From Candidatus Thorarchaeota archaeon (lineage in GTDB: Archaea > Asgardarchaeota > Thorarchaeia > Thorarchaeales > Thorarchaeaceae): a stretch of 64,000 nt of DNA. The notes below the pieces were generated by a model that saw only the letters and a program-made list of their open reading frames with translations, searched no databases and was not told the origin of the DNA. The position numbers and the translations under genes are program-made. How positions within the stretch are numbered: position 1 is the first letter of the stretch; the number at the start of each line of letters is the position of its first letter. Below, one piece after another: positions 1-64,000 of the stretch. The stretch lies in the NCBI GenBank assembly GCA_029855935.1, contig JAGSHN010000027.1, positions 32,001 through 96,000 on the forward strand, given 5' to 3'.

Positions 1-1124
1 TCGTCGCCCACGATTCTGATGACCTCTGAGATTGTCTGATCCTGATAGTAGTCTGCCGCCAGGTCGATCGGGTTGCCCAGTCCCGTACCGACGTCGGCAA
101 TCAGCGGGTCGAGACGTTCAACGGTCTCCTCTGAGGTGCGTGGCACCCTAAGCCCGTTCTCGACACAGAGGTCAGAGTAGACGACACTGGCGCCTCCACT
201 GATGGCCACCATGCCCACGCGGTTTGACGCAGGTGGTGGACACTGGGAGAAGACGCTGAGTGTGGCCACAAGATCCTCCACGCTTGTGACCGTCACTACA
301 TTGGCCTGTCTGAAGGCGGCGTTCCATATCTCAGAACTGCCAGCAAGGGCACCTGTATGAGAGGATGCTGCGCGAGAACCCTCCTCAGTCCGTCCGCCCT
401 TCAGAACAACAAGCGGCTTCTTCTCCGTGAGCCGCATCATCGCATCAAGAAGTGCTCGACCGTCATTCGTACCCTCTATGTATGCGCCAACAACGCTCGT
501 TTCATCATCATCCGCAAAGTAGTCGACTATCTCGGGAGCAGTGATGTCGATCTGATTCCCGAAGCTGAACAGCTTACTGAAGCCCACGCCTGACAGGGCG
601 CCAGCTGTGTAGACAGCGATGGCAATTCCGCCGGACTGGGAGAGAAATCCGACCGGGCCTATGCTCCGCTCTGCGGCCGGCATGAATGCGAAGCCAAGAC
701 GGGGATGGCAGAGTCCCATGCAGTTCGGCCCAAGGACCCGCATCGGAAGAGAGTGGACGAGCTCCCTCAGCTCCTGCTCACGTCGGCGACCCTCCTCCGT
801 TCCAAGCTCTGAGTATCCGCTTGTGAATATGGTTGCGCCCCTCGCCCCTTTCCTCGCTGCCTTCTCGATGACCTCCGGGACATACCGATTCGGCACTGAA
901 ACAATGACGTAGTCGATGTTGTCTGGAACATCGTCGAGGTCGCGATATATCTTGTGACCAAGCACCTCGCCCTCGCTCCTCGACACGAGCCAGACCTTGA
1001 GGTCGTGCTCCCACTGCAGCATAGAATGGGGCCAATAGTAGCCCATCTTGGCGCTCACTCCGACGATCGCGACCGAGGATATGTCCAGCATCTCACTGAT
1101 TGAGGGTCTGTCGATGGGGGTCAT
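1..1124 (-). CDS. Acetate/acyl-CoA ligase (NDP-forming) alpha subunit, CoA-binding protein; 3' end runs off the window
   Basis: Not in the ORF track because it is open at the window edge. Manual translation gives MTPIDRPSISEMLDISSVAIVGVS...IYRDLDDVPDNIDYVIVSVP...IFTSGYSELG...RVLGPNCMG...VGFLSQSGG, which are ACD-alpha motifs. TTAAAT TATA-like box about 30 nt upstream of ATG 1124; alternative ATGs at 1151 and 1154. Confidence 0.9.
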   Translation of the reverse strand, partial: MTPIDRPSISEMLDISSVAIVGVSAKMGYYWPHSMLQWEHDLKVWLVSRSEGEVLGHKIYRDLDDVPDNIDYVIVSVPNRYVPEVIEKAARKGARGATIFTSGYSELGTEEGRRREQELRELVHSLPMRVLGPNCMGLCHPRLGFAFMPAAERSIGPVGFLSQSGGIAIAVYTAGALSGVGFSKLFSFGNQIDITAPEIVDYFADDDETSVVGAYIEGTNDGRALLDAMMRLTEKKPLVVLKGGRTEEGSRAASSHTGALAGSSEIWNAAFRQANVVTVTSVEDLVATLSVFSQCPPPASNRVGMVAISGGASVVYSDLCVENGLRVPRTSEETVERLDPLIADVGTGLGNPIDLAADYYQDQTISEVIRIVGD

Positions 1125-1289
1125 CGGTGGGGCGCCGAAGCCCGGGCCCATCATTTAAGAGTAGTGGGCCCCACCGCCACGTTCAGACGGTCAATCCGAA
1201 AGTGTTTAATTCGGCCGGAAGACGCAAGTCCTGCAAGACTCTCCTCCACAATCGACCTCAGATGGAGTCTAGTCACAGGAGACAGTCCA

Positions 1290-3116
1290 ATGCGTGCATA
1301 TCTTGACGCAAACTTCTTCATCAGCGGATTTAGCGACAGGCCAAAGGACGTCCACATCGTCAAAGAGGCAGCGGACAGAGTCGGAATCGAACTATGGGTC
1401 ACAAGACAGGTCTTCCACGAGCTCAGATGGTACCTCCGACGAGAGGTCGAGAAGGCCATCAAGATTGATGAGACACTGAACAAGGAGGTCAAGGAGTTCG
1501 TCCAGAGCATCAAGAGGCCTGAGTCCTCACTGCCACAGATGAACGACATGTCTCTGGTCCTCGCTGCAATGCGCGCGAAGGATGCCAAGATTGTCACAAG
1601 TGATCTCAAGCTGCTGAACACGATACAGGACTTGAATGTCGATGTCGAGGGAATAGTGGGCTCTGCATTCGTACTTGAGCTCATTGAGTCGCTTGATGAC
1701 GAGAAGCTGCGTCAGCAGCTCGTACCCATTCGTGAACGCATCTACTCTGAGGAGGTCAGGTACAGCATCGCGCGAAGAGAGGCCTACGACCCCGTCACAA
1801 GGATCAGGATCATCGAGGAACACGCGCTCCGAGTGATAAGGACTGTCAAGCGCCCTGTCGAGAAGATGGACAAGAAACTCTCGCGTGGCCAGCCCCTGTT
1901 CGTGTTCGACTTTCTTGAGGAGATAAAAGCGGGCATTCCCGGTATGTTTGAGGACTTTAGAGCCGGCAAGTACGAGACGCTGGCCCAAGAGATTGAGGCG
2001 GTCCAGAACGAGATTGAGAGGATGCTCATAGTCTCAACATTGACAGAGGACAGTGAGACCCATCAGGCTCTTGTCCAACATGCCTCCGACCTGACGCTGT
2101 TTCTCTACTACCTTGAGATGATATGCCACCTCTATCGTGGCACTCGCGAGGGAGTGGAGGATGCGGTCGCCATCAGCGAAGAGGCATTTCGTCTGCTGAT
2201 GTTTGCCTCCGTCAAAGACGAGGAGCTGAAGGCCTCTGTCTTCTTCCTCAGAATACTGCTGGGTCTGATCAAGCAGGACTACCAAGACATCGACTACTTC
2301 TACTCGCTGTACGAGAGCCTGCTTGACAGGGCTGGCCTCGAACAGATGAAGGAGACATCCGAGGGGCTCTACGTGACGATGCAGATCCTGCGTAAGTTCA
2401 TGGGAGGCTTCTCCATCGTCAAGACCAAGCTGAGATATCCCAGTGTCACGGTGGCAATGCTCAACGACATCGCAAAGTACTACATCCAGTTCGAGGAACA
2501 CGACGCCGCATGGCAGCTCGCGGTCAATGCATACAAGATTGGCGTGGCCTACGGAAAGGAGGACGGCGCTCTACAGTCGTTCCTCATGCTCTACAAGATC
2601 AGTGCGTCGGCAGGGGATAGATACAATCCGGCTCTTGAGAAGATTGCAGAGCACGCCCTCAAGACGTTCGTGAAGAACGGCTGGGGTACGAGCGAGATAA
2701 CACCAATACTGAACGAGATACAGGGCAACCCCAACCCGATACCCAAGATGCCCACAGGCAAGCCCACGCTTGTCGACAAACTACCAGAAGAGCTGCGAGG
2801 GTGGATGGATGTCCTTCTGACGCGAAGAATAGGCGATGAAGATGTCCTCGTCGTGCGCAATGCTCCGCTTCAGGCACGGATGGGAATCGTCATCACCGAC
2901 GAACCAGAGCTGAAAAAGCTACGCACCGGCCACAAGATCGCATTGATTGGCGGCAAGTTCCTGCTTGAGGAGCCGGACAAGGATACAATATCTAAGTACC
3001 GTGTGATGCTACTGATAAGGCCTGACGAGAATGCGGAGATAACCTACGAGGGCGAGTACGGGTTCAGCAGGATGCGTGTGACTCGTCCTGAGGTCAGTGA
3101 GGCAGCCACTGAGTGA
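1290..3116 (+). CDS. PIN-domain (predicted ribonuclease) protein with a long helical/TPR-like middle and a beta-rich C-terminus
   Basis: ATG 1290 gives MRAYLDANFFI...VTRQVFHEL...NDMSLVLAA...IVTSDLKL, matching the acidic PIN motifs. Confidence 0.75.
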   Translation: MRAYLDANFFISGFSDRPKDVHIVKEAADRVGIELWVTRQVFHELRWYLRREVEKAIKIDETLNKEVKEFVQSIKRPESSLPQMNDMSLVLAAMRAKDAKIVTSDLKLLNTIQDLNVDVEGIVGSAFVLELIESLDDEKLRQQLVPIRERIYSEEVRYSIARREAYDPVTRIRIIEEHALRVIRTVKRPVEKMDKKLSRGQPLFVFDFLEEIKAGIPGMFEDFRAGKYETLAQEIEAVQNEIERMLIVSTLTEDSETHQALVQHASDLTLFLYYLEMICHLYRGTREGVEDAVAISEEAFRLLMFASVKDEELKASVFFLRILLGLIKQDYQDIDYFYSLYESLLDRAGLEQMKETSEGLYVTMQILRKFMGGFSIVKTKLRYPSVTVAMLNDIAKYYIQFEEHDAAWQLAVNAYKIGVAYGKEDGALQSFLMLYKISASAGDRYNPALEKIAEHALKTFVKNGWGTSEITPILNEIQGNPNPIPKMPTGKPTLVDKLPEELRGWMDVLLTRRIGDEDVLVVRNAPLQARMGIVITDEPELKKLRTGHKIALIGGKFLLEEPDKDTISKYRVMLLIRPDENAEITYEGEYGFSRMRVTRPEVSEAATE

Positions 3117-3622
3117 GCAGGAATACCAATGAATCACGACACGTTGCGACAACGAACGAGGAGAGATCACTGGGAAGTGAGGGACTGATGATACCCGAGC
3201 TGGCAGTCCTATTGGTTGGGACTGGACTTGCTGCTGCGTTGAACTACTACGTGAACCGCGCGCCCGGCAGCACGCCAGAGGACTTTGCTGTAGGACCAGA
3301 GGAGCTTGATTTGTCCTGTGACTGTTGCCTCGGCCCCCTCATCATTCCGCTGATCGTAGTGGCAGTCTATGCGACCTCTTCGACCTCGTTCGAGAATCGC
3401 TGGGTCATCTACCTTCTCGGTGCAACGGCCTTCTTTGTCGTCCTGGTCGCAGGAGTGCTGGGCCGCTATCGCCGTCGTAGAGAGTGGGCAGAGATGGCAA
3501 GTCTGCTGGAGAGAGTAATTCCGACCGAGTATGCGGCACTGGGCGGCAACACAACAACATACCGACTCGATATCGGTGACGACGAGAACAACGACGAGGA
3601 GGACTCCGGCGATTGGATTTGA
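3113..3622 (+). CDS. Small membrane protein (about 3 TM) with an acidic C-terminal tail
   Basis: GTGA overlap with the PIN gene stop (alternative ATG 3188); three hydrophobic segments; tail DDENNDEEDSGDWI. Confidence 0.7.
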   Translation: MSRNTNESRHVATTNEERSLGSEGLMIPELAVLLVGTGLAAALNYYVNRAPGSTPEDFAVGPEELDLSCDCCLGPLIIPLIVVAVYATSSTSFENRWVIYLLGATAFFVVLVAGVLGRYRRRREWAEMASLLERVIPTEYAALGGNTTTYRLDIGDDENNDEEDSGDWI

Positions 3623-3722
3623 CAAGATGGCGGGATGATGATTGCTAACTCGTTGGCGACACGCGATAGGCCCAGTGGCAACGGGCAGCATATGACTGCT
3701 GTGCCGTTGGAGACCGCCGAGA

Positions 3723-4079
3723 TCATCCAATCTCGACCTTGTCCTCCTTGACATTCGGCATCTTGATTGCCATTGCCAGCGCGTCCTTGGTTGCCGTGGC
3801 CTCGAACCAGTGTATCTCGCCACGCTCGACAAGGATAACGTCGCCAGGACCAAGGTCGTAGAGCGTGTCAATGACACCGAACTGCATCTCAGTCAGGGCT
3901 ATGAACAGCTCGTCGAGAGAATTGTGAGTGTGGGCTCTCGTTCTTCCACCAGCAGGAACACGCACAAGAATCGCACCTGCAGTGTGGAGTGGCTCCGGGA
4001 ACTCCAAGTCCGCCAGATAGTATGCGACATATCCAGGACGTTTGACCGGTTCTGTCGCTGACACTAGGTATAGCTTCAC
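3723..4079 (-). CDS. Cupin-domain protein
   Basis: HTHNSLDELF and PGDVILVERGEIHWF match cupin motifs 1 and 2. Confidence 0.85.
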   Translation of the reverse strand: MKLYLVSATEPVKRPGYVAYYLADLEFPEPLHTAGAILVRVPAGGRTRAHTHNSLDELFIALTEMQFGVIDTLYDLGPGDVILVERGEIHWFEATATKDALAMAIKMPNVKEDKVEIG

Positions 4080-4283
4080 CGTCTCCAGACCTCACTTGCC
4101 CTCCAGTGACGTAGCTCACGGCGATATTTAAGCAGCGGGATTGGGGAGAGGGCCCTACTGCGCAGCCGGACCGCGAGGGCGATCTGTGTCTCGGGGCCCA
4201 GCCTCGCGATTGGACTTGCCTCAACGTCAGGCTAATTAGAGCGCCGGGCCCGACAGGTCAAATTGTCGGAGATGAAGTGAGCC

Positions 4284-4805
4284 ATGCCACGCGTGATGAT
4301 CTCAGTGATTGGCGGTTCTGAGGTTGACGAAATGACCCTCAGTCTCGCAGAGGAAACGGGAGCGGCGATAGCCAGAAGGGGCGCTGTGCTGGTCTGTGGA
4401 GGCCTCGGTGGGGTGATGGAGGCTGCGTGCAGAGGGGCTAAGAGAGAGGGTGGTCTCACCGTCGGCATCTTGCCAACAGAGTATCATGAACACGCCAACC
4501 CGTATGTCGACATCGCCATTCCAACGGGACTCGGCTACGCGCGCAACTTCCTCGTTGCACGGTCCGGGATGGGAGTCATTGCTCTTGGCGGTGCGGCCGG
4601 GACGCTCAGTGAGATGGCGATTGCGTGGTTCTCAGACAGGCCTATCGCGGCAATCGTCCCCTCCGGGGGGTGGGCGGCACGCCTTGCGGGAGAGAGGATT
4701 GATGGACGCCGACCTGACACGGTGTACGCAGCGAAGACCGCCGATGATGCAGTGGACTACATCTTGAGGACCATCAGAAACCGGCACGGGGTGGACTTGT
4801 CTTGA
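4284..4805 (+). CDS. TIGR00725 / LOG-family Rossmann-fold protein
   Basis: ISVIGG, LVCGGLGGVMEAACRGA, TVGILP, TGLGYARN, GGAAGTLSE. Confidence 0.9.
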   Translation: MPRVMISVIGGSEVDEMTLSLAEETGAAIARRGAVLVCGGLGGVMEAACRGAKREGGLTVGILPTEYHEHANPYVDIAIPTGLGYARNFLVARSGMGVIALGGAAGTLSEMAIAWFSDRPIAAIVPSGGWAARLAGERIDGRRPDTVYAAKTADDAVDYILRTIRNRHGVDLS

Positions 4806-5641
4806 ATAGCAACATCCTCGACGAACTCGTCCGTGGAGAGAGGAATCTCGGTGAGGCCGAGGCTCTGGACCTGATAGATGAGCTGAGTGGTCTGTACAAG
4901 AAACTGGACAATGTCGTCGAAATCCCTGACAGTGGCATTGTGTTTGTCGGCGACCTCCACGGAGAGCTCGAACAGGCACAGAAGGTAGCAAGGCGATACA
5001 TACGGAGGTATCACGTGGTGTTTCTCGGAGACTACGGCGATCGTGGTCCGAAACAAGTTGAGACCGTCAATCTCGTTGTGGCAATGGCAGTGACCCATCC
5101 CGACCGGGTGACTATGCTGCGTGGTAATCACGAGACGAAGAGCGTGGCCGAGTGGTACGGCCTCTTCGGTGCGGTCTCCGAGGCCTACTCAAGGGAGGTC
5201 TTCGAGGAATACTGCCGCGCGTTCGAGACCCTGCCGCTGGCGGCGATAAATAGCAGGGGAGTGTTCTGCTGCCACGGTGGGGTGCCAGAGGGTGTGACAT
5301 CACTTGCGGACCTTATGGGGGTCAACAGATTCCAGGTCGATCCCACGGACCCCATCGTTCTGCAGATTCTGTGGAACGACCCCAGAGAGGGCGACTTCGC
5401 CTTTATGCAGAACCTGCGCGGAGGCGAGAGCAGATACTTCGGCAGGATGGCCTTTGAGGAGTTCAGGAGAAACCTCGGGATTGACCTGATCGTCCGTGCT
5501 CACGAGGTCCATCCGAACGGCTACATCTGGCTGTTCGACAACCATCTACTCTCAGTGTTCAGTGCCACATATCTTGGCCGTGTGAGTCCAAAGGTTGCGG
5601 TCATTGACAAGAAGGGGCAGATCAAGTTGGACAATCTGTGA
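4802..5641 (+). CDS. Ser/Thr protein phosphatase, PPP family (PP1/PP2A-like)
   Basis: GDLHG, GDYGDRG, LRGNHE, HGG, LWNDP, RAHE, SVFSA; TTG start overlaps the upstream stop. Confidence 0.9.
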   Translation: MNSNILDELVRGERNLGEAEALDLIDELSGLYKKLDNVVEIPDSGIVFVGDLHGELEQAQKVARRYIRRYHVVFLGDYGDRGPKQVETVNLVVAMAVTHPDRVTMLRGNHETKSVAEWYGLFGAVSEAYSREVFEEYCRAFETLPLAAINSRGVFCCHGGVPEGVTSLADLMGVNRFQVDPTDPIVLQILWNDPREGDFAFMQNLRGGESRYFGRMAFEEFRRNLGIDLIVRAHEVHPNGYIWLFDNHLLSVFSATYLGRVSPKVAVIDKKGQIKLDNL

Positions 5642-5730
5642 GAGGTATGTCGTGAGTCACGTGTAAGGACTGATGAGAGTCGTGGGAGGGGAAGGATTTA
5701 TTCAGTCGTCAGTGAAGGGAAACGAACTCT

Positions 5731-8553
5731 ATGAGCGGTAAGATCATCCTGATTCCACACACCCACTGGGACAGAGAGTGGTACGAGCCCTTTCAGAGGT
5801 TCCGAGCAAGGCTCGTTCGGCTCATAGATGACCTTCTCGACATTCTCCGGACTCAGGACTACAGATTCATGCTCGACGGTCAGACTGTCATCATAGAGGA
5901 CTATGCAGAGATTCGGCCCAATAGAGTCGAGGAACTACTCCAAGAGGTCCGTGCCGGTCGGGTGGCAATTGGCCCATGGTACGTCCTCGCCGATGAGTGG
6001 CTCGTCGGGGGAGAGAGCCTCATTCGAAATCTGGAGTACAGCTACTCGCTTGCCCAACGGCTCGATATCCCGTTGATGGGAGCCGCGTACCTCCCTGACC
6101 AGTTCGGTCACACAAGCGCCATGCCTCAGATCTTGGCGGACCTGACATCACTGGACAGCGTTGTTCTGTGGAGAGGTGTTCCAAGAGACATCCTCACCGT
6201 CCCGTTTGTCTGGAGATCTCACCGTGAATCTGAGGCCAGCGTTCTTGGCGTCTATATGCCCAATGGCTATGGGAACGTCGCCCGTCTTCCAGAGGACTAT
6301 GAGGAGTTCAAGGAACGAGTCCACGAGACTGTTGGAGATCTGCGACCGTTCTCTCCCGTCCCCGTCTATCAGCTGATGAACGGGTCGGACCATCTGACGC
6401 CACAGGCCTTTGTGGCCTCGCACGTTGAGGCCCTGAGAGAGGAGGGCGTTGACATCACTCTCGGTAGCGTCGAGGACTTCGTGCTTGCTCTGAGAGAGGC
6501 CATCGAGTCCGAGGGCTACACTCCGCCCTCATTCAGTGGCGAGATGCGCTCTCCTGCCAGAGCACCGCTACTGCAGGACACGTACTCAGCACGGATGTGG
6601 ATCAAACTGTGGAACCAGCGTGTCGAGGACCTCCTGTGCAGGGAGGCCGAGCCACTCAGCACGTACCTGTGGCTCTATCTCGAACGAGAATTTCCCTCCC
6701 AGCACCTGCTGACGGCGTGGAAGTGGCTCCTCAGAAATCACCCCCACGACTCAATCTGCGGGTGCTCTATCGACAGAACGCACGAGGAGATGCGGACGCG
6801 ATTCTCATGGGCTGAGAGTATCGCTGAGAGCATCATCGACAGTGCCATCGAGGAACTGACGGAGGCATCGCCGACCTCGGACACTTCCTCCATCCTGGTG
6901 TTCAATCCCACCAATGTCGATACCGAGCCGCTGTACGTCGAGTTCACACAGCCTCAGGAGGTACGTGTGAGGGGAGTTAGAGGCCCTGATGGTAGGGTCT
7001 ATCCTGTCCAGAAGATTGTATCGAGCAGCGATGTCTTTATGGACATGACAATTGGTCTCAGAATGGCCCGTATGGGACTGAGGCTGCTCACGGGCAGAAG
7101 GCTCACCAACTTCTACATCAATGGTGCGGAATACTACGATGGTGACAAGGAGGGTCTGCTCGAGCTCCGACTCATCGCTGACATGGAGCCCCTCGGAGAG
7201 TTCGACATAGCAGAGATGAAACAGAGATTCGTCGAGATCATAGAGAGCGGTCGCTACAAGAAGGTGCATCTTGTGGCGAGAAGGCCTACGCAGGTCAGGT
7301 ACGCAGCAGCTCTCCCGCTTCCAGCCCTTGCGTTCTCGGAACTGAGGCCGACAGAAGAGGACCCAGACGCCGATAGCGGATCTCAAGTTGTCACCACCAG
7401 AGACAGGGTGACCAACCAGTTCTATGAGGTCGAGTTCAACCGAGACGGGAGCATCAGCCTGCTCGACAAAGCCAGCGGCCAGCTCTTCGATAGGATGCAC
7501 TTCTTCGAGGACTACGGCGACAGAGGAGACGAGTACACGTGCAGTCAAGTAGGTCCCGAGAGGGCCAAGGTCAAGAGAGTCAGGCGCGAGGTCCTGCTGG
7601 CGGGACCAGCAATTGGCGAGATACATCAGGAACTCGTTGTCGAGGTGTTTGCAGGCCTTGACGAGAGCAGAGAGAAACGGTCGGGTAGGACTCAGCTGAC
7701 CATTGAGAGCACGTTCAGATTCTATGCGGACTCGCCGAGGATAGATGTGGTCACAAGACTCACCAATACCGCCAAGGACCACAGACTCAGAGTGTGCTTC
7801 GACCTCCCATTCAGCTCCAGCACAACAGAGACGTCTACACACTTCGGATATGTTGTCAGGAGGGGCGAGGCCGAAGAGATACCCGGGCCTGAAGAGCTCG
7901 AGAGGACACACGCATCATACCCCGAACACCCGTCACCAGTACAGCCCCAGAAGCGCTTCATCCGTGTCAGCGACGCGGACGGGGTCAACGCCGTGACAGT
8001 CTACAACAAGGGATTGCACGAGGTGGCGCTTGTCAACGGAGAGAGAATCGCACTAACACTTCTGCGGGCCGTCGGCTGGCTCTCGAGGTCGGACTTTCCT
8101 GAGAGGCCGGTACATGCAGGCCCCGCAGAGGAAACACCCGGCGCGCAGGAGTTGGGAGTTGAGTACGTCTTTCACTACGGATTCGCTGTCCATCCTCGCG
8201 AGCTGCCGATTGTGGTCAGTGCCGACTACGGTGATTCGCTTGCAGGACCCATTCTTTCTATCTCTCTCAACAGACGGCGACCTCCGCGCCAGATTCTAGA
8301 GCCCATTGTTCGACTCTCAAACAGGGCGATCAGGATATCGTCACTGCGCGTCCGTGACGACGGACTTGTGGTCACGATGTACAATGTGACCCCCCGACCT
8401 CAAGAGACAGAGATCATCCTACCGCCTGGCCGGTTCGGTCGCATCGAGTCGATTCTCGTCGACGGAACAGTGAGAGAGAGCTTCGACATTGCTGACAACG
8501 CTGTGACACTGAGGTTTACACCAAGACAGATACGTATGTGTCGGCTCGTCTAG
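5731..8553 (+). CDS. Glycoside hydrolase family 38 alpha-mannosidase
   Basis: HTHWDREWY, LDGQT, YLPDQFGH (nucleophile Asp), NGSDH, HPHDSICGCS, TLLRAVGWLSR. Confidence 0.93.
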   Translation: MSGKIILIPHTHWDREWYEPFQRFRARLVRLIDDLLDILRTQDYRFMLDGQTVIIEDYAEIRPNRVEELLQEVRAGRVAIGPWYVLADEWLVGGESLIRNLEYSYSLAQRLDIPLMGAAYLPDQFGHTSAMPQILADLTSLDSVVLWRGVPRDILTVPFVWRSHRESEASVLGVYMPNGYGNVARLPEDYEEFKERVHETVGDLRPFSPVPVYQLMNGSDHLTPQAFVASHVEALREEGVDITLGSVEDFVLALREAIESEGYTPPSFSGEMRSPARAPLLQDTYSARMWIKLWNQRVEDLLCREAEPLSTYLWLYLEREFPSQHLLTAWKWLLRNHPHDSICGCSIDRTHEEMRTRFSWAESIAESIIDSAIEELTEASPTSDTSSILVFNPTNVDTEPLYVEFTQPQEVRVRGVRGPDGRVYPVQKIVSSSDVFMDMTIGLRMARMGLRLLTGRRLTNFYINGAEYYDGDKEGLLELRLIADMEPLGEFDIAEMKQRFVEIIESGRYKKVHLVARRPTQVRYAAALPLPALAFSELRPTEEDPDADSGSQVVTTRDRVTNQFYEVEFNRDGSISLLDKASGQLFDRMHFFEDYGDRGDEYTCSQVGPERAKVKRVRREVLLAGPAIGEIHQELVVEVFAGLDESREKRSGRTQLTIESTFRFYADSPRIDVVTRLTNTAKDHRLRVCFDLPFSSSTTETSTHFGYVVRRGEAEEIPGPEELERTHASYPEHPSPVQPQKRFIRVSDADGVNAVTVYNKGLHEVALVNGERIALTLLRAVGWLSRSDFPERPVHAGPAEETPGAQELGVEYVFHYGFAVHPRELPIVVSADYGDSLAGPILSISLNRRRPPRQILEPIVRLSNRAIRISSLRVRDDGLVVTMYNVTPRPQETEIILPPGRFGRIESILVDGTVRESFDIADNAVTLRFTPRQIRMCRLV

Positions 8554-8651
8554 CGAGGAGCCTAGACCGCTATGGAGTTACGTTCATAAAGGCTAACCGT
8601 GCGAGAGGAGCAGAGCAGCTCCCAGACTCAACATGGCCGAGATGAAACAGG

Positions 8652-9734
8652 ATGGTTAAGGTCGCTGTGGTGAAGACCACACCCAAGACTGTATTTGACG
8701 ACATTGCGCGTGCGATGGACCTTGCAGAGTATCAGAAGTATATTGACAAGAATGTCGTCACCACGATAAAGCTGAACCTCTCGTGGAGCAAGTTCTTCCC
8801 AGCGTGCTCGACAAACCCCTACATCCTCGACGGTTTTCTCCGCAAGCTGATCAGTGACGGCTACGAGGCGAGAAGGATTCAGGCCGTTGAGAACGAGACG
8901 GTAGTGACCAACATCTATCAGGGTGTCAGAGGGAACAACTGGTATCCCGTCTTCAGGAAACACAGGATACGTTTCCTCCCGCTGATCAAGGCGACCTACG
9001 TGCCTGTCAAGCTGCCGCAGAAGACCATCGCTCTTGAGGACATCTTCGGGGAGGTCATCGCCCCAAAGGAGATCTTTGGCACGAACATCGTCCATCTTCC
9101 CACAGTCAAGACGCACGGTCACAGCCAGATGACAGGAGCGCTCAAAGACTCCTTCGGCCTATACTTGACAAAGAACCGGCATCTTGCCCATCTCAAGATC
9201 CATGAGGTCCTTGTGGACCTGCTACTCCTTCAGAAGACAATCTCCCACTCGGAGTTTGTGCTCACTGATGGGACGATAGTGGGCGACGGTCCCGGCCCAA
9301 GGACGATGATACCGAAGGTCGGCAACATCCTGATAGCAACTCACGACATGGTGGCAGCTGACACTGTTCAGACGCGAATAATGGGCATTGACCAGCGTCT
9401 TGTCCGGAAGCTCCAGATTGCAAAGGAGCTCGGCCTGGGCGAGGCCGACCCGAACAAGATAGAGCTCGTCGGCGATTTCGAGTCCTGGGAGGATCTGCCG
9501 AACTTCCACTTGAGCCCAGGACAGAGCCCGGTCATTGCTTGGAACAGGGGTTTCCTGAGGTTTCCCGGCATGGAGTGGCTTCTGTTCAGGTCACCACTGA
9601 TGTGGCTCCCCACTCAGCTGTCAGCACTCTATCACGACGGGCTGTGGTATCCCTTGAAGGGTAAGAGATGGGTGAATTGGTTCTTCAAGGAAACCGAGTG
9701 GGGGAAGCTGTGGAAGAGCTACTCGGAGGAGTAG
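8652..9734 (+). CDS. DUF362-domain protein without a fused ferredoxin
   Basis: IKLNLS, STNP, LPTVKTH..MTGALKD.FG, DG.IVGDGPGP, D.VAAD...MG. Confidence 0.8.
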   Translation: MVKVAVVKTTPKTVFDDIARAMDLAEYQKYIDKNVVTTIKLNLSWSKFFPACSTNPYILDGFLRKLISDGYEARRIQAVENETVVTNIYQGVRGNNWYPVFRKHRIRFLPLIKATYVPVKLPQKTIALEDIFGEVIAPKEIFGTNIVHLPTVKTHGHSQMTGALKDSFGLYLTKNRHLAHLKIHEVLVDLLLLQKTISHSEFVLTDGTIVGDGPGPRTMIPKVGNILIATHDMVAADTVQTRIMGIDQRLVRKLQIAKELGLGEADPNKIELVGDFESWEDLPNFHLSPGQSPVIAWNRGFLRFPGMEWLLFRSPLMWLPTQLSALYHDGLWYPLKGKRWVNWFFKETEWGKLWKSYSEE

Positions 9735-9741
9735 AGGTCGT

Positions 9742-10698
9742 ATGGGACTCCGAAACTACGTTCAGCTGATGCGCCCGTGGCAGTGGTACAAGAACCTGCT
9801 AGTGTTCCTCGCGGTCATATTTGTTGACATCCCCCACGAGTGGCCCTGGGACAAGACGCCGGCAATCTTCCAGTGGCACTACTATCCGCCGCTGATTCTG
9901 GGCTTCATCGCACTGTGCGCGGTATCAAGTGCAGGATACATAATCAATGACATAAAAGACATAGAGAGAGATGCGGCCCACCCGGAGAAGAGAAATAGGC
10001 CTCTGCCGTCTGGCGAGGTGAGCAAGAACACTGCGCTCGCTTTTGCGTTGATCCTGATGATAGGAGGGCTAACACTCGCATACGCTCTGGACACCGTCTT
10101 TCTGATGCTCGTCATCCTCTACATCATCAACTCACAGCTCTACAACCTGTTCCTCAGAAAGTGGGCAGTCATAGACGTGATCACGATTGCAGTTGGGTTC
10201 ATCATCCGAGCGATAGCAGGAACATTCCTCATACACGTTCCCTTCACTTCTTGGCTGGTGATAGGGGTCTTCTTCTTCGCGCTCGTGCTGGGCTTCGGCA
10301 AACGCAAGAACGAACTGCAGCTCCTCGGGGAGGATGCAGCCATTCACAAACCGGTCTTCCAGCAGTACACTGAGACGATGCTCGACCACGGAATCACAAT
10401 GTCAGCCACGTGGGTACTCTTCTTCTATACGTTCTACTGCTACGAGAACTTCAAGGACGTGATGCAGGCCCAGCCTGTACTCCTCACAGTGCCAGTCGTG
10501 GCGGGGATACTGCTGCGCTACGTCTATCTCGTCTTTGCGGGTAGTCCCGTTGGTCGCAACCCGCACCTCGCGCTGCGGGACAAGGGAATTGCGCTGGGCG
10601 TGATTATCTATGGCATCACACTGTTGTGGACTGTCTTCTTCTGGCAACCAATCTTCGAGTTTTTCTACGACCTGTTCCCACCTCTGTTCCCCCCCTGA
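9742..10698 (+). CDS. UbiA-family polyprenyl-phosphate phosphoribosyltransferase (DPPR synthase / NoeC-like)
   Basis: MRPWQWYKNLLVF, YIINDIKDIERDAAHPEKRNRPLPSG, GFIIRAIAG, FGKRKNE, LRY are characteristic of the Rv3806c/NoeC subfamily; multi-pass. Confidence 0.85.
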   Translation: MGLRNYVQLMRPWQWYKNLLVFLAVIFVDIPHEWPWDKTPAIFQWHYYPPLILGFIALCAVSSAGYIINDIKDIERDAAHPEKRNRPLPSGEVSKNTALAFALILMIGGLTLAYALDTVFLMLVILYIINSQLYNLFLRKWAVIDVITIAVGFIIRAIAGTFLIHVPFTSWLVIGVFFFALVLGFGKRKNELQLLGEDAAIHKPVFQQYTETMLDHGITMSATWVLFFYTFYCYENFKDVMQAQPVLLTVPVVAGILLRYVYLVFAGSPVGRNPHLALRDKGIALGVIIYGITLLWTVFFWQPIFEFFYDLFPPLFPP

Positions 10699-10702
10699 TG
10701 TG

Positions 10703-11386
10703 ATGGTGACGCCATTGACACGCAGACTCTCAGCCTTCGACCTGCACACGCACACTATCCACTCCAAGGACGGACTCACTCCGCCAAGGGATCTCTTCAA
10801 GATAATGCGGAGGAAGAAGCTGCGTGGCGTCGCTGTCACGGAACACATCCGGCCGTCATTCACACGGCCCATCGTGCGCGAGAACAAGTTCCTCATCCCG
10901 GGATGTGAGCACAAGTCGTCAGACTACGGCGAGATCATAGGCCTCTTTGTGACAGAGCGTGTGGAGAACAAGACGTTCGTAGAGATTGCCGAGGACCTCC
11001 ACGACCAGAACGCGCTCACCGTCCTCCCACATCCCCGAGATCCATTGAGAAAATACACAGCACTTCGTCGAGGACTTCCTGACGCGCTGATTGTCAAGCA
11101 TATCGACCTCGTCGAGGGGATAAACTCGCGTTGTGTGCTGCCATCCTTCAACAGAAGTGCGCAGCGGCTTGCGAGACGCCTGGGAAAGCCTATGACGGCA
11201 GGCAGCGATGGTCACAGCTTTCTAGAGATAGGCCACGCTAGGACGTGGCTCGCCGACGTAGAGAGCGTTGACGACATCTACGAGGAGCTGAAGGCTGGCA
11301 GAACCTGGATCTCGGGCCGGCCATCGTTCCCACTGTGGCAGGTGCCAACGATGATGTGGCAGAGGCTGAGGAGGTTCGCTCATTGA
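10703..11386 (+). CDS. PHP-domain metal-dependent phosphoesterase
   Basis: DLHTHT.HS.DG, AVTEH, IPGCE, LPHP, VEGINSR, AGSDGH. Start is ATG 10703 or TTG 10715 (GGTGA SD). Confidence 0.88.
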   Translation: MVTPLTRRLSAFDLHTHTIHSKDGLTPPRDLFKIMRRKKLRGVAVTEHIRPSFTRPIVRENKFLIPGCEHKSSDYGEIIGLFVTERVENKTFVEIAEDLHDQNALTVLPHPRDPLRKYTALRRGLPDALIVKHIDLVEGINSRCVLPSFNRSAQRLARRLGKPMTAGSDGHSFLEIGHARTWLADVESVDDIYEELKAGRTWISGRPSFPLWQVPTMMWQRLRRFAH

Positions 11387-12438
11387 ACGAGACAGACAAC
11401 ACGACAAGAGAGTCCTTCATCAGTGTTCACAAGCTTGTGCTGTTCGTCATTGCGGGCGTGGCGGTCTATCTGGCCATCGGCCTGTATGGCAAGTTTGACC
11501 AGATCGCAGCCGCGATCAACAGCATTCCGTGGTACTGGGTGGTCCCCGCTATGATGGGGCTCTCATTCCTCAACTACGCAATAAGATTCATCAAGTGGCA
11601 ATACTATCTGCACAGGATCGGTGTCAACCTCTCCAACTCCGACTCGTTCAGCGTCTTCCTCGCGGGATTCACTCTGACCGCGACCCCCGGAAAGATTGGC
11701 GAGGCGGTCAAGGGGGTCTTCATCAATAGACTCGACGGCACACAGCTCGCCAAGACTGTCCCCGTCGTCGTCTCCGAGCGTGTCACTGACCTGCTGGCTA
11801 TGATCATTCTTGCGGCGCTGGGATTCATCTTTGGTCTCTCCGGCGGCGAGCAGATGTACCTTCTGCTCCTCCTCGGGGCCGTGGCCCTCGTGGGCGCTTT
11901 GATCCTCGGTCATAGCGCGTTCTATCAGAGATTCGTTAAGAAGATGGTCTCTTTTGGGCCACTGAAGAGGTTTCAGGACAGCTGCGATGTGATCGAGAAC
12001 ACGATGGTCCGCACGTTGGGGCCGCGCCCGATGGTTCTTGCCACTGCAGTGAGCATACCCGGTTGGTTCATGGAATGCCTCGAGCTGTGGCTCCTTCTCA
12101 GCCTTCTCTCCGGTGCAGGACTGCCATCGCTGACACCTGCCTCGCTGCTGCTACTGGCGCAGACGACCTTCATCCACGCGGCTGCGTCGACCGTCGGAGC
12201 TCTGCTCTTCTTCCTACCTGGCGGTCTTGGCGGATACGAGCCATTCGCGATATACGTGATGGAGTTCGTACTAGGTCTCACTGCATCGGTCGCGGGCGCA
12301 GCGACAATACTGATCCGCTTTGTCACACTCTGGTTCAGTGTGATGGTCGGCTTCGTTGCGGCTGGGATTGTTACAAGGAGGGCACGTTCCAACAGGCCTG
12401 CTCCTGAGAGCGACAGCCGAGAGGACGACACGGTCTGA
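11383..12438 (+). CDS. Lysylphosphatidylglycerol-synthase-TM / UPF0104 flippase-like membrane protein
   Basis: RFIKWQYYL, TPGKIGEAVK, SERVTD, LPGGLGGYE, LIRFVTLWF. TTG 11383 overlaps the PHP stop, with a GAGGAGG SD upstream. Confidence 0.85.
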   Translation: MNETDNTTRESFISVHKLVLFVIAGVAVYLAIGLYGKFDQIAAAINSIPWYWVVPAMMGLSFLNYAIRFIKWQYYLHRIGVNLSNSDSFSVFLAGFTLTATPGKIGEAVKGVFINRLDGTQLAKTVPVVVSERVTDLLAMIILAALGFIFGLSGGEQMYLLLLLGAVALVGALILGHSAFYQRFVKKMVSFGPLKRFQDSCDVIENTMVRTLGPRPMVLATAVSIPGWFMECLELWLLLSLLSGAGLPSLTPASLLLLAQTTFIHAAASTVGALLFFLPGGLGGYEPFAIYVMEFVLGLTASVAGAATILIRFVTLWFSVMVGFVAAGIVTRRARSNRPAPESDSREDDTV

Positions 12439-12521
12439 TGTGCTGGCACTTCGAATAAGTCTCTTCGCTGCTGGCACCACGCTTAAAACGCAAACGCCGC
12501 AACAGGGAACGGGTGAGCAGA

Positions 12522-13541
12522 ATGGCAGACCCGTATGAGATAGCAGCCAGCAACGCCGAAGAGATCGTCACCGAAGAGGAGATTCGCAAGATCCTCGACA
12601 GCGGAGAGGGTTTCAATTTCTACTATGGGACAGCACCAACGGGACCATTCCATTTCGCCTATCTCATACCTCTCAACAAGCTGGTTCAGTTGACCGAGAT
12701 AGGGGGACGTGGCACCATCCTGCTTGCCGACTATCACGCTCACCTCGACGACCGCAAGACAAGCTTCGAGGAGATGGACCTGCGTTCCAAGTACTACGAG
12801 GAGTGCATAAGGGGTGTTCTCGGCGAGCACGCCAACAGGCTCGCGTTCGTGAGAGGCTCCTCATATCAGCACAAGAGAGACTACGTAGAGGATCTATACA
12901 AGATTGCAGCCCGCGTCACGACAAAGAGAGCATTGAGAGCTGCAAGCGAGGTGGTCCGCATCAGGGGAGATGCCAAGGTCTCGGAACTCATGTACCCGCT
13001 TCTTCAGATCCTCGATGTCAAGTATCTGAAGGCGGACATTACCGTCGGCGGCATCGACCAGCGGAATATCTACATGCTCGGTCGAGAGGTCCTCGAGACC
13101 GTCGGCTACAAGAAGGGGGCCTACATCTTCATGCCACTACTGCCGTCACTACGTGGTGGCGGACAGAAGATGTCTGCGAGTGACCCGCTCTCACACATCC
13201 GCGTGACCGACTCGCCTGAGGAGATACGGACGACAATAAGAAAGGCCTACTGTCCTGCAGGCGTCCTTGAGCAGAACCCGATAACCGCGACCGTTCGATA
13301 CATCCTGATGCCCAGGTTTGGAAAGATACTGATTCGACGAAAGGAGAAGTTCGGGGGCGACATCGAGTTCGACTCTGTTGAGGAGTTTGAAAATGCCTAT
13401 GCAGACAAGGCCGTTCATCCTCTCGACCTGAAAGAGGCCGTGGCAGAGGGTCTGATTGAGCTTCTCAGGCCAGCGAGAGAGTACTTCGAGAAACACCCAG
13501 ACCTTCTCGAAGAGGTTGAGAAGACGTTTTCCCAGGAGTGA
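12522..13541 (+). CDS. tyrS: Tyrosyl-tRNA synthetase
   Basis: YYGTAPTGPFHFAY (HIGH region), LADYHA, YPLLQILD, GGIDQR, KMSAS, HPLDLK. Confidence 0.95.
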   Translation: MADPYEIAASNAEEIVTEEEIRKILDSGEGFNFYYGTAPTGPFHFAYLIPLNKLVQLTEIGGRGTILLADYHAHLDDRKTSFEEMDLRSKYYEECIRGVLGEHANRLAFVRGSSYQHKRDYVEDLYKIAARVTTKRALRAASEVVRIRGDAKVSELMYPLLQILDVKYLKADITVGGIDQRNIYMLGREVLETVGYKKGAYIFMPLLPSLRGGGQKMSASDPLSHIRVTDSPEEIRTTIRKAYCPAGVLEQNPITATVRYILMPRFGKILIRRKEKFGGDIEFDSVEEFENAYADKAVHPLDLKEAVAEGLIELLRPAREYFEKHPDLLEEVEKTFSQE

Positions 13542-13693
13542 GGAACTCCTCGTTCTGCATATCTCTTGCTGGAGGACCCAGCTGGAGAGACCAGAACCTC
13601 TCACTCATAGCGATGTACACCTGAGTGGAGGCGCGGCCGGGCCGGACACCCGCTTCGGGGCTCGACCCAGCCTTGCCAACTCCTCGCATCCAA

Positions 13694-16600
13694 TCAGTCG
13701 AGGTCAAGCCCAATACTGCGCAACAGTGCCTCAAGGTCGGCCTTTGAGAGTGTCTTTGCCTGTTCGAGTATGATCTCAATCTCATCGGGACCTATGCCCT
13801 TCTGCTCCAGTCTCCTGCGCAGTTCCTCAAGCTGCTCCGGATGCTCCGCCAGGGCCGGCTCACGGACCTCCTGTACCTTACCCTCGGCCTCGGCAATGGC
13901 CTCGGCTCGACGCTGCTCCTCCTGGGCGATGACCTCCCGGAGGAAGCCGACACGCTCGCTGGGCTTCATCCTCGCGAGGTCAGACCTGAAGGCCTCAATC
14001 TCCTCGTCACCAAGACCGGTCAGCTGAGCGAGGTACTCCAGTAGCTCCTCGACCTCTGGTACCACAGCCTTGATTGGATATCCATCAACATCCTCCGACT
14101 CCTTGGCGAGGTTGACAGGAGCCAGCTCTTCATTCGCCATCTCTAGTAGGACGTCCTGCCGCGACCTCACAGGTGGTGCCTTGGGCACCTTGCCGCGCTT
14201 CAGCGCGCCGAGCATTCTGTTGATGTAGCGGATCATCTTTGGCACGCTGAGAACCTTGACATAGAGTAGGAGCAGTAGCGCAAGGATGACCAGAGAGGAG
14301 CCACCGTAGACGGCCACGTTCTGAGCAAAGATCTGCGCCTCACTTGGGCTGGAGTAGATTGTGAATGCGACCTGCTGTGAGACGAAGTCGTCCTTTGAGA
14401 GAGTGACGACAAAGTAGAACGTGCCGGGGTCAGTCACCTGCACAATGAAGACGTACGTGCCGTTGCCAGTGTTGCGTGTGAAGTCGGGGTAGAAGGTGAG
14501 ATTTCCATCGCCACTAATGCCGACCTCATAGTCGGCGTCGTCAATGCCCACGTTGTGGTCGAGGTCCCAGTACTGGACCGTTATCTCAAGACTCGCTCCT
14601 GGGTAGGTCCGAATCTCCTGAGTGGACACGTAGTAGGTCGTCAGCACCTGACGTACCGTGATCTGCACGGTCTTCACCGGGATGAGATAGTAGGGCCCAG
14701 AGAACACAAGATCGACTCGGTAGGTGTCAATCGGCAGGTCTCCGCTCACTGAGAGGAGGTAGGAACCGTTCTCCATCTGGGTCAGAGGAGCAATACCGAT
14801 TCCCTGCCAGTGAGCCTCGGCCACAAGATCAGTGATGATCTCGTCTGTAAGGTCATTGCGCACCGTGAACGCCAGAGAGGCGGTCTCATTGATAGGCAGC
14901 GAGTACGCTCCGACGCCGAGTATAGTGGCCGGAGTCCTGAGCATCACAAGGTTTAGCTCGATTGTGCCAGTCGCATAGTTTGGCACAGTCATCGACACTG
15001 ATACGATGTAGGTACGTGGATTGGTCACATTGACGACCACTGTGATCAGGTACGTGCCATTGCCGAGGTCGGTCACAACAGCGGGGCCACCAGACCAGCT
15101 CGCCGTCACTGAGGCACCGACCACGGGCTGATCGTTGTGGACGTCCCAGTACAACGTCCTGAACTGCACGGTGTCGCCGTAGTAGCCGGACAGAGTCGGC
15201 GCAGTCGAGTTGAGTACCGTGGGGACCTCGAAGACGTTGAATGACACTGTGCGTCGTGCTGTGGCGTAGCCATCCCGGGCTGCAATGACCGACAGCTCAA
15301 GACTGCCAGTGCTGAGCCGACTGGTGTTCACGGTTGTCACATATGTGCCATCAGGCTGCTCGTGGAGCAGACCTGACAGACCGCCCACCACGTAGGTCAC
15401 GCTCGCGCCCGTGACTCGTGTGCCCACAAAGGTATCGTTGTATTCAACAACGAGCTGGACAATGTCACCATAGTATGAGTTGACGAGTATCGCGCCACCA
15501 TTCAGCGTGAGCGATGTCGGTGTAGGCAATACTATGATCGTCACAGGAGTGTCGAGGAAGTCGTAGTTTGGTGCCAGAGCATGTAGTGTCGCCTGATAGT
15601 CGCCAATGGCGAATCCTGTGGAGTTGATGTAGCCGACGTAGTACCCTGGCGTACCGTTCGCATACAGGTGCGCGACTTTGTCGCCCCACAGGAGCGTGAC
15701 ATTGGCATCCTCGATCGGTACATTCCGCGCTGTGGCATTCAGGTACACCCAGAACTCGTTGAGGCCCGACGGATAGACATCCACAACAGAGGACATCGCC
15801 ACTATCGATCCCGAAGCCTTTGTGACAACCAAGGTAAAGGTTGCAGAGCGGGGCTGATAGAACTGCTTGGACGCCACGACCACAGGCTCGTAAGTACCAT
15901 ACCTCTGAGTGGCGGTGTCTAGATGAAGGACGTAGGTGCCGTTGCCAAGGTCGACAAAGGGATAGACCGTACCGTTCCACTGCAGCTCCACCGTCATCTC
16001 TGGGACGGGCGTATTCGTCAACGCCTCGACGACATCGGCGCGAATATCAATGAACTCGCCCCACTCAGCATAGTATGTGGTCTTTGATAGAGTGAGATCG
16101 ACTGTCAGTGCTGCAGGCTGGATCATCACAGTCGCTGTTGCCTGGCGGTAGTCCGTCTTCGTCGCCCACACGGCAAAATAGTACTGCTGAGCCAGCAGAC
16201 CAGTCGTATTGATGGTCAGCTGATAGACGCCACCACCTATCTCCATAATCGTGACCGGAGTGCCATACAGTGACGTCCAGTTGGTCTCCACCGTGGCCCC
16301 AGTCACAACAGTGTCGTGGTCGGAGTCGTACAACGTGACATTGACCACATGTAGGGCTCCCACAGGTAGTGAGGCTGGCGATGGTGCCTCGGTGACCAGT
16401 GTAGTCTGGATGAGCCGGATCACTGCACGGATGTCATACGCCGAGCGCTCAGCATAGTATGGATAGCCCGGGCGACTCGCAGTGAGATTGAAGAAGATAG
16501 AGCCAGTACCGAGGAACTGCGAGGTGGGTATCTCAAGGAGGTAAGAACCGTCGCCGTTGTCGGTGATGTTGTAGATGCCCGGCGAGATATTGAGGAATGC

Positions 16601-19600
16601 GACCGACACGGACGCACCGCTTATGCCAGCTCCGGAGATGAAGTCTGTGTACTCGAACACGATGGATATGTTGTCGCCGTAGGGCGTGGTACCGACAAGC
16701 GGAAACAGTATCTGAGTGGGCCGCTCGGTCGTCGTGGCATAGGTCGTCGCGTTGCGTGCTGCATAGTACGGAGGCTGGCCTGTCTTGTCGATGGTCACAT
16801 AGATGGGAACATTCGATACAAGGTGAGTGGAGTTCAACAGGGTGGAGTTGAAGCTTATCGCGTACTCCGTGCCGAGAGAGGCAAGAGAGTAGTCACCAGA
16901 GCCTATCGGTGTCTGGGCTGGTCCAAAGGTCAGAGCAATGTTCGACTTGGTGATCGATATCGCCTGGCCCGTGAGGAAGTCACTGAACTTGAACTGGAAT
17001 GTCACATTCTCAAGGAACGGTGTGTTGCCCGGCGTCTGGGTGATCAGAATCTGCGTCGGGCGCTCGCCTACACGAATGTAGATCACCCTATGTGCTGGCG
17101 CGTAGAATGGCACGCCCGACCAGCTCAAAGACACATTCACCGGGAAGGCCCCGAGGGAGCCCAGAGACTCACTATCGACGAGAATCCTGAACTGTCCGTT
17201 GCCCAGTGGCACAACCCAGTAGTCAGTGCCCTCAACGAGCGGGCTGACGGATGAGTTTGAGCAGGACACCACCACAGTTGCTCCGTCGATGGGAGAGCCA
17301 TCATTGTCGTCTGTGTACGTGACCACGAAGGTCGCATTCTCAAGGTAGTACGTCAGATCGGGTATCTCATATGCAAGCTGGGTGGCCCGCTCTGAAACAG
17401 CGAACCCGAACACATCGCTGGCATCCGCCTCATAGTTCGAGCCAGTGTAGACAATGGTCGCATTGAGAGTGAAGACGCCATCCGATGGGAACCCTGTGGT
17501 GTTGAGAACGACCTCGTACTGCCCGTTCCCAAGATACGTCACCGTGTAGTAACCTGCCAATGAGGCGTTCAGCGTCAGTGTTCCCGTCATTCCACTGGAC
17601 GACCCAGAGATCAGGTCGGTGTAGGTGAAGACCACAGTCACGTTCATTCCCCACTGGCCCGGCTCGAAGGAACCGTGTGTCAGCTGAGTGTTGCGAAGCG
17701 TGACCCGCAGGGTGAACGACTGGTTTGCCAAGTCCCTGTAGTAAGGCTCACCGCTCCACCCGATGTTCAGGTGCAGCGTGAACGTGCCGACGCCTCCCAG
17801 AGACTGTGTGTCGATCAGCATCGTGAAGAACCGGCTGGAGTCATCGTAGGACAGTGAGTAGGAGACCCAGCCCTCCGCCAGAGAGATCGAGATGGCTGAG
17901 CTGTTGGCAATCCGCTCCGACGAGAGCGAGTCAACGTAGCTGAAATAGAAAGTGGCACTCTCACCAAAGGGCGCAGGCTCAATCGGCACGTAGTCCAGAT
18001 ACGTGAGCCGTTCAAGCACCACGAGGCTGACGGTCATGCTCCTGTTCTCATACAGGGGGGCCTGACCAGAGCGCCACGTGAAGTTCAGTCTAAACTCGAA
18101 TGTCCCAGTTATGAGGAATCTTGATGTGTTGAGCCTGAACTCGTACGTCCCGGGCGATCCACCGAGCTCTGATACGACGAAGTCGGCCTGCGTCACAGGG
18201 TGACCAGCAGTGATTGGTGTGATGTAGACGAACACGTCTCCTGTGGAGTTGGATATGCGGGTTGAGTTGACCTTGTCCCAGTAGACCACCGTGAACGTGA
18301 AGTTCTCAAGATAGTACTTTGCCGTGGGCGCCTGTTCCAAGTAGATGCTCGTGTCAGTACCGAGGATACGCACCGATGTATGGATTGTCCCGTTGTAGTA
18401 CGTCGGTACCGGGCCGGTCCACCGGACTTCGATGGTGATGTCTTTCCAGCCAATCGTTCCCCACTGGTCAGCAGAGAATGTGATGTTGTAGTGGCCTGTG
18501 CCCAGCGTCGAACTCGAGACGCTCCACGTGAGAGTGGCCGTCGGCGACGAAACGGTGATACGGACATACCCGGTGAGGTTGTCGATGCCCACGCCGAGAT
18601 CCAGATCGCGGTACTCCACGAGCACGATCACAGTGCCCGTGTATGGTGTCTGGTCCACAGGCTTGTCAAGCACAAAGAGTGTGTCGTGGCTTCTGATCTG
18701 CACCTCGACAATGAATGTGTGATTCTGATAGTTGGGTCGTGATACGTCGAACTGCACAGTGTAGAAGCCGCCCGGTGAATTGACCGGGTCGTCGTCCTCC
18801 GTGAACAGTGTTATCTCGTACTCACCGGGCGAGACCTCAATGACCGTGTAGTTCTTCTCGCCAGTGGTGTGGAAGCTGGTCCAGTTGCAGACAATCGAGT
18901 TGTTGGCGCCAGTCACCGGCACATTCGAGTCCGTGTCTGTCCACGTCAGACGGAACGAACGCGACTCGCCCACAGGTATTGAGAGCTGATTGGCCGTGTA
19001 GGAGATGGTATTGTAGATCTCGCGTACGTCAACGTACAGGATGAGGCTCTTTGCCACAACAAACGGTGCTGTGGCCTGTACGAGTATGGGGTATTCTCCT
19101 ATCGGGATGCCAGCCGTTGAGAGCGTCACATCATAGAGGCCACCACCGACCTCAGCCACTGTATACGAGGCAGTCCAGTTGCACGTGATGGTTGCACCTG
19201 TTATGCCTGTCCCGTTCACGTTGGTATAGTTGACTCTGAATGTCTGGTCAAGACCAACGGCATTTGAGATTCCAGGATAGTCAGGTGACTCTAGGGTGGC
19301 GTCATAGTAGACGTTGAAGATGATCTGGGCAGTGGAGACGTCATACGCAGTGCGCGACCACGATATGTCCATTGTGAACTGGCCCTTGCCGGGCACAGTG
19401 CTTGTGTCAATGACCTTCGTGTACTCACCGTTGCCGCTATCATCGAATGTACCTGACCCACCAGCCCACGTGTAGCTCATAGTCCCACCCGGGACCAGCA
19501 CGTTGCTGTCTGTGTCATTGACCTTCAGAATCACTAGGACGAGGTTCTCATAGGTGGTGTTGGTCACCCACGTGGACACCGCGTCCGAGAGATATGACAT

Positions 19601-21439
19601 CACAATATTCGAGGTATGTCTGACAGTAAACGGTCTCTTGAAGAAACCGACATTCTGAACAGAGCCGCTTGCCCCCTCGTCGGTGGCATAGGCCTGAACC
19701 ATCCAGTTGCCAGCCGGAGCTGTGGAGCCGTCCATGACAAATACCGAGGAGGTGGCATAGCCCAGAGCGTCCACTGTGGCGTTCTCGGTGTACCAAGTGC
19801 TGCCGTCGGGAGCGAATATCGTGATGTTGACAACCGAGTTTGTGTACTGTGAGCCAGCGTAGACCCGGACCTGGCTGGAGTTGCCCGCACGCAGCTCGAC
19901 AGTGCGCGACCACGTCGCGGTGTTCGGATCATACAACTTAAGGTCTGTGATCATATTGGGCGCAGTGCTCAGTATGCGCCAGTACCCGTACCGACCTGCC
20001 TCGGTCGTCACCTCGTATGCTGAGACGTTCAGGTACCCGTCACCGGGGTCGCCACCACTCCACCCACTGGTGAGATTCTGCGAACTCGTCAGAGGTCGAG
20101 ATACGTTGAACACGTCTCGCGTCGAGGGAATGGTCATATTGAAGAAGTACCTGTTGACGTAGCCCTCGGGGATGTCAGCGTAGAAGTAGTTGGCAAACTG
20201 CGCGTCGGTGCCATTCTGCACCGTAAACGTCTCACCGTAGGCCGTCGGCGAGATGTCGTAGACCGTCAGCGCGTTGTGCCTGCGGGCGAACATATTGATG
20301 TTGACGTCAAACTCCACGATGATGGGCCTGTTAGGTGTGGGATTGGTCGGTGTCGGCCACCACGAGAAGTTCATCGGAATGGGGTTGCCTGTCCACGGCA
20401 TCTGTGGGTCCTGAGTCAGAGAGCCGGTGCCAGTCGTGGTGCCATCGAGGACCGACTCTTCATTCATCTTCAGGTTTACATCTGACGGATTGGCGAGCGT
20501 CTTCACGTAAAGCTCGACATTGTCGAACTTGGCCCTTGGAGCGATGTCAGGATCGTACCCTACGTTCTGCTTGCTCCAGAGGCCCACCTCAATAGACACA
20601 GAGGGCAGGGAGAAGATGTCGCTGGGCACTGACACGAGGCCGGAATCAAACCATGTCTCCTCAGCCCCAATGTCATCGAAGACGAGCTGCCAGACCATAG
20701 AGCCCTCGACACGAGCGTACACTGCAAAGGAACCAGTCATTCCATAGTGGGTGTCATCCCGAGTGTCTGCCCAGTAGTCAAGCCGTAGACCCGCCCAGAC
20801 CACGGGGCCTCTGTCTACAGTCATTGTCTGTGTCGCGTAGGCATAGTCCCCAGCGTCATAACCGTACGGCGCGGACTGCGAGTTGCTGTTGATCTCGACA
20901 TCCACGCACGGTCCGCCACTGGCGTCGCCTGTGGAGTTGTATGACGCTGCAGGAGTGCTGGAGCCACCAGCACCAGTGGTAGCGTAGGTCCAGTCATTCT
21001 GGGTCGCAAAGTCCGGACTATGGACCCACGTCCTGTTCTCGGTGAGCTGAGTCACCTGCAGCTCCGCGTGGTACGCCTCCCAGTCCGGGCCCAGAGACAC
21101 GTTGACCGCAGAGCCGACCGTCGTGTTGTCGGTGTTGTAGCGCAGCGAGACCGCGTCTACAATGGTCGTGCTGTTGCCGTATTCGGCACCAACCCGCGGG
21201 GACGCTATGCCATTCCATTCCACCCAACCCTGGTCTGAGAGAACGAACCTGTGAAGCTCCTCGCCAGGTCCAACCTCGATAGTCTGTCCATTGCCAATGT
21301 CAACTACGCGGTTGGCCCCCTTCTGTCCGTCGGTGGCAGAGGACGGCATCTTGGCCATCTGACCGGCCGAGAGCACAGACACTGTCAGGAACACGAGCAA
21401 CAGGGCAAAGACCACTATCTTCCGCTTCATCTCTCTCAC
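13694..21439 (-). CDS. Giant single-pass cell-surface glycoprotein A: signal peptide, beta-rich head, about 17 Ig-like modules, TM, cytoplasmic tail of about 185 aa
   Basis: Signal peptide KRKIVVFALLLVF; repeated 100-125 aa beta modules (Y.D......I.GA.V...G.G.Y.+.+NT); many N-x-S/T sequons; TM SLVILALLLLLYV; start GTG 21439 or ATG 21430. Confidence 0.9.
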   Translation of the reverse strand: MREMKRKIVVFALLLVFLTVSVLSAGQMAKMPSSATDGQKGANRVVDIGNGQTIEVGPGEELHRFVLSDQGWVEWNGIASPRVGAEYGNSTTIVDAVSLRYNTDNTTVGSAVNVSLGPDWEAYHAELQVTQLTENRTWVHSPDFATQNDWTYATTGAGGSSTPAASYNSTGDASGGPCVDVEINSNSQSAPYGYDAGDYAYATQTMTVDRGPVVWAGLRLDYWADTRDDTHYGMTGSFAVYARVEGSMVWQLVFDDIGAEETWFDSGLVSVPSDIFSLPSVSIEVGLWSKQNVGYDPDIAPRAKFDNVELYVKTLANPSDVNLKMNEESVLDGTTTGTGSLTQDPQMPWTGNPIPMNFSWWPTPTNPTPNRPIIVEFDVNINMFARRHNALTVYDISPTAYGETFTVQNGTDAQFANYFYADIPEGYVNRYFFNMTIPSTRDVFNVSRPLTSSQNLTSGWSGGDPGDGYLNVSAYEVTTEAGRYGYWRILSTAPNMITDLKLYDPNTATWSRTVELRAGNSSQVRVYAGSQYTNSVVNITIFAPDGSTWYTENATVDALGYATSSVFVMDGSTAPAGNWMVQAYATDEGASGSVQNVGFFKRPFTVRHTSNIVMSYLSDAVSTWVTNTTYENLVLVILKVNDTDSNVLVPGGTMSYTWAGGSGTFDDSGNGEYTKVIDTSTVPGKGQFTMDISWSRTAYDVSTAQIIFNVYYDATLESPDYPGISNAVGLDQTFRVNYTNVNGTGITGATITCNWTASYTVAEVGGGLYDVTLSTAGIPIGEYPILVQATAPFVVAKSLILYVDVREIYNTISYTANQLSIPVGESRSFRLTWTDTDSNVPVTGANNSIVCNWTSFHTTGEKNYTVIEVSPGEYEITLFTEDDDPVNSPGGFYTVQFDVSRPNYQNHTFIVEVQIRSHDTLFVLDKPVDQTPYTGTVIVLVEYRDLDLGVGIDNLTGYVRITVSSPTATLTWSVSSSTLGTGHYNITFSADQWGTIGWKDITIEVRWTGPVPTYYNGTIHTSVRILGTDTSIYLEQAPTAKYYLENFTFTVVYWDKVNSTRISNSTGDVFVYITPITAGHPVTQADFVVSELGGSPGTYEFRLNTSRFLITGTFEFRLNFTWRSGQAPLYENRSMTVSLVVLERLTYLDYVPIEPAPFGESATFYFSYVDSLSSERIANSSAISISLAEGWVSYSLSYDDSSRFFTMLIDTQSLGGVGTFTLHLNIGWSGEPYYRDLANQSFTLRVTLRNTQLTHGSFEPGQWGMNVTVVFTYTDLISGSSSGMTGTLTLNASLAGYYTVTYLGNGQYEVVLNTTGFPSDGVFTLNATIVYTGSNYEADASDVFGFAVSERATQLAYEIPDLTYYLENATFVVTYTDDNDGSPIDGATVVVSCSNSSVSPLVEGTDYWVVPLGNGQFRILVDSESLGSLGAFPVNVSLSWSGVPFYAPAHRVIYIRVGERPTQILITQTPGNTPFLENVTFQFKFSDFLTGQAISITKSNIALTFGPAQTPIGSGDYSLASLGTEYAISFNSTLLNSTHLVSNVPIYVTIDKTGQPPYYAARNATTYATTTERPTQILFPLVGTTPYGDNISIVFEYTDFISGAGISGASVSVAFLNISPGIYNITDNGDGSYLLEIPTSQFLGTGSIFFNLTASRPGYPYYAERSAYDIRAVIRLIQTTLVTEAPSPASLPVGALHVVNVTLYDSDHDTVVTGATVETNWTSLYGTPVTIMEIGGGVYQLTINTTGLLAQQYYFAVWATKTDYRQATATVMIQPAALTVDLTLSKTTYYAEWGEFIDIRADVVEALTNTPVPEMTVELQWNGTVYPFVDLGNGTYVLHLDTATQRYGTYEPVVVASKQFYQPRSATFTLVVTKASGSIVAMSSVVDVYPSGLNEFWVYLNATARNVPIEDANVTLLWGDKVAHLYANGTPGYYVGYINSTGFAIGDYQATLHALAPNYDFLDTPVTIIVLPTPTSLTLNGGAILVNSYYGDIVQLVVEYNDTFVGTRVTGASVTYVVGGLSGLLHEQPDGTYVTTVNTSRLSTGSLELSVIAARDGYATARRTVSFNVFEVPTVLNSTAPTLSGYYGDTVQFRTLYWDVHNDQPVVGASVTASWSGGPAVVTDLGNGTYLITVVVNVTNPRTYIVSVSMTVPNYATGTIELNLVMLRTPATILGVGAYSLPINETASLAFTVRNDLTDEIITDLVAEAHWQGIGIAPLTQMENGSYLLSVSGDLPIDTYRVDLVFSGPYYLIPVKTVQITVRQVLTTYYVSTQEIRTYPGASLEITVQYWDLDHNVGIDDADYEVGISGDGNLTFYPDFTRNTGNGTYVFIVQVTDPGTFYFVVTLSKDDFVSQQVAFTIYSSPSEAQIFAQNVAVYGGSSLVILALLLLLYVKVLSVPKMIRYINRMLGALKRGKVPKAPPVRSRQDVLLEMANEELAPVNLAKESEDVDGYPIKAVVPEVEELLEYLAQLTGLGDEEIEAFRSDLARMKPSERVGFLREVIAQEEQRRAEAIAEAEGKVQEVREPALAEHPEQLEELRRRLEQKGIGPDEIEIILEQAKTLSKADLEALLRSIGLDLD

Positions 21440-24400
21440 TCCTCCTCACCCTTCAGCTGCCGCAGCAGCGCGTCTATCTCGGCCTTGGTCAGGGCCTTCG
21501 CCTGTTCCACAATCAGATCTACCTCATCAGGCTCGATACCGAGGCCGAGTAGCTCTTGTCGAAGCTGCTCCAGCTCCTCCTCTGTCAGCGCCCGTGCCGC
21601 CTCAGGTGGCGCCGCCTCCTCGACTTCGGGCGCGGCTGCGACCTCCTTGGCCCGTCTCGCCCGCTCCTGCCTTATGACCTCACGTAGGAACCCAGCACGC
21701 TCGCTGGGTCTCATCTGGTCGAGGTCTGCACGGAGTGTGTCGATGTCAGACTCCGTGAGGCCGACGAGCTCAGCGAGCTCTGCCAAGAGAGCCTCAACAT
21801 CCAAGGCGGACACATCAACCGTCGACGGGGCCACGTCCTCATCCGTCTTCGTTATGTTGACGGGCTCCACCGACTCGTTCATCATATCAAGAATCATTGT
21901 TCTACGGTCACGCACAGGGGCGGCGGTGGGTACACCACCCTTTCGGAGCACACTCTCCATGTGGCGAATCTTGCGCACGAGAGGCGGCACCGAGAGGACC
22001 TTGATATAGAGCGCCGCAAGACCACTCAGCACAAGAATTGCAGCAGCGAGATAGCCGAAGGACGTGAACAGGGCCTGACGCTCGGGCGTCATCACTGTAT
22101 ACACCACGGCCGTGTACTCCGCCGCCTCGTGATCGCTGACGGACAGACGGATGTGAATCTCGTACGTGTTGAGTCCCGGACCAACAAACCCAAAGACATA
22201 GGTCCCGTTGCCCAGGTCGCGATTGAGGTCGGACACCAGTTCAAGTGTCGTCCCCTCGGTGCTGTTGACGGCACCGGGCAGCGGCCTGTCGTGATCAAGG
22301 TCCCAGTATGTCACTGTCACAGTGAACTCCTCACCCTCGTAGAATGTCGATGGATGACTTGCGACCCGCAGCTCGGTGTGGATGAGCCTTATTGTCATAC
22401 TGCTCCTGATCTCAGCGACAGAGTAGTTACCACGGGTCATGGTGACACGGATGGCGTAAGGTGTAGACCGGACCTCCAACCTCTCAATCCCCGTCGCCTC
22501 AGGACCGAAGGCATAGGAGCCGTTGCCCATTGGGACGAGGCTCACTGCTCCAAACTCCCAGATTGCTGCAGCAGTGCAGTTGGTCACGGGCCGGTCATTG
22601 AGTGTGTCCCACAGGGTGAACACGACAGTGTAGTCATCTCCCACTGGGAAGTCCACAGTGGTCGTGCCACGAATCTCCGTGGGTATCGGTCGCACCACCA
22701 ACCTGACTGAGCTAAACGCCGACTCGTACCTGTCACGAGAGAAGGCGAGGAATATGTCGTAGGCAAGAGGACTTGCTGGTTGAATCGTGGAGTTGATTGT
22801 CAGGACGTAAGTGCCGTTGTGGAGATCCACAAGCTGACCTTGTGTCAGACCTATCTCATAGATGGCTGTGGCATTGGTCACTCCCACATCATTGTGAGTG
22901 TCCCAGAACAGTAGGCGGAACGTAGCATTCCTGCCGTAGTACACCTCTACCTGACCACTACCAAGGACATCAATTCTCGTGGGAATACGTAGTACAGTGA
23001 CCACAAGCTGTGTGGTCGCGGGGGTGTGAGCAGCCTTGCTGGCCGTCACAGTCACGACCCAGCCTCTGACATCCAGATTGGCAGTCGGCACAATAGCGGT
23101 GTAATACCCAGGTTGTGTGGCAGGCTGCATCTGGCCCTCAATGTCTGCGATACGGTAGGTCACGTTTGCCTCAGTCACTGGCACCCCGAGATCGGTGTTG
23201 TTATAGTACACCGTGAGGTTGAACGTATCGCCATAGGTGACCGACAGACTTGTGATGCCCTCAAAGGCCAATAGTTCAGTTGATGCCTCTCTCACCTCAA
23301 TCGAGATTGACGAGCTGGCACTACCGTAGTTCGTCGATGTGGCTTGGAACGTCAGCTGATAGCTCCCGACAGGGACATCCGGTACCGACAGCAGGCCCTC
23401 GTACCGAGCAGTAGTGACGTTCCACACCAAGTAGCCACTCCCGCCAGCCCAGCTGAAGGATATTGATCCGACTGGTATCGACGAACCGTTCGCCGCCACG
23501 GTGTAGTAGGCCAGCAGCTCAGTGGTCTGGCCAAGAGTCAGTGTTGACTGACCTATGGACACCACAAGTGAGGCGGGCACCTTCCCTATCCTGATGTCGA
23601 TGTCGACATCACGGGTCTCGTAGTTGGTGAGCTCCGAATGAAACGTGAGTCTGTAGTCTCCAGCCGAGTAGAGTTTGGTCCTGATTGTAACTTGGTAGAG
23701 ACCACCACCGACCTCCGTCAGCACGTAGATGTCGCCAACCATCTTCAGTGTGACGGAGGCACCAGTCACGGGACTGGCATCTCGGAGATCGGACAGCGTG
23801 ACATTGAAGGTCACGAGGTCGCCGTAGATGATGCTCACAGGCGAGAATGTCACGTCGAGGTCCACAGGTACTGGACTGAGGGCGAAGTCCGCCGTCACTG
23901 TCTTGTTGTAGTGGAGATGACGGGAGGCATTGACATGAAACTCGTAGACGCCAGCAGTGAGCCCAGATGTGTCTATTGTCAAGTGATAGATTCCGTTCCC
24001 CACCTCCGCTATCGAGGAGCTGGTGCCATAGAGCGAGGTCCAGTCAGTGACCACAGTGGCACTCTCGATTCCGAGACCTGTCAGTACGTTCGTGAAGTTT
24101 ACATTGAGAATGACTGTGTCGCCGGAATAGTAGGTCACACCAGCTGGGACCGTCACCTCAAGGCTCGTGGACACAGGGTTCACAATGACAGAGAAGAAGA
24201 CATTCGTCTTGTTCTGATAGAACGGCGAGCCGGTGGAGGTGATGTTGAAGACGAAGTGATATCGTCCTGTCGAGCCAAAGGTGCTGGTGTTGACTCTTAT
24301 CTCATAGATGCCGCCACCAAGGTCCAGCACCCAGCTCTGAATGGGAGTCACATTCAAGCATTTGACGGTCACGGTGGCACCCGGAATCCCAGCGCTGGTG

Positions 24401-27400
24401 TCGTAGTCCGCAAACTCGATCAGTGCAGTGGCGTTGTACATGATGTCTGCGGGCGGCGTGGAGACCACTGCAACTTGCGAGGGGCGTCCCGTGATGGTCG
24501 CCTCCGTGGTGGTTGTGGAATTAGAATAGTACGGTGCAGTGTCACCCCAGTAGAACTGAACCTCGATGGGGTGACCCTCGACTAGAACAGAGGTTAGTAT
24601 CGTGGAGTTCAAGGAGATACGGTATCCGGTAGCAGTTAGGCTGAGGGCGTAGTCACCTGCGGAGAGCGGTATGTGAGATGCACCGTGAAACAGCAACAAG
24701 ACATCCTTGCTGAGAGTGACAGACGAACCGTCCAGACCGTCCGTCGCAGCCACAACAAAGGTGACATTGTTGAGAAACGGCGTGTTGAGAGGCGACCTCA
24801 CCACAGACAGGTGGAGGGGACGTCTTGATACCTCGATGGCCACAGAGAGCGTTCTCTCGAGGTAGTAGGGCTGTCCGGTGTAGTTCGCCACTATGTCGAT
24901 TGTGTATGAGCCGAAATTCCCAAGGGCCTGTGTCGAGATTCTCACACGATATCGTCCAGAACCGAGATAGTCAACCCAGTAGTTCACGCCCAACTGGAGC
25001 CCCGTTGCTGCAGTCGTACAGGAGGCATAGATCGATGCGCCAGCGATGCCGACATTCGTTGTGTCATCGAAGTAGAAGACTGTGACGTTGGCCTGCGTGA
25101 GATACGGCGCGGGACCCGGCAGCTCGCTTGTGAGCTGAGTCCTGCGTTGGACCACTGTCAGATAGAATGAGTCTGTGGCGTTCTCACAGTAGCGCGTCCC
25201 ACCATAGGTGATGCTGACATTGATGAGGTAGGTTCCCAGCTGACCGAAGGCACTCGTATTGAGAACCAGCGTGTATGTACCGTCAGCATTGTCCTCGACC
25301 GAGTAGTAGTCTTTCAACCAGGAGTCAAGCGTGAGATTGCCACCGTTCATTCCCGCGGTTGAGTAGTCATCGAGATCCCTATAGGTGAACAGCAGGGTGA
25401 GATTCGCGGCAAACTGAACGGACGTGTAGCTACCGTGCACAAGCTCTGTGTGGCGGTATCTCACGGTTATCGGTACCTCTACAGAGGTCCGGTTTTGGTA
25501 GTAAGGTGTGCCGACCCAAGTTATGTTGATGTGGAACACGCGAGTCCCTGGTGCCCAGGACGAGGTGTCTATCTCCAGATAGAACTCACCTGTTGCGTCG
25601 CCGCCGTAGTATAGTGTGTACGTCACAGCCTCAACAATCTCGATGTGCAGGCTTGAGGAGTTGAGAATCGGAGCGCCAGTGAGCGAGTCACGATACGTGA
25701 GGGTGAGATTGACCAGCTCGTCGTACGGTGTCACGGGCAACGGCGTCCACTCAACGGTCGTCTGTCTCTGTGTGGCACGCACTGTGACAATCAGAGTCTT
25801 GTTCTCGTACAACGGTAGAGCGCCCTTTGTCCAGTTGAACCATACCTCAAGGTCGCAGGATATTGGCCCACTGAGGAAGGCCGAGTCGAACTCGAACCAG
25901 TACTCACCCGGTTGATTGTCGGGGTCGACCTCGTAGATCATCATCTTTGACTGATCAAGGGACTGGCCGGGTGTGAGCACGGTCACAGTGATATGGACAT
26001 TTCCTGCATACGAACCCGTCGAGTTGACGATGCCAGTCTGTGCGCCGACATCGTAATAGACCAGCGAGAAGGTGATGTTCTCATCATACGGCGTCATAAC
26101 AGGGTTCACACCGATGAAGAGCTCGGCCGGGGTGGCTGTCACGACCACGGCGACCTCATCAAGATAGAGCGTCTCGTTGGTGTACTTCTCAGTGGGTCCT
26201 GTCCAGTTGGCGTGGATTGTCACGTTCTTTCCGCCAATCGAGCCCCACGAGTCAGCAGGGATGAGGACCAAGTACTCTCCCGGTGCGGAACCGTTGGTGA
26301 CGGTGTACGGCAACGAGGGGATGTCCGCGACTGCATAGATATAGACATAGTAACCTGTGGCGGAGCCGTTCTCTATCCCAACCTCCGCATCGACATCCCA
26401 GTACATCACTCTGATCTCAATCGTCCCCGTGTAGGGTGTGGGTTCAACCGGATTGACAAGATACAGCGATGTCAGATGCGTCCTCAGTTCGAGTTCAATA
26501 TAGAATGTATGGTTCTGAACACCGCCCTGCTCCACATCCACCTGCACCGTGTACAACCCGAGCGTGTCAGTGTCGACAGAGTAGATTGAGATGTTGTACT
26601 CGCCAGGAGTGGACGTCTCGACGACGGTGTAATGACCGTGTGAGCCAGTCCAGTTCAGCGTGAAGGCGCTCTCTGCACCTGATATTGGGAGGTTGTGGTC
26701 GGTGTCCCGATACGTGACCGTAAATGATGCGACGTAGCCAACCGGTAGAGAGAGATGACTTGTTGAGGGGGACGCCGACGTGAACAGCTCTCGAACCTGA
26801 ACAGACAGCTCAATCGTTCTGCGCTCCACAAAGTCCTTTGACGCCGTTATCTGGACCACGTACGTCGCCAGTGGGGCGGTACTCGTGTCGAGCGACAGTG
26901 TGTAGTAGCCCGGATTCCCTGCCTGTGGAGTGACCGTGTAGGTGCCGAGTGTCCAATTGCAGGTTATCGTGGCCCCAGTGATGCCGTTACTCCTCTGATC
27001 CTCGTAGTACAATGTGAGGTCAGCCGAATATCCCTTTGGAACATCGATGCCCGGCGCGTCGGGTGAGAGCAAGTCACTCAAGTAGATCACATTGATAGTA
27101 AAGGTGGCCGAAACGGAATCGTAGTATCCCTTTGTCCATTGCAGGGCCACGTCGTATTGCCCATTGGATGCCAAGAGCGATGTGTTCAACGCAATGTTGT
27201 ACTCGCCAGTACCGAGGTCATTCATAGTACCCGACCCGGCCGCCCAGCTGTATGCCATCACACCCTCTGGGAGAAGTTCGCCGTTGTCCGAGTCGTTGAC
27301 TCGCACCTGGAGAAGAACGACATCGCCATAGGTCACGTTGACACTCCACGTCGTGCGACCCTCAACAGGATATGTCACAGACATGACGGTACCGTGCTGG

Positions 27401-30120
27401 ATGCTGAAGCCTCGCCTGAAGTACCCAACATTATGGATCTCTCCTGCGGACGCGCTGTCGTTGACGAAGGCCTGGACCTCCCACGGGCCAACTGAGGCGT
27501 TGTAGGCTCCCAGAGTCACGGTGTCCGTCACCGCATATCCGTTCGAGTCAACCGTTGCAACCATTGAAGTCCACGGATTTCCGAGCGGGTCGTATATCGT
27601 GAAGCCAACAATGTCGTTGGCGTAGGCTGGGGACAGCGTGGCTCTGAACCGTGTGACATCATTGGCACGAAACGTCCTGGTGCGCACCCACGCCGAACCG
27701 TCCCAGACCTCAAGGTCGCTTATCATATTCGGTGACCAGCCCTTCAGATACCAGAAGCCGTTCTGAGCGGTGGTGGTCACCTCGAAGGCTGACACATTCA
27801 GAAGCCCATCTCCCGGGTCTCCATAGCTCCATCCATACGTCAGGTTCGTGTATCTGTCAGTGGGCTGCCCCACGTGATCGATGTCACGGTTGAGCGGAAT
27901 TGACACGTTGAAGAAGAACTTGGGCTCATAACCACCGGGAACAGCTGCGTAGTGGTTTGTTTCCCAGCGGACCGCCGTAGCATTCTCGACGTAGTAGCTG
28001 TCACCCGATGCGAAGTTGGCTGTGTTGTAGACCGTATCGAGGCCATACCTGCGAGCATATGCCGTTACACTCGCATCCATTGTAACCCGAACCTCAAGAT
28101 TCGGGACCGGAGGCAGTGGGACCGGGGTCCACGTGAAGTTCGCATAGGCCTTACCCTTGGTCCACGGCGTCGGTGGACGATACGTGACAACGCCCTCGCC
28201 ATACACCGGGGTCGAGCCCTGCATCACGTTCTGAACAGGAACTCCGTCCATCGTCAGGTTGACCTGCTCTGGAGTGGCCTTGGCCTTGATGTACAGGACT
28301 ATGTTGTCGAACCGACCCTCGGGCAAGATATCATTATATCGATACCACTCCTTTTGTGTGACCCTCAGGCCTATCATCAGGGGAACGTTCGGCAGCGACA
28401 GGGATGTGTAGTCCACCGGCACCAAGCCCGTGGAGTACCACGTGTTATCATCAGCGATGTAGTCGAACTTGGAACTCCAGAGATAGGAGCCGCCGTAGTC
28501 GGGATCGCCGACAGAGACGAAGAGCTCGAAGAAGCCGGTCATATACGATCCCCATCCGCGGCAGTCAGCATAGTAATCGAGCATGAGGCCGGCCCACGTG
28601 ACCTCCCCACGATTGATTGTCAGATCCTGTCGGACGTACGCCTTCTCACCCGGGCTATACCAGAAGCCGTACAGGCCAGAGACCGGGTCGGAGTGATAGT
28701 ATCCTCCAATCTGAGCGATGATCGCCCCGTCTCCAGCGGCGTGTCCATTCGGGGACCAGGTGATAGACGTGCGAGATGTGCCATCGCGTTCGACTGTATA
28801 CACGTAGCCACTGGCGTTCACGGCAACTCCATAGATGAATCTGAACTGGGCGTTTCCTGTGCCATCGCCACCCCAACGTCCCGAGTACGAACCAGTCTGT
28901 GTAAAGTACTGCACACGGTCGTTGCCCATGTCAGCCACGTAGATGGTACCATCAGAGGCAACATCAACGTCAGCAGGATCTCGGAAGGACCCTGCCGATC
29001 CACTACCAGCGAAGCTTCCGCCCGAACCGACAAGGCTGAGGTAGGTCCCCTGATAATTGAACCTCTGAACCCTGTTGTATGTGCTGTCGACAACAATTAC
29101 CTCATCATTGTTTGGATTGACGCCAATTCCCGTTGGGGCGTTGAACTGACCAGTACCAGTCCCCTGAGAGCCCCAAGAGCCTACAAAGTTGTAGTTAGAG
29201 TCAAAGTACTGGACACGGTCATTGCCCATGTCCGTGACATAGATGTATCCGTTGACGCTACCTACCGCCACGTCAACCGGACCGTGGAATTGACCGTTGC
29301 CCGTACCGGGACTGCCAAATTCTGCAATGAAACTACCAGAGGAGTCGAAGACTTGGATTCTGTCGTTACCGTGGTCCACAACATACACGTGGCCCGAGGA
29401 GTCCACATCGATGCCGAGCGGTCTGTCGAACTGACCCTGACCTGTGCCGAATGATCCCCACTGTGTGACGAAGTTTCCTGAGGCATCAAAGACCTGAATG
29501 CGATGGTTGTCAGTGTCCGCGACGTACACATACCCAGAGGAGTTGATTGATATGCCCCACGGATTGAGGAACTGTGAGGAGGAGGATCCGCGGGATCCCC
29601 ACTGACCCTGATAGTTGCCCGTAGAGGTGAAGAACTGAACACGGCTGTTGCCCTGAAAGCCGCTCACTGTCCGGTTTGTCCGGAAGGTCCAGTCGTCCTC
29701 GTTGGCGAACCCGTAGTTGACCACCCAGCTCCTGTTCTCCGCTATGTTGCTCACTCTCGACGTGACCTGATACGACTCCCAACCAGAGCCCACGGGGACT
29801 GTCCGCACGGCTGTACTTCTCGCCTGCGTGCTCGGGTCGTAGACCATACCAATGTCCGAGAAGACATCTGTCCGATTACCGTACTCGGCCACGGACAGAG
29901 GGTCCCCTACGCCTGTCACCGAGGTGGGCGCCGTTGAGATCACGTATTTGTAGAGGACCTCATCAGGACCTACCTCCACATACTGACCATCTCCGACCTC
30001 GACCATTCTTGGTCCGGCAGAACTCTGCTGGCTGGCAGGCGGGAGGGGCATGCTTGTCAGGACCGACAACACAAGGGGCACGAATACCAGCACCAGGCTC
30101 AGGCTCCGAACTCTCTTCAT
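21436..30120 (-). CDS. Giant single-pass cell-surface glycoprotein B: paralog of A with an inserted 6-bladed NHL beta-propeller
   Basis: ATG 30120 (MKRVRSLSLVLVFV signal peptide, GGAGG SD); NHL repeats; about 17 Ig-like modules; TM LAAAILVLSGLAALYI; stop overlaps the start of gene A. Confidence 0.9.
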   Translation of the reverse strand: MKRVRSLSLVLVFVPLVLSVLTSMPLPPASQQSSAGPRMVEVGDGQYVEVGPDEVLYKYVISTAPTSVTGVGDPLSVAEYGNRTDVFSDIGMVYDPSTQARSTAVRTVPVGSGWESYQVTSRVSNIAENRSWVVNYGFANEDDWTFRTNRTVSGFQGNSRVQFFTSTGNYQGQWGSRGSSSSQFLNPWGISINSSGYVYVADTDNHRIQVFDASGNFVTQWGSFGTGQGQFDRPLGIDVDSSGHVYVVDHGNDRIQVFDSSGSFIAEFGSPGTGNGQFHGPVDVAVGSVNGYIYVTDMGNDRVQYFDSNYNFVGSWGSQGTGTGQFNAPTGIGVNPNNDEVIVVDSTYNRVQRFNYQGTYLSLVGSGGSFAGSGSAGSFRDPADVDVASDGTIYVADMGNDRVQYFTQTGSYSGRWGGDGTGNAQFRFIYGVAVNASGYVYTVERDGTSRTSITWSPNGHAAGDGAIIAQIGGYYHSDPVSGLYGFWYSPGEKAYVRQDLTINRGEVTWAGLMLDYYADCRGWGSYMTGFFELFVSVGDPDYGGSYLWSSKFDYIADDNTWYSTGLVPVDYTSLSLPNVPLMIGLRVTQKEWYRYNDILPEGRFDNIVLYIKAKATPEQVNLTMDGVPVQNVMQGSTPVYGEGVVTYRPPTPWTKGKAYANFTWTPVPLPPVPNLEVRVTMDASVTAYARRYGLDTVYNTANFASGDSYYVENATAVRWETNHYAAVPGGYEPKFFFNVSIPLNRDIDHVGQPTDRYTNLTYGWSYGDPGDGLLNVSAFEVTTTAQNGFWYLKGWSPNMISDLEVWDGSAWVRTRTFRANDVTRFRATLSPAYANDIVGFTIYDPLGNPWTSMVATVDSNGYAVTDTVTLGAYNASVGPWEVQAFVNDSASAGEIHNVGYFRRGFSIQHGTVMSVTYPVEGRTTWSVNVTYGDVVLLQVRVNDSDNGELLPEGVMAYSWAAGSGTMNDLGTGEYNIALNTSLLASNGQYDVALQWTKGYYDSVSATFTINVIYLSDLLSPDAPGIDVPKGYSADLTLYYEDQRSNGITGATITCNWTLGTYTVTPQAGNPGYYTLSLDTSTAPLATYVVQITASKDFVERRTIELSVQVRELFTSASPSTSHLSLPVGYVASFTVTYRDTDHNLPISGAESAFTLNWTGSHGHYTVVETSTPGEYNISIYSVDTDTLGLYTVQVDVEQGGVQNHTFYIELELRTHLTSLYLVNPVEPTPYTGTIEIRVMYWDVDAEVGIENGSATGYYVYIYAVADIPSLPYTVTNGSAPGEYLVLIPADSWGSIGGKNVTIHANWTGPTEKYTNETLYLDEVAVVVTATPAELFIGVNPVMTPYDENITFSLVYYDVGAQTGIVNSTGSYAGNVHITVTVLTPGQSLDQSKMMIYEVDPDNQPGEYWFEFDSAFLSGPISCDLEVWFNWTKGALPLYENKTLIVTVRATQRQTTVEWTPLPVTPYDELVNLTLTYRDSLTGAPILNSSSLHIEIVEAVTYTLYYGGDATGEFYLEIDTSSWAPGTRVFHINITWVGTPYYQNRTSVEVPITVRYRHTELVHGSYTSVQFAANLTLLFTYRDLDDYSTAGMNGGNLTLDSWLKDYYSVEDNADGTYTLVLNTSAFGQLGTYLINVSITYGGTRYCENATDSFYLTVVQRRTQLTSELPGPAPYLTQANVTVFYFDDTTNVGIAGASIYASCTTAATGLQLGVNYWVDYLGSGRYRVRISTQALGNFGSYTIDIVANYTGQPYYLERTLSVAIEVSRRPLHLSVVRSPLNTPFLNNVTFVVAATDGLDGSSVTLSKDVLLLFHGASHIPLSAGDYALSLTATGYRISLNSTILTSVLVEGHPIEVQFYWGDTAPYYSNSTTTTEATITGRPSQVAVVSTPPADIMYNATALIEFADYDTSAGIPGATVTVKCLNVTPIQSWVLDLGGGIYEIRVNTSTFGSTGRYHFVFNITSTGSPFYQNKTNVFFSVIVNPVSTSLEVTVPAGVTYYSGDTVILNVNFTNVLTGLGIESATVVTDWTSLYGTSSSIAEVGNGIYHLTIDTSGLTAGVYEFHVNASRHLHYNKTVTADFALSPVPVDLDVTFSPVSIIYGDLVTFNVTLSDLRDASPVTGASVTLKMVGDIYVLTEVGGGLYQVTIRTKLYSAGDYRLTFHSELTNYETRDVDIDIRIGKVPASLVVSIGQSTLTLGQTTELLAYYTVAANGSSIPVGSISFSWAGGSGYLVWNVTTARYEGLLSVPDVPVGSYQLTFQATSTNYGSASSSISIEVREASTELLAFEGITSLSVTYGDTFNLTVYYNNTDLGVPVTEANVTYRIADIEGQMQPATQPGYYTAIVPTANLDVRGWVVTVTASKAAHTPATTQLVVTVLRIPTRIDVLGSGQVEVYYGRNATFRLLFWDTHNDVGVTNATAIYEIGLTQGQLVDLHNGTYVLTINSTIQPASPLAYDIFLAFSRDRYESAFSSVRLVVRPIPTEIRGTTTVDFPVGDDYTVVFTLWDTLNDRPVTNCTAAAIWEFGAVSLVPMGNGSYAFGPEATGIERLEVRSTPYAIRVTMTRGNYSVAEIRSSMTIRLIHTELRVASHPSTFYEGEEFTVTVTYWDLDHDRPLPGAVNSTEGTTLELVSDLNRDLGNGTYVFGFVGPGLNTYEIHIRLSVSDHEAAEYTAVVYTVMTPERQALFTSFGYLAAAILVLSGLAALYIKVLSVPPLVRKIRHMESVLRKGGVPTAAPVRDRRTMILDMMNESVEPVNITKTDEDVAPSTVDVSALDVEALLAELAELVGLTESDIDTLRADLDQMRPSERAGFLREVIRQERARRAKEVAAAPEVEEAAPPEAARALTEEELEQLRQELLGLGIEPDEVDLIVEQAKALTKAEIDALLRQLKGEEE
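28781..29650 (-). repeat. Six NHL repeats (beta-propeller) within giant protein B
   Basis: Six units of about 47 aa: G..G.G.GQF..P.G+.V...G.+YV.D..N.R+Q.F. Confidence 0.92.
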
Positions 30121-30578
30121 CTGACAACCTCCGGGTCGCGCACGCTCGACCTTCGGTATGCCCACAAGGGGCCTCCGCGGTTAGACAATCTTCAACCCGC
30201 CAATCCGCCCTAAAAAAGGTGCTGCGCGACAGATGGTTCACAAAACAGTCAGGATTGACAAAAAATCGAAACTCTGTGGTGGGCCTGGGAGCATTGCCCA
30301 GAGCAGTGAACGTAGCCGCAGCTTCAATCCACAGACCGGGGGCAGATTCTTCTCGCAATCATCGGCGTGGCGCCCAGTGCGCGACGGCTCCCAGCAACTA
30401 GTCAGGTCATTCGAATAATGTTAGTCTCGATTCCCGGACGGGGGGTTCGAAAAATACTGGGACGTAGAAACCGTCGTGGAGGGCCCACTGATGTATTCTG
30501 GCGATAGGCCGACGTATGGACTGGGCTCACGCCGAATCTCAGGTCAATCTTCTCAGACGCCCTGATGACGCCTAGAAG

Positions 30579-32756
30579 CTATGAGGATGGATGTCTACGT
30601 TTTCGCATCACAACAACCAAGACAGCAACGAGGGCAATCGTCCCGGCCGCAGCCGCCACTGGCAAGAGCGGCAGGGGTGAAGGACCCCCAGTTTCGGTGA
30701 CAGACAGGAGGGTCAGAGTGGTGCTGGCCGTGTTCAGGCCCCAGTCCTGAACGTATACGGCAAGAGTCACGAGGTGTGCGGTGGTCGGGACGGCAGGGAG
30801 CAGGCCCGTCCAGAGGGTACCATTGAACGAGAGATCAATCGTGGAGCCTGTCCCATCGATGTCAATCACTGCTTGCACACTGTAGACGCCTGAGAAGTCG
30901 TCATGGGTTGAAACATCAATCTCGGCGCCGTCGTAGAGGTTCGAGATGTTGACCACGATGTCCTCGATCACTGGCGGAGCGGTGTCCACTTTGGAGAAGT
31001 AGAGACGACGAATCCAATGCTTCGCCTTGAGCAACGTGCTGTAGGCGCCCTTCCAGTCCATCCGGTTGAGCTGGCCCAGCGCCTGCAACAGCAGTTCTTC
31101 CGCTCTGTCACGTGCAGTTGCTGTCTCTGGGCGCGGGTTATCACCGATACTGGCCACCTCCTCTGAGAGGTCGCTGGCCACACTCACGTACATCTGATCC
31201 GTGTAGGTGCCCTGTGCCCAGTTCTGCTCGAACGACGAGGTGCCGTTGTGAAATGAGTAATACCCCATCGGTCCATAGTAGAAGTCAGCCGCATAGTGGT
31301 GTACACTCCACGAGTGGCCGAAGCCAATCGCGTGCATGGTCTCGTGAAGCTGTATCGCCGAGACTCCCGCCTTGGGAGTCACGCCGTCAGGGAGATAGTA
31401 TCGCTCCCAAGACTTCCAGATCACAGTCTGACCACCCCCGCCAAGCCCGGTGAAAGTCCTGTTCCCATAGACCATTACCATCTTCTTCTTGATGAATACG
31501 ACCGAGAACACGTTGACATCATACAGCTCCGAGATGTAGTTGGGGCGCATGGTCTGATAGATTGCATTGAAGAGTCCCGCACCATCAACGTAGGTCGTAC
31601 CATCGTCAACCCAGGCGAATTGCCAGAAGAGATTCTTCCACGCGGGATAGTCGTCGATGTCAAGATATTCGACACTGACGTCCCAGTCGATGAACGGTAT
31701 CAGCTCATTCAGGTGAGCAAGCTGTAGGTCGGCACTGGTCACCCACTCGAGGCTCTCTACGCTCACGCCAGCGGCCACATCCATACAGAACACCAGGCAC
31801 TTGACCCGCCCAGATTCAGCATAGGAGGTTGGAATGTGCTGACCTGGAAAGAAGAGATAGGTGACTGGATCGTAGATGTATTCTTGGAGATACGAGTTGA
31901 GCACGATTCTATCGTCCTGCTGCGTCAGGTTGAGGGTCGAGACCAGCTCGTCCATATCATAGAAGGTGTACTGCGGATCGTCATCATATGGGGCCTCGCC
32001 CCACCACACACGGGCCCAGCGGAGGTACCACTGGTCGGCCGTCGGATCAATCACATAGATGTTCCCCCGCCCGCCGAAGCCAGCAGAGTCGAATTTGACC
32101 CCGGTGTTCAGCTCGTTGTCCCACTCCAGTCTGAAGAAGTCCTGAGTCCGGCCGGAGTCCGGATCGACTGGATGATAGTCATACCAGTGCTCAAAGGAGT
32201 GGTCGGGGGAATCGAACTCGCTGAAGTTGAACACGTAGAGGACATATCCCATGGCTGGTGGCGTGACGGCTGGATTCTCCAGTAGCCAGTCCTCGACAGC
32301 ATCGCCATCGATAGCCCGTCCTGCTCGGGGATAGAATATTCTCTGCGGCTCGTCAGGATGAGCCTTCTGATACTCCAGAGCTGTCTCGTTGAGAGCTGAG
32401 CCGATGTCATCACCTGTGATAGAGTTGGCGAGCATCACGTCCCGGAGTCGCTCGGCGTAGCTCTGGTTGGCAAAATGGAAACGGTACTCGATATCGTAGT
32501 GGATCCACGCGATGGTGGTGGTGTAGTCACGCTCGGTGGGAAGACCTACCCTGACCAGAGATGTGTCGATGACATCCGGATCGAAGTTTACGAACACTAT
32601 GTCGGTCACCCAGCTGTGAGAGATAGGGCCATCTTGTAGATCATTGAACCCTCCCGCAGATGGAAACTTGGGGCAGAGCTGCGACAACCCAGGTGGGGGC
32701 AACATAAGAATCAGACTGATGATGATCAACACAGACCAGCGGCGCATACACGCCAC
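30579..32756 (-). CDS. Membrane-anchored extracellular zinc metallopeptidase (metzincin-like)
   Basis: Signal peptide; HETMHAIGFGH (HExxHxxGxxH) followed by a Met-turn-like GPMGY; DTAPP Ig-like domain; C-terminal TM plus RKRR. Alternative start ATG 32747. Confidence 0.8.
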   Translation of the reverse strand: MACMRRWSVLIIISLILMLPPPGLSQLCPKFPSAGGFNDLQDGPISHSWVTDIVFVNFDPDVIDTSLVRVGLPTERDYTTTIAWIHYDIEYRFHFANQSYAERLRDVMLANSITGDDIGSALNETALEYQKAHPDEPQRIFYPRAGRAIDGDAVEDWLLENPAVTPPAMGYVLYVFNFSEFDSPDHSFEHWYDYHPVDPDSGRTQDFFRLEWDNELNTGVKFDSAGFGGRGNIYVIDPTADQWYLRWARVWWGEAPYDDDPQYTFYDMDELVSTLNLTQQDDRIVLNSYLQEYIYDPVTYLFFPGQHIPTSYAESGRVKCLVFCMDVAAGVSVESLEWVTSADLQLAHLNELIPFIDWDVSVEYLDIDDYPAWKNLFWQFAWVDDGTTYVDGAGLFNAIYQTMRPNYISELYDVNVFSVVFIKKKMVMVYGNRTFTGLGGGGQTVIWKSWERYYLPDGVTPKAGVSAIQLHETMHAIGFGHSWSVHHYAADFYYGPMGYYSFHNGTSSFEQNWAQGTYTDQMYVSVASDLSEEVASIGDNPRPETATARDRAEELLLQALGQLNRMDWKGAYSTLLKAKHWIRRLYFSKVDTAPPVIEDIVVNISNLYDGAEIDVSTHDDFSGVYSVQAVIDIDGTGSTIDLSFNGTLWTGLLPAVPTTAHLVTLAVYVQDWGLNTASTTLTLLSVTETGGPSPLPLLPVAAAAGTIALVAVLVVVMRKRRHPSS

Positions 32757-33198
32757 AGAGCAGGAAATGTATATTACTTAATCGACGCGAGCTGGACCAG
32801 TATATCAGAAAAAAGTACTACATAAATAGACATATTAGGAGAGCCGTCGAGGTTGTTTCAGGCGTCGGCTCCAAAGAACCGCGACACTACAAGGGTAACC
32901 AAGAAACGATAGGGACCTTGCATTGAATCCAACGAAATACCGAGTCCGCCGACGCAACCCTTCTCCTTTATTGTCTACCGAAGTCACTCTGGCTGTCGCA
33001 CGTGTAGGGCAATGATTCCGGTGGCAGGGCCTAGCAGTGCCAAGAGAGTCAGACTAAAATGTGATGGTTGCGCGCTTCAGAGGGAGCCGCAGACCGACTG
33101 TGACGTCGTGGCGCCAGCGCCAGTCTTCTGATGCGACGAAGCGGGCGCTACACAGCTCACGATTGATGAACGGACGCAGTGTGAGGTAGGTATCAGAT

Positions 33199-35925
33199 AT
33201 GGCAACTGAGAAGTATGTGTACAAGTTCGGAGCCGGACAAGCAGATGGTAATGGGGAGATGAAGGAAATTCTTGGCGGCAAGGGGGCCTCGCTTGCCAGC
33301 GCAACACTGCTGGGTCTCCCCGTGCCGCCCGGCTTCACGATCTCGACCGAAGTCTGCAACATCTACCTGCAAGAGAGCGACTTCCCCGCCGAGGTCCGAG
33401 AGCAGGTGCTAGAGGCGCTGAAGTTCGTTGAGGGTACAGTGGGCCGAGGCTTCGGTGACCCGAAGAACCCCCTGCTGGTATCATGTCGTTCCGGTGCGCG
33501 CAAGAGTATGCCTGGGATGATGGAGACGGTCCTCAACGTCGGACTCACCACCAGGACCCTCCCAGGGCTCATTGAAACGACGGGCAACGAGCGCTTCGCC
33601 TACGACACGTATCGCCGACTCATAATGATGTACAGCGATGTGGTGATGGAGAAGGCAGAGGGTATTGAGCCGAAAGAGGGCGAGGGCATCCGAGAGCAAC
33701 TCGAGTGGATAATGAAGCGGAAGAAGAAGGAGGTCGGTGCGAAGAGCGACACCGACCTGACCGTGGAAGACCTGAAGGACTTGGTGGAGAAGTTCAAGGC
33801 ACGCGTCAAGGAGGTTCTCGGGCGCGAGTTCCCCGACGACCATATGGAGCAGCTATGGGGCGCAATCACTGCTGTGTTCAAGAGCTGGAACGGCGCGAGG
33901 GCCGTGGCCTACCGCAGGATCGAGAACATCCCGGACGACTGGGGCACTGCCTGCACGGTTCAGGCGATGGTCTTCGGCAATATGGGAGAGAAATCGGCGA
34001 CGGGTGTGGCGTTCACAAGGAATCCCGCGACGGGAGACAATCACTTCTACGGAGAGTGTCTCTTCAACGCTCAGGGAGAGGACGTTGTCGCTGGAATAAG
34101 AACGCCCAATCCTCTCAATGAGGTATCCAAGAACGAACAGAACAAGCACCTGCCGACGCTCGAGGAGAAGATGCCAGAGATATACAGGGAGCTGGTGAGG
34201 ATACGCGATGTCCTCGAGGACTATGCAAAGGACATGGTCGACCTTGAGTTCACTATAGAGGAGGGCAAGCTGTATCTGGTTCAGCATCGTGTTGGCAAGA
34301 GAACAGCGACGGCCGCGCTGAACATTGCACTGGACTTGCTCGAAGAGGGTAAGATTGACGAGAAGACGTGCGTCATGAGGATAACACCCGACCAGCTCGG
34401 TCAGCTACTGTTTCCAATCCTCGACCCCGAAGAGGAGAAGAAGAGAACTCCAATTGCGCGGGGGCTGCCTGCAGGACCTGGCGGCGCCGTCGGGCAGATT
34501 GTCTTTACATCCGAGGACGCGATCAACTCGACAAGAGATGGGAAGAAAGTCATCCTGATACGAGAGGAGACAAGCCCTGAGGACATCGAGGGAATGCGCG
34601 CTGCGGTGGCGCTCCTCACTGCACGCGGCGGGATGACGAGCCACGCAGCACTCGTGACCAGAGGTTGGGGCAAGTGTTGCATCGTCGGTTGCGGCGACCT
34701 TGAGATCGACCCGTTCAAGAAGCAGGTCACCATCCACGGCAAGGTGTACAAGGAGGGCGACGTGTTCACGCTCAACGGTACCGCGGGCCTGGTCTACGAG
34801 GGAGAGATACCGATGATTGACTCCACTCACAACCCGCGGCTCCGCAAGTTCATGGAGCTGGTTGACAAGTATCGTAGACTGGGCGTGAGGGCAAACGCTG
34901 ACACGCCCGAGGACGCCAAGACAGCGCTCGACTACGGCGCCGAGGGCATAGGCCTGTTCAGGACAGAGCACATGTTCTATGGCGAGGGGAGTGAGGAGCC
35001 CCTGTTCCTGCTGCGGAAGATGATAATGAGTCAGTCGCAGACAGAGCGGCTACACGCCCTTGCCGAGCTCGCACCGTACATCAAACGCGATGTCAAGGCC
35101 ACCCTCGAAGTGATGGCCGGCAAGCCCGTGACAATCCGCCTCCTCGACCCGCCGCTCCACGAGTTCGTCCCGCAGAGCAGGATTGGGCAGGAGAGACTGG
35201 CCCACGCCTTGGGCATAGACATCAGTGAGGTCAGAAAGCGGGGAGAGGAGCTCCACGAGAACAACCCGATGATGGGGCACCGCGGCGTGAGGCTGGGCCT
35301 GACTCATCCAGAGATATACAAGACACAGGTGAAGGCCATCTTTGAGGCCGTGTGTGAGCTCAAGAGAGAGGGGAAGGAGGTCCACCTTGAGCTTATGATC
35401 CCCGTGGTCGCTGGCGAGGCCGAGCTGAAGACGATGAAGGCAATAGTCGATGATGTCTACGAGGAAGTCAAGCGCGAGCAGGGAATGGACTTTGACTATC
35501 TCTATGGTACGATGATAGAACTGCCTCGTGCTTGCATGCGCGCGGGTGACATGGCCGAGGTTGCGGAGTTCTTCTCCTTCGGCACGAATGACCTGTCGCA
35601 GATGGCCTTCGGCTTCAGTCGCGACGACGTGGACAAGTTCCTGCCGTACTACCTCGAGCACCACCTGCTGCGGAACGACCCGTTCCAGAGCATCGACAAG
35701 CGCGGTGTCGGCGGCCTGATGAGAATCGCCATCGAGCGCGGCAAGAAGACAAGATCGAACATCAAGCTTGGAGTCTGCGGGGAGCACGGAGGCGACCCAC
35801 GGTCTGTGGAGTTCTTCCACCAGATTGGACTGGACTACGTGTCTTGTTCGCCCTACAGGCTGCCAGTGGCACGACTGGCTGCCGCACAGGCCGCGATAAA
35901 AGAGGAGCGCGGAGAGCTTGAGTGA
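33199..35925 (+). CDS. ppdK: Pyruvate, phosphate dikinase
   Basis: LGGKGA, RSGA..SMPGMM, GEDVVAGIRTP, GGMTSHAA (phospho-His), GLFRTEHMF, FGTNDL, GVCGEHGG. Confidence 0.97.
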   Translation: MATEKYVYKFGAGQADGNGEMKEILGGKGASLASATLLGLPVPPGFTISTEVCNIYLQESDFPAEVREQVLEALKFVEGTVGRGFGDPKNPLLVSCRSGARKSMPGMMETVLNVGLTTRTLPGLIETTGNERFAYDTYRRLIMMYSDVVMEKAEGIEPKEGEGIREQLEWIMKRKKKEVGAKSDTDLTVEDLKDLVEKFKARVKEVLGREFPDDHMEQLWGAITAVFKSWNGARAVAYRRIENIPDDWGTACTVQAMVFGNMGEKSATGVAFTRNPATGDNHFYGECLFNAQGEDVVAGIRTPNPLNEVSKNEQNKHLPTLEEKMPEIYRELVRIRDVLEDYAKDMVDLEFTIEEGKLYLVQHRVGKRTATAALNIALDLLEEGKIDEKTCVMRITPDQLGQLLFPILDPEEEKKRTPIARGLPAGPGGAVGQIVFTSEDAINSTRDGKKVILIREETSPEDIEGMRAAVALLTARGGMTSHAALVTRGWGKCCIVGCGDLEIDPFKKQVTIHGKVYKEGDVFTLNGTAGLVYEGEIPMIDSTHNPRLRKFMELVDKYRRLGVRANADTPEDAKTALDYGAEGIGLFRTEHMFYGEGSEEPLFLLRKMIMSQSQTERLHALAELAPYIKRDVKATLEVMAGKPVTIRLLDPPLHEFVPQSRIGQERLAHALGIDISEVRKRGEELHENNPMMGHRGVRLGLTHPEIYKTQVKAIFEAVCELKREGKEVHLELMIPVVAGEAELKTMKAIVDDVYEEVKREQGMDFDYLYGTMIELPRACMRAGDMAEVAEFFSFGTNDLSQMAFGFSRDDVDKFLPYYLEHHLLRNDPFQSIDKRGVGGLMRIAIERGKKTRSNIKLGVCGEHGGDPRSVEFFHQIGLDYVSCSPYRLPVARLAAAQAAIKEERGELE

Positions 35926-35939
35926 TTGAGGGGGTGACT

Positions 35940-35974
35940 GAGTGGGGCCCGGCCCCCACTCGTAGCCTTTTTAT
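35940..35974 (+). terminator. Hairpin plus T-tract after ppdK; the TTTTTAT may double as the TATA box of the next gene
   Basis: GAGTGGGG(35940-47)/CCCCACTC(35954-61) stem followed by TTTTTAT. Confidence 0.45.
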
Positions 35975-36012
35975 GCCGCGCCCGTCCGGCTGGGCGCAGG
36001 TGAAACGGGCAG

Positions 36013-36969
36013 ATGAGCAAGAGAATACTTGTCACCGGCAGCTATGGACAGATAGGGACAGAGCTGGTTGGAGAGCTGAGGCGACGATACGGTGGGGAGA
36101 ACGTCGTTGCCACGGGTCGCAAGAAGCCACCCGCGATCCTCAAGCGGGATGGCCCGTACTACCAGCTTGATGTGCTGAACGTGAGTCAGCTCCACCAGCT
36201 CCTTGTGGACTTGGACATCGACATAGTCATCCATAACGCATCGGTCCTCTCTGCGGTGGGTGAGAAGAACCCACAGCTGGCATACCGAACGAACGTCGAG
36301 GGGGCGTATAACGTCCTTGAGGCGGCCCGGATTCTAGAGCTCGATCAGGTGATGATTCCGAGTTCGATAGCCGCCTTTGGACCGAGCACCCCAAAGGAGA
36401 ACACTCCGAACGATGTGATAATGCGTCCCACCACGATGTATGGCGTGACAAAGGTCTTCATAGAGCTACTCGGGGAGTACTATACTCACAGGTTCGATGT
36501 CGACTTCCGGTCGCTGCGCTACCCTGGCATCATCAGCTCCGAGGCCCTGCCTGGTGGCGGCACAACGGACTATGCCGTCGAGATATTCTACGAGGCGCTG
36601 AAGAACAAGCGATACACGTGTTTCCTCGCCAAGGACACTGCTCTTCCGATGATGTACATGCCAGACTGTCTCAAGGCCACGATCGACCTGATCGAGGCCG
36701 ATGCCAGCAGACTAAAGCATCGCAGCTTCAACGTCACGGCAATGAGCTTCACTCCAGAGGAGATTGCTAACGAGATCAAGAAGTACATTCCGGAGTTCGA
36801 GATTGAGTACAAGCCTGACTACAGACAGCAGATAGCCGAGTCATGGCCGAGGTCAATTGATGACAGTGTGGCCCGCGAAGAGTGGGGATGGAAACCGGAA
36901 TACGATCTCCCAGCCATGGTAAAGGACATGCTTGACAGGCTCTCGAAGAGACTGGGAATCGAGTACTGA
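36013..36969 (+). CDS. tdh: L-threonine 3-dehydrogenase (SDR / NAD-dependent epimerase type)
   Basis: ILVTGSYGQIGTEL, LSAVGE, PSSIAAFG, YGVTK, PGGGTTDYAV, PMMYMPD, RQQIAESWP. Confidence 0.88.
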   Translation: MSKRILVTGSYGQIGTELVGELRRRYGGENVVATGRKKPPAILKRDGPYYQLDVLNVSQLHQLLVDLDIDIVIHNASVLSAVGEKNPQLAYRTNVEGAYNVLEAARILELDQVMIPSSIAAFGPSTPKENTPNDVIMRPTTMYGVTKVFIELLGEYYTHRFDVDFRSLRYPGIISSEALPGGGTTDYAVEIFYEALKNKRYTCFLAKDTALPMMYMPDCLKATIDLIEADASRLKHRSFNVTAMSFTPEEIANEIKKYIPEFEIEYKPDYRQQIAESWPRSIDDSVAREEWGWKPEYDLPAMVKDMLDRLSKRLGIEY

Positions 36970-37127
36970 GGGTCCCGACAGGGGGCTCCTTCTCTCCCTG
37001 ACCTCATCCCCTCGGCCCGTGTTGATGCGAGCAGTGCTGAGCACCGGAGTTCTCAAATACGCTGGAGGCCAGATTGCGTCACATCACCGCTCCCTGTTCT
37101 TACAGACCGACCTGTGGGTGAGCGCTC

Positions 37128-38861
37128 TTGAAACGCCAAAACTACCTCGTAATCCTGTTCATCTTTGCGACCCTTACTCTCTCCTCCTTCTATCTCGCAT
37201 GGTCTGTTCAACATGGTCTCGGAGAGATAGAGGTTGAGAGCAAACTGACACAGGGGACCGACGGAGAGAGGGCGGCATTCATTCTTATGCGGACCCGAAT
37301 GGAGGCGGACGTTCGCCAACTGGACCTCGTTCTTGCAATCCCCGCTATCGGGTCGTCTGGTGAGAACCTCAGGCTTGTCGGTATGGAACTCGCAAGACGA
37401 AACTTCACCGTCGCTATAGTCGACCTTTCCTCGCTATCACCGCAAGAGAGTCATACGGAAGAAGTGACGCAGCAAGCGGTCGGTCTGTGCGTCCGTGTAC
37501 TGACCGTCCTTGAGAACGACACTCTGGTGAACGAAGACCATCTCGGCATTCTGGCCTACGGGTCAGGGGCGAGTGTCGCGCAGGCACTCATCAGAGAAGA
37601 GATTGATACGCCGCCTCTTGGTACTGTGATCATTGGACCACTGACGGAGGTCAGCAGACTCGATACATCAACACTGAACAACACTCTCGTCGTGGGGGGC
37701 GAGTGCTATGGCCCCACAAGGACAGCATTCTACGACCTGCTGAGAGATGTCACGGGCAACCAGAGTGCTGTTCCTGGTGTGACCTACGGAGACTTCGACA
37801 ACGGAACCGCGATCATGCTTGGTATCTCTTGGGCTCCGGGAGATGCTGCACCCGAGTCGAACATCGGGCTAATTCTCAGCGTGGACTGGCTCGTCAAGTC
37901 GGTACAGGGTGAGGCGCAGTGGAATCACACACTGCGACCATGGCTCATAGTCGCACACGGAGCGGTAGTGGCCCGATGGACTGGGACGCTCGGTATTCTC
38001 GGTTCCGTCGCCTGCGTGGTGGTCATTCTCTCGAAGCCGACACAACACGGGGCAGAGAACCGGACACATCATGCCGAGGAGCCAGACGCTGGTGCCGAGG
38101 AGACACCACTGGCCCGCGTCTTCGGGATGATAATCATTCCAGCTGCCCTGTCGCAGCTGGGCCTCTACATCCCTGCGCTGCTTCTTGCCTGGCTGACAGA
38201 CAGCATATGGATACTGCCGGCACTTGCAGTCGTGGCTGCGGGGCTGTGCCTGAGCGGGGTCCTGTCGGTCACGGCACTTAGAGTAGTGAGTGGAGAGGGT
38301 CTCGCCACACACGTTGAGCCGACATTCGGTCTCGCCACTGTAAGAAGGAACATGCGTGCCATCGTCAGAGCGCTCGTGGTGGCCGCTGTCACGGCGGTTG
38401 GAATGTTGCTCCTCGCCAATGTAGACGACATACTCGGTGTCAACCCGGGAGTCACGTACTCTCTGATTGATGGCGTGGCAGCACTCTGGCCTGCTTTGAT
38501 TGTGAGCATTTTCGCGCTTGCACCTCGGGCCAGTGATGCGGCCTGGCTCCGGAGAATCGAGTCGGTGAACGAGGATGAGAGGTCATGGACATCGAGGGTC
38601 TTTGTCGGGTCTGCGGCCTTCCTGAGAGTGTTCGTCGCTGCTATCGTTGCCCTAGCGCTGTACACATCGCTCATCGACCTGATGAGCCTCTCACCCGCGG
38701 GAGCCCTTCTCAGGCCTGTGATGATTGCGGGCGTCGTTGCAGAGGCCTTCTCTATTCTGTCCTCGCCGATTGCAAGGGAGGAGAGAGTCGACGCCATTGC
38801 CGTGCTGGTGTCCACTGCGGCCGTGACAGGGATCCTACTGGCATCTGCTCTACTAGTGTGA
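37128..38861 (+). CDS. Membrane protein: degenerate alpha/beta-hydrolase-like extracellular domain plus a multi-TM C-terminus
   Basis: N-terminal TM; ELARRNFTVAIVD; HLGILAYGSGA at the nucleophile elbow; TYGDFDNGTA; about 9 C-terminal hydrophobic helices; TTG start. Confidence 0.65.
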   Translation: MKRQNYLVILFIFATLTLSSFYLAWSVQHGLGEIEVESKLTQGTDGERAAFILMRTRMEADVRQLDLVLAIPAIGSSGENLRLVGMELARRNFTVAIVDLSSLSPQESHTEEVTQQAVGLCVRVLTVLENDTLVNEDHLGILAYGSGASVAQALIREEIDTPPLGTVIIGPLTEVSRLDTSTLNNTLVVGGECYGPTRTAFYDLLRDVTGNQSAVPGVTYGDFDNGTAIMLGISWAPGDAAPESNIGLILSVDWLVKSVQGEAQWNHTLRPWLIVAHGAVVARWTGTLGILGSVACVVVILSKPTQHGAENRTHHAEEPDAGAEETPLARVFGMIIIPAALSQLGLYIPALLLAWLTDSIWILPALAVVAAGLCLSGVLSVTALRVVSGEGLATHVEPTFGLATVRRNMRAIVRALVVAAVTAVGMLLLANVDDILGVNPGVTYSLIDGVAALWPALIVSIFALAPRASDAAWLRRIESVNEDERSWTSRVFVGSAAFLRVFVAAIVALALYTSLIDLMSLSPAGALLRPVMIAGVVAEAFSILSSPIAREERVDAIAVLVSTAAVTGILLASALLV

Positions 38862-38875
38862 ATCACCCATAGAAA

Positions 38876-40099
38876 CTAGTCTTCGTATACCTCAAAGTGA
38901 AATCCGTGGTCTTCGAGACTAGACAGCAGACTGTCGAGGGCCCTCTTGTCCGGAACCTCCAGCACCATCGTGAGCTCTGCTTTGTTGGGAGCAATGTCGG
39001 GGTCCGCACGGTCGTGAGTGATCTCTATCACATTCACGCCTGAGCCAGACACCACATCGATGATCCTGTTCAGAGTGCCCACCCTGTCAAGGATGACTCC
39101 GCGCAATCGCACTGACCGACCCAAGCGGAACAGCTCCTTGTCGACGATACGCCCGAGCAGGCTCATATCGATGTTGCCGCCAGAGAGGACGGCAACGGCC
39201 TTCTTCCCCTTGACGTCAATCTTTCCGAACTGGAATGCCGCGAGGCCGACAACCCCTGCTGGTTCCACGACCGTCTTGGCCCTCTCCAGAAGCAAGAACA
39301 GGGTCCGTGTGACCTCGAACTCGCTCACTGTCACGACGTCTGTGAGAAGGTCACGAGCAATCTGGAGCGTGAGCTCCCCTGGCTGCTTCACGGCAATTCC
39401 GTCACATATCGTGTCGAGAGACTCGGCCCGAACAATCTTGCCTGCATGAAGCGAGGCCCGCATCGCAGCCGCACTCTCGGCCTCCACTCCGTATACCTCG
39501 ACCTCTGGGCGGAGATGCTTGGCCGCTATCGCGATTCCTGCTGCTAGACCACCACCGCCTACGGGAACGGCGATCACGTCCACGTCAGGGAGTGCCTCAA
39601 GTATCTCTAGCCCAATCGTGCCCTGACCAGCTATGACGTGCTCATTGTTGAACGGGTGGATAAATGTCGCTCCCGTCTCCCGAGCGATCTCGCGGGCCTT
39701 GGCCAGCGCCTCGTCGAACACAGCCCCGTGCAGGACGACATTGGCACCGTAGCCACGTGTTGCCTGGACCTTGGCGATGGGTGAGAACACAGGCATCACA
39801 ATTGTTGACTTGATGCCGAGCCTCGTTGCGGCGTAGGCAACGCCCTGAGCGTGGTTACCTGCGGATGCAGCAATGACTCCAGCCTCTCTCTCGCCCTCCG
39901 TGAGCTTGCTCATCGCGTATGTTGCTCCACGGACCTTGAACGAGCCCGTCTTCTGCAGATTCTCAAGCTTGAGGTAGATGTCACCCTCGGTCATTCGACT
40001 GAATGTGGTCGAGAGATCGAGCGGTGTGTTCTTCGCAATTCCTCTCACCGTGTCTCTCGCACGCTCAATCTCCGCAAACATCCTCTCGTAGTCTACCAT
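38876..40099 (-). CDS. ilvA: Threonine ammonia-lyase (PLP-dependent) with a C-terminal ACT domain
   Basis: KLENLQKTGSFKVRGA, SAGNHAQG, PVGGGGL, LSGGNID; ACT-like DRVGTL. Confidence 0.93.
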   Translation of the reverse strand: MVDYERMFAEIERARDTVRGIAKNTPLDLSTTFSRMTEGDIYLKLENLQKTGSFKVRGATYAMSKLTEGEREAGVIAASAGNHAQGVAYAATRLGIKSTIVMPVFSPIAKVQATRGYGANVVLHGAVFDEALAKAREIARETGATFIHPFNNEHVIAGQGTIGLEILEALPDVDVIAVPVGGGGLAAGIAIAAKHLRPEVEVYGVEAESAAAMRASLHAGKIVRAESLDTICDGIAVKQPGELTLQIARDLLTDVVTVSEFEVTRTLFLLLERAKTVVEPAGVVGLAAFQFGKIDVKGKKAVAVLSGGNIDMSLLGRIVDKELFRLGRSVRLRGVILDRVGTLNRIIDVVSGSGVNVIEITHDRADPDIAPNKAELTMVLEVPDKRALDSLLSSLEDHGFHFEVYED

Positions 40100-40287
40100 T
40101 GGAGCGCCTCTCCGATATCATCTGTCTGGGCAGTGTAAGTACTTTGTCCCTATAAGATACCGGGGAGACTGGGCATCAGGCTTCAGACTGAACATTTTCT
40201 GCGCTCTCAGTGCAAGACATAAAACCAGATGTCGAGTGATGAGAAGACGCTGCAACCACGACCATTCGAGGAGGTGCAATACCCACA

Positions 40288-43116
40288 ATGTCATCATATC
40301 GTTCAACAACAGTTGCTATGATGCTTCTGCTCACGCTCATGCTCACCTCGATAATGCTCCCAAGCGCGGTTGCGACGGGGACCGGGGCGTGGCCCCCGCC
40401 AGCGAGCGGCACTTGGCTGATCAACGTCCCCACAGTGGTGAGCGACGAGAATATAACTCTCCAGGGCGACATGATTGTCAACAGCACGGCATTGTTCGTG
40501 AACACGACCATCACGTTCGCCTCAACAGCGTCAACGCACTATAGGCTTGATGTCACCAAGTTTGGCACGCTGACGATGATCAACTGCACGCTTCGCGCAC
40601 AGAACGCGGCCTTTCCGTACTACGTCCGCATCTACGGGACGACCATACTGAATCAGACTGTCGTTCGGAATGCCGGCTATAGTTACGGAAGCTACGGCGA
40701 CAGAACTGGCCTGTGGATCAACACGAACGACACCGTGAGGATTGCCGACTCGGTGTTCGAGAATGTATACTATGGCGTGTTCGCCTACCATTCGATGAAT
40801 ATCTTGATGAGTAATCTCTCAATCACGGCAGACAGTACCGCCGGCACTGCTATTGTTCTCCAGTACAGCTCTGCGCAGATGACAGATCTCGACCTCTCGG
40901 GACAGCACGGTCTGAGGATACAGACGGGACAGGACATCAGTGCGGAGAGCGTAGTGTCAACAGGCGTTGTCTATGCTCTTGAGATTCGGGAGTCAGACAA
41001 CGTGACAGCCAGCGGGCAGTTCTCGTCGACGAACAGCTACTTGAGTGTAAAGGACTCCAACGACGTCACTCTGCACGACAGCGTTGTGACCTCAACGAGC
41101 AGCTACGGGATGTACGTCACAGGGACCACATCGCTGACAATCACCGGAGTGAACGTGACCGGTCACCTCGTAGGTGTGTACCTGTATGACTCCAGTTCCG
41201 TCGATATCGCGTCATCGAGAGTGGACGCAGAAGGGAACCACGGAATACAGGCCACGTTCGGCTGCAGTGACATCACCATCACAGACACCACGGTGAACAG
41301 TCCAGTGCAGGCACTCTCCCTGGACAATAGCAGTGTAATCTACGTCTCAGACGTAACTCTCACCAGCGACACCACTGCGGTCTCGGCGACGAACGTGACA
41401 CATCTGACACTGCTCGACTCTACCATCAGCGGCACCACGAGCGTGCGGCTGGAGGACACAAGCGCAGTCAACCTCACACGCGGCGAGTGGACCGCCGACG
41501 ATCTCGGCCTGCTGATGTTCTCATCGTCGGGCGTCGTGGCGTCGGGAATGAGTATCACATCCAACAGGACCGTTGCAGTCTACGATTCGTGGAACCTGAT
41601 GTTCTCTGACATCAACTTCCATTCTCAGGTTCTCGGCGTCCAGCTGACCAATGTGTCACAGAGCGCGCTCACCGGGTTGAGCGGAGGCGTCGAGGCGGGG
41701 ACCGCCCTCAACCTGATGAATGTCACTACAGTCCTCGTGAACGCATCCAACGTGTGGGGTGGCGAGGCGGGTCTAATCGTGGCCAACTCAACTCACGTCA
41801 CGACAATACAGTCCCACATCACTGGCGACGAGGTCGGCGTCCTGCTGTCCAATAGTACGGATGTCGTCCTGTCTGACCTGTCGGTCGTAGCCAACGACAA
41901 TGCGATCGTCTTCGATAGCGCAAACGACTCCTATCTTGTGGACAGTACAGTCTTCTCGTCATCCAGCTTTGGGATCCGGGTGGTCTCCTCACGGAACAAC
42001 ACTATTGTCCACAACTCGGTAGAGAACTGCACTCTCTACGGAATCGTCGTGACCGAGTCCACCGACAACCTGTTCTACCTGAACTACCTTCGGAACAACA
42101 ACAACAATGAAACTCAGGTTGCAGACGATGGGAATGACAACAGCTGGGACAACGGTACCATTGGCAACTGGTACTGTGACTATGATGGACCGGACCTTGA
42201 CCACGATGGGATTGGCGACGAGCCCTACCTCGTGGGCGAGAATGCAACTGACAGGTTCCCAATCGTAGTCGACGCCGACAACGACAGCATCAATGACTAT
42301 GGAGAGAGTCTATACTTTGGCACAGACCCGTTGATGAACGACACTGACGGCGATGGTATCACTGATGGCATTGAGGTGTTCGTTCTCGGCTCCAACCCGA
42401 ACGACAATGACACCGACAACGATGGTATGCCGGATGGCTGGGAGTACCAGTATCAGCTCAACGTGACCCGTGCCGATGCGGATGAGGATGCTGATGGCGA
42501 TGGGTTGACGAATCTCCAAGAGTATCAGCTGGGGACAGATCCTACTATCGCCGATACCGATGGTGATGGCATGCCTGACGGTTGGGAGGTCGAGAACGGA
42601 CTCAATCCGTTCGCTAACGATGCGGACACCGACAACGACTCTGATGGACTCACTGCAGCACAGGAATATGCAGCATCGACCAACCCCAACAATGCAGACA
42701 CCGATGGCGATGGGATGCCTGATGGCTGGGAGGTCGCGAACGGCCTTGACCCACTGATCAATGATGCCGACGATGATGCAGACAGCGACGGTCTGACCAA
42801 CAGGGAAGAGTTCCAACAGGGCACCTCTCCGCAGACTGCCGATACCGACGGAGATGGAATTGACGATGGACCCGAGGTTCACGCGCTGGGAACGGACCCG
42901 CTCAGCACTGACACCGACGGCGATGGTGTCGACGACAAACAGGAACTCGACAACGGCACCGACCCGCTTCTGTGGGACACGGATGGCGACGGGATGAGCG
43001 ATGCGACGGATCCGCTGCCAACAATCAACAACGTACTGCTGGCCGGAGGCGTCTCTGGAGTGGTCATCATAGTCATTGTCTTGGCCCTGTACCTCCACCG
43101 GAGGAGAGGCCGCTAG
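40288..43116 (+). CDS. Cell-surface protein: right-handed beta-helix (NosD/PbH1) plus Ca-binding DxDGDG repeats and a C-terminal TM
   Basis: Signal peptide; beta-helix repeats of about 22 aa; [15 protein letters not shown]...DGIGD.PY cap; repeated [12 protein letters not shown]...GLNP; TM plus RRRGR. Confidence 0.88.
42270..43020 (+). repeat. Thrombospondin-type-3-like DxDxDG calcium-binding peptide repeats
   Basis: About a dozen units such as [31 protein letters not shown]. Confidence 0.85.
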
Positions 43117-43157
43117 ACCTCAAGCCAGACAGACAACTATCCATCTGGGTTGCCAAC

Positions 43158-43195
43158 AAGGGTGGCGTATACCACCCTTCGCGGCTCTTTTTCTT
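43158..43195 (+). terminator. Hairpin plus T-tract after the beta-helix gene
   Basis: AAGGGTGG(43158-65)/CCACCCTT(43172-79), then CTTTTTCTT. Confidence 0.5.
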
Positions 43196-43291
43196 AGTAG
43201 CTAGGACGAGAGGAAAACCGCACTCCATGTCCACACGCGACTACAGCGTTGAGCTGGCCGTGCCCGCTCGCCGCACGAAATGGGATGTTCC

Positions 43292-44356
43292 TCAGCAAGC
43301 GACAAACCCTTGGAAATCAGGATGGTCGAAGAATCGAACGCGACTAAATCTGTCGTAGTCCTCGTCTGACATTCCGACTTTCAACGCCAGTGAAACAGCC
43401 ACACGCTCCATCGGCGTAAGGTCGCCGCTGGGAGCCTTCTCAACCATAGAAACATCGCGTCCGTAAAAGTATGCCACTCTGGCGTCACGTGCGAGCTTTT
43501 CGCGGATGCCAAACTTGGTCAGTATCAGCATCACGATTTCGTCCTCCGAGAGCGGTAGCTCGCTCTTTGAATCGGCGTTGAACCAGAAGATGGCCCACTT
43601 CAGACCACCAGTCGAGCTTCGCTCGTGAGGCGACAGTATATCGTCAACATGGTTTACCACATAGAAGACAGCCCCGATGAGCACAGTCCCAAGCAGAGCC
43701 GCGGGCGCCACGAATGGAAAAACATCCAGATTGGCAGTGAAGAACAGCGCGCCGAAGTTTCCGAGAGCGATGAGGAAGAGTATGCACCAGACACACGTGA
43801 CATCATCACCGCTCATGGCGGAGCCACCCAGACAGAGAAGCGCAAAAACGCAATCGGCGACCAAGACAATAACTGAAACAATCTCCCCGAAACCGAGGAG
43901 ATTGGCCAGCACATAGCCAGGATAGAGGACGATTCCAGCGCCATATCAAGAGCAGGAGGGCCCTCGAATCCGCCTATTATTCGCGACAACGACACATACA
44001 GAAACAGCAAGGACACGAGAGTCAAGAGAATCCCCCGACTCTTCAAGTACTCCTCTGCCTCATATGTAACCACGGAATACACCCCATAATGGTACCCTAC
44101 AGGATATCCGAGTATGCCCACCAAGGAATATGTTTCTATTCTGTGTTTACAGATATCTGCCCGTGCAGAGTTTCACGACACTGAAGAGGAGTTAACTGTT
44201 TGGAGAGGCGAACACCACAGTGGTCAATTCAGTGGTTCTTTCTGCAATCACTATGAGAGAAGCGACAGCACCACCAAGAACAACGGATGCTCATTAGGCA
44301 CACGTCTTGCAGAAACTCCCTCTTTCCAAGCGTTCTCGCAGAGTCTCGTACACCAT
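43292..44356 (-). pseudogene. Probably degraded multi-TM membrane protein gene; the intact 3' part is 43292-43912
   Basis: Hydrophobic coding stretches continue upstream in shifting frames: GILLTLVSLLFLYVSL in ORF 43813-44124, and YGAGIVLYPGYVLANLL after a TGA near 43945. Further upstream, MVYETLRERL..CA**ASVVLGGAVASLIVIA contains internal stops. Confidence 0.45.
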
Positions 44357-44541
44357 CGTCACGCCGTGAGATCCTGATACTAGGCGGTAGTGGCATCGGA
44401 AGCGTTAGCGCCTGCGATGGCCGCGAACGGTGTAGGTTGAATTGCTGGCGTCAAGCCCGAACAGTAGTCGCACAAACAGCCGCCTTGACCTCAGGCAGGG
44501 TAACCACAATGAATCTACCATAGAGAGATTTTTCAGTACCG

Positions 44542-47500
44542 CTACGCACGATCCGGGTACAACAACAGTGTTTCAGCGAGAAGACCCGATAGATACACGT
44601 CTGTAGTGAATGGTCTAGACAGTATCTCAGGATGATGCATAGCAATTTTCTCGCGGTCCGAAAGCTCCTTTAGCGACGGAATGTTGTATAATCTTAGAAT
44701 CTCCGCTACCGCATTGCACCAAATCGTCGACTCGAAGAAAGGTCCTGCTTCCGCCTCAAGGCTACGGAGCTCCTGAACCCTGAAATCTTTCAGGCGCTCG
44801 AAGTTTTGAACAATCCTACGATGGAGAAACTTGGGCAACGTCAAATCTCCTTCTTTGTCGGGCCTGTACTTCCAACTCCATAGATAGATAGACACGCGTT
44901 TCTCTTCGCATTTCCTGTCGAGAAACTGCTGAATTTTCTTCAGTAGATCTTTTGTCACTCCCTTGCGAGCAAACGTGGTGGACAATTCAGAACACCTACC
45001 CCCCTCATTGGTGAGAATCTTTTCTGCCTTATCCCGTAGCTGACTCAGACACCTGGGCAACAGACTCTTCGTCCCAGCGTGCCTGAACCAGTGGTAGAAA
45101 GGATTATCGGTACTGTTCTTGTTCCGACGAAACACGGAAGAAGCTGGACATAAACCACAGGATGTTTCGGAATCCTTATCCAAGACACGGCACGGGTTGT
45201 CATCAGCGAAAGCGAACACAAGAGAAACTCTGGTCACATATTCATCAACTAGGGCATACTCGTAGAGTCGTTTGAGAAACGAGGCGACATCTTCTGCCAG
45301 CTGTTGATCTCTCTCCGTTACCTTCTCTCGTCTACTCTCTGAGAGCTGGGTAACGAGCTGGACAAGTTCAGCGATGTTTCGCAACTGGGCCTCATGAATC
45401 AGAACTCTCACGTTGCTCCTTGCAATTCTACATCGGAAGTCATCGCACGAATGGTAGAAGGTCTTGCGTCTGAGCAGGATTGCCGGACTGTCAGTCTTGA
45501 CGGAACCACGGGAGCGGCCCAGCTTGAGCTTGGACGCGGCCCTGAACAGTGTTTCCAATGCAAGAAATGTGGCACCGGGAAAGTTCTGAAGGCAAAGGCG
45601 GACTTCTGCTAGGGCACGCACCTTTCGCTCCAGCCCACGCTTCGTGCCTCTGGCCCTCGTCCGGGTCTGATACGTCGTGTTTCGCCCTATCCATTTTGCC
45701 CCTCGCGTCCACCTCGGTCTGAGGTATCCCTTGCTCCACCCCGTCCCTCTTGCCCCTCTCATCCACCTCGGTCTGAGGTATCCCTTGCTCCACCCCGTCC
45801 CTCTTGCCCCTCTCATCCACCTCGGTCCGGCGTGTTTCCGTGGAGGAAGTACATGGACAACCTCGAACTCATTCTTTCCGAGGAGAGAGAGAACTTCGTT
45901 GGCAAGAAACTCCCACAGGTCTGCGTTCCAATAGGGGATAATCATCAGTGACTCAAAGACATCTTTGGGTTCTATCGTGGGTTCTTCAGTACCATTCAGA
46001 GTCGAAGCAGAGCTAATCTCTATCTCGGATTCTTCAGTGCCATTCGAATCTGAGCGTTGCTTCGACCCTTCAGCAGGCACCATACCAGAGAGCTCCAAGT
46101 ATGAGAAGCGTCTCGGCTCGTGTCGTTCGGACGTATTGCTGCCTCGGAGAGGCGCCACATCCGGGTACGCAAGGATGTACGAGATGTCAACTGACCGTTG
46201 GAAATTTATTTCGGGCGCTGGACCACCAGTTGGGCCTTTGGATCTACCTGTTGAGGGCTTCTTCGTGGGTCTCGTTGAACTATGAGTCGCGACTCCGGAC
46301 GGGTCCGTAGCCAGACCCCCGCGCAAAGCGAGTGGACACAAAGATCGCTCCGGACAGTTGACCTCTTGAGTGCCGACTAAACGACCAATTGTGTCGATCA
46401 ACAACCCTTGCGCATGTTCGTCGGTCGAACGAACAGAAATCCGGTGGATTGGGCCACTATCATTGCAGGCAACGTTCTGCGGACGGAGGATGGCTGCAGC
46501 CGTAAGCATAAAGTGTGAATGCCTAGCATCGCGACTATGAAACTGCTTTTTCCCGGACTCCTCATCACGGACCGCCAGTCCGTGGGACCGTGGACAGTAT
46601 TGTGCCGAAACGTGGGAGAGATCGAGTTTCAGAACGTCACCCGCCCTCACCCGACCACGAGCACGTTTGTTGCGGGCTAGGCCGGTCGGGTCTCCGTAGT
46701 GACAGAGTGCATCAAGGATACTCGTCAGCACACCGGGGTAGTCATCTACACAGAGATCCATTGAGAACGAAGGGCCAAGTGACAAGTCATAGACACCTTT
46801 GTTACTGACCGGAATCCTTACGGGCTCGGGCCCGCCACGGGCTGACAGCACCGCTCCAACGATGGACCCAAAGCTATGCCTAGGAACGTACGACAATGCG
46901 ACGCTATTGAATGCCATCCCCCAATAGAACGCCAGAGTGTCGCCTCTGTTGTTGCCACTCCCACCGCCTCCGCGCAATTCCAACCAGCGTTTTGAGAACC
47001 GGCCCAGAAGAGAAACCACTTCGTCGCTTTCATAGCCTGACAGACCGACTATTATGCTAGGAACAGAAACGCCGTTCTGGGTGTTTCTCGACCTTTCGGA
47101 ATACCTTAGCAAGTCATAGAGATAGAGAAGGTTTGTTCTAGAAGATCCGGTGGATACCACGACAACATTCGGCTTGACAATGTCCAACAGTTCCCTTAGG
47201 GAATAGATGCCATCATGAGGGGTAAGATGCGCTGTACACGTGAAACTCAAAGAGTTTCCAATCTCAGAACCGAAATGTAAACTCCACTTATACTTCTCGC
47301 CCCTAGAATCCTTCTCGCCCCTAGAATCCTTCTCGCCCCTAGAAGAAGTAGACTGTCCGGTCTCGGCAGACTTGTAGAGATAAGGCCTCTGGCTTTCGTC
47401 ATCGGTAACTATGTGAACATCCAGTGGGCATGTCTGGCCCCCTTCAATACTAATTCCTTCTCTCACCAGACCAACACAAAGACTGTGAAGCATAAAGCGA

Positions 47501-49041
47501 ATTGGCTCATTGAGTCCGAGAATCATGACTTTCGCGGGCTTCTCGCTGCTCAACAAAGTCACAAGGACATGAAGTAGTAGTCTGCGACCCAGTGTAACAG
47601 TACCTGTCAGGAGTGCGGGATAGAATGCCCGAATTTGTCCTTGGCCAATCTCATTGTTGGGCAAATCGAATCCGCTTCCCGCTAGCTGCAACTGATGAGT
47701 GGAACGCAGTACCCGAATTATTCTCAATTGGTCGCGCTTGGCGTCTTCGTGTGCCCCCTCTCGTGGGTCACGAAACGGAATCTCGTCTATTTTCTGTTTC
47801 CAGAGGTGAAAGCCCTCTGGCAATGGATCGAGTACAGCAATGACTCTTGCGTCTTGCGGGTTCAGCAGGTCTATGGTTGAAAAGGTAGCCTCGCCTCTCA
47901 GTATACCGACAACGTATTCATCTGTTGAGTGCTCCATGCTGACGACGCGGATGTACAGCTGTCCCAGTAGCACAGATCTACTATCGAAGACAATTCTCTT
48001 GTGAATGAGATCTTCGGGCTTCTCAATGAGAACAACATTTGCAATTATCTTGAGATTGGCCACACCCCTTTTCCCAAGTGCACGGCCATCTATGAGAACT
48101 TCGCGTTCGCATCTTGATGACTGCCTAGAGAGAATCTCAGATTCGTAGTCGCTCTCGCTACTCGCGACGAGGATGATGTGATCACTCATAGAGAGAATCA
48201 GCCGCTCAAGGGTCTTCGTGAGATGGTCCTCAAGGAGGCGATCCATATGCCGCAGGTCGTCCAGAGCCTGAAGCACAATGCCTATCGAGGGAATGACAGA
48301 CCCTACGCCCAGAAAGAAGACGGTCCATATGTCAACAGGAACAGACCACAGGAACATCGCCTCAATGGCTATAGCTGATATTGCCGAAACCAATGTGATG
48401 GTCTGACGCGTTGCAGACTGAATGAGAATGAACGGGCGAGGAGGCAGACCTCTCACCATAGCGTAGACTAATGCCGTTCTAATGGTTGAGAAGATCACAA
48501 GGGGGAAGAGGCCCAATATCTCAGGTGTCCGGATCACCACAGAAAAAGTGCCATCGGCCATAGGGACAGTGAGGATACACTCTGCCAGCCATGCGAGAGC
48601 TAGACAACACTGCGTTCCCAGACTTGTCCTGTCAATCTCAGGCTCAGTGCGCCGAGCAAGATGAACATAGACCGCTGTGACGGTCAGCTCGACGACTACA
48701 TCGAGCCAACGGAGAGGAATGGCATGGACGAAGGGCTCAAGACAAACAGGCGAGAGGAGATAGTAAATGGGTGGCCACGCGGGCATTGACAATAGCGGAG
48801 CAGCCGCGCTTGGCAACTCTGTCGTACGCCAGACAAGTCCGGCCCTAAAGAGCAAACCTACAAATCCAAACATTACCTGAAGCGCAGCATAACAATTCCA
48901 GAATTGATTCCAGTCTTTGACCCGTGCTTCCCTGTGAATCGGCTCAAAGCCCAACTGCATCCACCCCTGCCAGCCTCTAGCCGAAGTGGAATCCGGTTTC
49001 GCAAATCCGTAATTTAAGCTTTCCAGTAGCAGGGGCCTCAA
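44542..49041 (-). CDS. 1499-aa multi-pass membrane protein with two RCK/TrkA-N-like and two ACT-like domains and disordered repeat inserts
   Basis: About 6-7 N-terminal TM helices; RCK1 DHIILVA...VVLIEK...LRGEAT...DARVIAV; RCK2 KVMILG...NVVVVSTGSSRTNL; ACT-like LCVDDYPGVLTSILDAL and LCLQNFPGATFLALETL. Start uncertain (TTG). Confidence 0.6.
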   Translation of the reverse strand: MRPLLLESLNYGFAKPDSTSARGWQGWMQLGFEPIHREARVKDWNQFWNCYAALQVMFGFVGLLFRAGLVWRTTELPSAAAPLLSMPAWPPIYYLLSPVCLEPFVHAIPLRWLDVVVELTVTAVYVHLARRTEPEIDRTSLGTQCCLALAWLAECILTVPMADGTFSVVIRTPEILGLFPLVIFSTIRTALVYAMVRGLPPRPFILIQSATRQTITLVSAISAIAIEAMFLWSVPVDIWTVFFLGVGSVIPSIGIVLQALDDLRHMDRLLEDHLTKTLERLILSMSDHIILVASSESDYESEILSRQSSRCEREVLIDGRALGKRGVANLKIIANVVLIEKPEDLIHKRIVFDSRSVLLGQLYIRVVSMEHSTDEYVVGILRGEATFSTIDLLNPQDARVIAVLDPLPEGFHLWKQKIDEIPFRDPREGAHEDAKRDQLRIIRVLRSTHQLQLAGSGFDLPNNEIGQGQIRAFYPALLTGTVTLGRRLLLHVLVTLLSSEKPAKVMILGLNEPIRFMLHSLCVGLVREGISIEGGQTCPLDVHIVTDDESQRPYLYKSAETGQSTSSRGEKDSRGEKDSRGEKYKWSLHFGSEIGNSLSFTCTAHLTPHDGIYSLRELLDIVKPNVVVVSTGSSRTNLLYLYDLLRYSERSRNTQNGVSVPSIIVGLSGYESDEVVSLLGRFSKRWLELRGGGGSGNNRGDTLAFYWGMAFNSVALSYVPRHSFGSIVGAVLSARGGPEPVRIPVSNKGVYDLSLGPSFSMDLCVDDYPGVLTSILDALCHYGDPTGLARNKRARGRVRAGDVLKLDLSHVSAQYCPRSHGLAVRDEESGKKQFHSRDARHSHFMLTAAAILRPQNVACNDSGPIHRISVRSTDEHAQGLLIDTIGRLVGTQEVNCPERSLCPLALRGGLATDPSGVATHSSTRPTKKPSTGRSKGPTGGPAPEINFQRSVDISYILAYPDVAPLRGSNTSERHEPRRFSYLELSGMVPAEGSKQRSDSNGTEESEIEISSASTLNGTEEPTIEPKDVFESLMIIPYWNADLWEFLANEVLSLLGKNEFEVVHVLPPRKHAGPRWMRGARGTGWSKGYLRPRWMRGARGTGWSKGYLRPRWTRGAKWIGRNTTYQTRTRARGTKRGLERKVRALAEVRLCLQNFPGATFLALETLFRAASKLKLGRSRGSVKTDSPAILLRRKTFYHSCDDFRCRIARSNVRVLIHEAQLRNIAELVQLVTQLSESRREKVTERDQQLAEDVASFLKRLYEYALVDEYVTRVSLVFAFADDNPCRVLDKDSETSCGLCPASSVFRRNKNSTDNPFYHWFRHAGTKSLLPRCLSQLRDKAEKILTNEGGRCSELSTTFARKGVTKDLLKKIQQFLDRKCEEKRVSIYLWSWKYRPDKEGDLTLPKFLHRRIVQNFERLKDFRVQELRSLEAEAGPFFESTIWCNAVAEILRLYNIPSLKELSDREKIAMHHPEILSRPFTTDVYLSGLLAETLLLYPDRA
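45696..45827. repeat. 54-bp in-frame tandem repeat (about 2.4 copies) encoding PRWMRGARGTGWSKGYLR
   Basis: Identical units start at 45708 and 45762, with a partial unit at 45816. Confidence 0.95.
47293..47344. repeat. 18-bp in-frame tandem repeat (about 3 copies) encoding (D)SRGEK
   Basis: CTTCTCGCCCCTAGAATC at 47293, 47311 and 47329 (the last is partial). Confidence 0.95.
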
Positions 49042-49197
49042 ATGCAGTATTTCGTAGAGAGGATTAGAGATGTGTCTTCAGGTCATCCGTATCCCCTCAC
49101 AATGGTAGACACAAACAGTCGCAATTGCAACACGGACAAACACGGAAAGGACAAACGCCGACCGGGCATCCGCAAGGCCAGAAAACCTTGAATGGAA

Positions 49198-49344
49198 TCA
49201 CGTTGTTACTAACCCACGATTCTCGTCAATAGCGCGGTCATAGAACGATTTCTTGTACACAACATCACGAGGAAGATATGAACGACCCTTTGCCCCTCGA
49301 ACACGCGCCACGAACTTCTTCAGGCGATATACTGTTTTTAGCAC
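49198..49344 (-). CDS. Putative small basic protein (48 aa)
   Basis: GAGGTG SD 6 nt before GTG 49344; MLKTVYRLKKFVARVRGAKGRSYLPRDVVYKKSFYDRAIDENRGLVTT*; below the ORF-track length cutoff. Confidence 0.35.
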   Translation of the reverse strand: MLKTVYRLKKFVARVRGAKGRSYLPRDVVYKKSFYDRAIDENRGLVTT

Positions 49345-49567
49345 ACATTTCACCTCGTGACCATACATCTATCATTGCAAGTCATGGCTGCCGGGGAATG
49401 AGATGCATTTTCTCGTGATATATGTAGTTCTTGGTACTTTTATTGCAATCAGTCCTCAATCATTCAGACCTTTGTTCGTAGAACGACATCTTAAACTTTC
49501 CCCTGCGCACAATATAAGGATAATTGGTATTCCTAGATGCTAGCAATGGCCGTAGACTGACACACTC

Positions 49568-50710
49568 CTAGTAAACTCGTTTCTCAACGTGGACTCCTCG
49601 CTCCGCAAGTTCTCTCAGGAATGGCTCGGGCGGAATAGAAACCTCTGGAGGCAACACTCCTCGCTGTGAGATTGTCCCATCTGCAAGCATGACAGCGGCT
49701 ATCGCAGCAGGGAATGACGTGGTCCGCATCATTGATGTCAGCCCCGTCTTCTCGTCATAGTAGTCGATCATCTCGAATTCAACCCTCCGCGACTCCGTGC
49801 CCTTCCATCCCTCCACAGTGACACGTAGTAGAGTGACGTCCTTACCGCTCGGTGGTAGGTTCCTCTCAAGGAGCCGCTCAAGCACGCGGCGCGGAGCAAT
49901 CCTGACGCCGTCAAAGTCCTGCTCCTCGCTGTCCATAAGACCGAGCTTCATCAGGCACCACATCTTGTGGCCGTGTCCAGGATAGCGAATCGTCTTGTAA
50001 TCGAGGTTCTTGACCTTGCCCTCGTAGGTCAGCGGGAGAGTCGATGTCCCACCGCTGGTGTTGAACGCCTCAAGGGTGCCAAACGGCTCCGGGAACTCAA
50101 TCTGCTCAAATCCGACGAGAGGGTCCTCGAACGTGATCTTGCCGTCGCGGAGGACCATGCACGGCTCGACGTACTCGTTGATGAGCCCCTCGACCGAGAA
50201 GACCAGCGAGTAGTTCAATGGTGGGCGGGGTTCCTGTTGCAGGCCGCCGACCCGAATCTTGACACTCTCCACCGAGGTCAGCTCGTCTATCCCCGCACGT
50301 GCAAGAACATTCGTCAACCCCGGTGCAAGACCACAGTCAGGAATGACGGTGATCCCGGCGTCTCGTGCGCGGTCGCTCATCTCGAGCTGCCGGCGCACCA
50401 CGTGAAGATTGCCTCCGAGGTCGCACATAGGGGTGCCAGTCTCGATGGCGACCTCCGTGTGCAGCTCGTTCACCGTGTAGCTGACTGCGCTGACTACGGT
50501 ATCTACCTCAGAGAACAGCCTCAGCAGTGTATCTCTATCCCTTGCGTCGACCTGCACAGGACGAGCCTTGTCGCCCATCTCGCGGGCAAGCCGCTCGGCA
50601 GCGCTCAGATCGATATCACCCACAATCACCTCATCGACCTGCCCGTGGCGTACAAGGTCGAATACTGCTCCTCGCCCCATAAGACCGGCACCAAGCACTA
50701 GAACTCTCAA
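49568..50710 (-). CDS. Saccharopine dehydrogenase / lysine 6-dehydrogenase family protein
   Basis: VLGAGLMG, DLGGN, DCGLAPG, VGGL, FSVEGLINEY, KTIRYPGH, MMRTT. Confidence 0.9.
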   Translation of the reverse strand: MRVLVLGAGLMGRGAVFDLVRHGQVDEVIVGDIDLSAAERLAREMGDKARPVQVDARDRDTLLRLFSEVDTVVSAVSYTVNELHTEVAIETGTPMCDLGGNLHVVRRQLEMSDRARDAGITVIPDCGLAPGLTNVLARAGIDELTSVESVKIRVGGLQQEPRPPLNYSLVFSVEGLINEYVEPCMVLRDGKITFEDPLVGFEQIEFPEPFGTLEAFNTSGGTSTLPLTYEGKVKNLDYKTIRYPGHGHKMWCLMKLGLMDSEEQDFDGVRIAPRRVLERLLERNLPPSGKDVTLLRVTVEGWKGTESRRVEFEMIDYYDEKTGLTSMMRTTSFPAAIAAVMLADGTISQRGVLPPEVSIPPEPFLRELAERGVHVEKRVY

Positions 50711-50976
50711 GAGCCACCACCAACCACTCTGAAGACATCAATCACTGGTATCGGCGAGTAAAAACGGTATCGAAAACAACAGCCGCATCGAAGAAGACTG
50801 TTCTTTCAATGAACACAGGAACGGAGAGGACAAGTCAATCATGCTGTTTCCGCCCCTCAGACTGCAAAGCACGGCGCCCACAACGCCTGACTCGACGCGT
50901 CAGTTGAAAGGCTTATAGGACCGTTTGTACCTCCTGCACAGGCCGGTGTGTAATCTCACTCAAGGAGGAGTGACAT

Positions 50977-51780
50977 ATGGACAAGAACGCACTAGCGGCT
51001 GTGGCCTTGATAGTTGGAATCGTCATAGGCCTTGGTGCAGGGTATGTGGTCTTTCCAGCAACGACCCCAACCCAGCAGCAGGCTGGCCTAGTGGAACAGA
51101 TCCAGCAGAGAGGCTACATAATAGTTGGGACCAGCACTCCGTGGATGCCCTTCGAGTTCTACAACGAGACAAGCGGGCAGTATGAGGGTTTCGACATAGA
51201 CCTAGTCAACCTGATCGCTCAATACCTCAACGTGACTGTCCAGTGGAGCGATATGGGCTTTGACGCGCTTGTCGGCGCCTGCAAGGCCGGTACGGTGGAC
51301 ATGCTGGCAGCAGCGATGTTCATCACGACCGAGCGGGCACAGGAGCTCGCATACTCCATCCCCTACATCCGCACCAACGAGGTCGTAGTGGTCGCAGGGA
51401 GCTCTACCCTTGCAATCAACAACCTGACCGACCTTGAGGGATACACGGTGGGCGTGCAGACTGGTACCGTGGAGGACGAGGAGCTCTCCGACCTCGTCAG
51501 TGGTGGCACGGGAATCACCCTTCAGAGGTACACAAAGGTGGACCTGATGTTCCAGGACCTGATAGCCGGAACCTTGGACGCGGTCTACGTCGATGAGCCT
51601 GTGCTCACTGTGTACCAGAAGGTCTACAGCCTGAAGAACATATTCACGGTGCCAGCGCCTCCGACAGCGTTTTATTGCCGGTACGACTCGCCCGACCTGC
51701 TTGAGGCGATAAATACCGTCCTGATAAACGCCTACGCGGATGGCACTCTGGACACACTGGTCGCAAAGTGGTTTGGGTGA
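50977..51780 (+). CDS. Polar amino-acid ABC transporter substrate-binding protein
   Basis: VGTS..W.PFEF, GFDIDL, FDALV, VGVQTGT, KWFG; N-terminal TM anchor; GGAGG SD. Confidence 0.92.
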   Translation: MDKNALAAVALIVGIVIGLGAGYVVFPATTPTQQQAGLVEQIQQRGYIIVGTSTPWMPFEFYNETSGQYEGFDIDLVNLIAQYLNVTVQWSDMGFDALVGACKAGTVDMLAAAMFITTERAQELAYSIPYIRTNEVVVVAGSSTLAINNLTDLEGYTVGVQTGTVEDEELSDLVSGGTGITLQRYTKVDLMFQDLIAGTLDAVYVDEPVLTVYQKVYSLKNIFTVPAPPTAFYCRYDSPDLLEAINTVLINAYADGTLDTLVAKWFG

Positions 51781-51786
51781 GGTAGT

Positions 51787-52473
51787 TTGCAGGGACCGGA
51801 CATCCCGAGACTGTTTGCCGTCATAATGGAGAGGGGTGTCCCGGCTGCCCTGCAAATCACCTTTTTTGGTCTTGGCCTCGGCCTGCTGGCAGGGCTCTCA
51901 CTGGCGCTGATGAGGGTATATGGCACAGCACCAATGAGGACCTTCGCGGAACTCTACGAGAAGACGTTGAGAGGAATCCCCGTTCTGGTACTCATCTATA
52001 TCTTCACCTTTGGCGTTCCCGGACTATTCTGGTTTGTGGACCCACTCTCGCGGCCAATAGTGGGCGCTTACGTCGCGCTCGGCATCAGGAGCGCTGCATA
52101 TCAGTCACAGATATTCAGAGGTGCAATTCTCTCGGTCGGCGAGGGACAGGTGCTTGCTGCAAGGTCCCTAGGCATGACCAACTTTCAGGCGCAGGTCTAC
52201 ATCGTGCTTCCACAGGCGTTCAAAATCGCGCTGCCCGCCTGGTCGAACGAATATGCGGTGGTCATCAAGGACTCTTCGTTCGCCTCCGACGTTGGGGTCT
52301 TTGAGATTCTGAAGGTGTCCCTGAACATCACGGCCTCTGATCCGAGGCTTTGGCTACCAGCAATGCTTGTGGTTACGCTCATCTACTTCATATTCACCTA
52401 TCCCGTCACTCGGTACTTTGGAAAGAAGGGCGGCGGGATGGCACAAGTCGGAAGGGAGATAGTCTGGCAATGA
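51787..52473 (+). CDS. Polar amino-acid ABC transporter permease
   Basis: RGIP, SAAYQSQIFRGAI, GQ..AARSLGM, LPQAF, IKDSS. Confidence 0.92.
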   Translation: MQGPDIPRLFAVIMERGVPAALQITFFGLGLGLLAGLSLALMRVYGTAPMRTFAELYEKTLRGIPVLVLIYIFTFGVPGLFWFVDPLSRPIVGAYVALGIRSAAYQSQIFRGAILSVGEGQVLAARSLGMTNFQAQVYIVLPQAFKIALPAWSNEYAVVIKDSSFASDVGVFEILKVSLNITASDPRLWLPAMLVVTLIYFIFTYPVTRYFGKKGGGMAQVGREIVWQ

Positions 52474-53261
52474 GTGACATCGTACTGAGAGTCGAAGATG
52501 TATGGAAGTCCTTCGGGGACCTGCAGGTCCTCCGCGGAATATCGTTTGATGTCGCGGAGTCCGAAGTTAAGGTGATATTTGGTCCCAGCGGGTCAGGAAA
52601 GAGCACCCTACTCAGATGCATAAACTATCTTGATCCGCCAGACAAGGGGGAGATATACCTGAGGGGCAAACGACTAGGAGACCCTGACACCGACATCAAC
52701 AAAATTCGATCTCGAATTGGTTTCGTCTTCCAGCACTTCAACCTCTTTGCCCACTTGAAGGCGATAGACAACGTAGCAATTGGTCCTGAGAAGGTTCTGG
52801 GCCTGTCAAAGGAGGAGGCTAGGGAGAGGGCGATGCGCGCACTGAAACATGTCAAGATGGACAAGTGGGCAGACCACTACCCGGCTCAGCTGTCGGGAGG
52901 GCAGCAACAACGAGTCGGGATCGCTCGCGCGCTCGCGATGGAGACCGATGTTATTCTCTTTGATGAGCCGACATCCGCGTTGGACCCAGAACTGATAGGC
53001 GAGGTTCTACAGACAATGCTCGACATTGCCAAGGAGGGTACGACAATGGTCGTCGTCACCCACGAGATGGGCTTCGCAAGGTCGGTGGCGGATGAGATGA
53101 TCTTCATCGATGGCGGAGTGATAGTCGAGAGAGGGACACCACATCACTTCTTCACGTCGCCTGAATCAGAACGGGTCCAACAGTTTCTACACAAGCTCGA
53201 CGAGTTGTACGGGCAGACACGTGACGAACGCAGAACAATTGCGGAACGGGATCAAGAATGA
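52470..53261 (+). CDS. Polar amino-acid ABC transporter ATPase (GlnQ-like)
   Basis: GPSGSGKST, LSGGQQQRV, LFDEPTSALDPE, VTHEMGFA; ATGA overlap at 52470. Confidence 0.95.
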   Translation: MSDIVLRVEDVWKSFGDLQVLRGISFDVAESEVKVIFGPSGSGKSTLLRCINYLDPPDKGEIYLRGKRLGDPDTDINKIRSRIGFVFQHFNLFAHLKAIDNVAIGPEKVLGLSKEEARERAMRALKHVKMDKWADHYPAQLSGGQQQRVGIARALAMETDVILFDEPTSALDPELIGEVLQTMLDIAKEGTTMVVVTHEMGFARSVADEMIFIDGGVIVERGTPHHFFTSPESERVQQFLHKLDELYGQTRDERRTIAERDQE

Positions 53262-54007
53262 TGTCATCACCAGCTTCTCCATCCATAGGCCCACTTGGAA
53301 TAGAGGAGTGGGTAGGAGAGCTGGCTGCAGGACTAGGAATGACGCTCTATCTATATTTCACAGCGCTCATCATAGGATTTGCCCTGGGTCTTCTTCTCGC
53401 ACTCGCACGGCAGTATGGCGGTCGCATCTCATCTCGTATTGCAACAGGATACATAGACCTCATACGGGGGACCCCCCTACTCGCACAACTGTTCCTAATC
53501 TATACGATGCCCTACTCGCTTAACGCGTGGCTGTCGCCAGACGGGCCGCCTGTGATAAACACTCGCTGGTCGTTCCAGCTCCTTGGTCTGACGTACCTGA
53601 ACTTTCCCATCCTGGCCTCCATAGTCGCACTTGGCCTGAACAGCGCTGCATATCAGGCCGAGTATATGAGAGGAGCAATGGCCTCTCTAGGGACGGGGCA
53701 GGTCCTCGCGGCGCAATCGCTTGGGATGACCAAGCACGAGATATTCAGATACGTCATCATCCCGCAGGCGTTCAGGAGGATGATCCCGTCGTGGTCTAAC
53801 GAGGCCTCGTATCTACCGAAGTACACAGTCATCGCGACCTTCGTCTCTGTCGAGGACCTCTTTGGGAAAGCCAAGCTTGTGGTCGCCCGCACATTTCTGG
53901 CGCTTGAGACATACATCCTCGTCGGAGTTGTCTATCTGATCCTCATAACAATCATCGCCAGAATTCTCGACAAGCTGTATGAAAAGACAAAGATACCGGG
54001 CCTGTGA
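53258..54007 (+). CDS. Polar amino-acid ABC transporter permease
   Basis: RGTPLLAQL, NSAAYQAEYMRG, IIPQAFRR. Confidence 0.92.
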   Translation: MMSSPASPSIGPLGIEEWVGELAAGLGMTLYLYFTALIIGFALGLLLALARQYGGRISSRIATGYIDLIRGTPLLAQLFLIYTMPYSLNAWLSPDGPPVINTRWSFQLLGLTYLNFPILASIVALGLNSAAYQAEYMRGAMASLGTGQVLAAQSLGMTKHEIFRYVIIPQAFRRMIPSWSNEASYLPKYTVIATFVSVEDLFGKAKLVVARTFLALETYILVGVVYLILITIIARILDKLYEKTKIPGL

Positions 54008-54068
54008 TGGGTCCGCGTATGTTTTTCTATCGTGCTGCCAAAGAGTATCCCCACGGAGAGGCGGCTCG

Positions 54069-54938
54069 ATGTGCGAATGGTGTTACAAACACGGAGCAGG
54101 GAAAAAGTGGTATCTCAATTCCAGGAACTACCTCGTTGAGACAGCGCTTGAGGTCGGTGCTCACGAGTATATCTACGGGCTCTGGAAGAACTTCGAGAAG
54201 GTATACCTGAAGAGGGTCTTCGGAATCTCCACGAAGGGTCCGGGCTACAAGTTCCAGATACCGATAGTCGGGAGGGCCATCCACTGGTACATCAACTCGT
54301 GGTTCAGAAAGGAGAAACCACTCAAGGGGCGGAATCCGATGCGCGCTGAGGGCCACCCCGGACAGGTGGTCACTCTCGAGGACGCAAAGAAGATCCTCGA
54401 ACTGGCCCAGCCAATTCTGCGGGTCCACTGCGCCTGTCGATGGATGACCCGCGGTGTGAAGGACCAGTGCTGTCTGGCATTTGGCGCACTTGCAGAGATG
54501 GTGCCAAGGTTGCCGAGGTACATCCCCGAGACGGGTACCGAGCCGATGGACGTGGGAGAGGCCCAGCAGTTCGTAGAGAGTATGCAGGAAGCTGGCCGCG
54601 TGAGCACAGTCTGGTTCGGACCGATTCCCTACATCGCAGCCCTCTGTTCCTGTGAACTTCCAGAGTGCGCTGCAACACGAGTCAGAACAGCATACAACCT
54701 GATGTCATTGTACAAGGGCGAGTACGTGGCCAAGCTCAATCCGCAGAAGTGTGAGGGCTGCAGGACATGTGTTTCGCGATGCCAGTTCGGCGCAATCAGC
54801 TTCAATGACTCAGCGGGAATGCCCTACATCGACCAGTGGCAATGTTTTGGCTGCGGGCTGTGCGCGTACTCCTGTCCGAACGGAGCAATAGAGATGGTCG
54901 ACAGGACCAGTCTTCCCCCTCTCAGGGAGGTCTGGTGA
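54069..54938 (+). CDS. 4Fe-4S dicluster protein with additional N-terminal Cys motifs
   Basis: MCEWCYKHG; CAC; LCSC..PEC; CEGCRTCVSRCQF and CFGCGLCAYSCP. Confidence 0.85.
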   Translation: MCEWCYKHGAGKKWYLNSRNYLVETALEVGAHEYIYGLWKNFEKVYLKRVFGISTKGPGYKFQIPIVGRAIHWYINSWFRKEKPLKGRNPMRAEGHPGQVVTLEDAKKILELAQPILRVHCACRWMTRGVKDQCCLAFGALAEMVPRLPRYIPETGTEPMDVGEAQQFVESMQEAGRVSTVWFGPIPYIAALCSCELPECAATRVRTAYNLMSLYKGEYVAKLNPQKCEGCRTCVSRCQFGAISFNDSAGMPYIDQWQCFGCGLCAYSCPNGAIEMVDRTSLPPLREVW

Positions 54939-54939
54939 C

Positions 54940-55161
54940 TTGAAGACAGATGTGATAGTCGATTGGGAGAAGTGCGGCGACCCGCGTGAGTGCAAGAAGT
55001 GTATGCAGGTCTGCCCGCAGGCTCTGTTCATAATGTACTCTCCTGACTGGGAGAGCGATGATCCAGACGAGTGGCGTCTCGATGTGGCCTTCACCGACCT
55101 GTGCATTAGATGCAACGACTGTGTCGAGGTCTGCCCGCACGGTGCTATAACGATCAAGTGA
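54940..55161 (+). CDS. 2x[4Fe-4S] ferredoxin
   Basis: CGDPRECKKCMQVCP and CIRCNDCVEVCP. Confidence 0.9.
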   Translation: MKTDVIVDWEKCGDPRECKKCMQVCPQALFIMYSPDWESDDPDEWRLDVAFTDLCIRCNDCVEVCPHGAITIK

Positions 55162-55197
55162 AGGAACAGACAGACCACATATTCAGCCCCGACCGCA

Positions 55198-56322
55198 TCA
55201 GCGGAGCGCCCGGTCAACAAGCTCGACAACATCGCGTACGTCAAGGCGGTAGCCATCTGCTGTGTCACTAAGATTGCGCCTGCAGAAGGGGCAGGCAGAG
55301 GTCAGCACCTCGGCACCAGTCTCCGAGGCCTCCTCCAGACGCCGGCGGGCAGTCCAGAGCGCGAAGTCCGGAAAGACTGACTTGACGCCACCTCCTGCAC
55401 CGCAACACCACGCGTTGGCCCGGTTCCGTGACATCTCCATCGTCTCCACTCCAATAGTTTCGAGCGCCGCGCGTGGTGCTTCGTAGATACCAGCGTGTCG
55501 TCCGAGATGACAGGGATCATGATACGTCACCGTGAGGTCCATTCGCGTCAGGTGTTCCCTGGTCAGATGTTCGGCAAGAAATTCTGTGATGTGCAGCACC
55601 TCGACACCAGTCGATAGGCCGAGCGACTCGTAGTCGTCCCTCAATGTCCTGAGACAGCCCGCGCAGGACGTGACCACCACTCTCGCGCCTGAGTTGGCAA
55701 TCTCCCTGACGTTGTGAGCAGCCACCTGTACCGCAAGGCCAGCCTGTCCGGTCCGGAGTAGGGGTGAGCCGCAACAGTACTCGTCAATGACGGTGAAGTC
55801 GACTCCAAGCCGGCTGAGAATGTGCAGCGTGGCATCACGTATCTCATTCTCGCGGTACATTGAGGTGCATCCCACGAAGTAGACGACCGGCGCTGTCCGT
55901 GGGAGATCGAGTTTGGTGGCAATGCGCCGCCCGTGATGTGCAGCACCGTACGGGTTGTGCACACTCTGTATCTTCTCGGCAAATGCCCTATGGTGAGGCA
56001 GTGCGCCCAATCGTTCCACGGCCTGTGCTCTGAGCTCCTCGATCATCTCCACTATGTGATCGCGGTGCGGTGCAAGGCACTGTACCTCACAGCTACCGCA
56101 CGTCGTGCAGGCGAATATCGGCCTAAGGAGAGTCTCGTCCCACTCCAGGTCTCCAGTCGCTATCCCTCGAGCAATCCCAATGCGCCCGGAGGCGTAGTAG
56201 GTCTCGAATCCGAAGTACTCACCGGAGGGACAAGAGGGACGATAGTCGCGAAACAGATACTTGCACGTCCCACAACGGATGCAGTTGTGGAGGTATCTCT
56301 CAATGGCGCCCACCGAGGTCAC
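55198..56322 (-). CDS. (Fe-S)-binding GlcF/HdrD-like protein with two CCG domains
   Basis: CIRCGTC, CTTCGSCEVQC, YFVGC, CCG, SCAGC, YHDPCHLGR, CCGAGGG, SACPFC; GTGA overlap start at 56322. Confidence 0.9.
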   Translation of the reverse strand: MTSVGAIERYLHNCIRCGTCKYLFRDYRPSCPSGEYFGFETYYASGRIGIARGIATGDLEWDETLLRPIFACTTCGSCEVQCLAPHRDHIVEMIEELRAQAVERLGALPHHRAFAEKIQSVHNPYGAAHHGRRIATKLDLPRTAPVVYFVGCTSMYRENEIRDATLHILSRLGVDFTVIDEYCCGSPLLRTGQAGLAVQVAAHNVREIANSGARVVVTSCAGCLRTLRDDYESLGLSTGVEVLHITEFLAEHLTREHLTRMDLTVTYHDPCHLGRHAGIYEAPRAALETIGVETMEMSRNRANAWCCGAGGGVKSVFPDFALWTARRRLEEASETGAEVLTSACPFCRRNLSDTADGYRLDVRDVVELVDRALR

Positions 56323-57743
56323 AGCGAGTACCTCCCCGGATTCAATATCCCGTTGGGGTCGAGGAATTCCCGAATTCGTCTCAGGAGCTGGACAAAGCCG
56401 CTGTCGCACCTCTCCAGCAGCCTTCTCGCCGCCCACACTGGCGTCTTGTACGGGATGGCACCGAGCGCTAGAAGGACATCGAGAAGCTCCGAGTTGCACT
56501 GACGCACACGCTCAATGGTCTCCGGGTCCTTCGGAAAACGGACTATGAACTTGAGCTCCCCATAGTGCATTCCGTTCATCGGCTTGAGAAATGCCATCAA
56601 CTCAAACCCGTATCTCTCGACGACCTCACGCCCCCTCTTGAGAGCAGTGGCCCATCTCGCAGGATGAACGTAGGTCCCGACCCAAGTGAGCCCGTCGTAC
56701 TCTGCGAGAATCTTGAACGCGTCTGAGGGAAAGTCCACCCAGCTGTTAGCGTCTCTGCCCATCAGCACAGTTATGGCATCCCAATCGATGAGGTTCACAC
56801 GTCGGTCGCGGCTGCGTTCCCGAGCAACAGCCTGCGCGACTGCTTGGTACTTCCCCTCAACCTCCAGCTCGTTCTGTCCCGACACGGTCAGCAGCGTCGC
56901 GTACTGTGGCTCATCGGGATAGATGTCCACTGGCGGCTCAGCACCAAGCAGCATCTTGACCAGTGACACAGACATGCAGTCCGCATCGTCCAAGACCTGG
57001 GTCCGTACGATCCTCCGAAGCAGACCCACTGTCTGTTCCTCATCAGTTGTGAACAGTGCGGCGTACCGGACATACGGTTGCTTGGGCCAGAGCTGGACAG
57101 CCATCTTTGTGACGATGCCCGTCATCCCCTGCCAGCCGCTGAACAGACCCACGAGATCGGGGAGAGGATAGCGACCGAACCAGTTGTCTTCCCCGAGAAT
57201 TCCGGAGCCCACACGTACAATCTCCCCGGTTGGAAGGACCACCTCGAAACCGTTGATGAAGTTCTCCATCGCACCGCGACGGGTTGAGAGATCGCACAGG
57301 CCCTGCAGGAGCGCATTGGCCACGATTGATGTGAAGGGGGGAGCGAGGGGATAGGTGTATCGGAGTCCCGGACTATGACGGCCAAGATACCTCTTCATGT
57401 GGCCGAATGTGACGCCCGGCTCGATCAATGCGTACATCGCGTCCTCGTCCACCGTCAGAATCCGATTCATCCGCCTCAGGTCCACAATGACAGCACCATC
57501 GACCTGAGGAATGGTCAGGCCACCTACGTTCTGTCCCGTGACAAACGGGACAAGGGGTGTCCTCCGCTCATTCGCCAGACGGACGATGGCCTGCACCTCC
57601 TCGACAGTCGCGGGCATCACAACAGCCACTGGACGCCTTGGCTCGTTCTCAGTCATATCATAAGAATAGATATAGCGTTCACCTTCCCCGTCGGCGACAT
57701 TGCTCTCACCCACAATCTCAGACAGCTCTCTTGTCAGACTCGT
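56319..57743 (-). CDS. FAD-linked oxidase (VAO/PCMH/GlcD superfamily)
   Basis: P.AVVMP..VEEVQ, DLRRMNRI, IEPGVT, EVVLPTGE, GMTGIVTK, DPNGILNPG. The family-like N-terminus extends to about 57743 (ACG); the first canonical start is GTG 57713. Confidence 0.88.
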   Translation of the reverse strand, partial: TSLTRELSEIVGESNVADGEGERYIYSYDMTENEPRRPVAVVMPATVEEVQAIVRLANERRTPLVPFVTGQNVGGLTIPQVDGAVIVDLRRMNRILTVDEDAMYALIEPGVTFGHMKRYLGRHSPGLRYTYPLAPPFTSIVANALLQGLCDLSTRRGAMENFINGFEVVLPTGEIVRVGSGILGEDNWFGRYPLPDLVGLFSGWQGMTGIVTKMAVQLWPKQPYVRYAALFTTDEEQTVGLLRRIVRTQVLDDADCMSVSLVKMLLGAEPPVDIYPDEPQYATLLTVSGQNELEVEGKYQAVAQAVARERSRDRRVNLIDWDAITVLMGRDANSWVDFPSDAFKILAEYDGLTWVGTYVHPARWATALKRGREVVERYGFELMAFLKPMNGMHYGELKFIVRFPKDPETIERVRQCNSELLDVLLALGAIPYKTPVWAARRLLERCDSGFVQLLRRIREFLDPNGILNPGRYSL

Positions 57744-57744
57744 C

Positions 57745-58128
57745 TCAGGCCCCTCCTCTCTCCGTTCGTCGGCCTGTCACGGCCGAGAGTAACAGTCTCA
57801 GGAATCTGGCGGCGGCAAGCGGATGGCGATACATACCCTTGACCCGAAGCAGCCCGTGAAGGTATGCCGTCAACGGCGACAGACTTGAACGGGCAATCGC
57901 TGCGACCGTGTCGAGCGTTGTGAGCACCGTCAACGTGGGTCGCTCAGCCGCACCTCTCTCAATCGTCAGTCCCTCATCGAATCTCAGCGTCACCGGATGA
58001 TACTCTGTCTCCAGAACAACGGTCATCCGCCAATGCCGGACGGACGCGCCGAGCACCGACTCGTCCAGCCGCGAAGACAGCATCCTGTGCAGGATGATGC
58101 CGAGCAGGTCCCGAGGGGTTCCCGTCAT
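57745..58128 (-). CDS. SCP2 (sterol carrier protein 2)-like domain protein
   Basis: G....PTLTV...LDT.......LSPLTAYL.GLLRVKG fits the SCP2 C-terminal pattern. Confidence 0.7.
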   Translation of the reverse strand: MTGTPRDLLGIILHRMLSSRLDESVLGASVRHWRMTVVLETEYHPVTLRFDEGLTIERGAAERPTLTVLTTLDTVAAIARSSLSPLTAYLHGLLRVKGMYRHPLAAARFLRLLLSAVTGRRTERGGA

Positions 58129-58278
58129 CCTACGAACCTCAAAGTGGTCGTCCCGTCACGCAGTCACTCGGTTGGTGGCTGCCCCATACCGACTTCTAGC
58201 ATCATAGCGGATATACTAATCCTGCGATTCTCTGTCAGCATTGCTCAGGCCGACTTGGTTGCTCCGCGGAACGCCGCA

Positions 58279-59475
58279 CTATTTGACCTTCTCAGCGAAC
58301 TGCTGGCCATATTCATAGGCGGCCCTCAACTCGTCCTCGGATGGCACCCACTTGACGGTGAGGGGCTCCATCACGATCTCCATCTTTCCTCGTGTCATTG
58401 ACTCCTGTATTCGCCTCACCGCACCGCCGCCCCACCCATAGGATCCGAAGGCCGCTGCCTTCTTGCCGACAGGCTTCAGGACCTCAAGGTCGGACAGTAT
58501 TGGTGCAACTGTCGGCAGGATGTCGTTGTGGACGGTCGAACTCCCAACGAGGATACCTCGGGCCTCCAACAGGTCGGCCATTATGTCACTGCGATCGCTG
58601 TGCGGGATAAGACGCATCAGCGGGGTCAGGCCAGCATCTCTTACGCCCTCGGCAATGGCACGGGCAAGCTTCGTCGTGCTGCCCCACATGGTGTCCCACA
58701 CAATCAGTACTTTGTCCTGTAATCTCTCGCCCTTCGCCCAGCTGAGATAGCGCTTGACAATCTCAAGCGGGTCCTTCCTCCAGATGAGGCCGTGCGAGGG
58801 GGCAATCATCCGTATGGGGAGCCCGAGCTTCAGCACCTCCTCAATCTTTCGTTGCACCTGCCGGCTGAGAGGCCACAATATGTTGGCGTAGTACTTCTCG
58901 GCCTCGTGCCACAGCACCGTCTGGTCAACCTCGTCGGCGAATCTATGCTCCGTGGCGTAGTGTTGTCCAAAGGCATCGTTGGGAAGGAGAATCTCCTCTT
59001 CGACGTAGTACGTGAACATCGACTCTGGCCAGTGCAGCATCGGTGCCTCGTAGAACCGCAACGTCTTTCCACCGAGATCCAGCTCGTCGCCAGTGGCCAC
59101 GGTCTGAATGTCCCATCCGTCCGGATAGTGCTTCTGAAGGACATCTACCGCACGCTTGGTGCATAGCAGCTCAGCATTGCCAAGCCTGCGCATCACCTCG
59201 GGAAGAGCTCCGGAGTGATCCATCTCGGCATGGTTGGATATGACGTAGTCGATGTCGGAGGGTGGCATCACTCTGGAGATCCTTGCAAACATCTCCTCGG
59301 CAAACGGGCCATAGACCGCATCCACCAGAGCGGTCTTGTCCCCGACAATCAGGTACGCATTGTATGTTGTCCCGTGATGAGTCGAGTAGCTGAATCCGTG
59401 GAATGTCCTGATGCTGTAGTCTATTGCACCTACCCAGTACACGTCGTCTGCGATCTTGATTGGTTCCATATTCAT
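58279..59475 (-). CDS. fprA: Flavodiiron protein (FprA, A-type flavoprotein)
   Basis: VYWVG, GTTYNAY, NHAEMDHSG, LHWP, DAFGQH, PSHG, DTMWGST, FGSYGWGG. Confidence 0.93.
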   Translation of the reverse strand: MNMEPIKIADDVYWVGAIDYSIRTFHGFSYSTHHGTTYNAYLIVGDKTALVDAVYGPFAEEMFARISRVMPPSDIDYVISNHAEMDHSGALPEVMRRLGNAELLCTKRAVDVLQKHYPDGWDIQTVATGDELDLGGKTLRFYEAPMLHWPESMFTYYVEEEILLPNDAFGQHYATEHRFADEVDQTVLWHEAEKYYANILWPLSRQVQRKIEEVLKLGLPIRMIAPSHGLIWRKDPLEIVKRYLSWAKGERLQDKVLIVWDTMWGSTTKLARAIAEGVRDAGLTPLMRLIPHSDRSDIMADLLEARGILVGSSTVHNDILPTVAPILSDLEVLKPVGKKAAAFGSYGWGGGAVRRIQESMTRGKMEIVMEPLTVKWVPSEDELRAAYEYGQQFAEKVK

Positions 59476-59581
59476 ATCCTGATGCCACACTTAGAGATAA
59501 CATCTGCGTTTGGCACACAGTCATGGCGCTCAGCGTGACTGTTATAGCGGGGCAGCAGACAACATAGTCCTCGGCACGAAG

Positions 59582-62014
59582 ATGACCCGTTCTGAGCGAT
59601 ACTCGGCCTGCGCACTAAACTGTCCCGACATCTGCGCGTATATCGTCACGGTCGAGGAGGGGCGTGTGACCAGAGTGAGGGGTGACCCCAATCATCCCTA
59701 CACGCTTGGACGCTGTTGTCCAAAGGGATATTCGCACGTGCTGAGGACATATCACGAGGACAGACTGAGATATCCAATGCGTCGGGTGGGCCCGGGAGAG
59801 TTCGTCAGGATAACTTGGGAGGAGGCACTCGACGAGATAGCAGAAAGGATAGTCGACGCACGAGATAGGTTCGGCGCCCGGTCTGTCGGCATATACTCCG
59901 GCTCCGGCAACGACGGAATGCCTCCGAGGTTCGCAGCACGGTTTGCCAACGCCTTCGGCTGCCGGATGATACCGGGAATCTTTGAGATATGCTTCGAGGG
60001 GGCATACGAGGGGGCAAGGTTCAACGTTGGACCGTTTCCACCCCACGAGCTGAGTGACTGGGCGAACTCACGCTGCATAGTCATCTGGGGCACGAACAAG
60101 TTCGAGTCTAGCCTTCACACAAGGAGAGTCATCCAAGAGGCCATTGACAGGGGTGCCAAGCTGATAGTCATCGACCCACGTCGGACACCCCACGGCAAGA
60201 TGGCGGACATCTACACGACGATAAGACCCGGAACAGATGGCGCCCTCGCACTCGGCATCGCACGGGAGATCATCAGACGTGACCTATACGACCACGGCTT
60301 CGTGGAGAGATACGTCCTCGGATTCGACGAGTACCGGAAACGGGTGGAGGAGTACGACAAGAAGAGAGTCTCGGAGATCACTTGGGTGTCGCCGGACACC
60401 ATCGAAGAGATAGCCGTGACCTTTGCCACTCACGGGCCTGCACTCATCATGACGGCTCCTGCCGGGATGAATCACTATACGAACGGTACTTGGGCTGCAA
60501 GGGCGGTCCACAGTCTTCTTGCGATATGCGGCTACCTCGGAGTCTCGGGCGGCGGTTTCCAATACCTCTCCTCTGACTGTTCGCCGTTCAACAACTCGGC
60601 ACTGACGCTCGACCACCTCCTCCCGCCAGACGTGCGTCCTATTGTGCCATCAGCCACCTATCTTCCAGACCTCATCCTGTCGCAGGACGAGAGTCCCGTG
60701 AGAGTGCTGATCATTCAGGCCGCCAGCCCTGTCACGCAGTGGCCCAATACTTCAAAGACAATACAAGCCCTGTCGCGAATTCCATTCAAGGTGTGTATCG
60801 ACCTTGAGATGACGGACACGGCCCGCCTATGTGACATAGTCCTGCCGGCGACCTTCATCTTCGAGCATCACAACCTTGTTCACAGCGAGCTGCACAGAAT
60901 TGTGCAGTACGCGCCCAAGCTGATTGAGCCTGTCGGAGAAGCCAGAACAGAACTCGACATCTGGAGAGGGATAGCAGAGAGAGTGGGCCTTGGAGAGTTC
61001 TTTCAGCTGACCGAGCTCGATGCTATTCGAATCCTCCTAGACAGCGAGGAGTGCCGACACATTACACTTGAGACGCTGATTGAGCATCCCGAGGGGATTC
61101 GCACCCGTGCAGTGTCCATTCCATTCGTGGATAGGAGGTTCAACACCGCGTCTGGAATGGTGGAGCTGTACTCGCCCCAACTTGAGAGGATGGGGCTCGA
61201 CCCGCTCCCATTCTATGAGGAGCCAGCCGAGAGTCCCCTGTCTACGCCTGATGTGTACCGTGAGTTCCCGTTGATAATGATCACAGGTCGCCTCAGAGAA
61301 CGACTCCACTCTCAATACACGACTGTTGAGACTGGTGCCACTGTCACCAACTATGCACACTGCACGACTTGCCAGAAGTGTGTCAAGGAATGCCCAGACG
61401 AGGCCATCAGTCTTCGAGAGCCCACAATTGCAGACATGCTGAGACAGACAGCAGGGGGAGATGAGCAGGAGGACGAGCCAGAACGGGACCGTGACAAGAG
61501 GGATGACCGGGTACCTCTCAATCGGGCCGAACTGGTGAGAACTGTGGCAAGACTGGCTGTCACAGCCTCCAAGGAGACGGTGCGCGTTCCTGCAGAGGTC
61601 ACAAGTCTCCTGGTTCCGCAGTGGGACCCGACGAAATGTATCGGGTGTAGAGACTGCGAGCTGGACATCTGCCCCTTTGGTGTGGTCAACACACCAATCA
61701 GAATGCCCAGCAAGTATAGGTCGAGCCAGAGGGCCTTTCTCAGGATGCACCCAGACACAGCAAGATCACTCGGACTGACGGAGGGACAGCTGGTCGATAT
61801 CGAGTCGAGAAGAGGACGTGTAGAGGGGGTGGTCCTTCATCTCACAGAGGACATTGATCCGCGAGTCGTCTGGGCCTCTGACGGCTGGTGGATGAGGGAC
61901 GGCAACATGAACATGCTCACGGAGGACAGACACACTGCCTTCGGTCACACGCCGGGGTTTAACTCTGTGCTGGTGCGGGTCGTGCCATCGAGACGGAGTG
62001 GCGCTCCTGCATAG
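59582..62014 (+). CDS. Molybdopterin (bis-MGD) oxidoreductase, MopB superfamily, with an internal ferredoxin insertion
   Basis: CALNCPDIC...CPKG, DRLRYP, WEEALD, IRPGTDGAL, DIVLPA, LIMITGR...HS, MHPDTA..LG. Confidence 0.9.
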   Translation: MTRSERYSACALNCPDICAYIVTVEEGRVTRVRGDPNHPYTLGRCCPKGYSHVLRTYHEDRLRYPMRRVGPGEFVRITWEEALDEIAERIVDARDRFGARSVGIYSGSGNDGMPPRFAARFANAFGCRMIPGIFEICFEGAYEGARFNVGPFPPHELSDWANSRCIVIWGTNKFESSLHTRRVIQEAIDRGAKLIVIDPRRTPHGKMADIYTTIRPGTDGALALGIAREIIRRDLYDHGFVERYVLGFDEYRKRVEEYDKKRVSEITWVSPDTIEEIAVTFATHGPALIMTAPAGMNHYTNGTWAARAVHSLLAICGYLGVSGGGFQYLSSDCSPFNNSALTLDHLLPPDVRPIVPSATYLPDLILSQDESPVRVLIIQAASPVTQWPNTSKTIQALSRIPFKVCIDLEMTDTARLCDIVLPATFIFEHHNLVHSELHRIVQYAPKLIEPVGEARTELDIWRGIAERVGLGEFFQLTELDAIRILLDSEECRHITLETLIEHPEGIRTRAVSIPFVDRRFNTASGMVELYSPQLERMGLDPLPFYEEPAESPLSTPDVYREFPLIMITGRLRERLHSQYTTVETGATVTNYAHCTTCQKCVKECPDEAISLREPTIADMLRQTAGGDEQEDEPERDRDKRDDRVPLNRAELVRTVARLAVTASKETVRVPAEVTSLLVPQWDPTKCIGCRDCELDICPFGVVNTPIRMPSKYRSSQRAFLRMHPDTARSLGLTEGQLVDIESRRGRVEGVVLHLTEDIDPRVVWASDGWWMRDGNMNMLTEDRHTAFGHTPGFNSVLVRVVPSRRSGAPA

Positions 62015-62051
62015 AGACGGGTGACTCAGCAGGGCGCCCGGACTGCTCTAC

Positions 62052-63938
62052 CTATCCTCGGCCCTCAAGGTCGAACGGAGACACGACATCGCCCATCTCT
62101 GCACGAAGCGCGTTCAGTCTGTCTCTCTGTGCCTGAATCTCCTCGAAGAGCACAGCAGGTATCCTCGGACGCACTCGGTAGAAGGCCTCAGCCCTCTCAA
62201 GCTTGGCCAAGAGCTTGGGGATGCGGATCTGGAACTGCTGCTCGTAGTCCTCTCGTGCATAGCTCCTTGAGAGGGTGGAACGAAACAGCTCGCGCAGGTC
62301 CTCATACACAGGTATGAGACCAATCGGTGTCCGTATTGCGGACAGCTCGCTGTGGGCCCGACGCTCAATCCACTTCAGCCAGACACGCTTGTCGTGCTTG
62401 GAGTTGAGATACTCCCCGTCCGGACCGCGCAGAAAGTAGTTCACACCGAAGATCTTGGGCGGGGATGTCAGTCCGTCGACAAACTCAAGGTGATTCTGGA
62501 TGTACTTGCCGAGGAAGATGGAGATGAAGTCGAGGTTCGAGAACGGCTGCATCCTGAGGACTCCCTCCGCTCCAAGTGTGGCTGCGGTCGTCTCGGACTC
62601 CAGGATGGCGCCAATAGTGATGACACCGTGCCGCCAGTGAAAGGACTCCCAGACTGGTACCGATGTGTCAGGGTCACGTCCGCCGTAGATGATACCTCCG
62701 AGCGGCACTCCCGAGGGGTCCTCAAGAGCATCGTCGACATTTCCAAGGTAAGACAGCCTGATCGTGTATCTGGCATTCCGATGTGCTGCAGGTACCTCAC
62801 GCCCATCCGGGCCAGTCAGACCCGGATGCCACTCGCCAGCATAGTTGACTCCTCGTGCGGGATGCTTCCGCCCATCCCCCAGCCAGTACGGGACCCCATC
62901 ACAGACAAGAACGTTCGAGAATATCACCTCTCCCGGGCTTGTGAGACACCTGAAGATGAGAGGGTCGTCTTGGGCGTTGACGCCACGGATGATGCCGAAT
63001 ATGCCGCGCTCGACATTTGCAGTCCTGACCTCATCGCCAAACCTCTTGATGTAGGCCAGGTCATCTCCGACAATCTTCTCCCCCTGCACCATCGCGGTAC
63101 TGGTCTTTCCACAGCCAGATGGGTACGCCCCTGTCAGGTAGGTCTTACGCCCGCCCGGGCCGTGGACACCCATTATGAACATGTGCTCGGCGAGCCAGCC
63201 CTCCTCATCGGCACGGCGAATGGCGAGCCTGAAGGCGAGCTTCTTCAGCCCCACGGTATTGCCCGCATACGTGGTGTTCACGCTATAGACGAGGTTGTCT
63301 GTATAGTCGATGTAGATCCTTCGCTTGTCGATGTCAACTGGCAGATTATTGACGACCCGTCCGGCCGAGTGGAGAACCTTGAAGCAGCGTGACGCAGTCT
63401 CTACCCGCGTGAACTTCTCGTAGGCGGGACGGTAGAGGAGGTCAAGACTGTGTGCGACGTAGTAGGAATCCGTCACCTGAATGGTGAGGATTGAGAAAGG
63501 AGAGTCAACAGGTGCCAGAGAGAAGAACCGGACAATCATGTCCTTTCCGCGCATGCTCCCTTGTAGGTACCCTCTGACTTCTGCAAGACCCTCGTCCCGG
63601 TCCATCTGATTGAGATAAGGATCGAGCTCATCATCGCTGGGCACGAGGTATTTCGTGTTTTCAATGTCACGCGCCTGGTCGAAGTAGCCATCAAAGTGGA
63701 CAGTGTGGCCCTTGATCTTGAGCGGAATCTCTTCACCACGCTCTATCGCCCGTCTTCGAACCAGATCGATATCTCCGGGATCATCTGTCACGACAAAGAC
63801 TGTGGCTGGCTCACAGAGTTCCACAGCATCAAGGAGGAAGGCGTGAACATCAGGACATCGAATTCGAGATATCCTCCGAAAGGCCTCTGGATCTACCGTA
63901 GACCGCAATTTCTCAAGGTGACCGCTCATCGCTACCAC
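62052..63938 (-). CDS. pckG: Phosphoenolpyruvate carboxykinase (GTP)
   Basis: DQAR, YAGN, WLAEHM, AYPSGCGKTS, VGDDLA, NARY, IYGGRD, VNYF; alternative start ATG 63929. Confidence 0.95.
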   Translation of the reverse strand: MVAMSGHLEKLRSTVDPEAFRRISRIRCPDVHAFLLDAVELCEPATVFVVTDDPGDIDLVRRRAIERGEEIPLKIKGHTVHFDGYFDQARDIENTKYLVPSDDELDPYLNQMDRDEGLAEVRGYLQGSMRGKDMIVRFFSLAPVDSPFSILTIQVTDSYYVAHSLDLLYRPAYEKFTRVETASRCFKVLHSAGRVVNNLPVDIDKRRIYIDYTDNLVYSVNTTYAGNTVGLKKLAFRLAIRRADEEGWLAEHMFIMGVHGPGGRKTYLTGAYPSGCGKTSTAMVQGEKIVGDDLAYIKRFGDEVRTANVERGIFGIIRGVNAQDDPLIFRCLTSPGEVIFSNVLVCDGVPYWLGDGRKHPARGVNYAGEWHPGLTGPDGREVPAAHRNARYTIRLSYLGNVDDALEDPSGVPLGGIIYGGRDPDTSVPVWESFHWRHGVITIGAILESETTAATLGAEGVLRMQPFSNLDFISIFLGKYIQNHLEFVDGLTSPPKIFGVNYFLRGPDGEYLNSKHDKRVWLKWIERRAHSELSAIRTPIGLIPVYEDLRELFRSTLSRSYAREDYEQQFQIRIPKLLAKLERAEAFYRVRPRIPAVLFEEIQAQRDRLNALRAEMGDVVSPFDLEGRG

Positions 63939-64000
63939 ATCAAGCGCGGCTGACGCGTGCCGGCGCGAGGAACATCAAATAAGACATTTTGGGTAGGGAA

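Follow-up and report, generated by a model that had tools for sequence, protein, structure and literature searches.

A Conserved Pair of Giant Predicted Surface Proteins with Colinear 17-Module Stalks in Thorarchaeota

Gene Pair and Protein Architecture

The window analysed is a 64,000-nt stretch of contig JAGSHN010000027.1 from a Candidatus Thorarchaeota archaeon, and carries on its minus strand two adjoining genes (A and B) for giant proteins with the features of type-I membrane proteins. The two genes, their parts and the neighbouring gene upstream are located as follows:

30579–32756, minus strand: upstream neighbour, anchored in the membrane and bearing the HExxHxxGxxH motif of zinc proteases, which is invariant
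21436–30120, minus strand: gene A, predicted giant type-I membrane protein of ~2894 aa (ORF call)
28771–29667, minus strand: six-bladed NHL beta-propeller, A residues ~167–465 (Pfam NHL, E 1.4e-26)
27376–28770, minus strand: A head, jelly-roll and beta-sandwich domains homologous to the B head (sequence comparison)
22078–27375, minus strand: 17 Ig-like stalk modules of A, residues 931–2696 (iterated HMM, E 1e-13 to 1e-22)
21985–22074, minus strand: transmembrane (TM) helix of A (hydropathy window)
21439–21984, minus strand: predicted cytoplasmic helical tail of A, ~180 aa (tail alignment)
21436–21439, minus strand: GTGA stop/start overlap of A and B (B start GTG over A stop TGA)
13694–21439, minus strand: gene B, predicted giant type-I membrane protein of 2581 aa (ORF call)
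20495–21052, minus strand: predicted CBM-like jelly roll of the B head, residues ~130–315 (AlphaFold model and VIA-align)
19598–20494, minus strand: further beta-sandwich domains of the B head, the last (~494–610) macroglobulin/Ig-like (fold match)
14333–19597, minus strand: 17 Ig-like stalk modules of B, residues 615–2369 (iterated HMM)
14231–14320, minus strand: TM helix of B (hydropathy and model)
13697–14230, minus strand: predicted cytoplasmic tail of B (AlphaFold model, pLDDT 90.8)

The reading frame of A is open from a GTG at nt 30165 (21436–30165, 2909 codons, minus strand), and its likely start is the ATG at nt 30120, which lies behind a GGAGG sequence and opens a typical signal peptide, giving a protein of 2894 aa. 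An alternative in-frame start of B (ATG) is found 9 nt downstream of the GTG. A gap of ~460 nt separates A from the next gene upstream, and the gene downstream of B, specifying a tRNA synthetase, is convergent, so that A and B stand as a two-gene unit. Only one sequencing run matched the stretch, a DNA run from a hydrothermal-vent metagenome (possibly the source sample), and no RNA run was listed.

Alignment of the two proteins (BLASTP) gave 34% identity across 2470 residues without change of order, and on this basis A and B are colinear paralogues. Both chains begin with a signal peptide and continue through a head and exactly 17 Ig-like modules to one TM helix and a helical tail of ~180 aa, which is predicted to be cytoplasmic. 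Only two hydrophobic segments occur per protein, one N-terminal and one C-terminal, with a basic stretch following the latter. The first-pass annotation of this DNA had proposed two giant paralogs joined by a GTGA overlap, with this same series of parts in both, and the alignment, HMM and hydropathy data confirm its description.

Stalk Modules

A hidden Markov model iterated from one module and run on A and B detected exactly 17 modules in each, over residues 943–2678 of A and 627–2351 of B, at a period of ~100–110 aa. When all modules were compared with each other, module n of A was best matched by module n of B in 14 of 17 cases, which upholds the module-by-module colinearity claimed previously; the exceptions (modules 12, 13 and 16) fall in the least conserved, membrane-proximal part of the stalk. 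Such position-matched modules imply that the 17-module stalk is older than the gene duplication. Among relatives, all complete copies of A and B carry 17 modules (in a few, the HMM threshold leaves the count at 16), and the suggestion that an equal module count is fixed across relatives is borne out. The earlier proposal had also taken equal stalks as an argument for a heterodimer, and here the constancy stands while the argument loses weight, since the number was inherited from the duplication. In addition, identity between modules is only ~20%, which would make recombination between modules rare on mechanistic grounds and could mean that the constancy is partly neutral. The fixed number of 17 gains in meaning because the unpaired giants of the same genomes (see below) vary in theirs. 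If fully extended, the stalk would measure roughly 70–80 nm, judging from the typical spacing of Ig domains.

No Pfam family matched the stalk modules at threshold (Invasin_D3 gave E 0.03, below its cut-off). A profile built from all 34 modules showed weak matches to FdeC (4e9l, E 0.0055) and invasin (5n40, E 0.0062), and protocadherin rows in the PDB profile search had E > 0.4.

Cysteines do occur at matching positions in A and B, as had been noted, but the obligatory cross-linking role that this might suggest is not upheld. Interchain disulfides at these positions were considered as an argument for pairing and set aside, as the residues are only 47–84% conserved, are replaced by T, S, A or V and show no covariation between A and B. 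This pattern of substitution suggests positions inherited as part of the domain core and not cross-links that the proteins cannot do without.

Head Domains and NHL Propeller

The only family recognised in a Pfam scan of A was the NHL propeller (PF01436, 91.5 bits against a cut-off of 20), with the DUF5128 and SGL propeller families also scoring above their cut-offs. The translated sequence resolves into five full blades and one split blade, inserted in the loop with which the jelly roll of the A head begins. B lacks the propeller, and its span of ~295 aa accounts for the size difference between the two proteins, in agreement with the initial reading of the locus. That reading had further made one propeller-bearing chain the basis of the A/B asymmetry, and this view was not sustained. 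Only a subset of the A orthologues have the propeller, about half being without it, and its distribution on the protein tree requires at least two gain or loss events. It is therefore best regarded, from its phylogenetic distribution, as an accessory domain and not as the core difference between A and B.

The B head (residues 40–620) was modelled with AlphaFold from an alignment of 19 orthologues, and the predicted structure is all-beta with a mean pLDDT of 78. Its jelly roll (residues 91–276 of the model) was best matched by 8zqf, an alginate-binding carbohydrate-binding module (CBM; VIA-align Z 12.8, rmsd 4.0 over 169 residues), and more than 20 further rows representing CBM, MAM or Eph ligand-binding domains matched it with Z 10–12.3. 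At the level of predicted fold only, the B head holds a CBM-like (CBM4/16/22/36/61, MAM, Eph) jelly roll. No Pfam or NCBIfam family gave the head membership of a curated CBM family, a head profile found no match among PDB sequences, and a shape search of the ESM Atlas returned only hits of TM ≤ 0.31, to MG2/Big-type proteins and an unnamed Promethearchaeota cluster. The last beta-sandwich domain of the B head (residues ~494–610) matched an MG domain of complement C5/C3 and S-layer Ig-like domains with Z ~11, and there was a weak Pfam match to MG2. The conserved N-terminal hairpin shared by the two proteins, earlier called a 'pro-segment', was not packed in the B head model (pLDDT < 50).

Membrane Topology and Cytoplasmic Tail

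The two proteins contain 68 and 67 N-X-S/T sequons compared with ~25 expected from shuffled sequences. Across 43 proteins, the ectodomain carries 2.48 sequons per 100 aa and the tail 0.25, a ten-fold difference which, together with the basic stretch after the TM helix, indicates an N-glycosylated exterior and a tail that is predicted to lie in the cytoplasm, where the first-pass annotation had placed it.

In an AlphaFold model of the B tail (residues 2337–2581, 49 sequences, pLDDT 90.8), a long TM helix leads into a pair of basic juxtamembrane helices, and these are followed by two three-helix units. The corresponding sequence motif consists of the C-terminal TM helix, a juxtamembrane S-x-P...R...M...G..P...R and two three-helix units with the patterns D-L..M..SER.GF..EV..QE..R and L...G....E.......A..L......ALL. 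Thirty-six columns are invariant across 16 A and B tails. The tail is the most conserved region of the proteins, above any region of the ectodomain. Its three-helix units are 65–68% identical among orthologues and 44–46% between A and B of the same genome, the corresponding values being about 50–62% and 29–43% for the head plus modules 1–11, and 38–53% and 21–29% for modules 12–17.

Sequence and structure searches with the tail gave no relative of known type. Matches in Pfam were below threshold, the tail profile returned only spurious short helical matches among PDB sequences, and Foldseek found no PDB match to the model at E ≤ 0.001. The best VIA-align score (Z 7.3, on a 62-residue helical unit) is within the noise for helical models. 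In the ESM Atlas, the shape search reached TM ≤ 0.31, to a sensor-kinase-like layout of 'TM then helices', and the feature search gave no usable match. A UBA-like identity for the last three-helix unit was considered and dropped, being unsupported in every sequence and fold search. The tail is thus an orphan family, with no match to a known family or fold in these searches. No enzymatic or known signalling domain was found in it and the same tail occurs on unpaired giants, so the earlier designation of the pair as a signalling receptor is unsupported.

Conservation of the Pair in Thorarchaeota

The head was used as a query against genomes of the family to which the source organism belongs (n = 24) and of a second family of the same order. 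In almost all family genomes of sufficient contiguity it gave two adjoining matches on one contig, as it did in the second family, and the A-then-B arrangement was seen across at least 20 Thorarchaeota genomes of the two families, wherever assemblies were contiguous. The set of complete pairs comprised 13 public Thorarchaeota loci together with genomes G003, G005, G006, G020 and G025; in all of these A lies upstream and B downstream, the ORFs abut, and head, TM helix and tail are present in every copy. In two others (G008 and G021), B is cut by the contig end. Neither A alone nor B alone was seen in the contiguous assemblies examined. Three of the 24 family genomes (G007, G013 and G022) gave no A/B-type head with this query, and carry other tail-bearing giants. 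Of 22 related junctions, 20 preserve the 4-nt overlap between A and B (ATGA or GTGA), and the other two have a 1-nt overlap and a 4-nt gap, respectively. The expectation that the pair would be conserved in relatives, in this order and with its stop/start overlap, is therefore well supported.

A tree of 43 full-length copies divides into two fully supported clades, one of upstream (A) and one of downstream (B) proteins, with mirrored branching. A genome of the second family is included in the tree, from which it follows that the A/B duplication predates the split of the families. In G006 there are four genes in a row (A1-B1, a gap of ~300 nt, A2-B2), the pairs coming from two different pair lineages, and this indicates that the pair duplicates or is transferred as a unit. 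Adjacency in a constant order, coupled translation, co-presence and two orthologous clades, the operational marks of an obligate two-subunit gene pair, are all found for A and B. The HExxHxxGxxH protein often adjoins the pair in relatives as well and is possibly associated with the A–B system.

The tail is distributed more widely than the pair. A profile search of 1.84 billion proteins (E up to 1e-3) returned 169 representative proteins. The long ones among them, of up to 5543 aa, have the tail as their C-terminal part, and the few that carry names are hypothetical proteins of Thor-, Hermod- and Promethearchaeota. Some of the matching fragments hold the last helical unit in four copies. Across 150 sampled genomes of the phylum and the source genome, the tail was detected in 32 of 32 sampled family genomes (the source genome aside) and strongly in two other families, weakly in several further families, and was not found in others. 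The source genome has a third tail-bearing giant on another contig (C16), which is at least 2897 aa long with at least 22 modules, its N-terminus lying off the contig. Orthologues of this protein in relatives are unpaired, 4431–5055 aa in length, and carry 29–35 detectable modules of the same type and the same tail. An adjacent paralogue is, then, not required by the tail. There are also other tandem pairs of tail-bearing giants in relatives, of unequal length (for example 3187 beside 4086 aa, or 3192 beside 5599 aa), so that equal length is not a rule of the wider family.

Relationship to Known Surface Proteins

Three groups of known proteins resemble A and B in layout. Bacterial Big-domain adhesins (invasin/intimin/FdeC and the MpIBP-type RTX proteins) likewise have a long stalk of all-beta modules, each of ~100 aa, with a lectin-like or propeller region for ligand binding at the distal end, and the repeat region of a large adhesion protein was among the fold matches (6xi3, Z 10.7). 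Unlike these, A and B are predicted type-I TM proteins with a structured tail of ~180 aa on the cytoplasmic side, and their anchorage is not to an outer membrane or a cell wall; they also form a fixed paralogue pair with a frozen repeat number, and match no Pfam adhesin family at threshold.

The eukaryotic type-I adhesion receptors (integrin alpha/beta, classical cadherins, Eph, RPTP-mu and teneurins) share the layout of A and B, in which a jelly roll or propeller lies at the far end, beta-sandwich domains form the stalk, and one TM helix leads to a conserved tail. Among the top fold matches of the head were Eph ectodomains and MAM-Ig-FN modules, and two chains made together recall integrin alpha/beta. 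In contrast to these receptors, A and B show no sequence homology to them, lack FG-GAP, VWA/beta-I, cadherin EC, kinase and phosphatase domains, and have a tail whose fold is unmatched. Pfam and NCBIfam scans of A and B found no FG-GAP, VWA or integrin family, the propeller being of the NHL type, and Pfam scans found no cadherin family. The parallel with integrins and cadherins had been put forward as analogy, not homology, and analogy of layout is all that the comparison suggests.

The surface glycoproteins of archaea, including S-layer proteins such as SlaA/SlaB of Sulfolobus and those of Nitrosopumilus and haloarchaea, are N-glycosylated and Ig-like, can be co-encoded as pairs, and are represented among the A/B fold matches (8c8o, 7ptp and 8qox). 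They differ in that the partners of a pair are not paralogues, the chains stop at the anchor or shortly beyond it, and lattices are formed, whereas A and B have a large conserved domain predicted to be cytoplasmic and a filament-like stalk of 17 modules.

Function of the A–B Pair

From the conserved pairing, order, overlap and fixed count of 17 modules, it is very likely that A and B are a functional unit made in coupled fashion. We further propose that they act jointly, probably as a heteromer, and give this reading a probability of about one half; it is favoured by the unbroken pairing, the fixed order and overlap, duplication as a unit and a module number frozen in both chains. A and B would then be ancient, obligatorily co-inherited and translationally coupled giant surface proteins of Thorarchaeia, presumably N-glycosylated, each with a 17-module stalk bearing a putative lectin-like jelly-roll head at its tip and, in some lineages, an NHL propeller on A. 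The two chains would be made in a ratio of ~1:1 and would act together, probably as a heteromeric fibre, whose targets may be glycans or other ligands carried by partner cells or by particles, and the tails may dock this fibre to a cytoplasmic partner common to the other tail-bearing giants. The heterodimer itself is something that we infer. A complex prediction pairing the TM helix and tail of A with those of B (separate alignments, without controls) scored 0.00, 'no answer', and speaks neither for nor against binding. The kind of ligand and the partner of the tail are likewise proposals.

A and B could instead be independent fibrillar adhesins, which make no contact with each other, are co-transcribed because they serve the same process, bind different ligands with their heads and are anchored separately by their tails. 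The heads are 32–39% identical between A and B and 46–55% among orthologues, values compatible with two maintained specificities, and both the gain or loss of the NHL propeller on A alone and the presence of the same tail on unpaired giants fit such independence. Copy number and repeat number usually vary among independent adhesin paralogues, however, while A and B are never found apart where contiguity allows, keep their order and 4-nt overlap, have been duplicated as a whole pair in one genome, and have a module number that is frozen in both chains and variable in the unpaired relative. Independent action seems possible but rather unlikely.

A structural role is the more improbable of the two alternatives. 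Here the pair would form a canopy or glycocalyx of fixed height in place of an ordered S-layer, its thickness set by the 17 modules and its attachment by the tail, and ligand binding would be secondary. Dense sequons, the even conservation of the stalk (~50–60% for modules 1–11), and the existence of two-component archaeal S-layers (SlaA/SlaB) and of Ig-like S-layer proteins among the fold matches are in keeping with this, as is the finding that cultured Lokiarchaeia have no ordered S-layer and display protruding surface proteins (PMC9834061). On the other side, three family genomes gave no A/B-type head with this query and keep other tail-bearing giants, which would be unexpected of a wall that cells cannot do without, and domains such as the CBM-like one and the propeller, at the distal end, typically bind ligands.

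The joint-action reading can be extended to a heterodimeric adhesion receptor, in which the conserved tails would couple partner-cell contact to a machine of the cytoplasm, for example the actin or the ESCRT/ubiquitin system of Asgard archaea, and the neighbouring metzincin-like protease would control shedding or maturation. We consider this version doubtful. If true, it would provide a prokaryotic analogue of outside-in linkage of the integrin or cadherin type, in the lineage closest to eukaryotes.

A literature search found no paper on the A–B pair or its tail, and a survey of huge proteins mentions archaeal giants in general terms only. What is added here is the census across genomes, the tree with its mirrored clades, the constancy of the module count at 17, the kept overlap, the predicted CBM-like fold of the head, and the unpaired tail-bearing proteins that serve as controls. 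Cryo-ET of a cultured Lokiarchaeon has shown a single membrane with no ordered S-layer, from which unidentified 'complex surface proteins' protrude, and such proteins of Asgard archaea are thought to mediate the cell–cell contacts invoked in models of eukaryogenesis (PMC9834061). The A–B pair and the wider tail family offer concrete, conserved gene candidates for the surface structures of Thorarchaeia. The contrast between the 17 modules frozen in A and B and the variable number of the unpaired relative amounts to a natural experiment on selection for fibre length, and the structured orphan tail, predicted to be cytoplasmic, provides a handle for finding the link between the surface of Asgard cells and their interior.

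Related Giant Proteins in the Genome and its Relatives

The A/B-type tail, a conserved helical cytoplasmic C-terminal segment of about 180 aa, is also carried by a third giant protein in the genome from which the window derives, and further giant ORFs lie on the contig of the window itself (C4).

C16:131853–140546 (−), own genome (L003–L009): third giant with an A/B-type tail
44542–49041 (−) of the window, and C4:10244–24854 and C4:170884–178899: further giant ORFs, of 1499, 2737, 2221 and 2671 aa

The C16 giant has at least 2897 aa and at least 22 modules, its N-terminus being lost at the contig end, and its orthologues in relatives (L036–L040) are unpaired proteins of 4431–5055 aa with 29–35 modules. 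The four ORFs on the window's contig carry no tail and gave no match to the stalk-module HMM.

Another recurrent tandem pair of tail-bearing giants was seen among the relatives, with members of unequal length (about 3200 aa and 4000–6200 aa). Examples are G008:C3:171528–182102, G018:C3:96736–109013, G023:C13:29997–42253, G104:C1:423272–433855 and G131:C6:35578–47888. This pair appears to be absent from the own genome.

Variation of the A–B Pair

One contig of a relative (G006:C22; L028, L029) carries four tandem genes that make up two complete A–B pairs, which belong to different pair lineages. Each copy with a complete stalk has 17 modules; A1 is cut N-terminally by the contig start. At another locus, L027 of a complete Thorarchaeota chromosome (CP070658.1), both A and B appear broken up, with open frames of about 1070 and 1100 aa and a match to the B head that ends after residue 131. 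Possible explanations for these interruptions are frameshifts, pseudogenes or errors of assembly.

Genes Flanking the A–B Pair

30579–32756 (−): predicted 725-aa protein with a HExxHxxGxxH zinc-protease motif, adjoining A on the upstream side
5731–12438 (+): GH38 alpha-mannosidase, then DUF362, UbiA-prenyltransferase, PHP and LPG_synthase_TM genes, tightly packed

The putative protease starts with a signal peptide and, at its C-terminus, carries a TM helix that has a basic end. No family match was found in Pfam or NCBIfam; the motif is invariant in seven orthologues and is followed by a conserved MGY(F/Y). In four relatives (G003, G008, G009 and G012) the gene lies immediately upstream of A. 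G014, in which the contig breaks off inside A, probably has this arrangement too, and in three others (G005, G011 and G025) the distance from the gene to the pair is at most about 8 kb. The genes at 5731–12438 are a glycan or lipid-linked-sugar cluster, adjoining a pair of surface proteins that are heavily rich in sequons.

Follow-up and report, generated by a model that had tools for sequence, protein, structure and literature searches.

Asgard archaea are the closest known relatives of eukaryotes, and the ways in which their cell surface communicates with the actin, ESCRT and GTPase systems of the interior are of corresponding interest. Among described systems, the closest in design to the proteins considered here are the cytoplasmic tails of integrin beta and of classical cadherins, which serve the docking of adaptors; in the giant surface proteins of Thorarchaeota, we infer such a docking from the build and distribution of the tail. 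The HAMP domain (PF00672), which stands directly after a transmembrane (TM) helix and consists of helix, connector and helix, is another system for comparison, as are the three-helix interaction modules such as the protein A Z domain, KIX, the N-terminal module of MZT/GCP, RecX HTH1 and UBA-like domains. Three-helix bundles are a generic fold. For archaea it is unusual that all giant surface proteins of a lineage keep a folded tail.

The window analysed, a whole stretch of 64,000 nucleotides from a Candidatus Thorarchaeota archaeon, was found by a search of sequencing runs in one DNA run only, a hydrothermal vent metagenome, which is its probable source; no RNA run is listed as containing it, a result without bearing on expression. 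Two large open reading frames (ORFs) lie there in tandem on the minus strand, and the listed start of A, a GTG, is overlapped by the stop codon of B; translation of A could equally begin at an ATG located three codons downstream. The genes of interest are as follows.

13694–21439, minus strand: giant surface protein A, 2581 aa, with a signal peptide, a sequon-rich ectodomain, a single TM helix and a type A tail
21436–30165, minus strand: giant surface protein B, 2909 aa, of the same plan as A plus an NHL propeller insert, which A does not have, and with a type B tail
30579–32756, minus strand: upstream gene of an exoprotein, 725 aa, anchored in the membrane by its C-terminus and carrying an HExxHxxGxxH motif; context, outside the tail

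Both giants have an N-terminal signal peptide, one C-terminal TM helix and a very long ectodomain in which Thr, Ser, Asn and Tyr abound. The tail extends for about 188 residues after the TM helix and is rich in Glu, Lys and Arg. An earlier inspection of the letters, here called the sequence-only reading, had marked the segments 13694–14260 and 21436–22000 as tails; they do start just past the TM helix and end at the stop codon, and the consensus strings quoted there are all found. N-x-S/T sequons number 67 and 66 in the ectodomains of A and B against 0 and 2 in their tails, lysine makes up 1% of residues outside against 4–6% inside, and the first 44 tail residues have net charges of +8 and +6. 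Together with the signal peptides, this asymmetry of sequons, lysine and charge shows that the tail of both giants is cytoplasmic, in agreement with the former argument that it is basic and hence inside. In fact, the charge of the tail is dipolar, from +6 to +9 in its membrane-proximal part and from -19 to -22 in the remainder. In the same genome, numerous large surface ORFs besides A and B stop 7–12 residues past the TM helix, and so the contrast once drawn with ordinary short basic tails holds in the source genome. A C-terminal sorting signal of the PGF-CTERM/archaeosortase or sortase type, with a motif, a TM helix and a short basic end, is not seen, about 188 folded residues following the membrane helix instead.

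The tail was modelled by AlphaFold2 from an alignment of 67 tails, residue 1 of the model being residue 2371 of A. In the model (mean pLDDT 89.4), a helix-loop-helix of basic character next to the membrane (juxtamembrane, JM) is followed by a conserved extended segment and then by two three-helix bundles, M1 and M2, which are acidic and separated by a low-confidence linker. Its helices span residues 2–27 (TM), 31–44 and 57–72 (JM, with a 12-residue loop between them), 93–104, 108–119 and the long 123–153 (M1) and 164–176, 181–193 and 196–206 (M2), while residues 73–92 are non-helical. Projected onto the window, the parts of both tails are located as given below.

14249–14317, minus strand: TM helix of A, about residues 2375–2397, corresponding to model helix 2–27
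14114–14248, minus strand: JM module of A, residues 2398–2442; basic amphipathic helix, G-K-x-P turn and second helix, net charge about +8
14054–14113, minus strand: conserved non-helical stretch of A before M1, residues 2443–2462
13871–14053, minus strand: M1 of A, residues 2463–2523; three-helix bundle, its third helix long; most conserved region of the tail
13841–13870, minus strand: variable acidic linker of A, pLDDT 58, far longer in type C tails
13712–13840, minus strand: M2 of A, residues 2534–2576; second three-helix bundle
21994–22062, minus strand: TM helix of B, approximate
21853–22008, minus strand: JM module of B, about residues 2720–2771
21643–21810, minus strand: M1 of B, about residues 2786–2841
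21451–21591, minus strand: M2 of B, about residues 2859–2905

Among the columns that are invariant or nearly so in the 67 tails are four of JM, namely a Pro and an Arg where the module begins, a second Pro in the turn and a second Arg ahead of the second helix, and, in M1, M-x-x-S-E, F and V-I-x-Q-E. Polar residues (R, R, S-E, Q-E) are invariant along with those of the core. The first helix of JM is amphipathic (hydrophobic moment, muH, 0.5–0.7). A and B both possess the near-invariant P, R, P, R of JM, the signatures of M1 and the Q-A-K of M2 in a C-terminal position after the TM helix, and both match the HMM of each module with E-values of 1e-15 to 1e-25.

The proposal that the tail contains a duplicated small helical domain gained from this analysis. 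Two three-helix bundles were modelled, and profile-profile alignment of M1 with M2 was colinear over 38 columns and all three helices (probability 71%, score 24.6), above all of 60 column shuffles, the best of which scored 19.6, and above the reversed profile (8.0). An earlier run with 27 sequences gave a shorter match. A common origin of M1 and M2 has moderate support from these profiles. M2 occurs in 1–4 copies, and the 2–4 tandem copies in some relatives indicate that it is a duplicable unit; variable copy number is usual in interaction modules.

A and B follow the type-I single-pass plan, and conservation is higher in their tail than in the ectodomain. The two tails share 45% identity (90/198, E 4e-42) against 35% for the whole proteins. 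Aligned globally, the two proteins show 47.6% identity in the tail and 34.4% in the ectodomain; no tail-length window of the ectodomain reaches the tail identity, and the membrane-proximal stalk falls to 18–30%, which bears out the impression that the tails are better conserved than the stalks. Against three orthologues from other genomes, tail and ectodomain identities were 57 and 52%, 54 and 42%, and 48 and 38%, respectively, and M1 was the best-kept part of the tail (57–74%).

Searches for relatives gave no family for the tail in Pfam and NCBIfam, whether whole proteins or tails were used. No Pfam family reached its own cut-off in 27 tails; RecX_HTH1 produced recurrent sub-threshold rows in 16 of them (best E 0.002), and UBA, SAM and death families were absent among the first 25 of the 68 Pfam families listed at E<=10. 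The tail profile found no relative among PDB sequences, the rows obtained being spurious (designed TIM barrels, polycystin-2, E>=0.001). Foldseek with the tail model gave nothing below E 1 in the PDB, VIA-align against 48,161 chains gave only generic helical rows (best Z 4.4–7.3, within noise for helical bundles), and the ESM Atlas gave TM<=0.27 by shape and no usable relative by features; UBA, SAM or death folds surfaced in none of these three fold searches. Nor did the tail match any enzyme or DNA-binding family in Pfam or among PDB sequences. M1 and M2 resemble the three-helix interaction modules in general shape and size (about 45–60 residues), but all scores against them are at noise level and the family cut-offs are not reached. 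ESCRT MIM1 and WH2-like motifs, sought by eye in M2, were rejected for their spacing. No result pointed to actin, ESCRT or kinases as partners. A limited full-text search of the literature found no description of the tail. The word "uncharacterised" thus remains appropriate, since neither a Pfam or NCBIfam family, nor a PDB sequence relative, nor a convincing fold relative was obtained. Comparison by HMM with Asgard and eukaryotic proteins, proposed in the sequence-only reading, returned only Asgard-type proteins (Thorarchaeota or Promethearchaeota where named) and no eukaryotic relatives. That reading had staked itself on two points, and on both it fared well: the tail matched no known non-signalling family, and it is more conserved than the extracellular modules.

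A third copy of the tail was found in the source genome, in a 2897-aa ORF on another contig, with a much longer linker between M1 and M2 (type C). A profile built from three sequences, run against 1.84 billion representative proteins, matched 140 clusters (91 below 1e-30), nearly all of them C-termini of large proteins; the cluster members that were looked up and bear an organism name belong to Candidatus Thorarchaeota. Scanning of one genome per prokaryotic species with a 27-row alignment gave 165 stretches, and the titles of the 80 loci kept from these name Thorarchaeota, Promethearchaeota, one "Hermodarchaeota" MAG (two loci) and an uncultured archaeon. The phylum was sampled with 201 Asgard genomes, which are related and not independent samples. 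The full tail occurs in 42 of 43 genomes of the family to which the window belongs, with 2–15 matches in each, in ORFs of 2000–6200 aa, and three orthologous types of tail can be distinguished, A, B and the long-linker C. Judging by these searches, the full JM-M1-M2 tail is confined to Thorarchaeota. It is a composite handle common to all giant Ig-repeat surface proteins of this group, whatever their ectodomain.

JM taken alone has a much wider distribution. Its profile matched 120 of the 201 Asgard genomes, 67 of the 85 high-quality ones and 14 of 27 families, with no match in some well-sampled families (0/21, 0/10, 0/7 and 0/7), and its P, R, P, R residues hardly vary throughout the phylum. 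A broader profile brought up further Asgard families, in which JM is combined with divergent helical modules, and in one large Asgard family the entire tail is JM and little more, 60–80 residues. Elsewhere in Asgard archaea the parts beyond JM are short, polyacidic or of other kinds; in a 2354-aa ORF on contig 19 of the source genome, for instance, the tail begins like JM and continues with about 200 acidic residues. The association of JM with varied distal parts, or with none, indicates that JM and the bundles are separable. JM is accordingly an old and widespread element of Asgard single-pass surface proteins, to which M1 and M2 were added in Thorarchaeota and a few neighbours. The sequence-only reading was right about the uncharacterised nature of the tail but treated as one unit what is a composite of a phylum-wide JM and lineage-specific bundles.

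The source genome also encodes a small protein that has JM and no ectodomain.

3562–3990 of another contig of the source genome, contig 27, minus strand: headless JM paralogue, 142-aa ORF, matching the JM model with E 4.5e-5

Alignment of the headless family with the tail profile (hhalign) spans 60 columns that start in JM and reach the extended stretch (probability 96.4%, E 1e-9), and the later helices look M1-like by eye. Of the genomes sampled from the family, 39 of 41 and 40 of 43 have exactly one copy of the headless paralogue. Its co-occurrence with the full tail is weak evidence because these kin genomes are not independent. Outside the family, the headless profile gave one match in a sister family and otherwise only the JM region of the surface proteins of one other family. 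Some orthologues begin with a TM helix, and others, including that of the source genome, with a short hydrophobic-basic N-terminus. An AlaX-like gene directly follows the headless gene in nine genomes; in seven of these nine, where the locus reaches far enough, a GlmU-like gene comes next. Metagenomic proteins were also found that consist of JM and M1, or carry M1 alone behind other N-terminal parts. The dissection into JM, M1 and M2, the phylum-wide distribution of JM, the rejection of a HAMP assignment (see below) and the headless paralogue are new here.

In our opinion, the tail may be understood, tentatively, as a docking device. JM, a basic amphipathic helix-turn-helix, would lie on or near the acidic inner face of the membrane and form the base of the tail; its membrane binding is suggested by charge and amphipathicity. 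M1 and M2, acidic bundles related by duplication and held on flexible linkers, would serve as docking modules, by which every paralogue (A, B and C, 2–15 per genome) could plug into one shared cytoplasmic partner, and this docking would couple the cell surface to the interior. The headless paralogue, with its JM and M1-like part and, in some genera, a TM anchor, might take the same site as an adaptor or a competitor. The presence of the same tail on giant ectodomains of three types, in almost every sampled genome of the family, is to be expected if an intracellular partner is shared. No conserved cytoplasmic gene was found in the A/B operon at the locus. The conservation of the tail would equally fit self-association or a role in biogenesis.

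Self-association is an unlikely alternative. On this view, the translationally coupled A and B would be paired through their tails inside the cell, or many giants clustered there in the same manner, and the tails would have no further partner. The stop-start overlap of the two genes speaks for it, as does their tandem arrangement, seen again by match coordinates in many genera of the sampled genomes; type C genes are often in tandem as well, three separate orthologous tail types are maintained, and self-association is common for helical bundles and amphipathic helices. However, the sole type C giant of the source genome carries the same tail without an adjacent mate, and the colinear ectodomains could equally do the pairing. 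Besides, the headless paralogue and the soluble proteins composed of JM and M1 argue for a function independent of ectodomain pairing. Co-folding of TM-less tails of A and B, with their own alignments and without control runs, gave no answer (score 0.00), which weighs on neither side as regards binding.

We assign a similarly low probability to a role in biogenesis, sorting or retention, in which JM would be read by insertion, quality-control or localisation machinery and the bundles would assist, for example by holding a chaperone during export and glycosylation of the ectodomain. JM always stands directly after the TM helix, it is the sole part common to many Asgard families and often makes up the whole tail of 60–80 aa, and its invariant P, R, P, R resemble a recognition motif; in addition, the headless gene lies in a conserved string with a gene for a GlmU-like sugar-nucleotide enzyme. 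This string may be a mere conserved order within one family, though, and many large proteins exported by this organism do without JM, their ends consisting of a few basic residues; JM is therefore not needed for export as such. Folded and strongly conserved M1 and M2 also exceed the needs of a signal.

The assignment of JM to HAMP domains, as a divergent form relaying movements of the ectodomain to M1 and M2, is very improbable. JM and HAMP have much in common: the position right after the TM helix, two helices of similar length with a connector (about 12 residues in JM), a Pro at the beginning and a Gly in the turn, and one cluster member even carries the NCBI name "HAMP domain-containing". 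Nevertheless, the Pfam model PF00672 gave no row at E<=10 either in 27 tails or in that named member, nor any match at E<=10 in the whole source genome, where all the controls responded, and in 61 Asgard genomes it matched only ordinary proteins of 336–900 aa. The comparison of the JM profile with 15 genuine Asgard HAMPs (hhalign) gave a probability of 15.5% over 16 columns and placed helix 1 of JM onto helix 2 of HAMP. The second helix of JM is not continuous with an output helix, as the non-helical residues 73–92 of the model show, and JM is found too in proteins that have no TM helix. On these four grounds (the null result with PF00672, the non-colinear profile match, the absent output helix and the TM-less proteins) a HAMP identity of JM was rejected.

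Release of the tail as in Notch, the neighbouring metalloprotease-like protein shedding the ectodomain and the freed tail acting in the cytoplasm, is just as improbable: the anchored HExxHxxGxxH protein is encoded directly upstream here and in at least 10 related genomes, but it is only a putative protease by its motif, with no Pfam match, no intramembrane protease was found tied to the A/B locus, and the tail, strongly acidic past JM, matched neither DNA-binding nor enzymatic families.

Returning to the docking of a common partner, a broader version of it may be formulated, which we consider less probable than either self-association or sorting. JM would be a phylum-wide plug, tying Asgard single-pass surface proteins to one conserved intracellular machinery, such as a membrane skeleton or trafficking, and Thorarchaeota would have added M1, M2 and a headless regulator. 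If so, it would be an archaeal outside-in linkage, analogous to the receptor-adaptor links of eukaryotic adhesion and older than they are. As a practical outcome, JM, M1, M2 and the 142-aa paralogue are concrete baits for an intracellular partner. Such a partner, if it exists, would provide the first defined link between surface and cytoplasm in Asgard archaea; otherwise, the tail still deserves a name, as a domain family not described before.

Summarizing the comparison with known systems, other Asgard giants with polyacidic inner tails share the overall plan and JM with A and B and differ in the distal part. HAMP domains agree with JM in position, layout and length, but neither the family profile nor the profile-profile comparison recognises JM as HAMP, no output helix continues from it, and it occurs without a TM helix too. 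To the tails of integrin beta and classical cadherins no relation was found by sequence, by profile (1.84 billion proteins), among PDB chains or by fold, and the likeness is one of design only: a huge glycosylated ectodomain of repeats, a single TM helix, then a basic stretch near the membrane, and a tail that is shared by many paralogues and less variable than the ectodomain. A difference lies in what stands behind the membrane, namely short linear motifs or a catenin-binding segment in integrins and cadherins and folded helical bundles in the giants of Thorarchaeota.

Parts of the cytoplasmic tail are also found in the source genome outside the giant pair, in two proteins encoded on other contigs than the window:

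contig 27, 3562-3990, (-) strand (locus L076): headless paralogue of 142 aa, corresponding to the tail's basic juxtamembrane (JM) module plus an M1-like portion, without a giant ectodomain
contig 19, 17941-25002, (+) strand: further giant ORF of 2354 aa, with a JM-like motif at the start of its tail

The headless paralogue is single-copy and kept throughout the family, and some of its orthologues possess an N-terminal TM helix. An AlaX-like gene follows it directly in nine related genomes, in seven of which a GlmU-like gene comes next. In the giant of contig 19, the JM-like motif is followed by about 200 acidic residues, which are probably disordered.

The extreme C-termini of the tails (13694-13711 in the window, and the corresponding ends in relatives) are conserved within each tail type, being L-G-I-x-L-D in type A and L-G-G-D-E-x in type B, and may serve as terminal peptide ligands. 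Type C tails, for example those of loci L003 and L009, contain a conserved N-D-T sequon within the second JM helix despite the cytoplasmic location of the tail; this sequon is probably structural and not a glycosylation site. One member of the tail family, P0146, is named 'HAMP domain-containing protein' by NCBI, a naming that was not reproduced when this protein was searched with the Pfam HAMP model. Copies of the second bundle, M2, were also found in three metagenomic ORFs (P0137, P0106 and P0139) after unrelated N-terminal parts, one of them hydrophobic; such ORFs could be either genuine gene fusions or artefacts of chimeric assembly.

Besides the tails, the following features were recorded in the window, the propeller being present in paralogue B only, not in A:

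28781-29650, (-) strand: NHL six-blade propeller, residues ~170-460 of B (Pfam NHL, E 1e-26)
30579-32756, (-) strand: 725-aa ORF, anchored at its C-terminus, with a signal peptide and the metzincin-type motif HExxHxxGxxH
44542-49041, (-) strand: further large ORF of 1499 aa

No Pfam match was obtained for the 725-aa protein. Its gene directly precedes the giant pair upstream, and the same placement of a HExxHxxGxxH gene was found in at least 10 related genomes from several genera.
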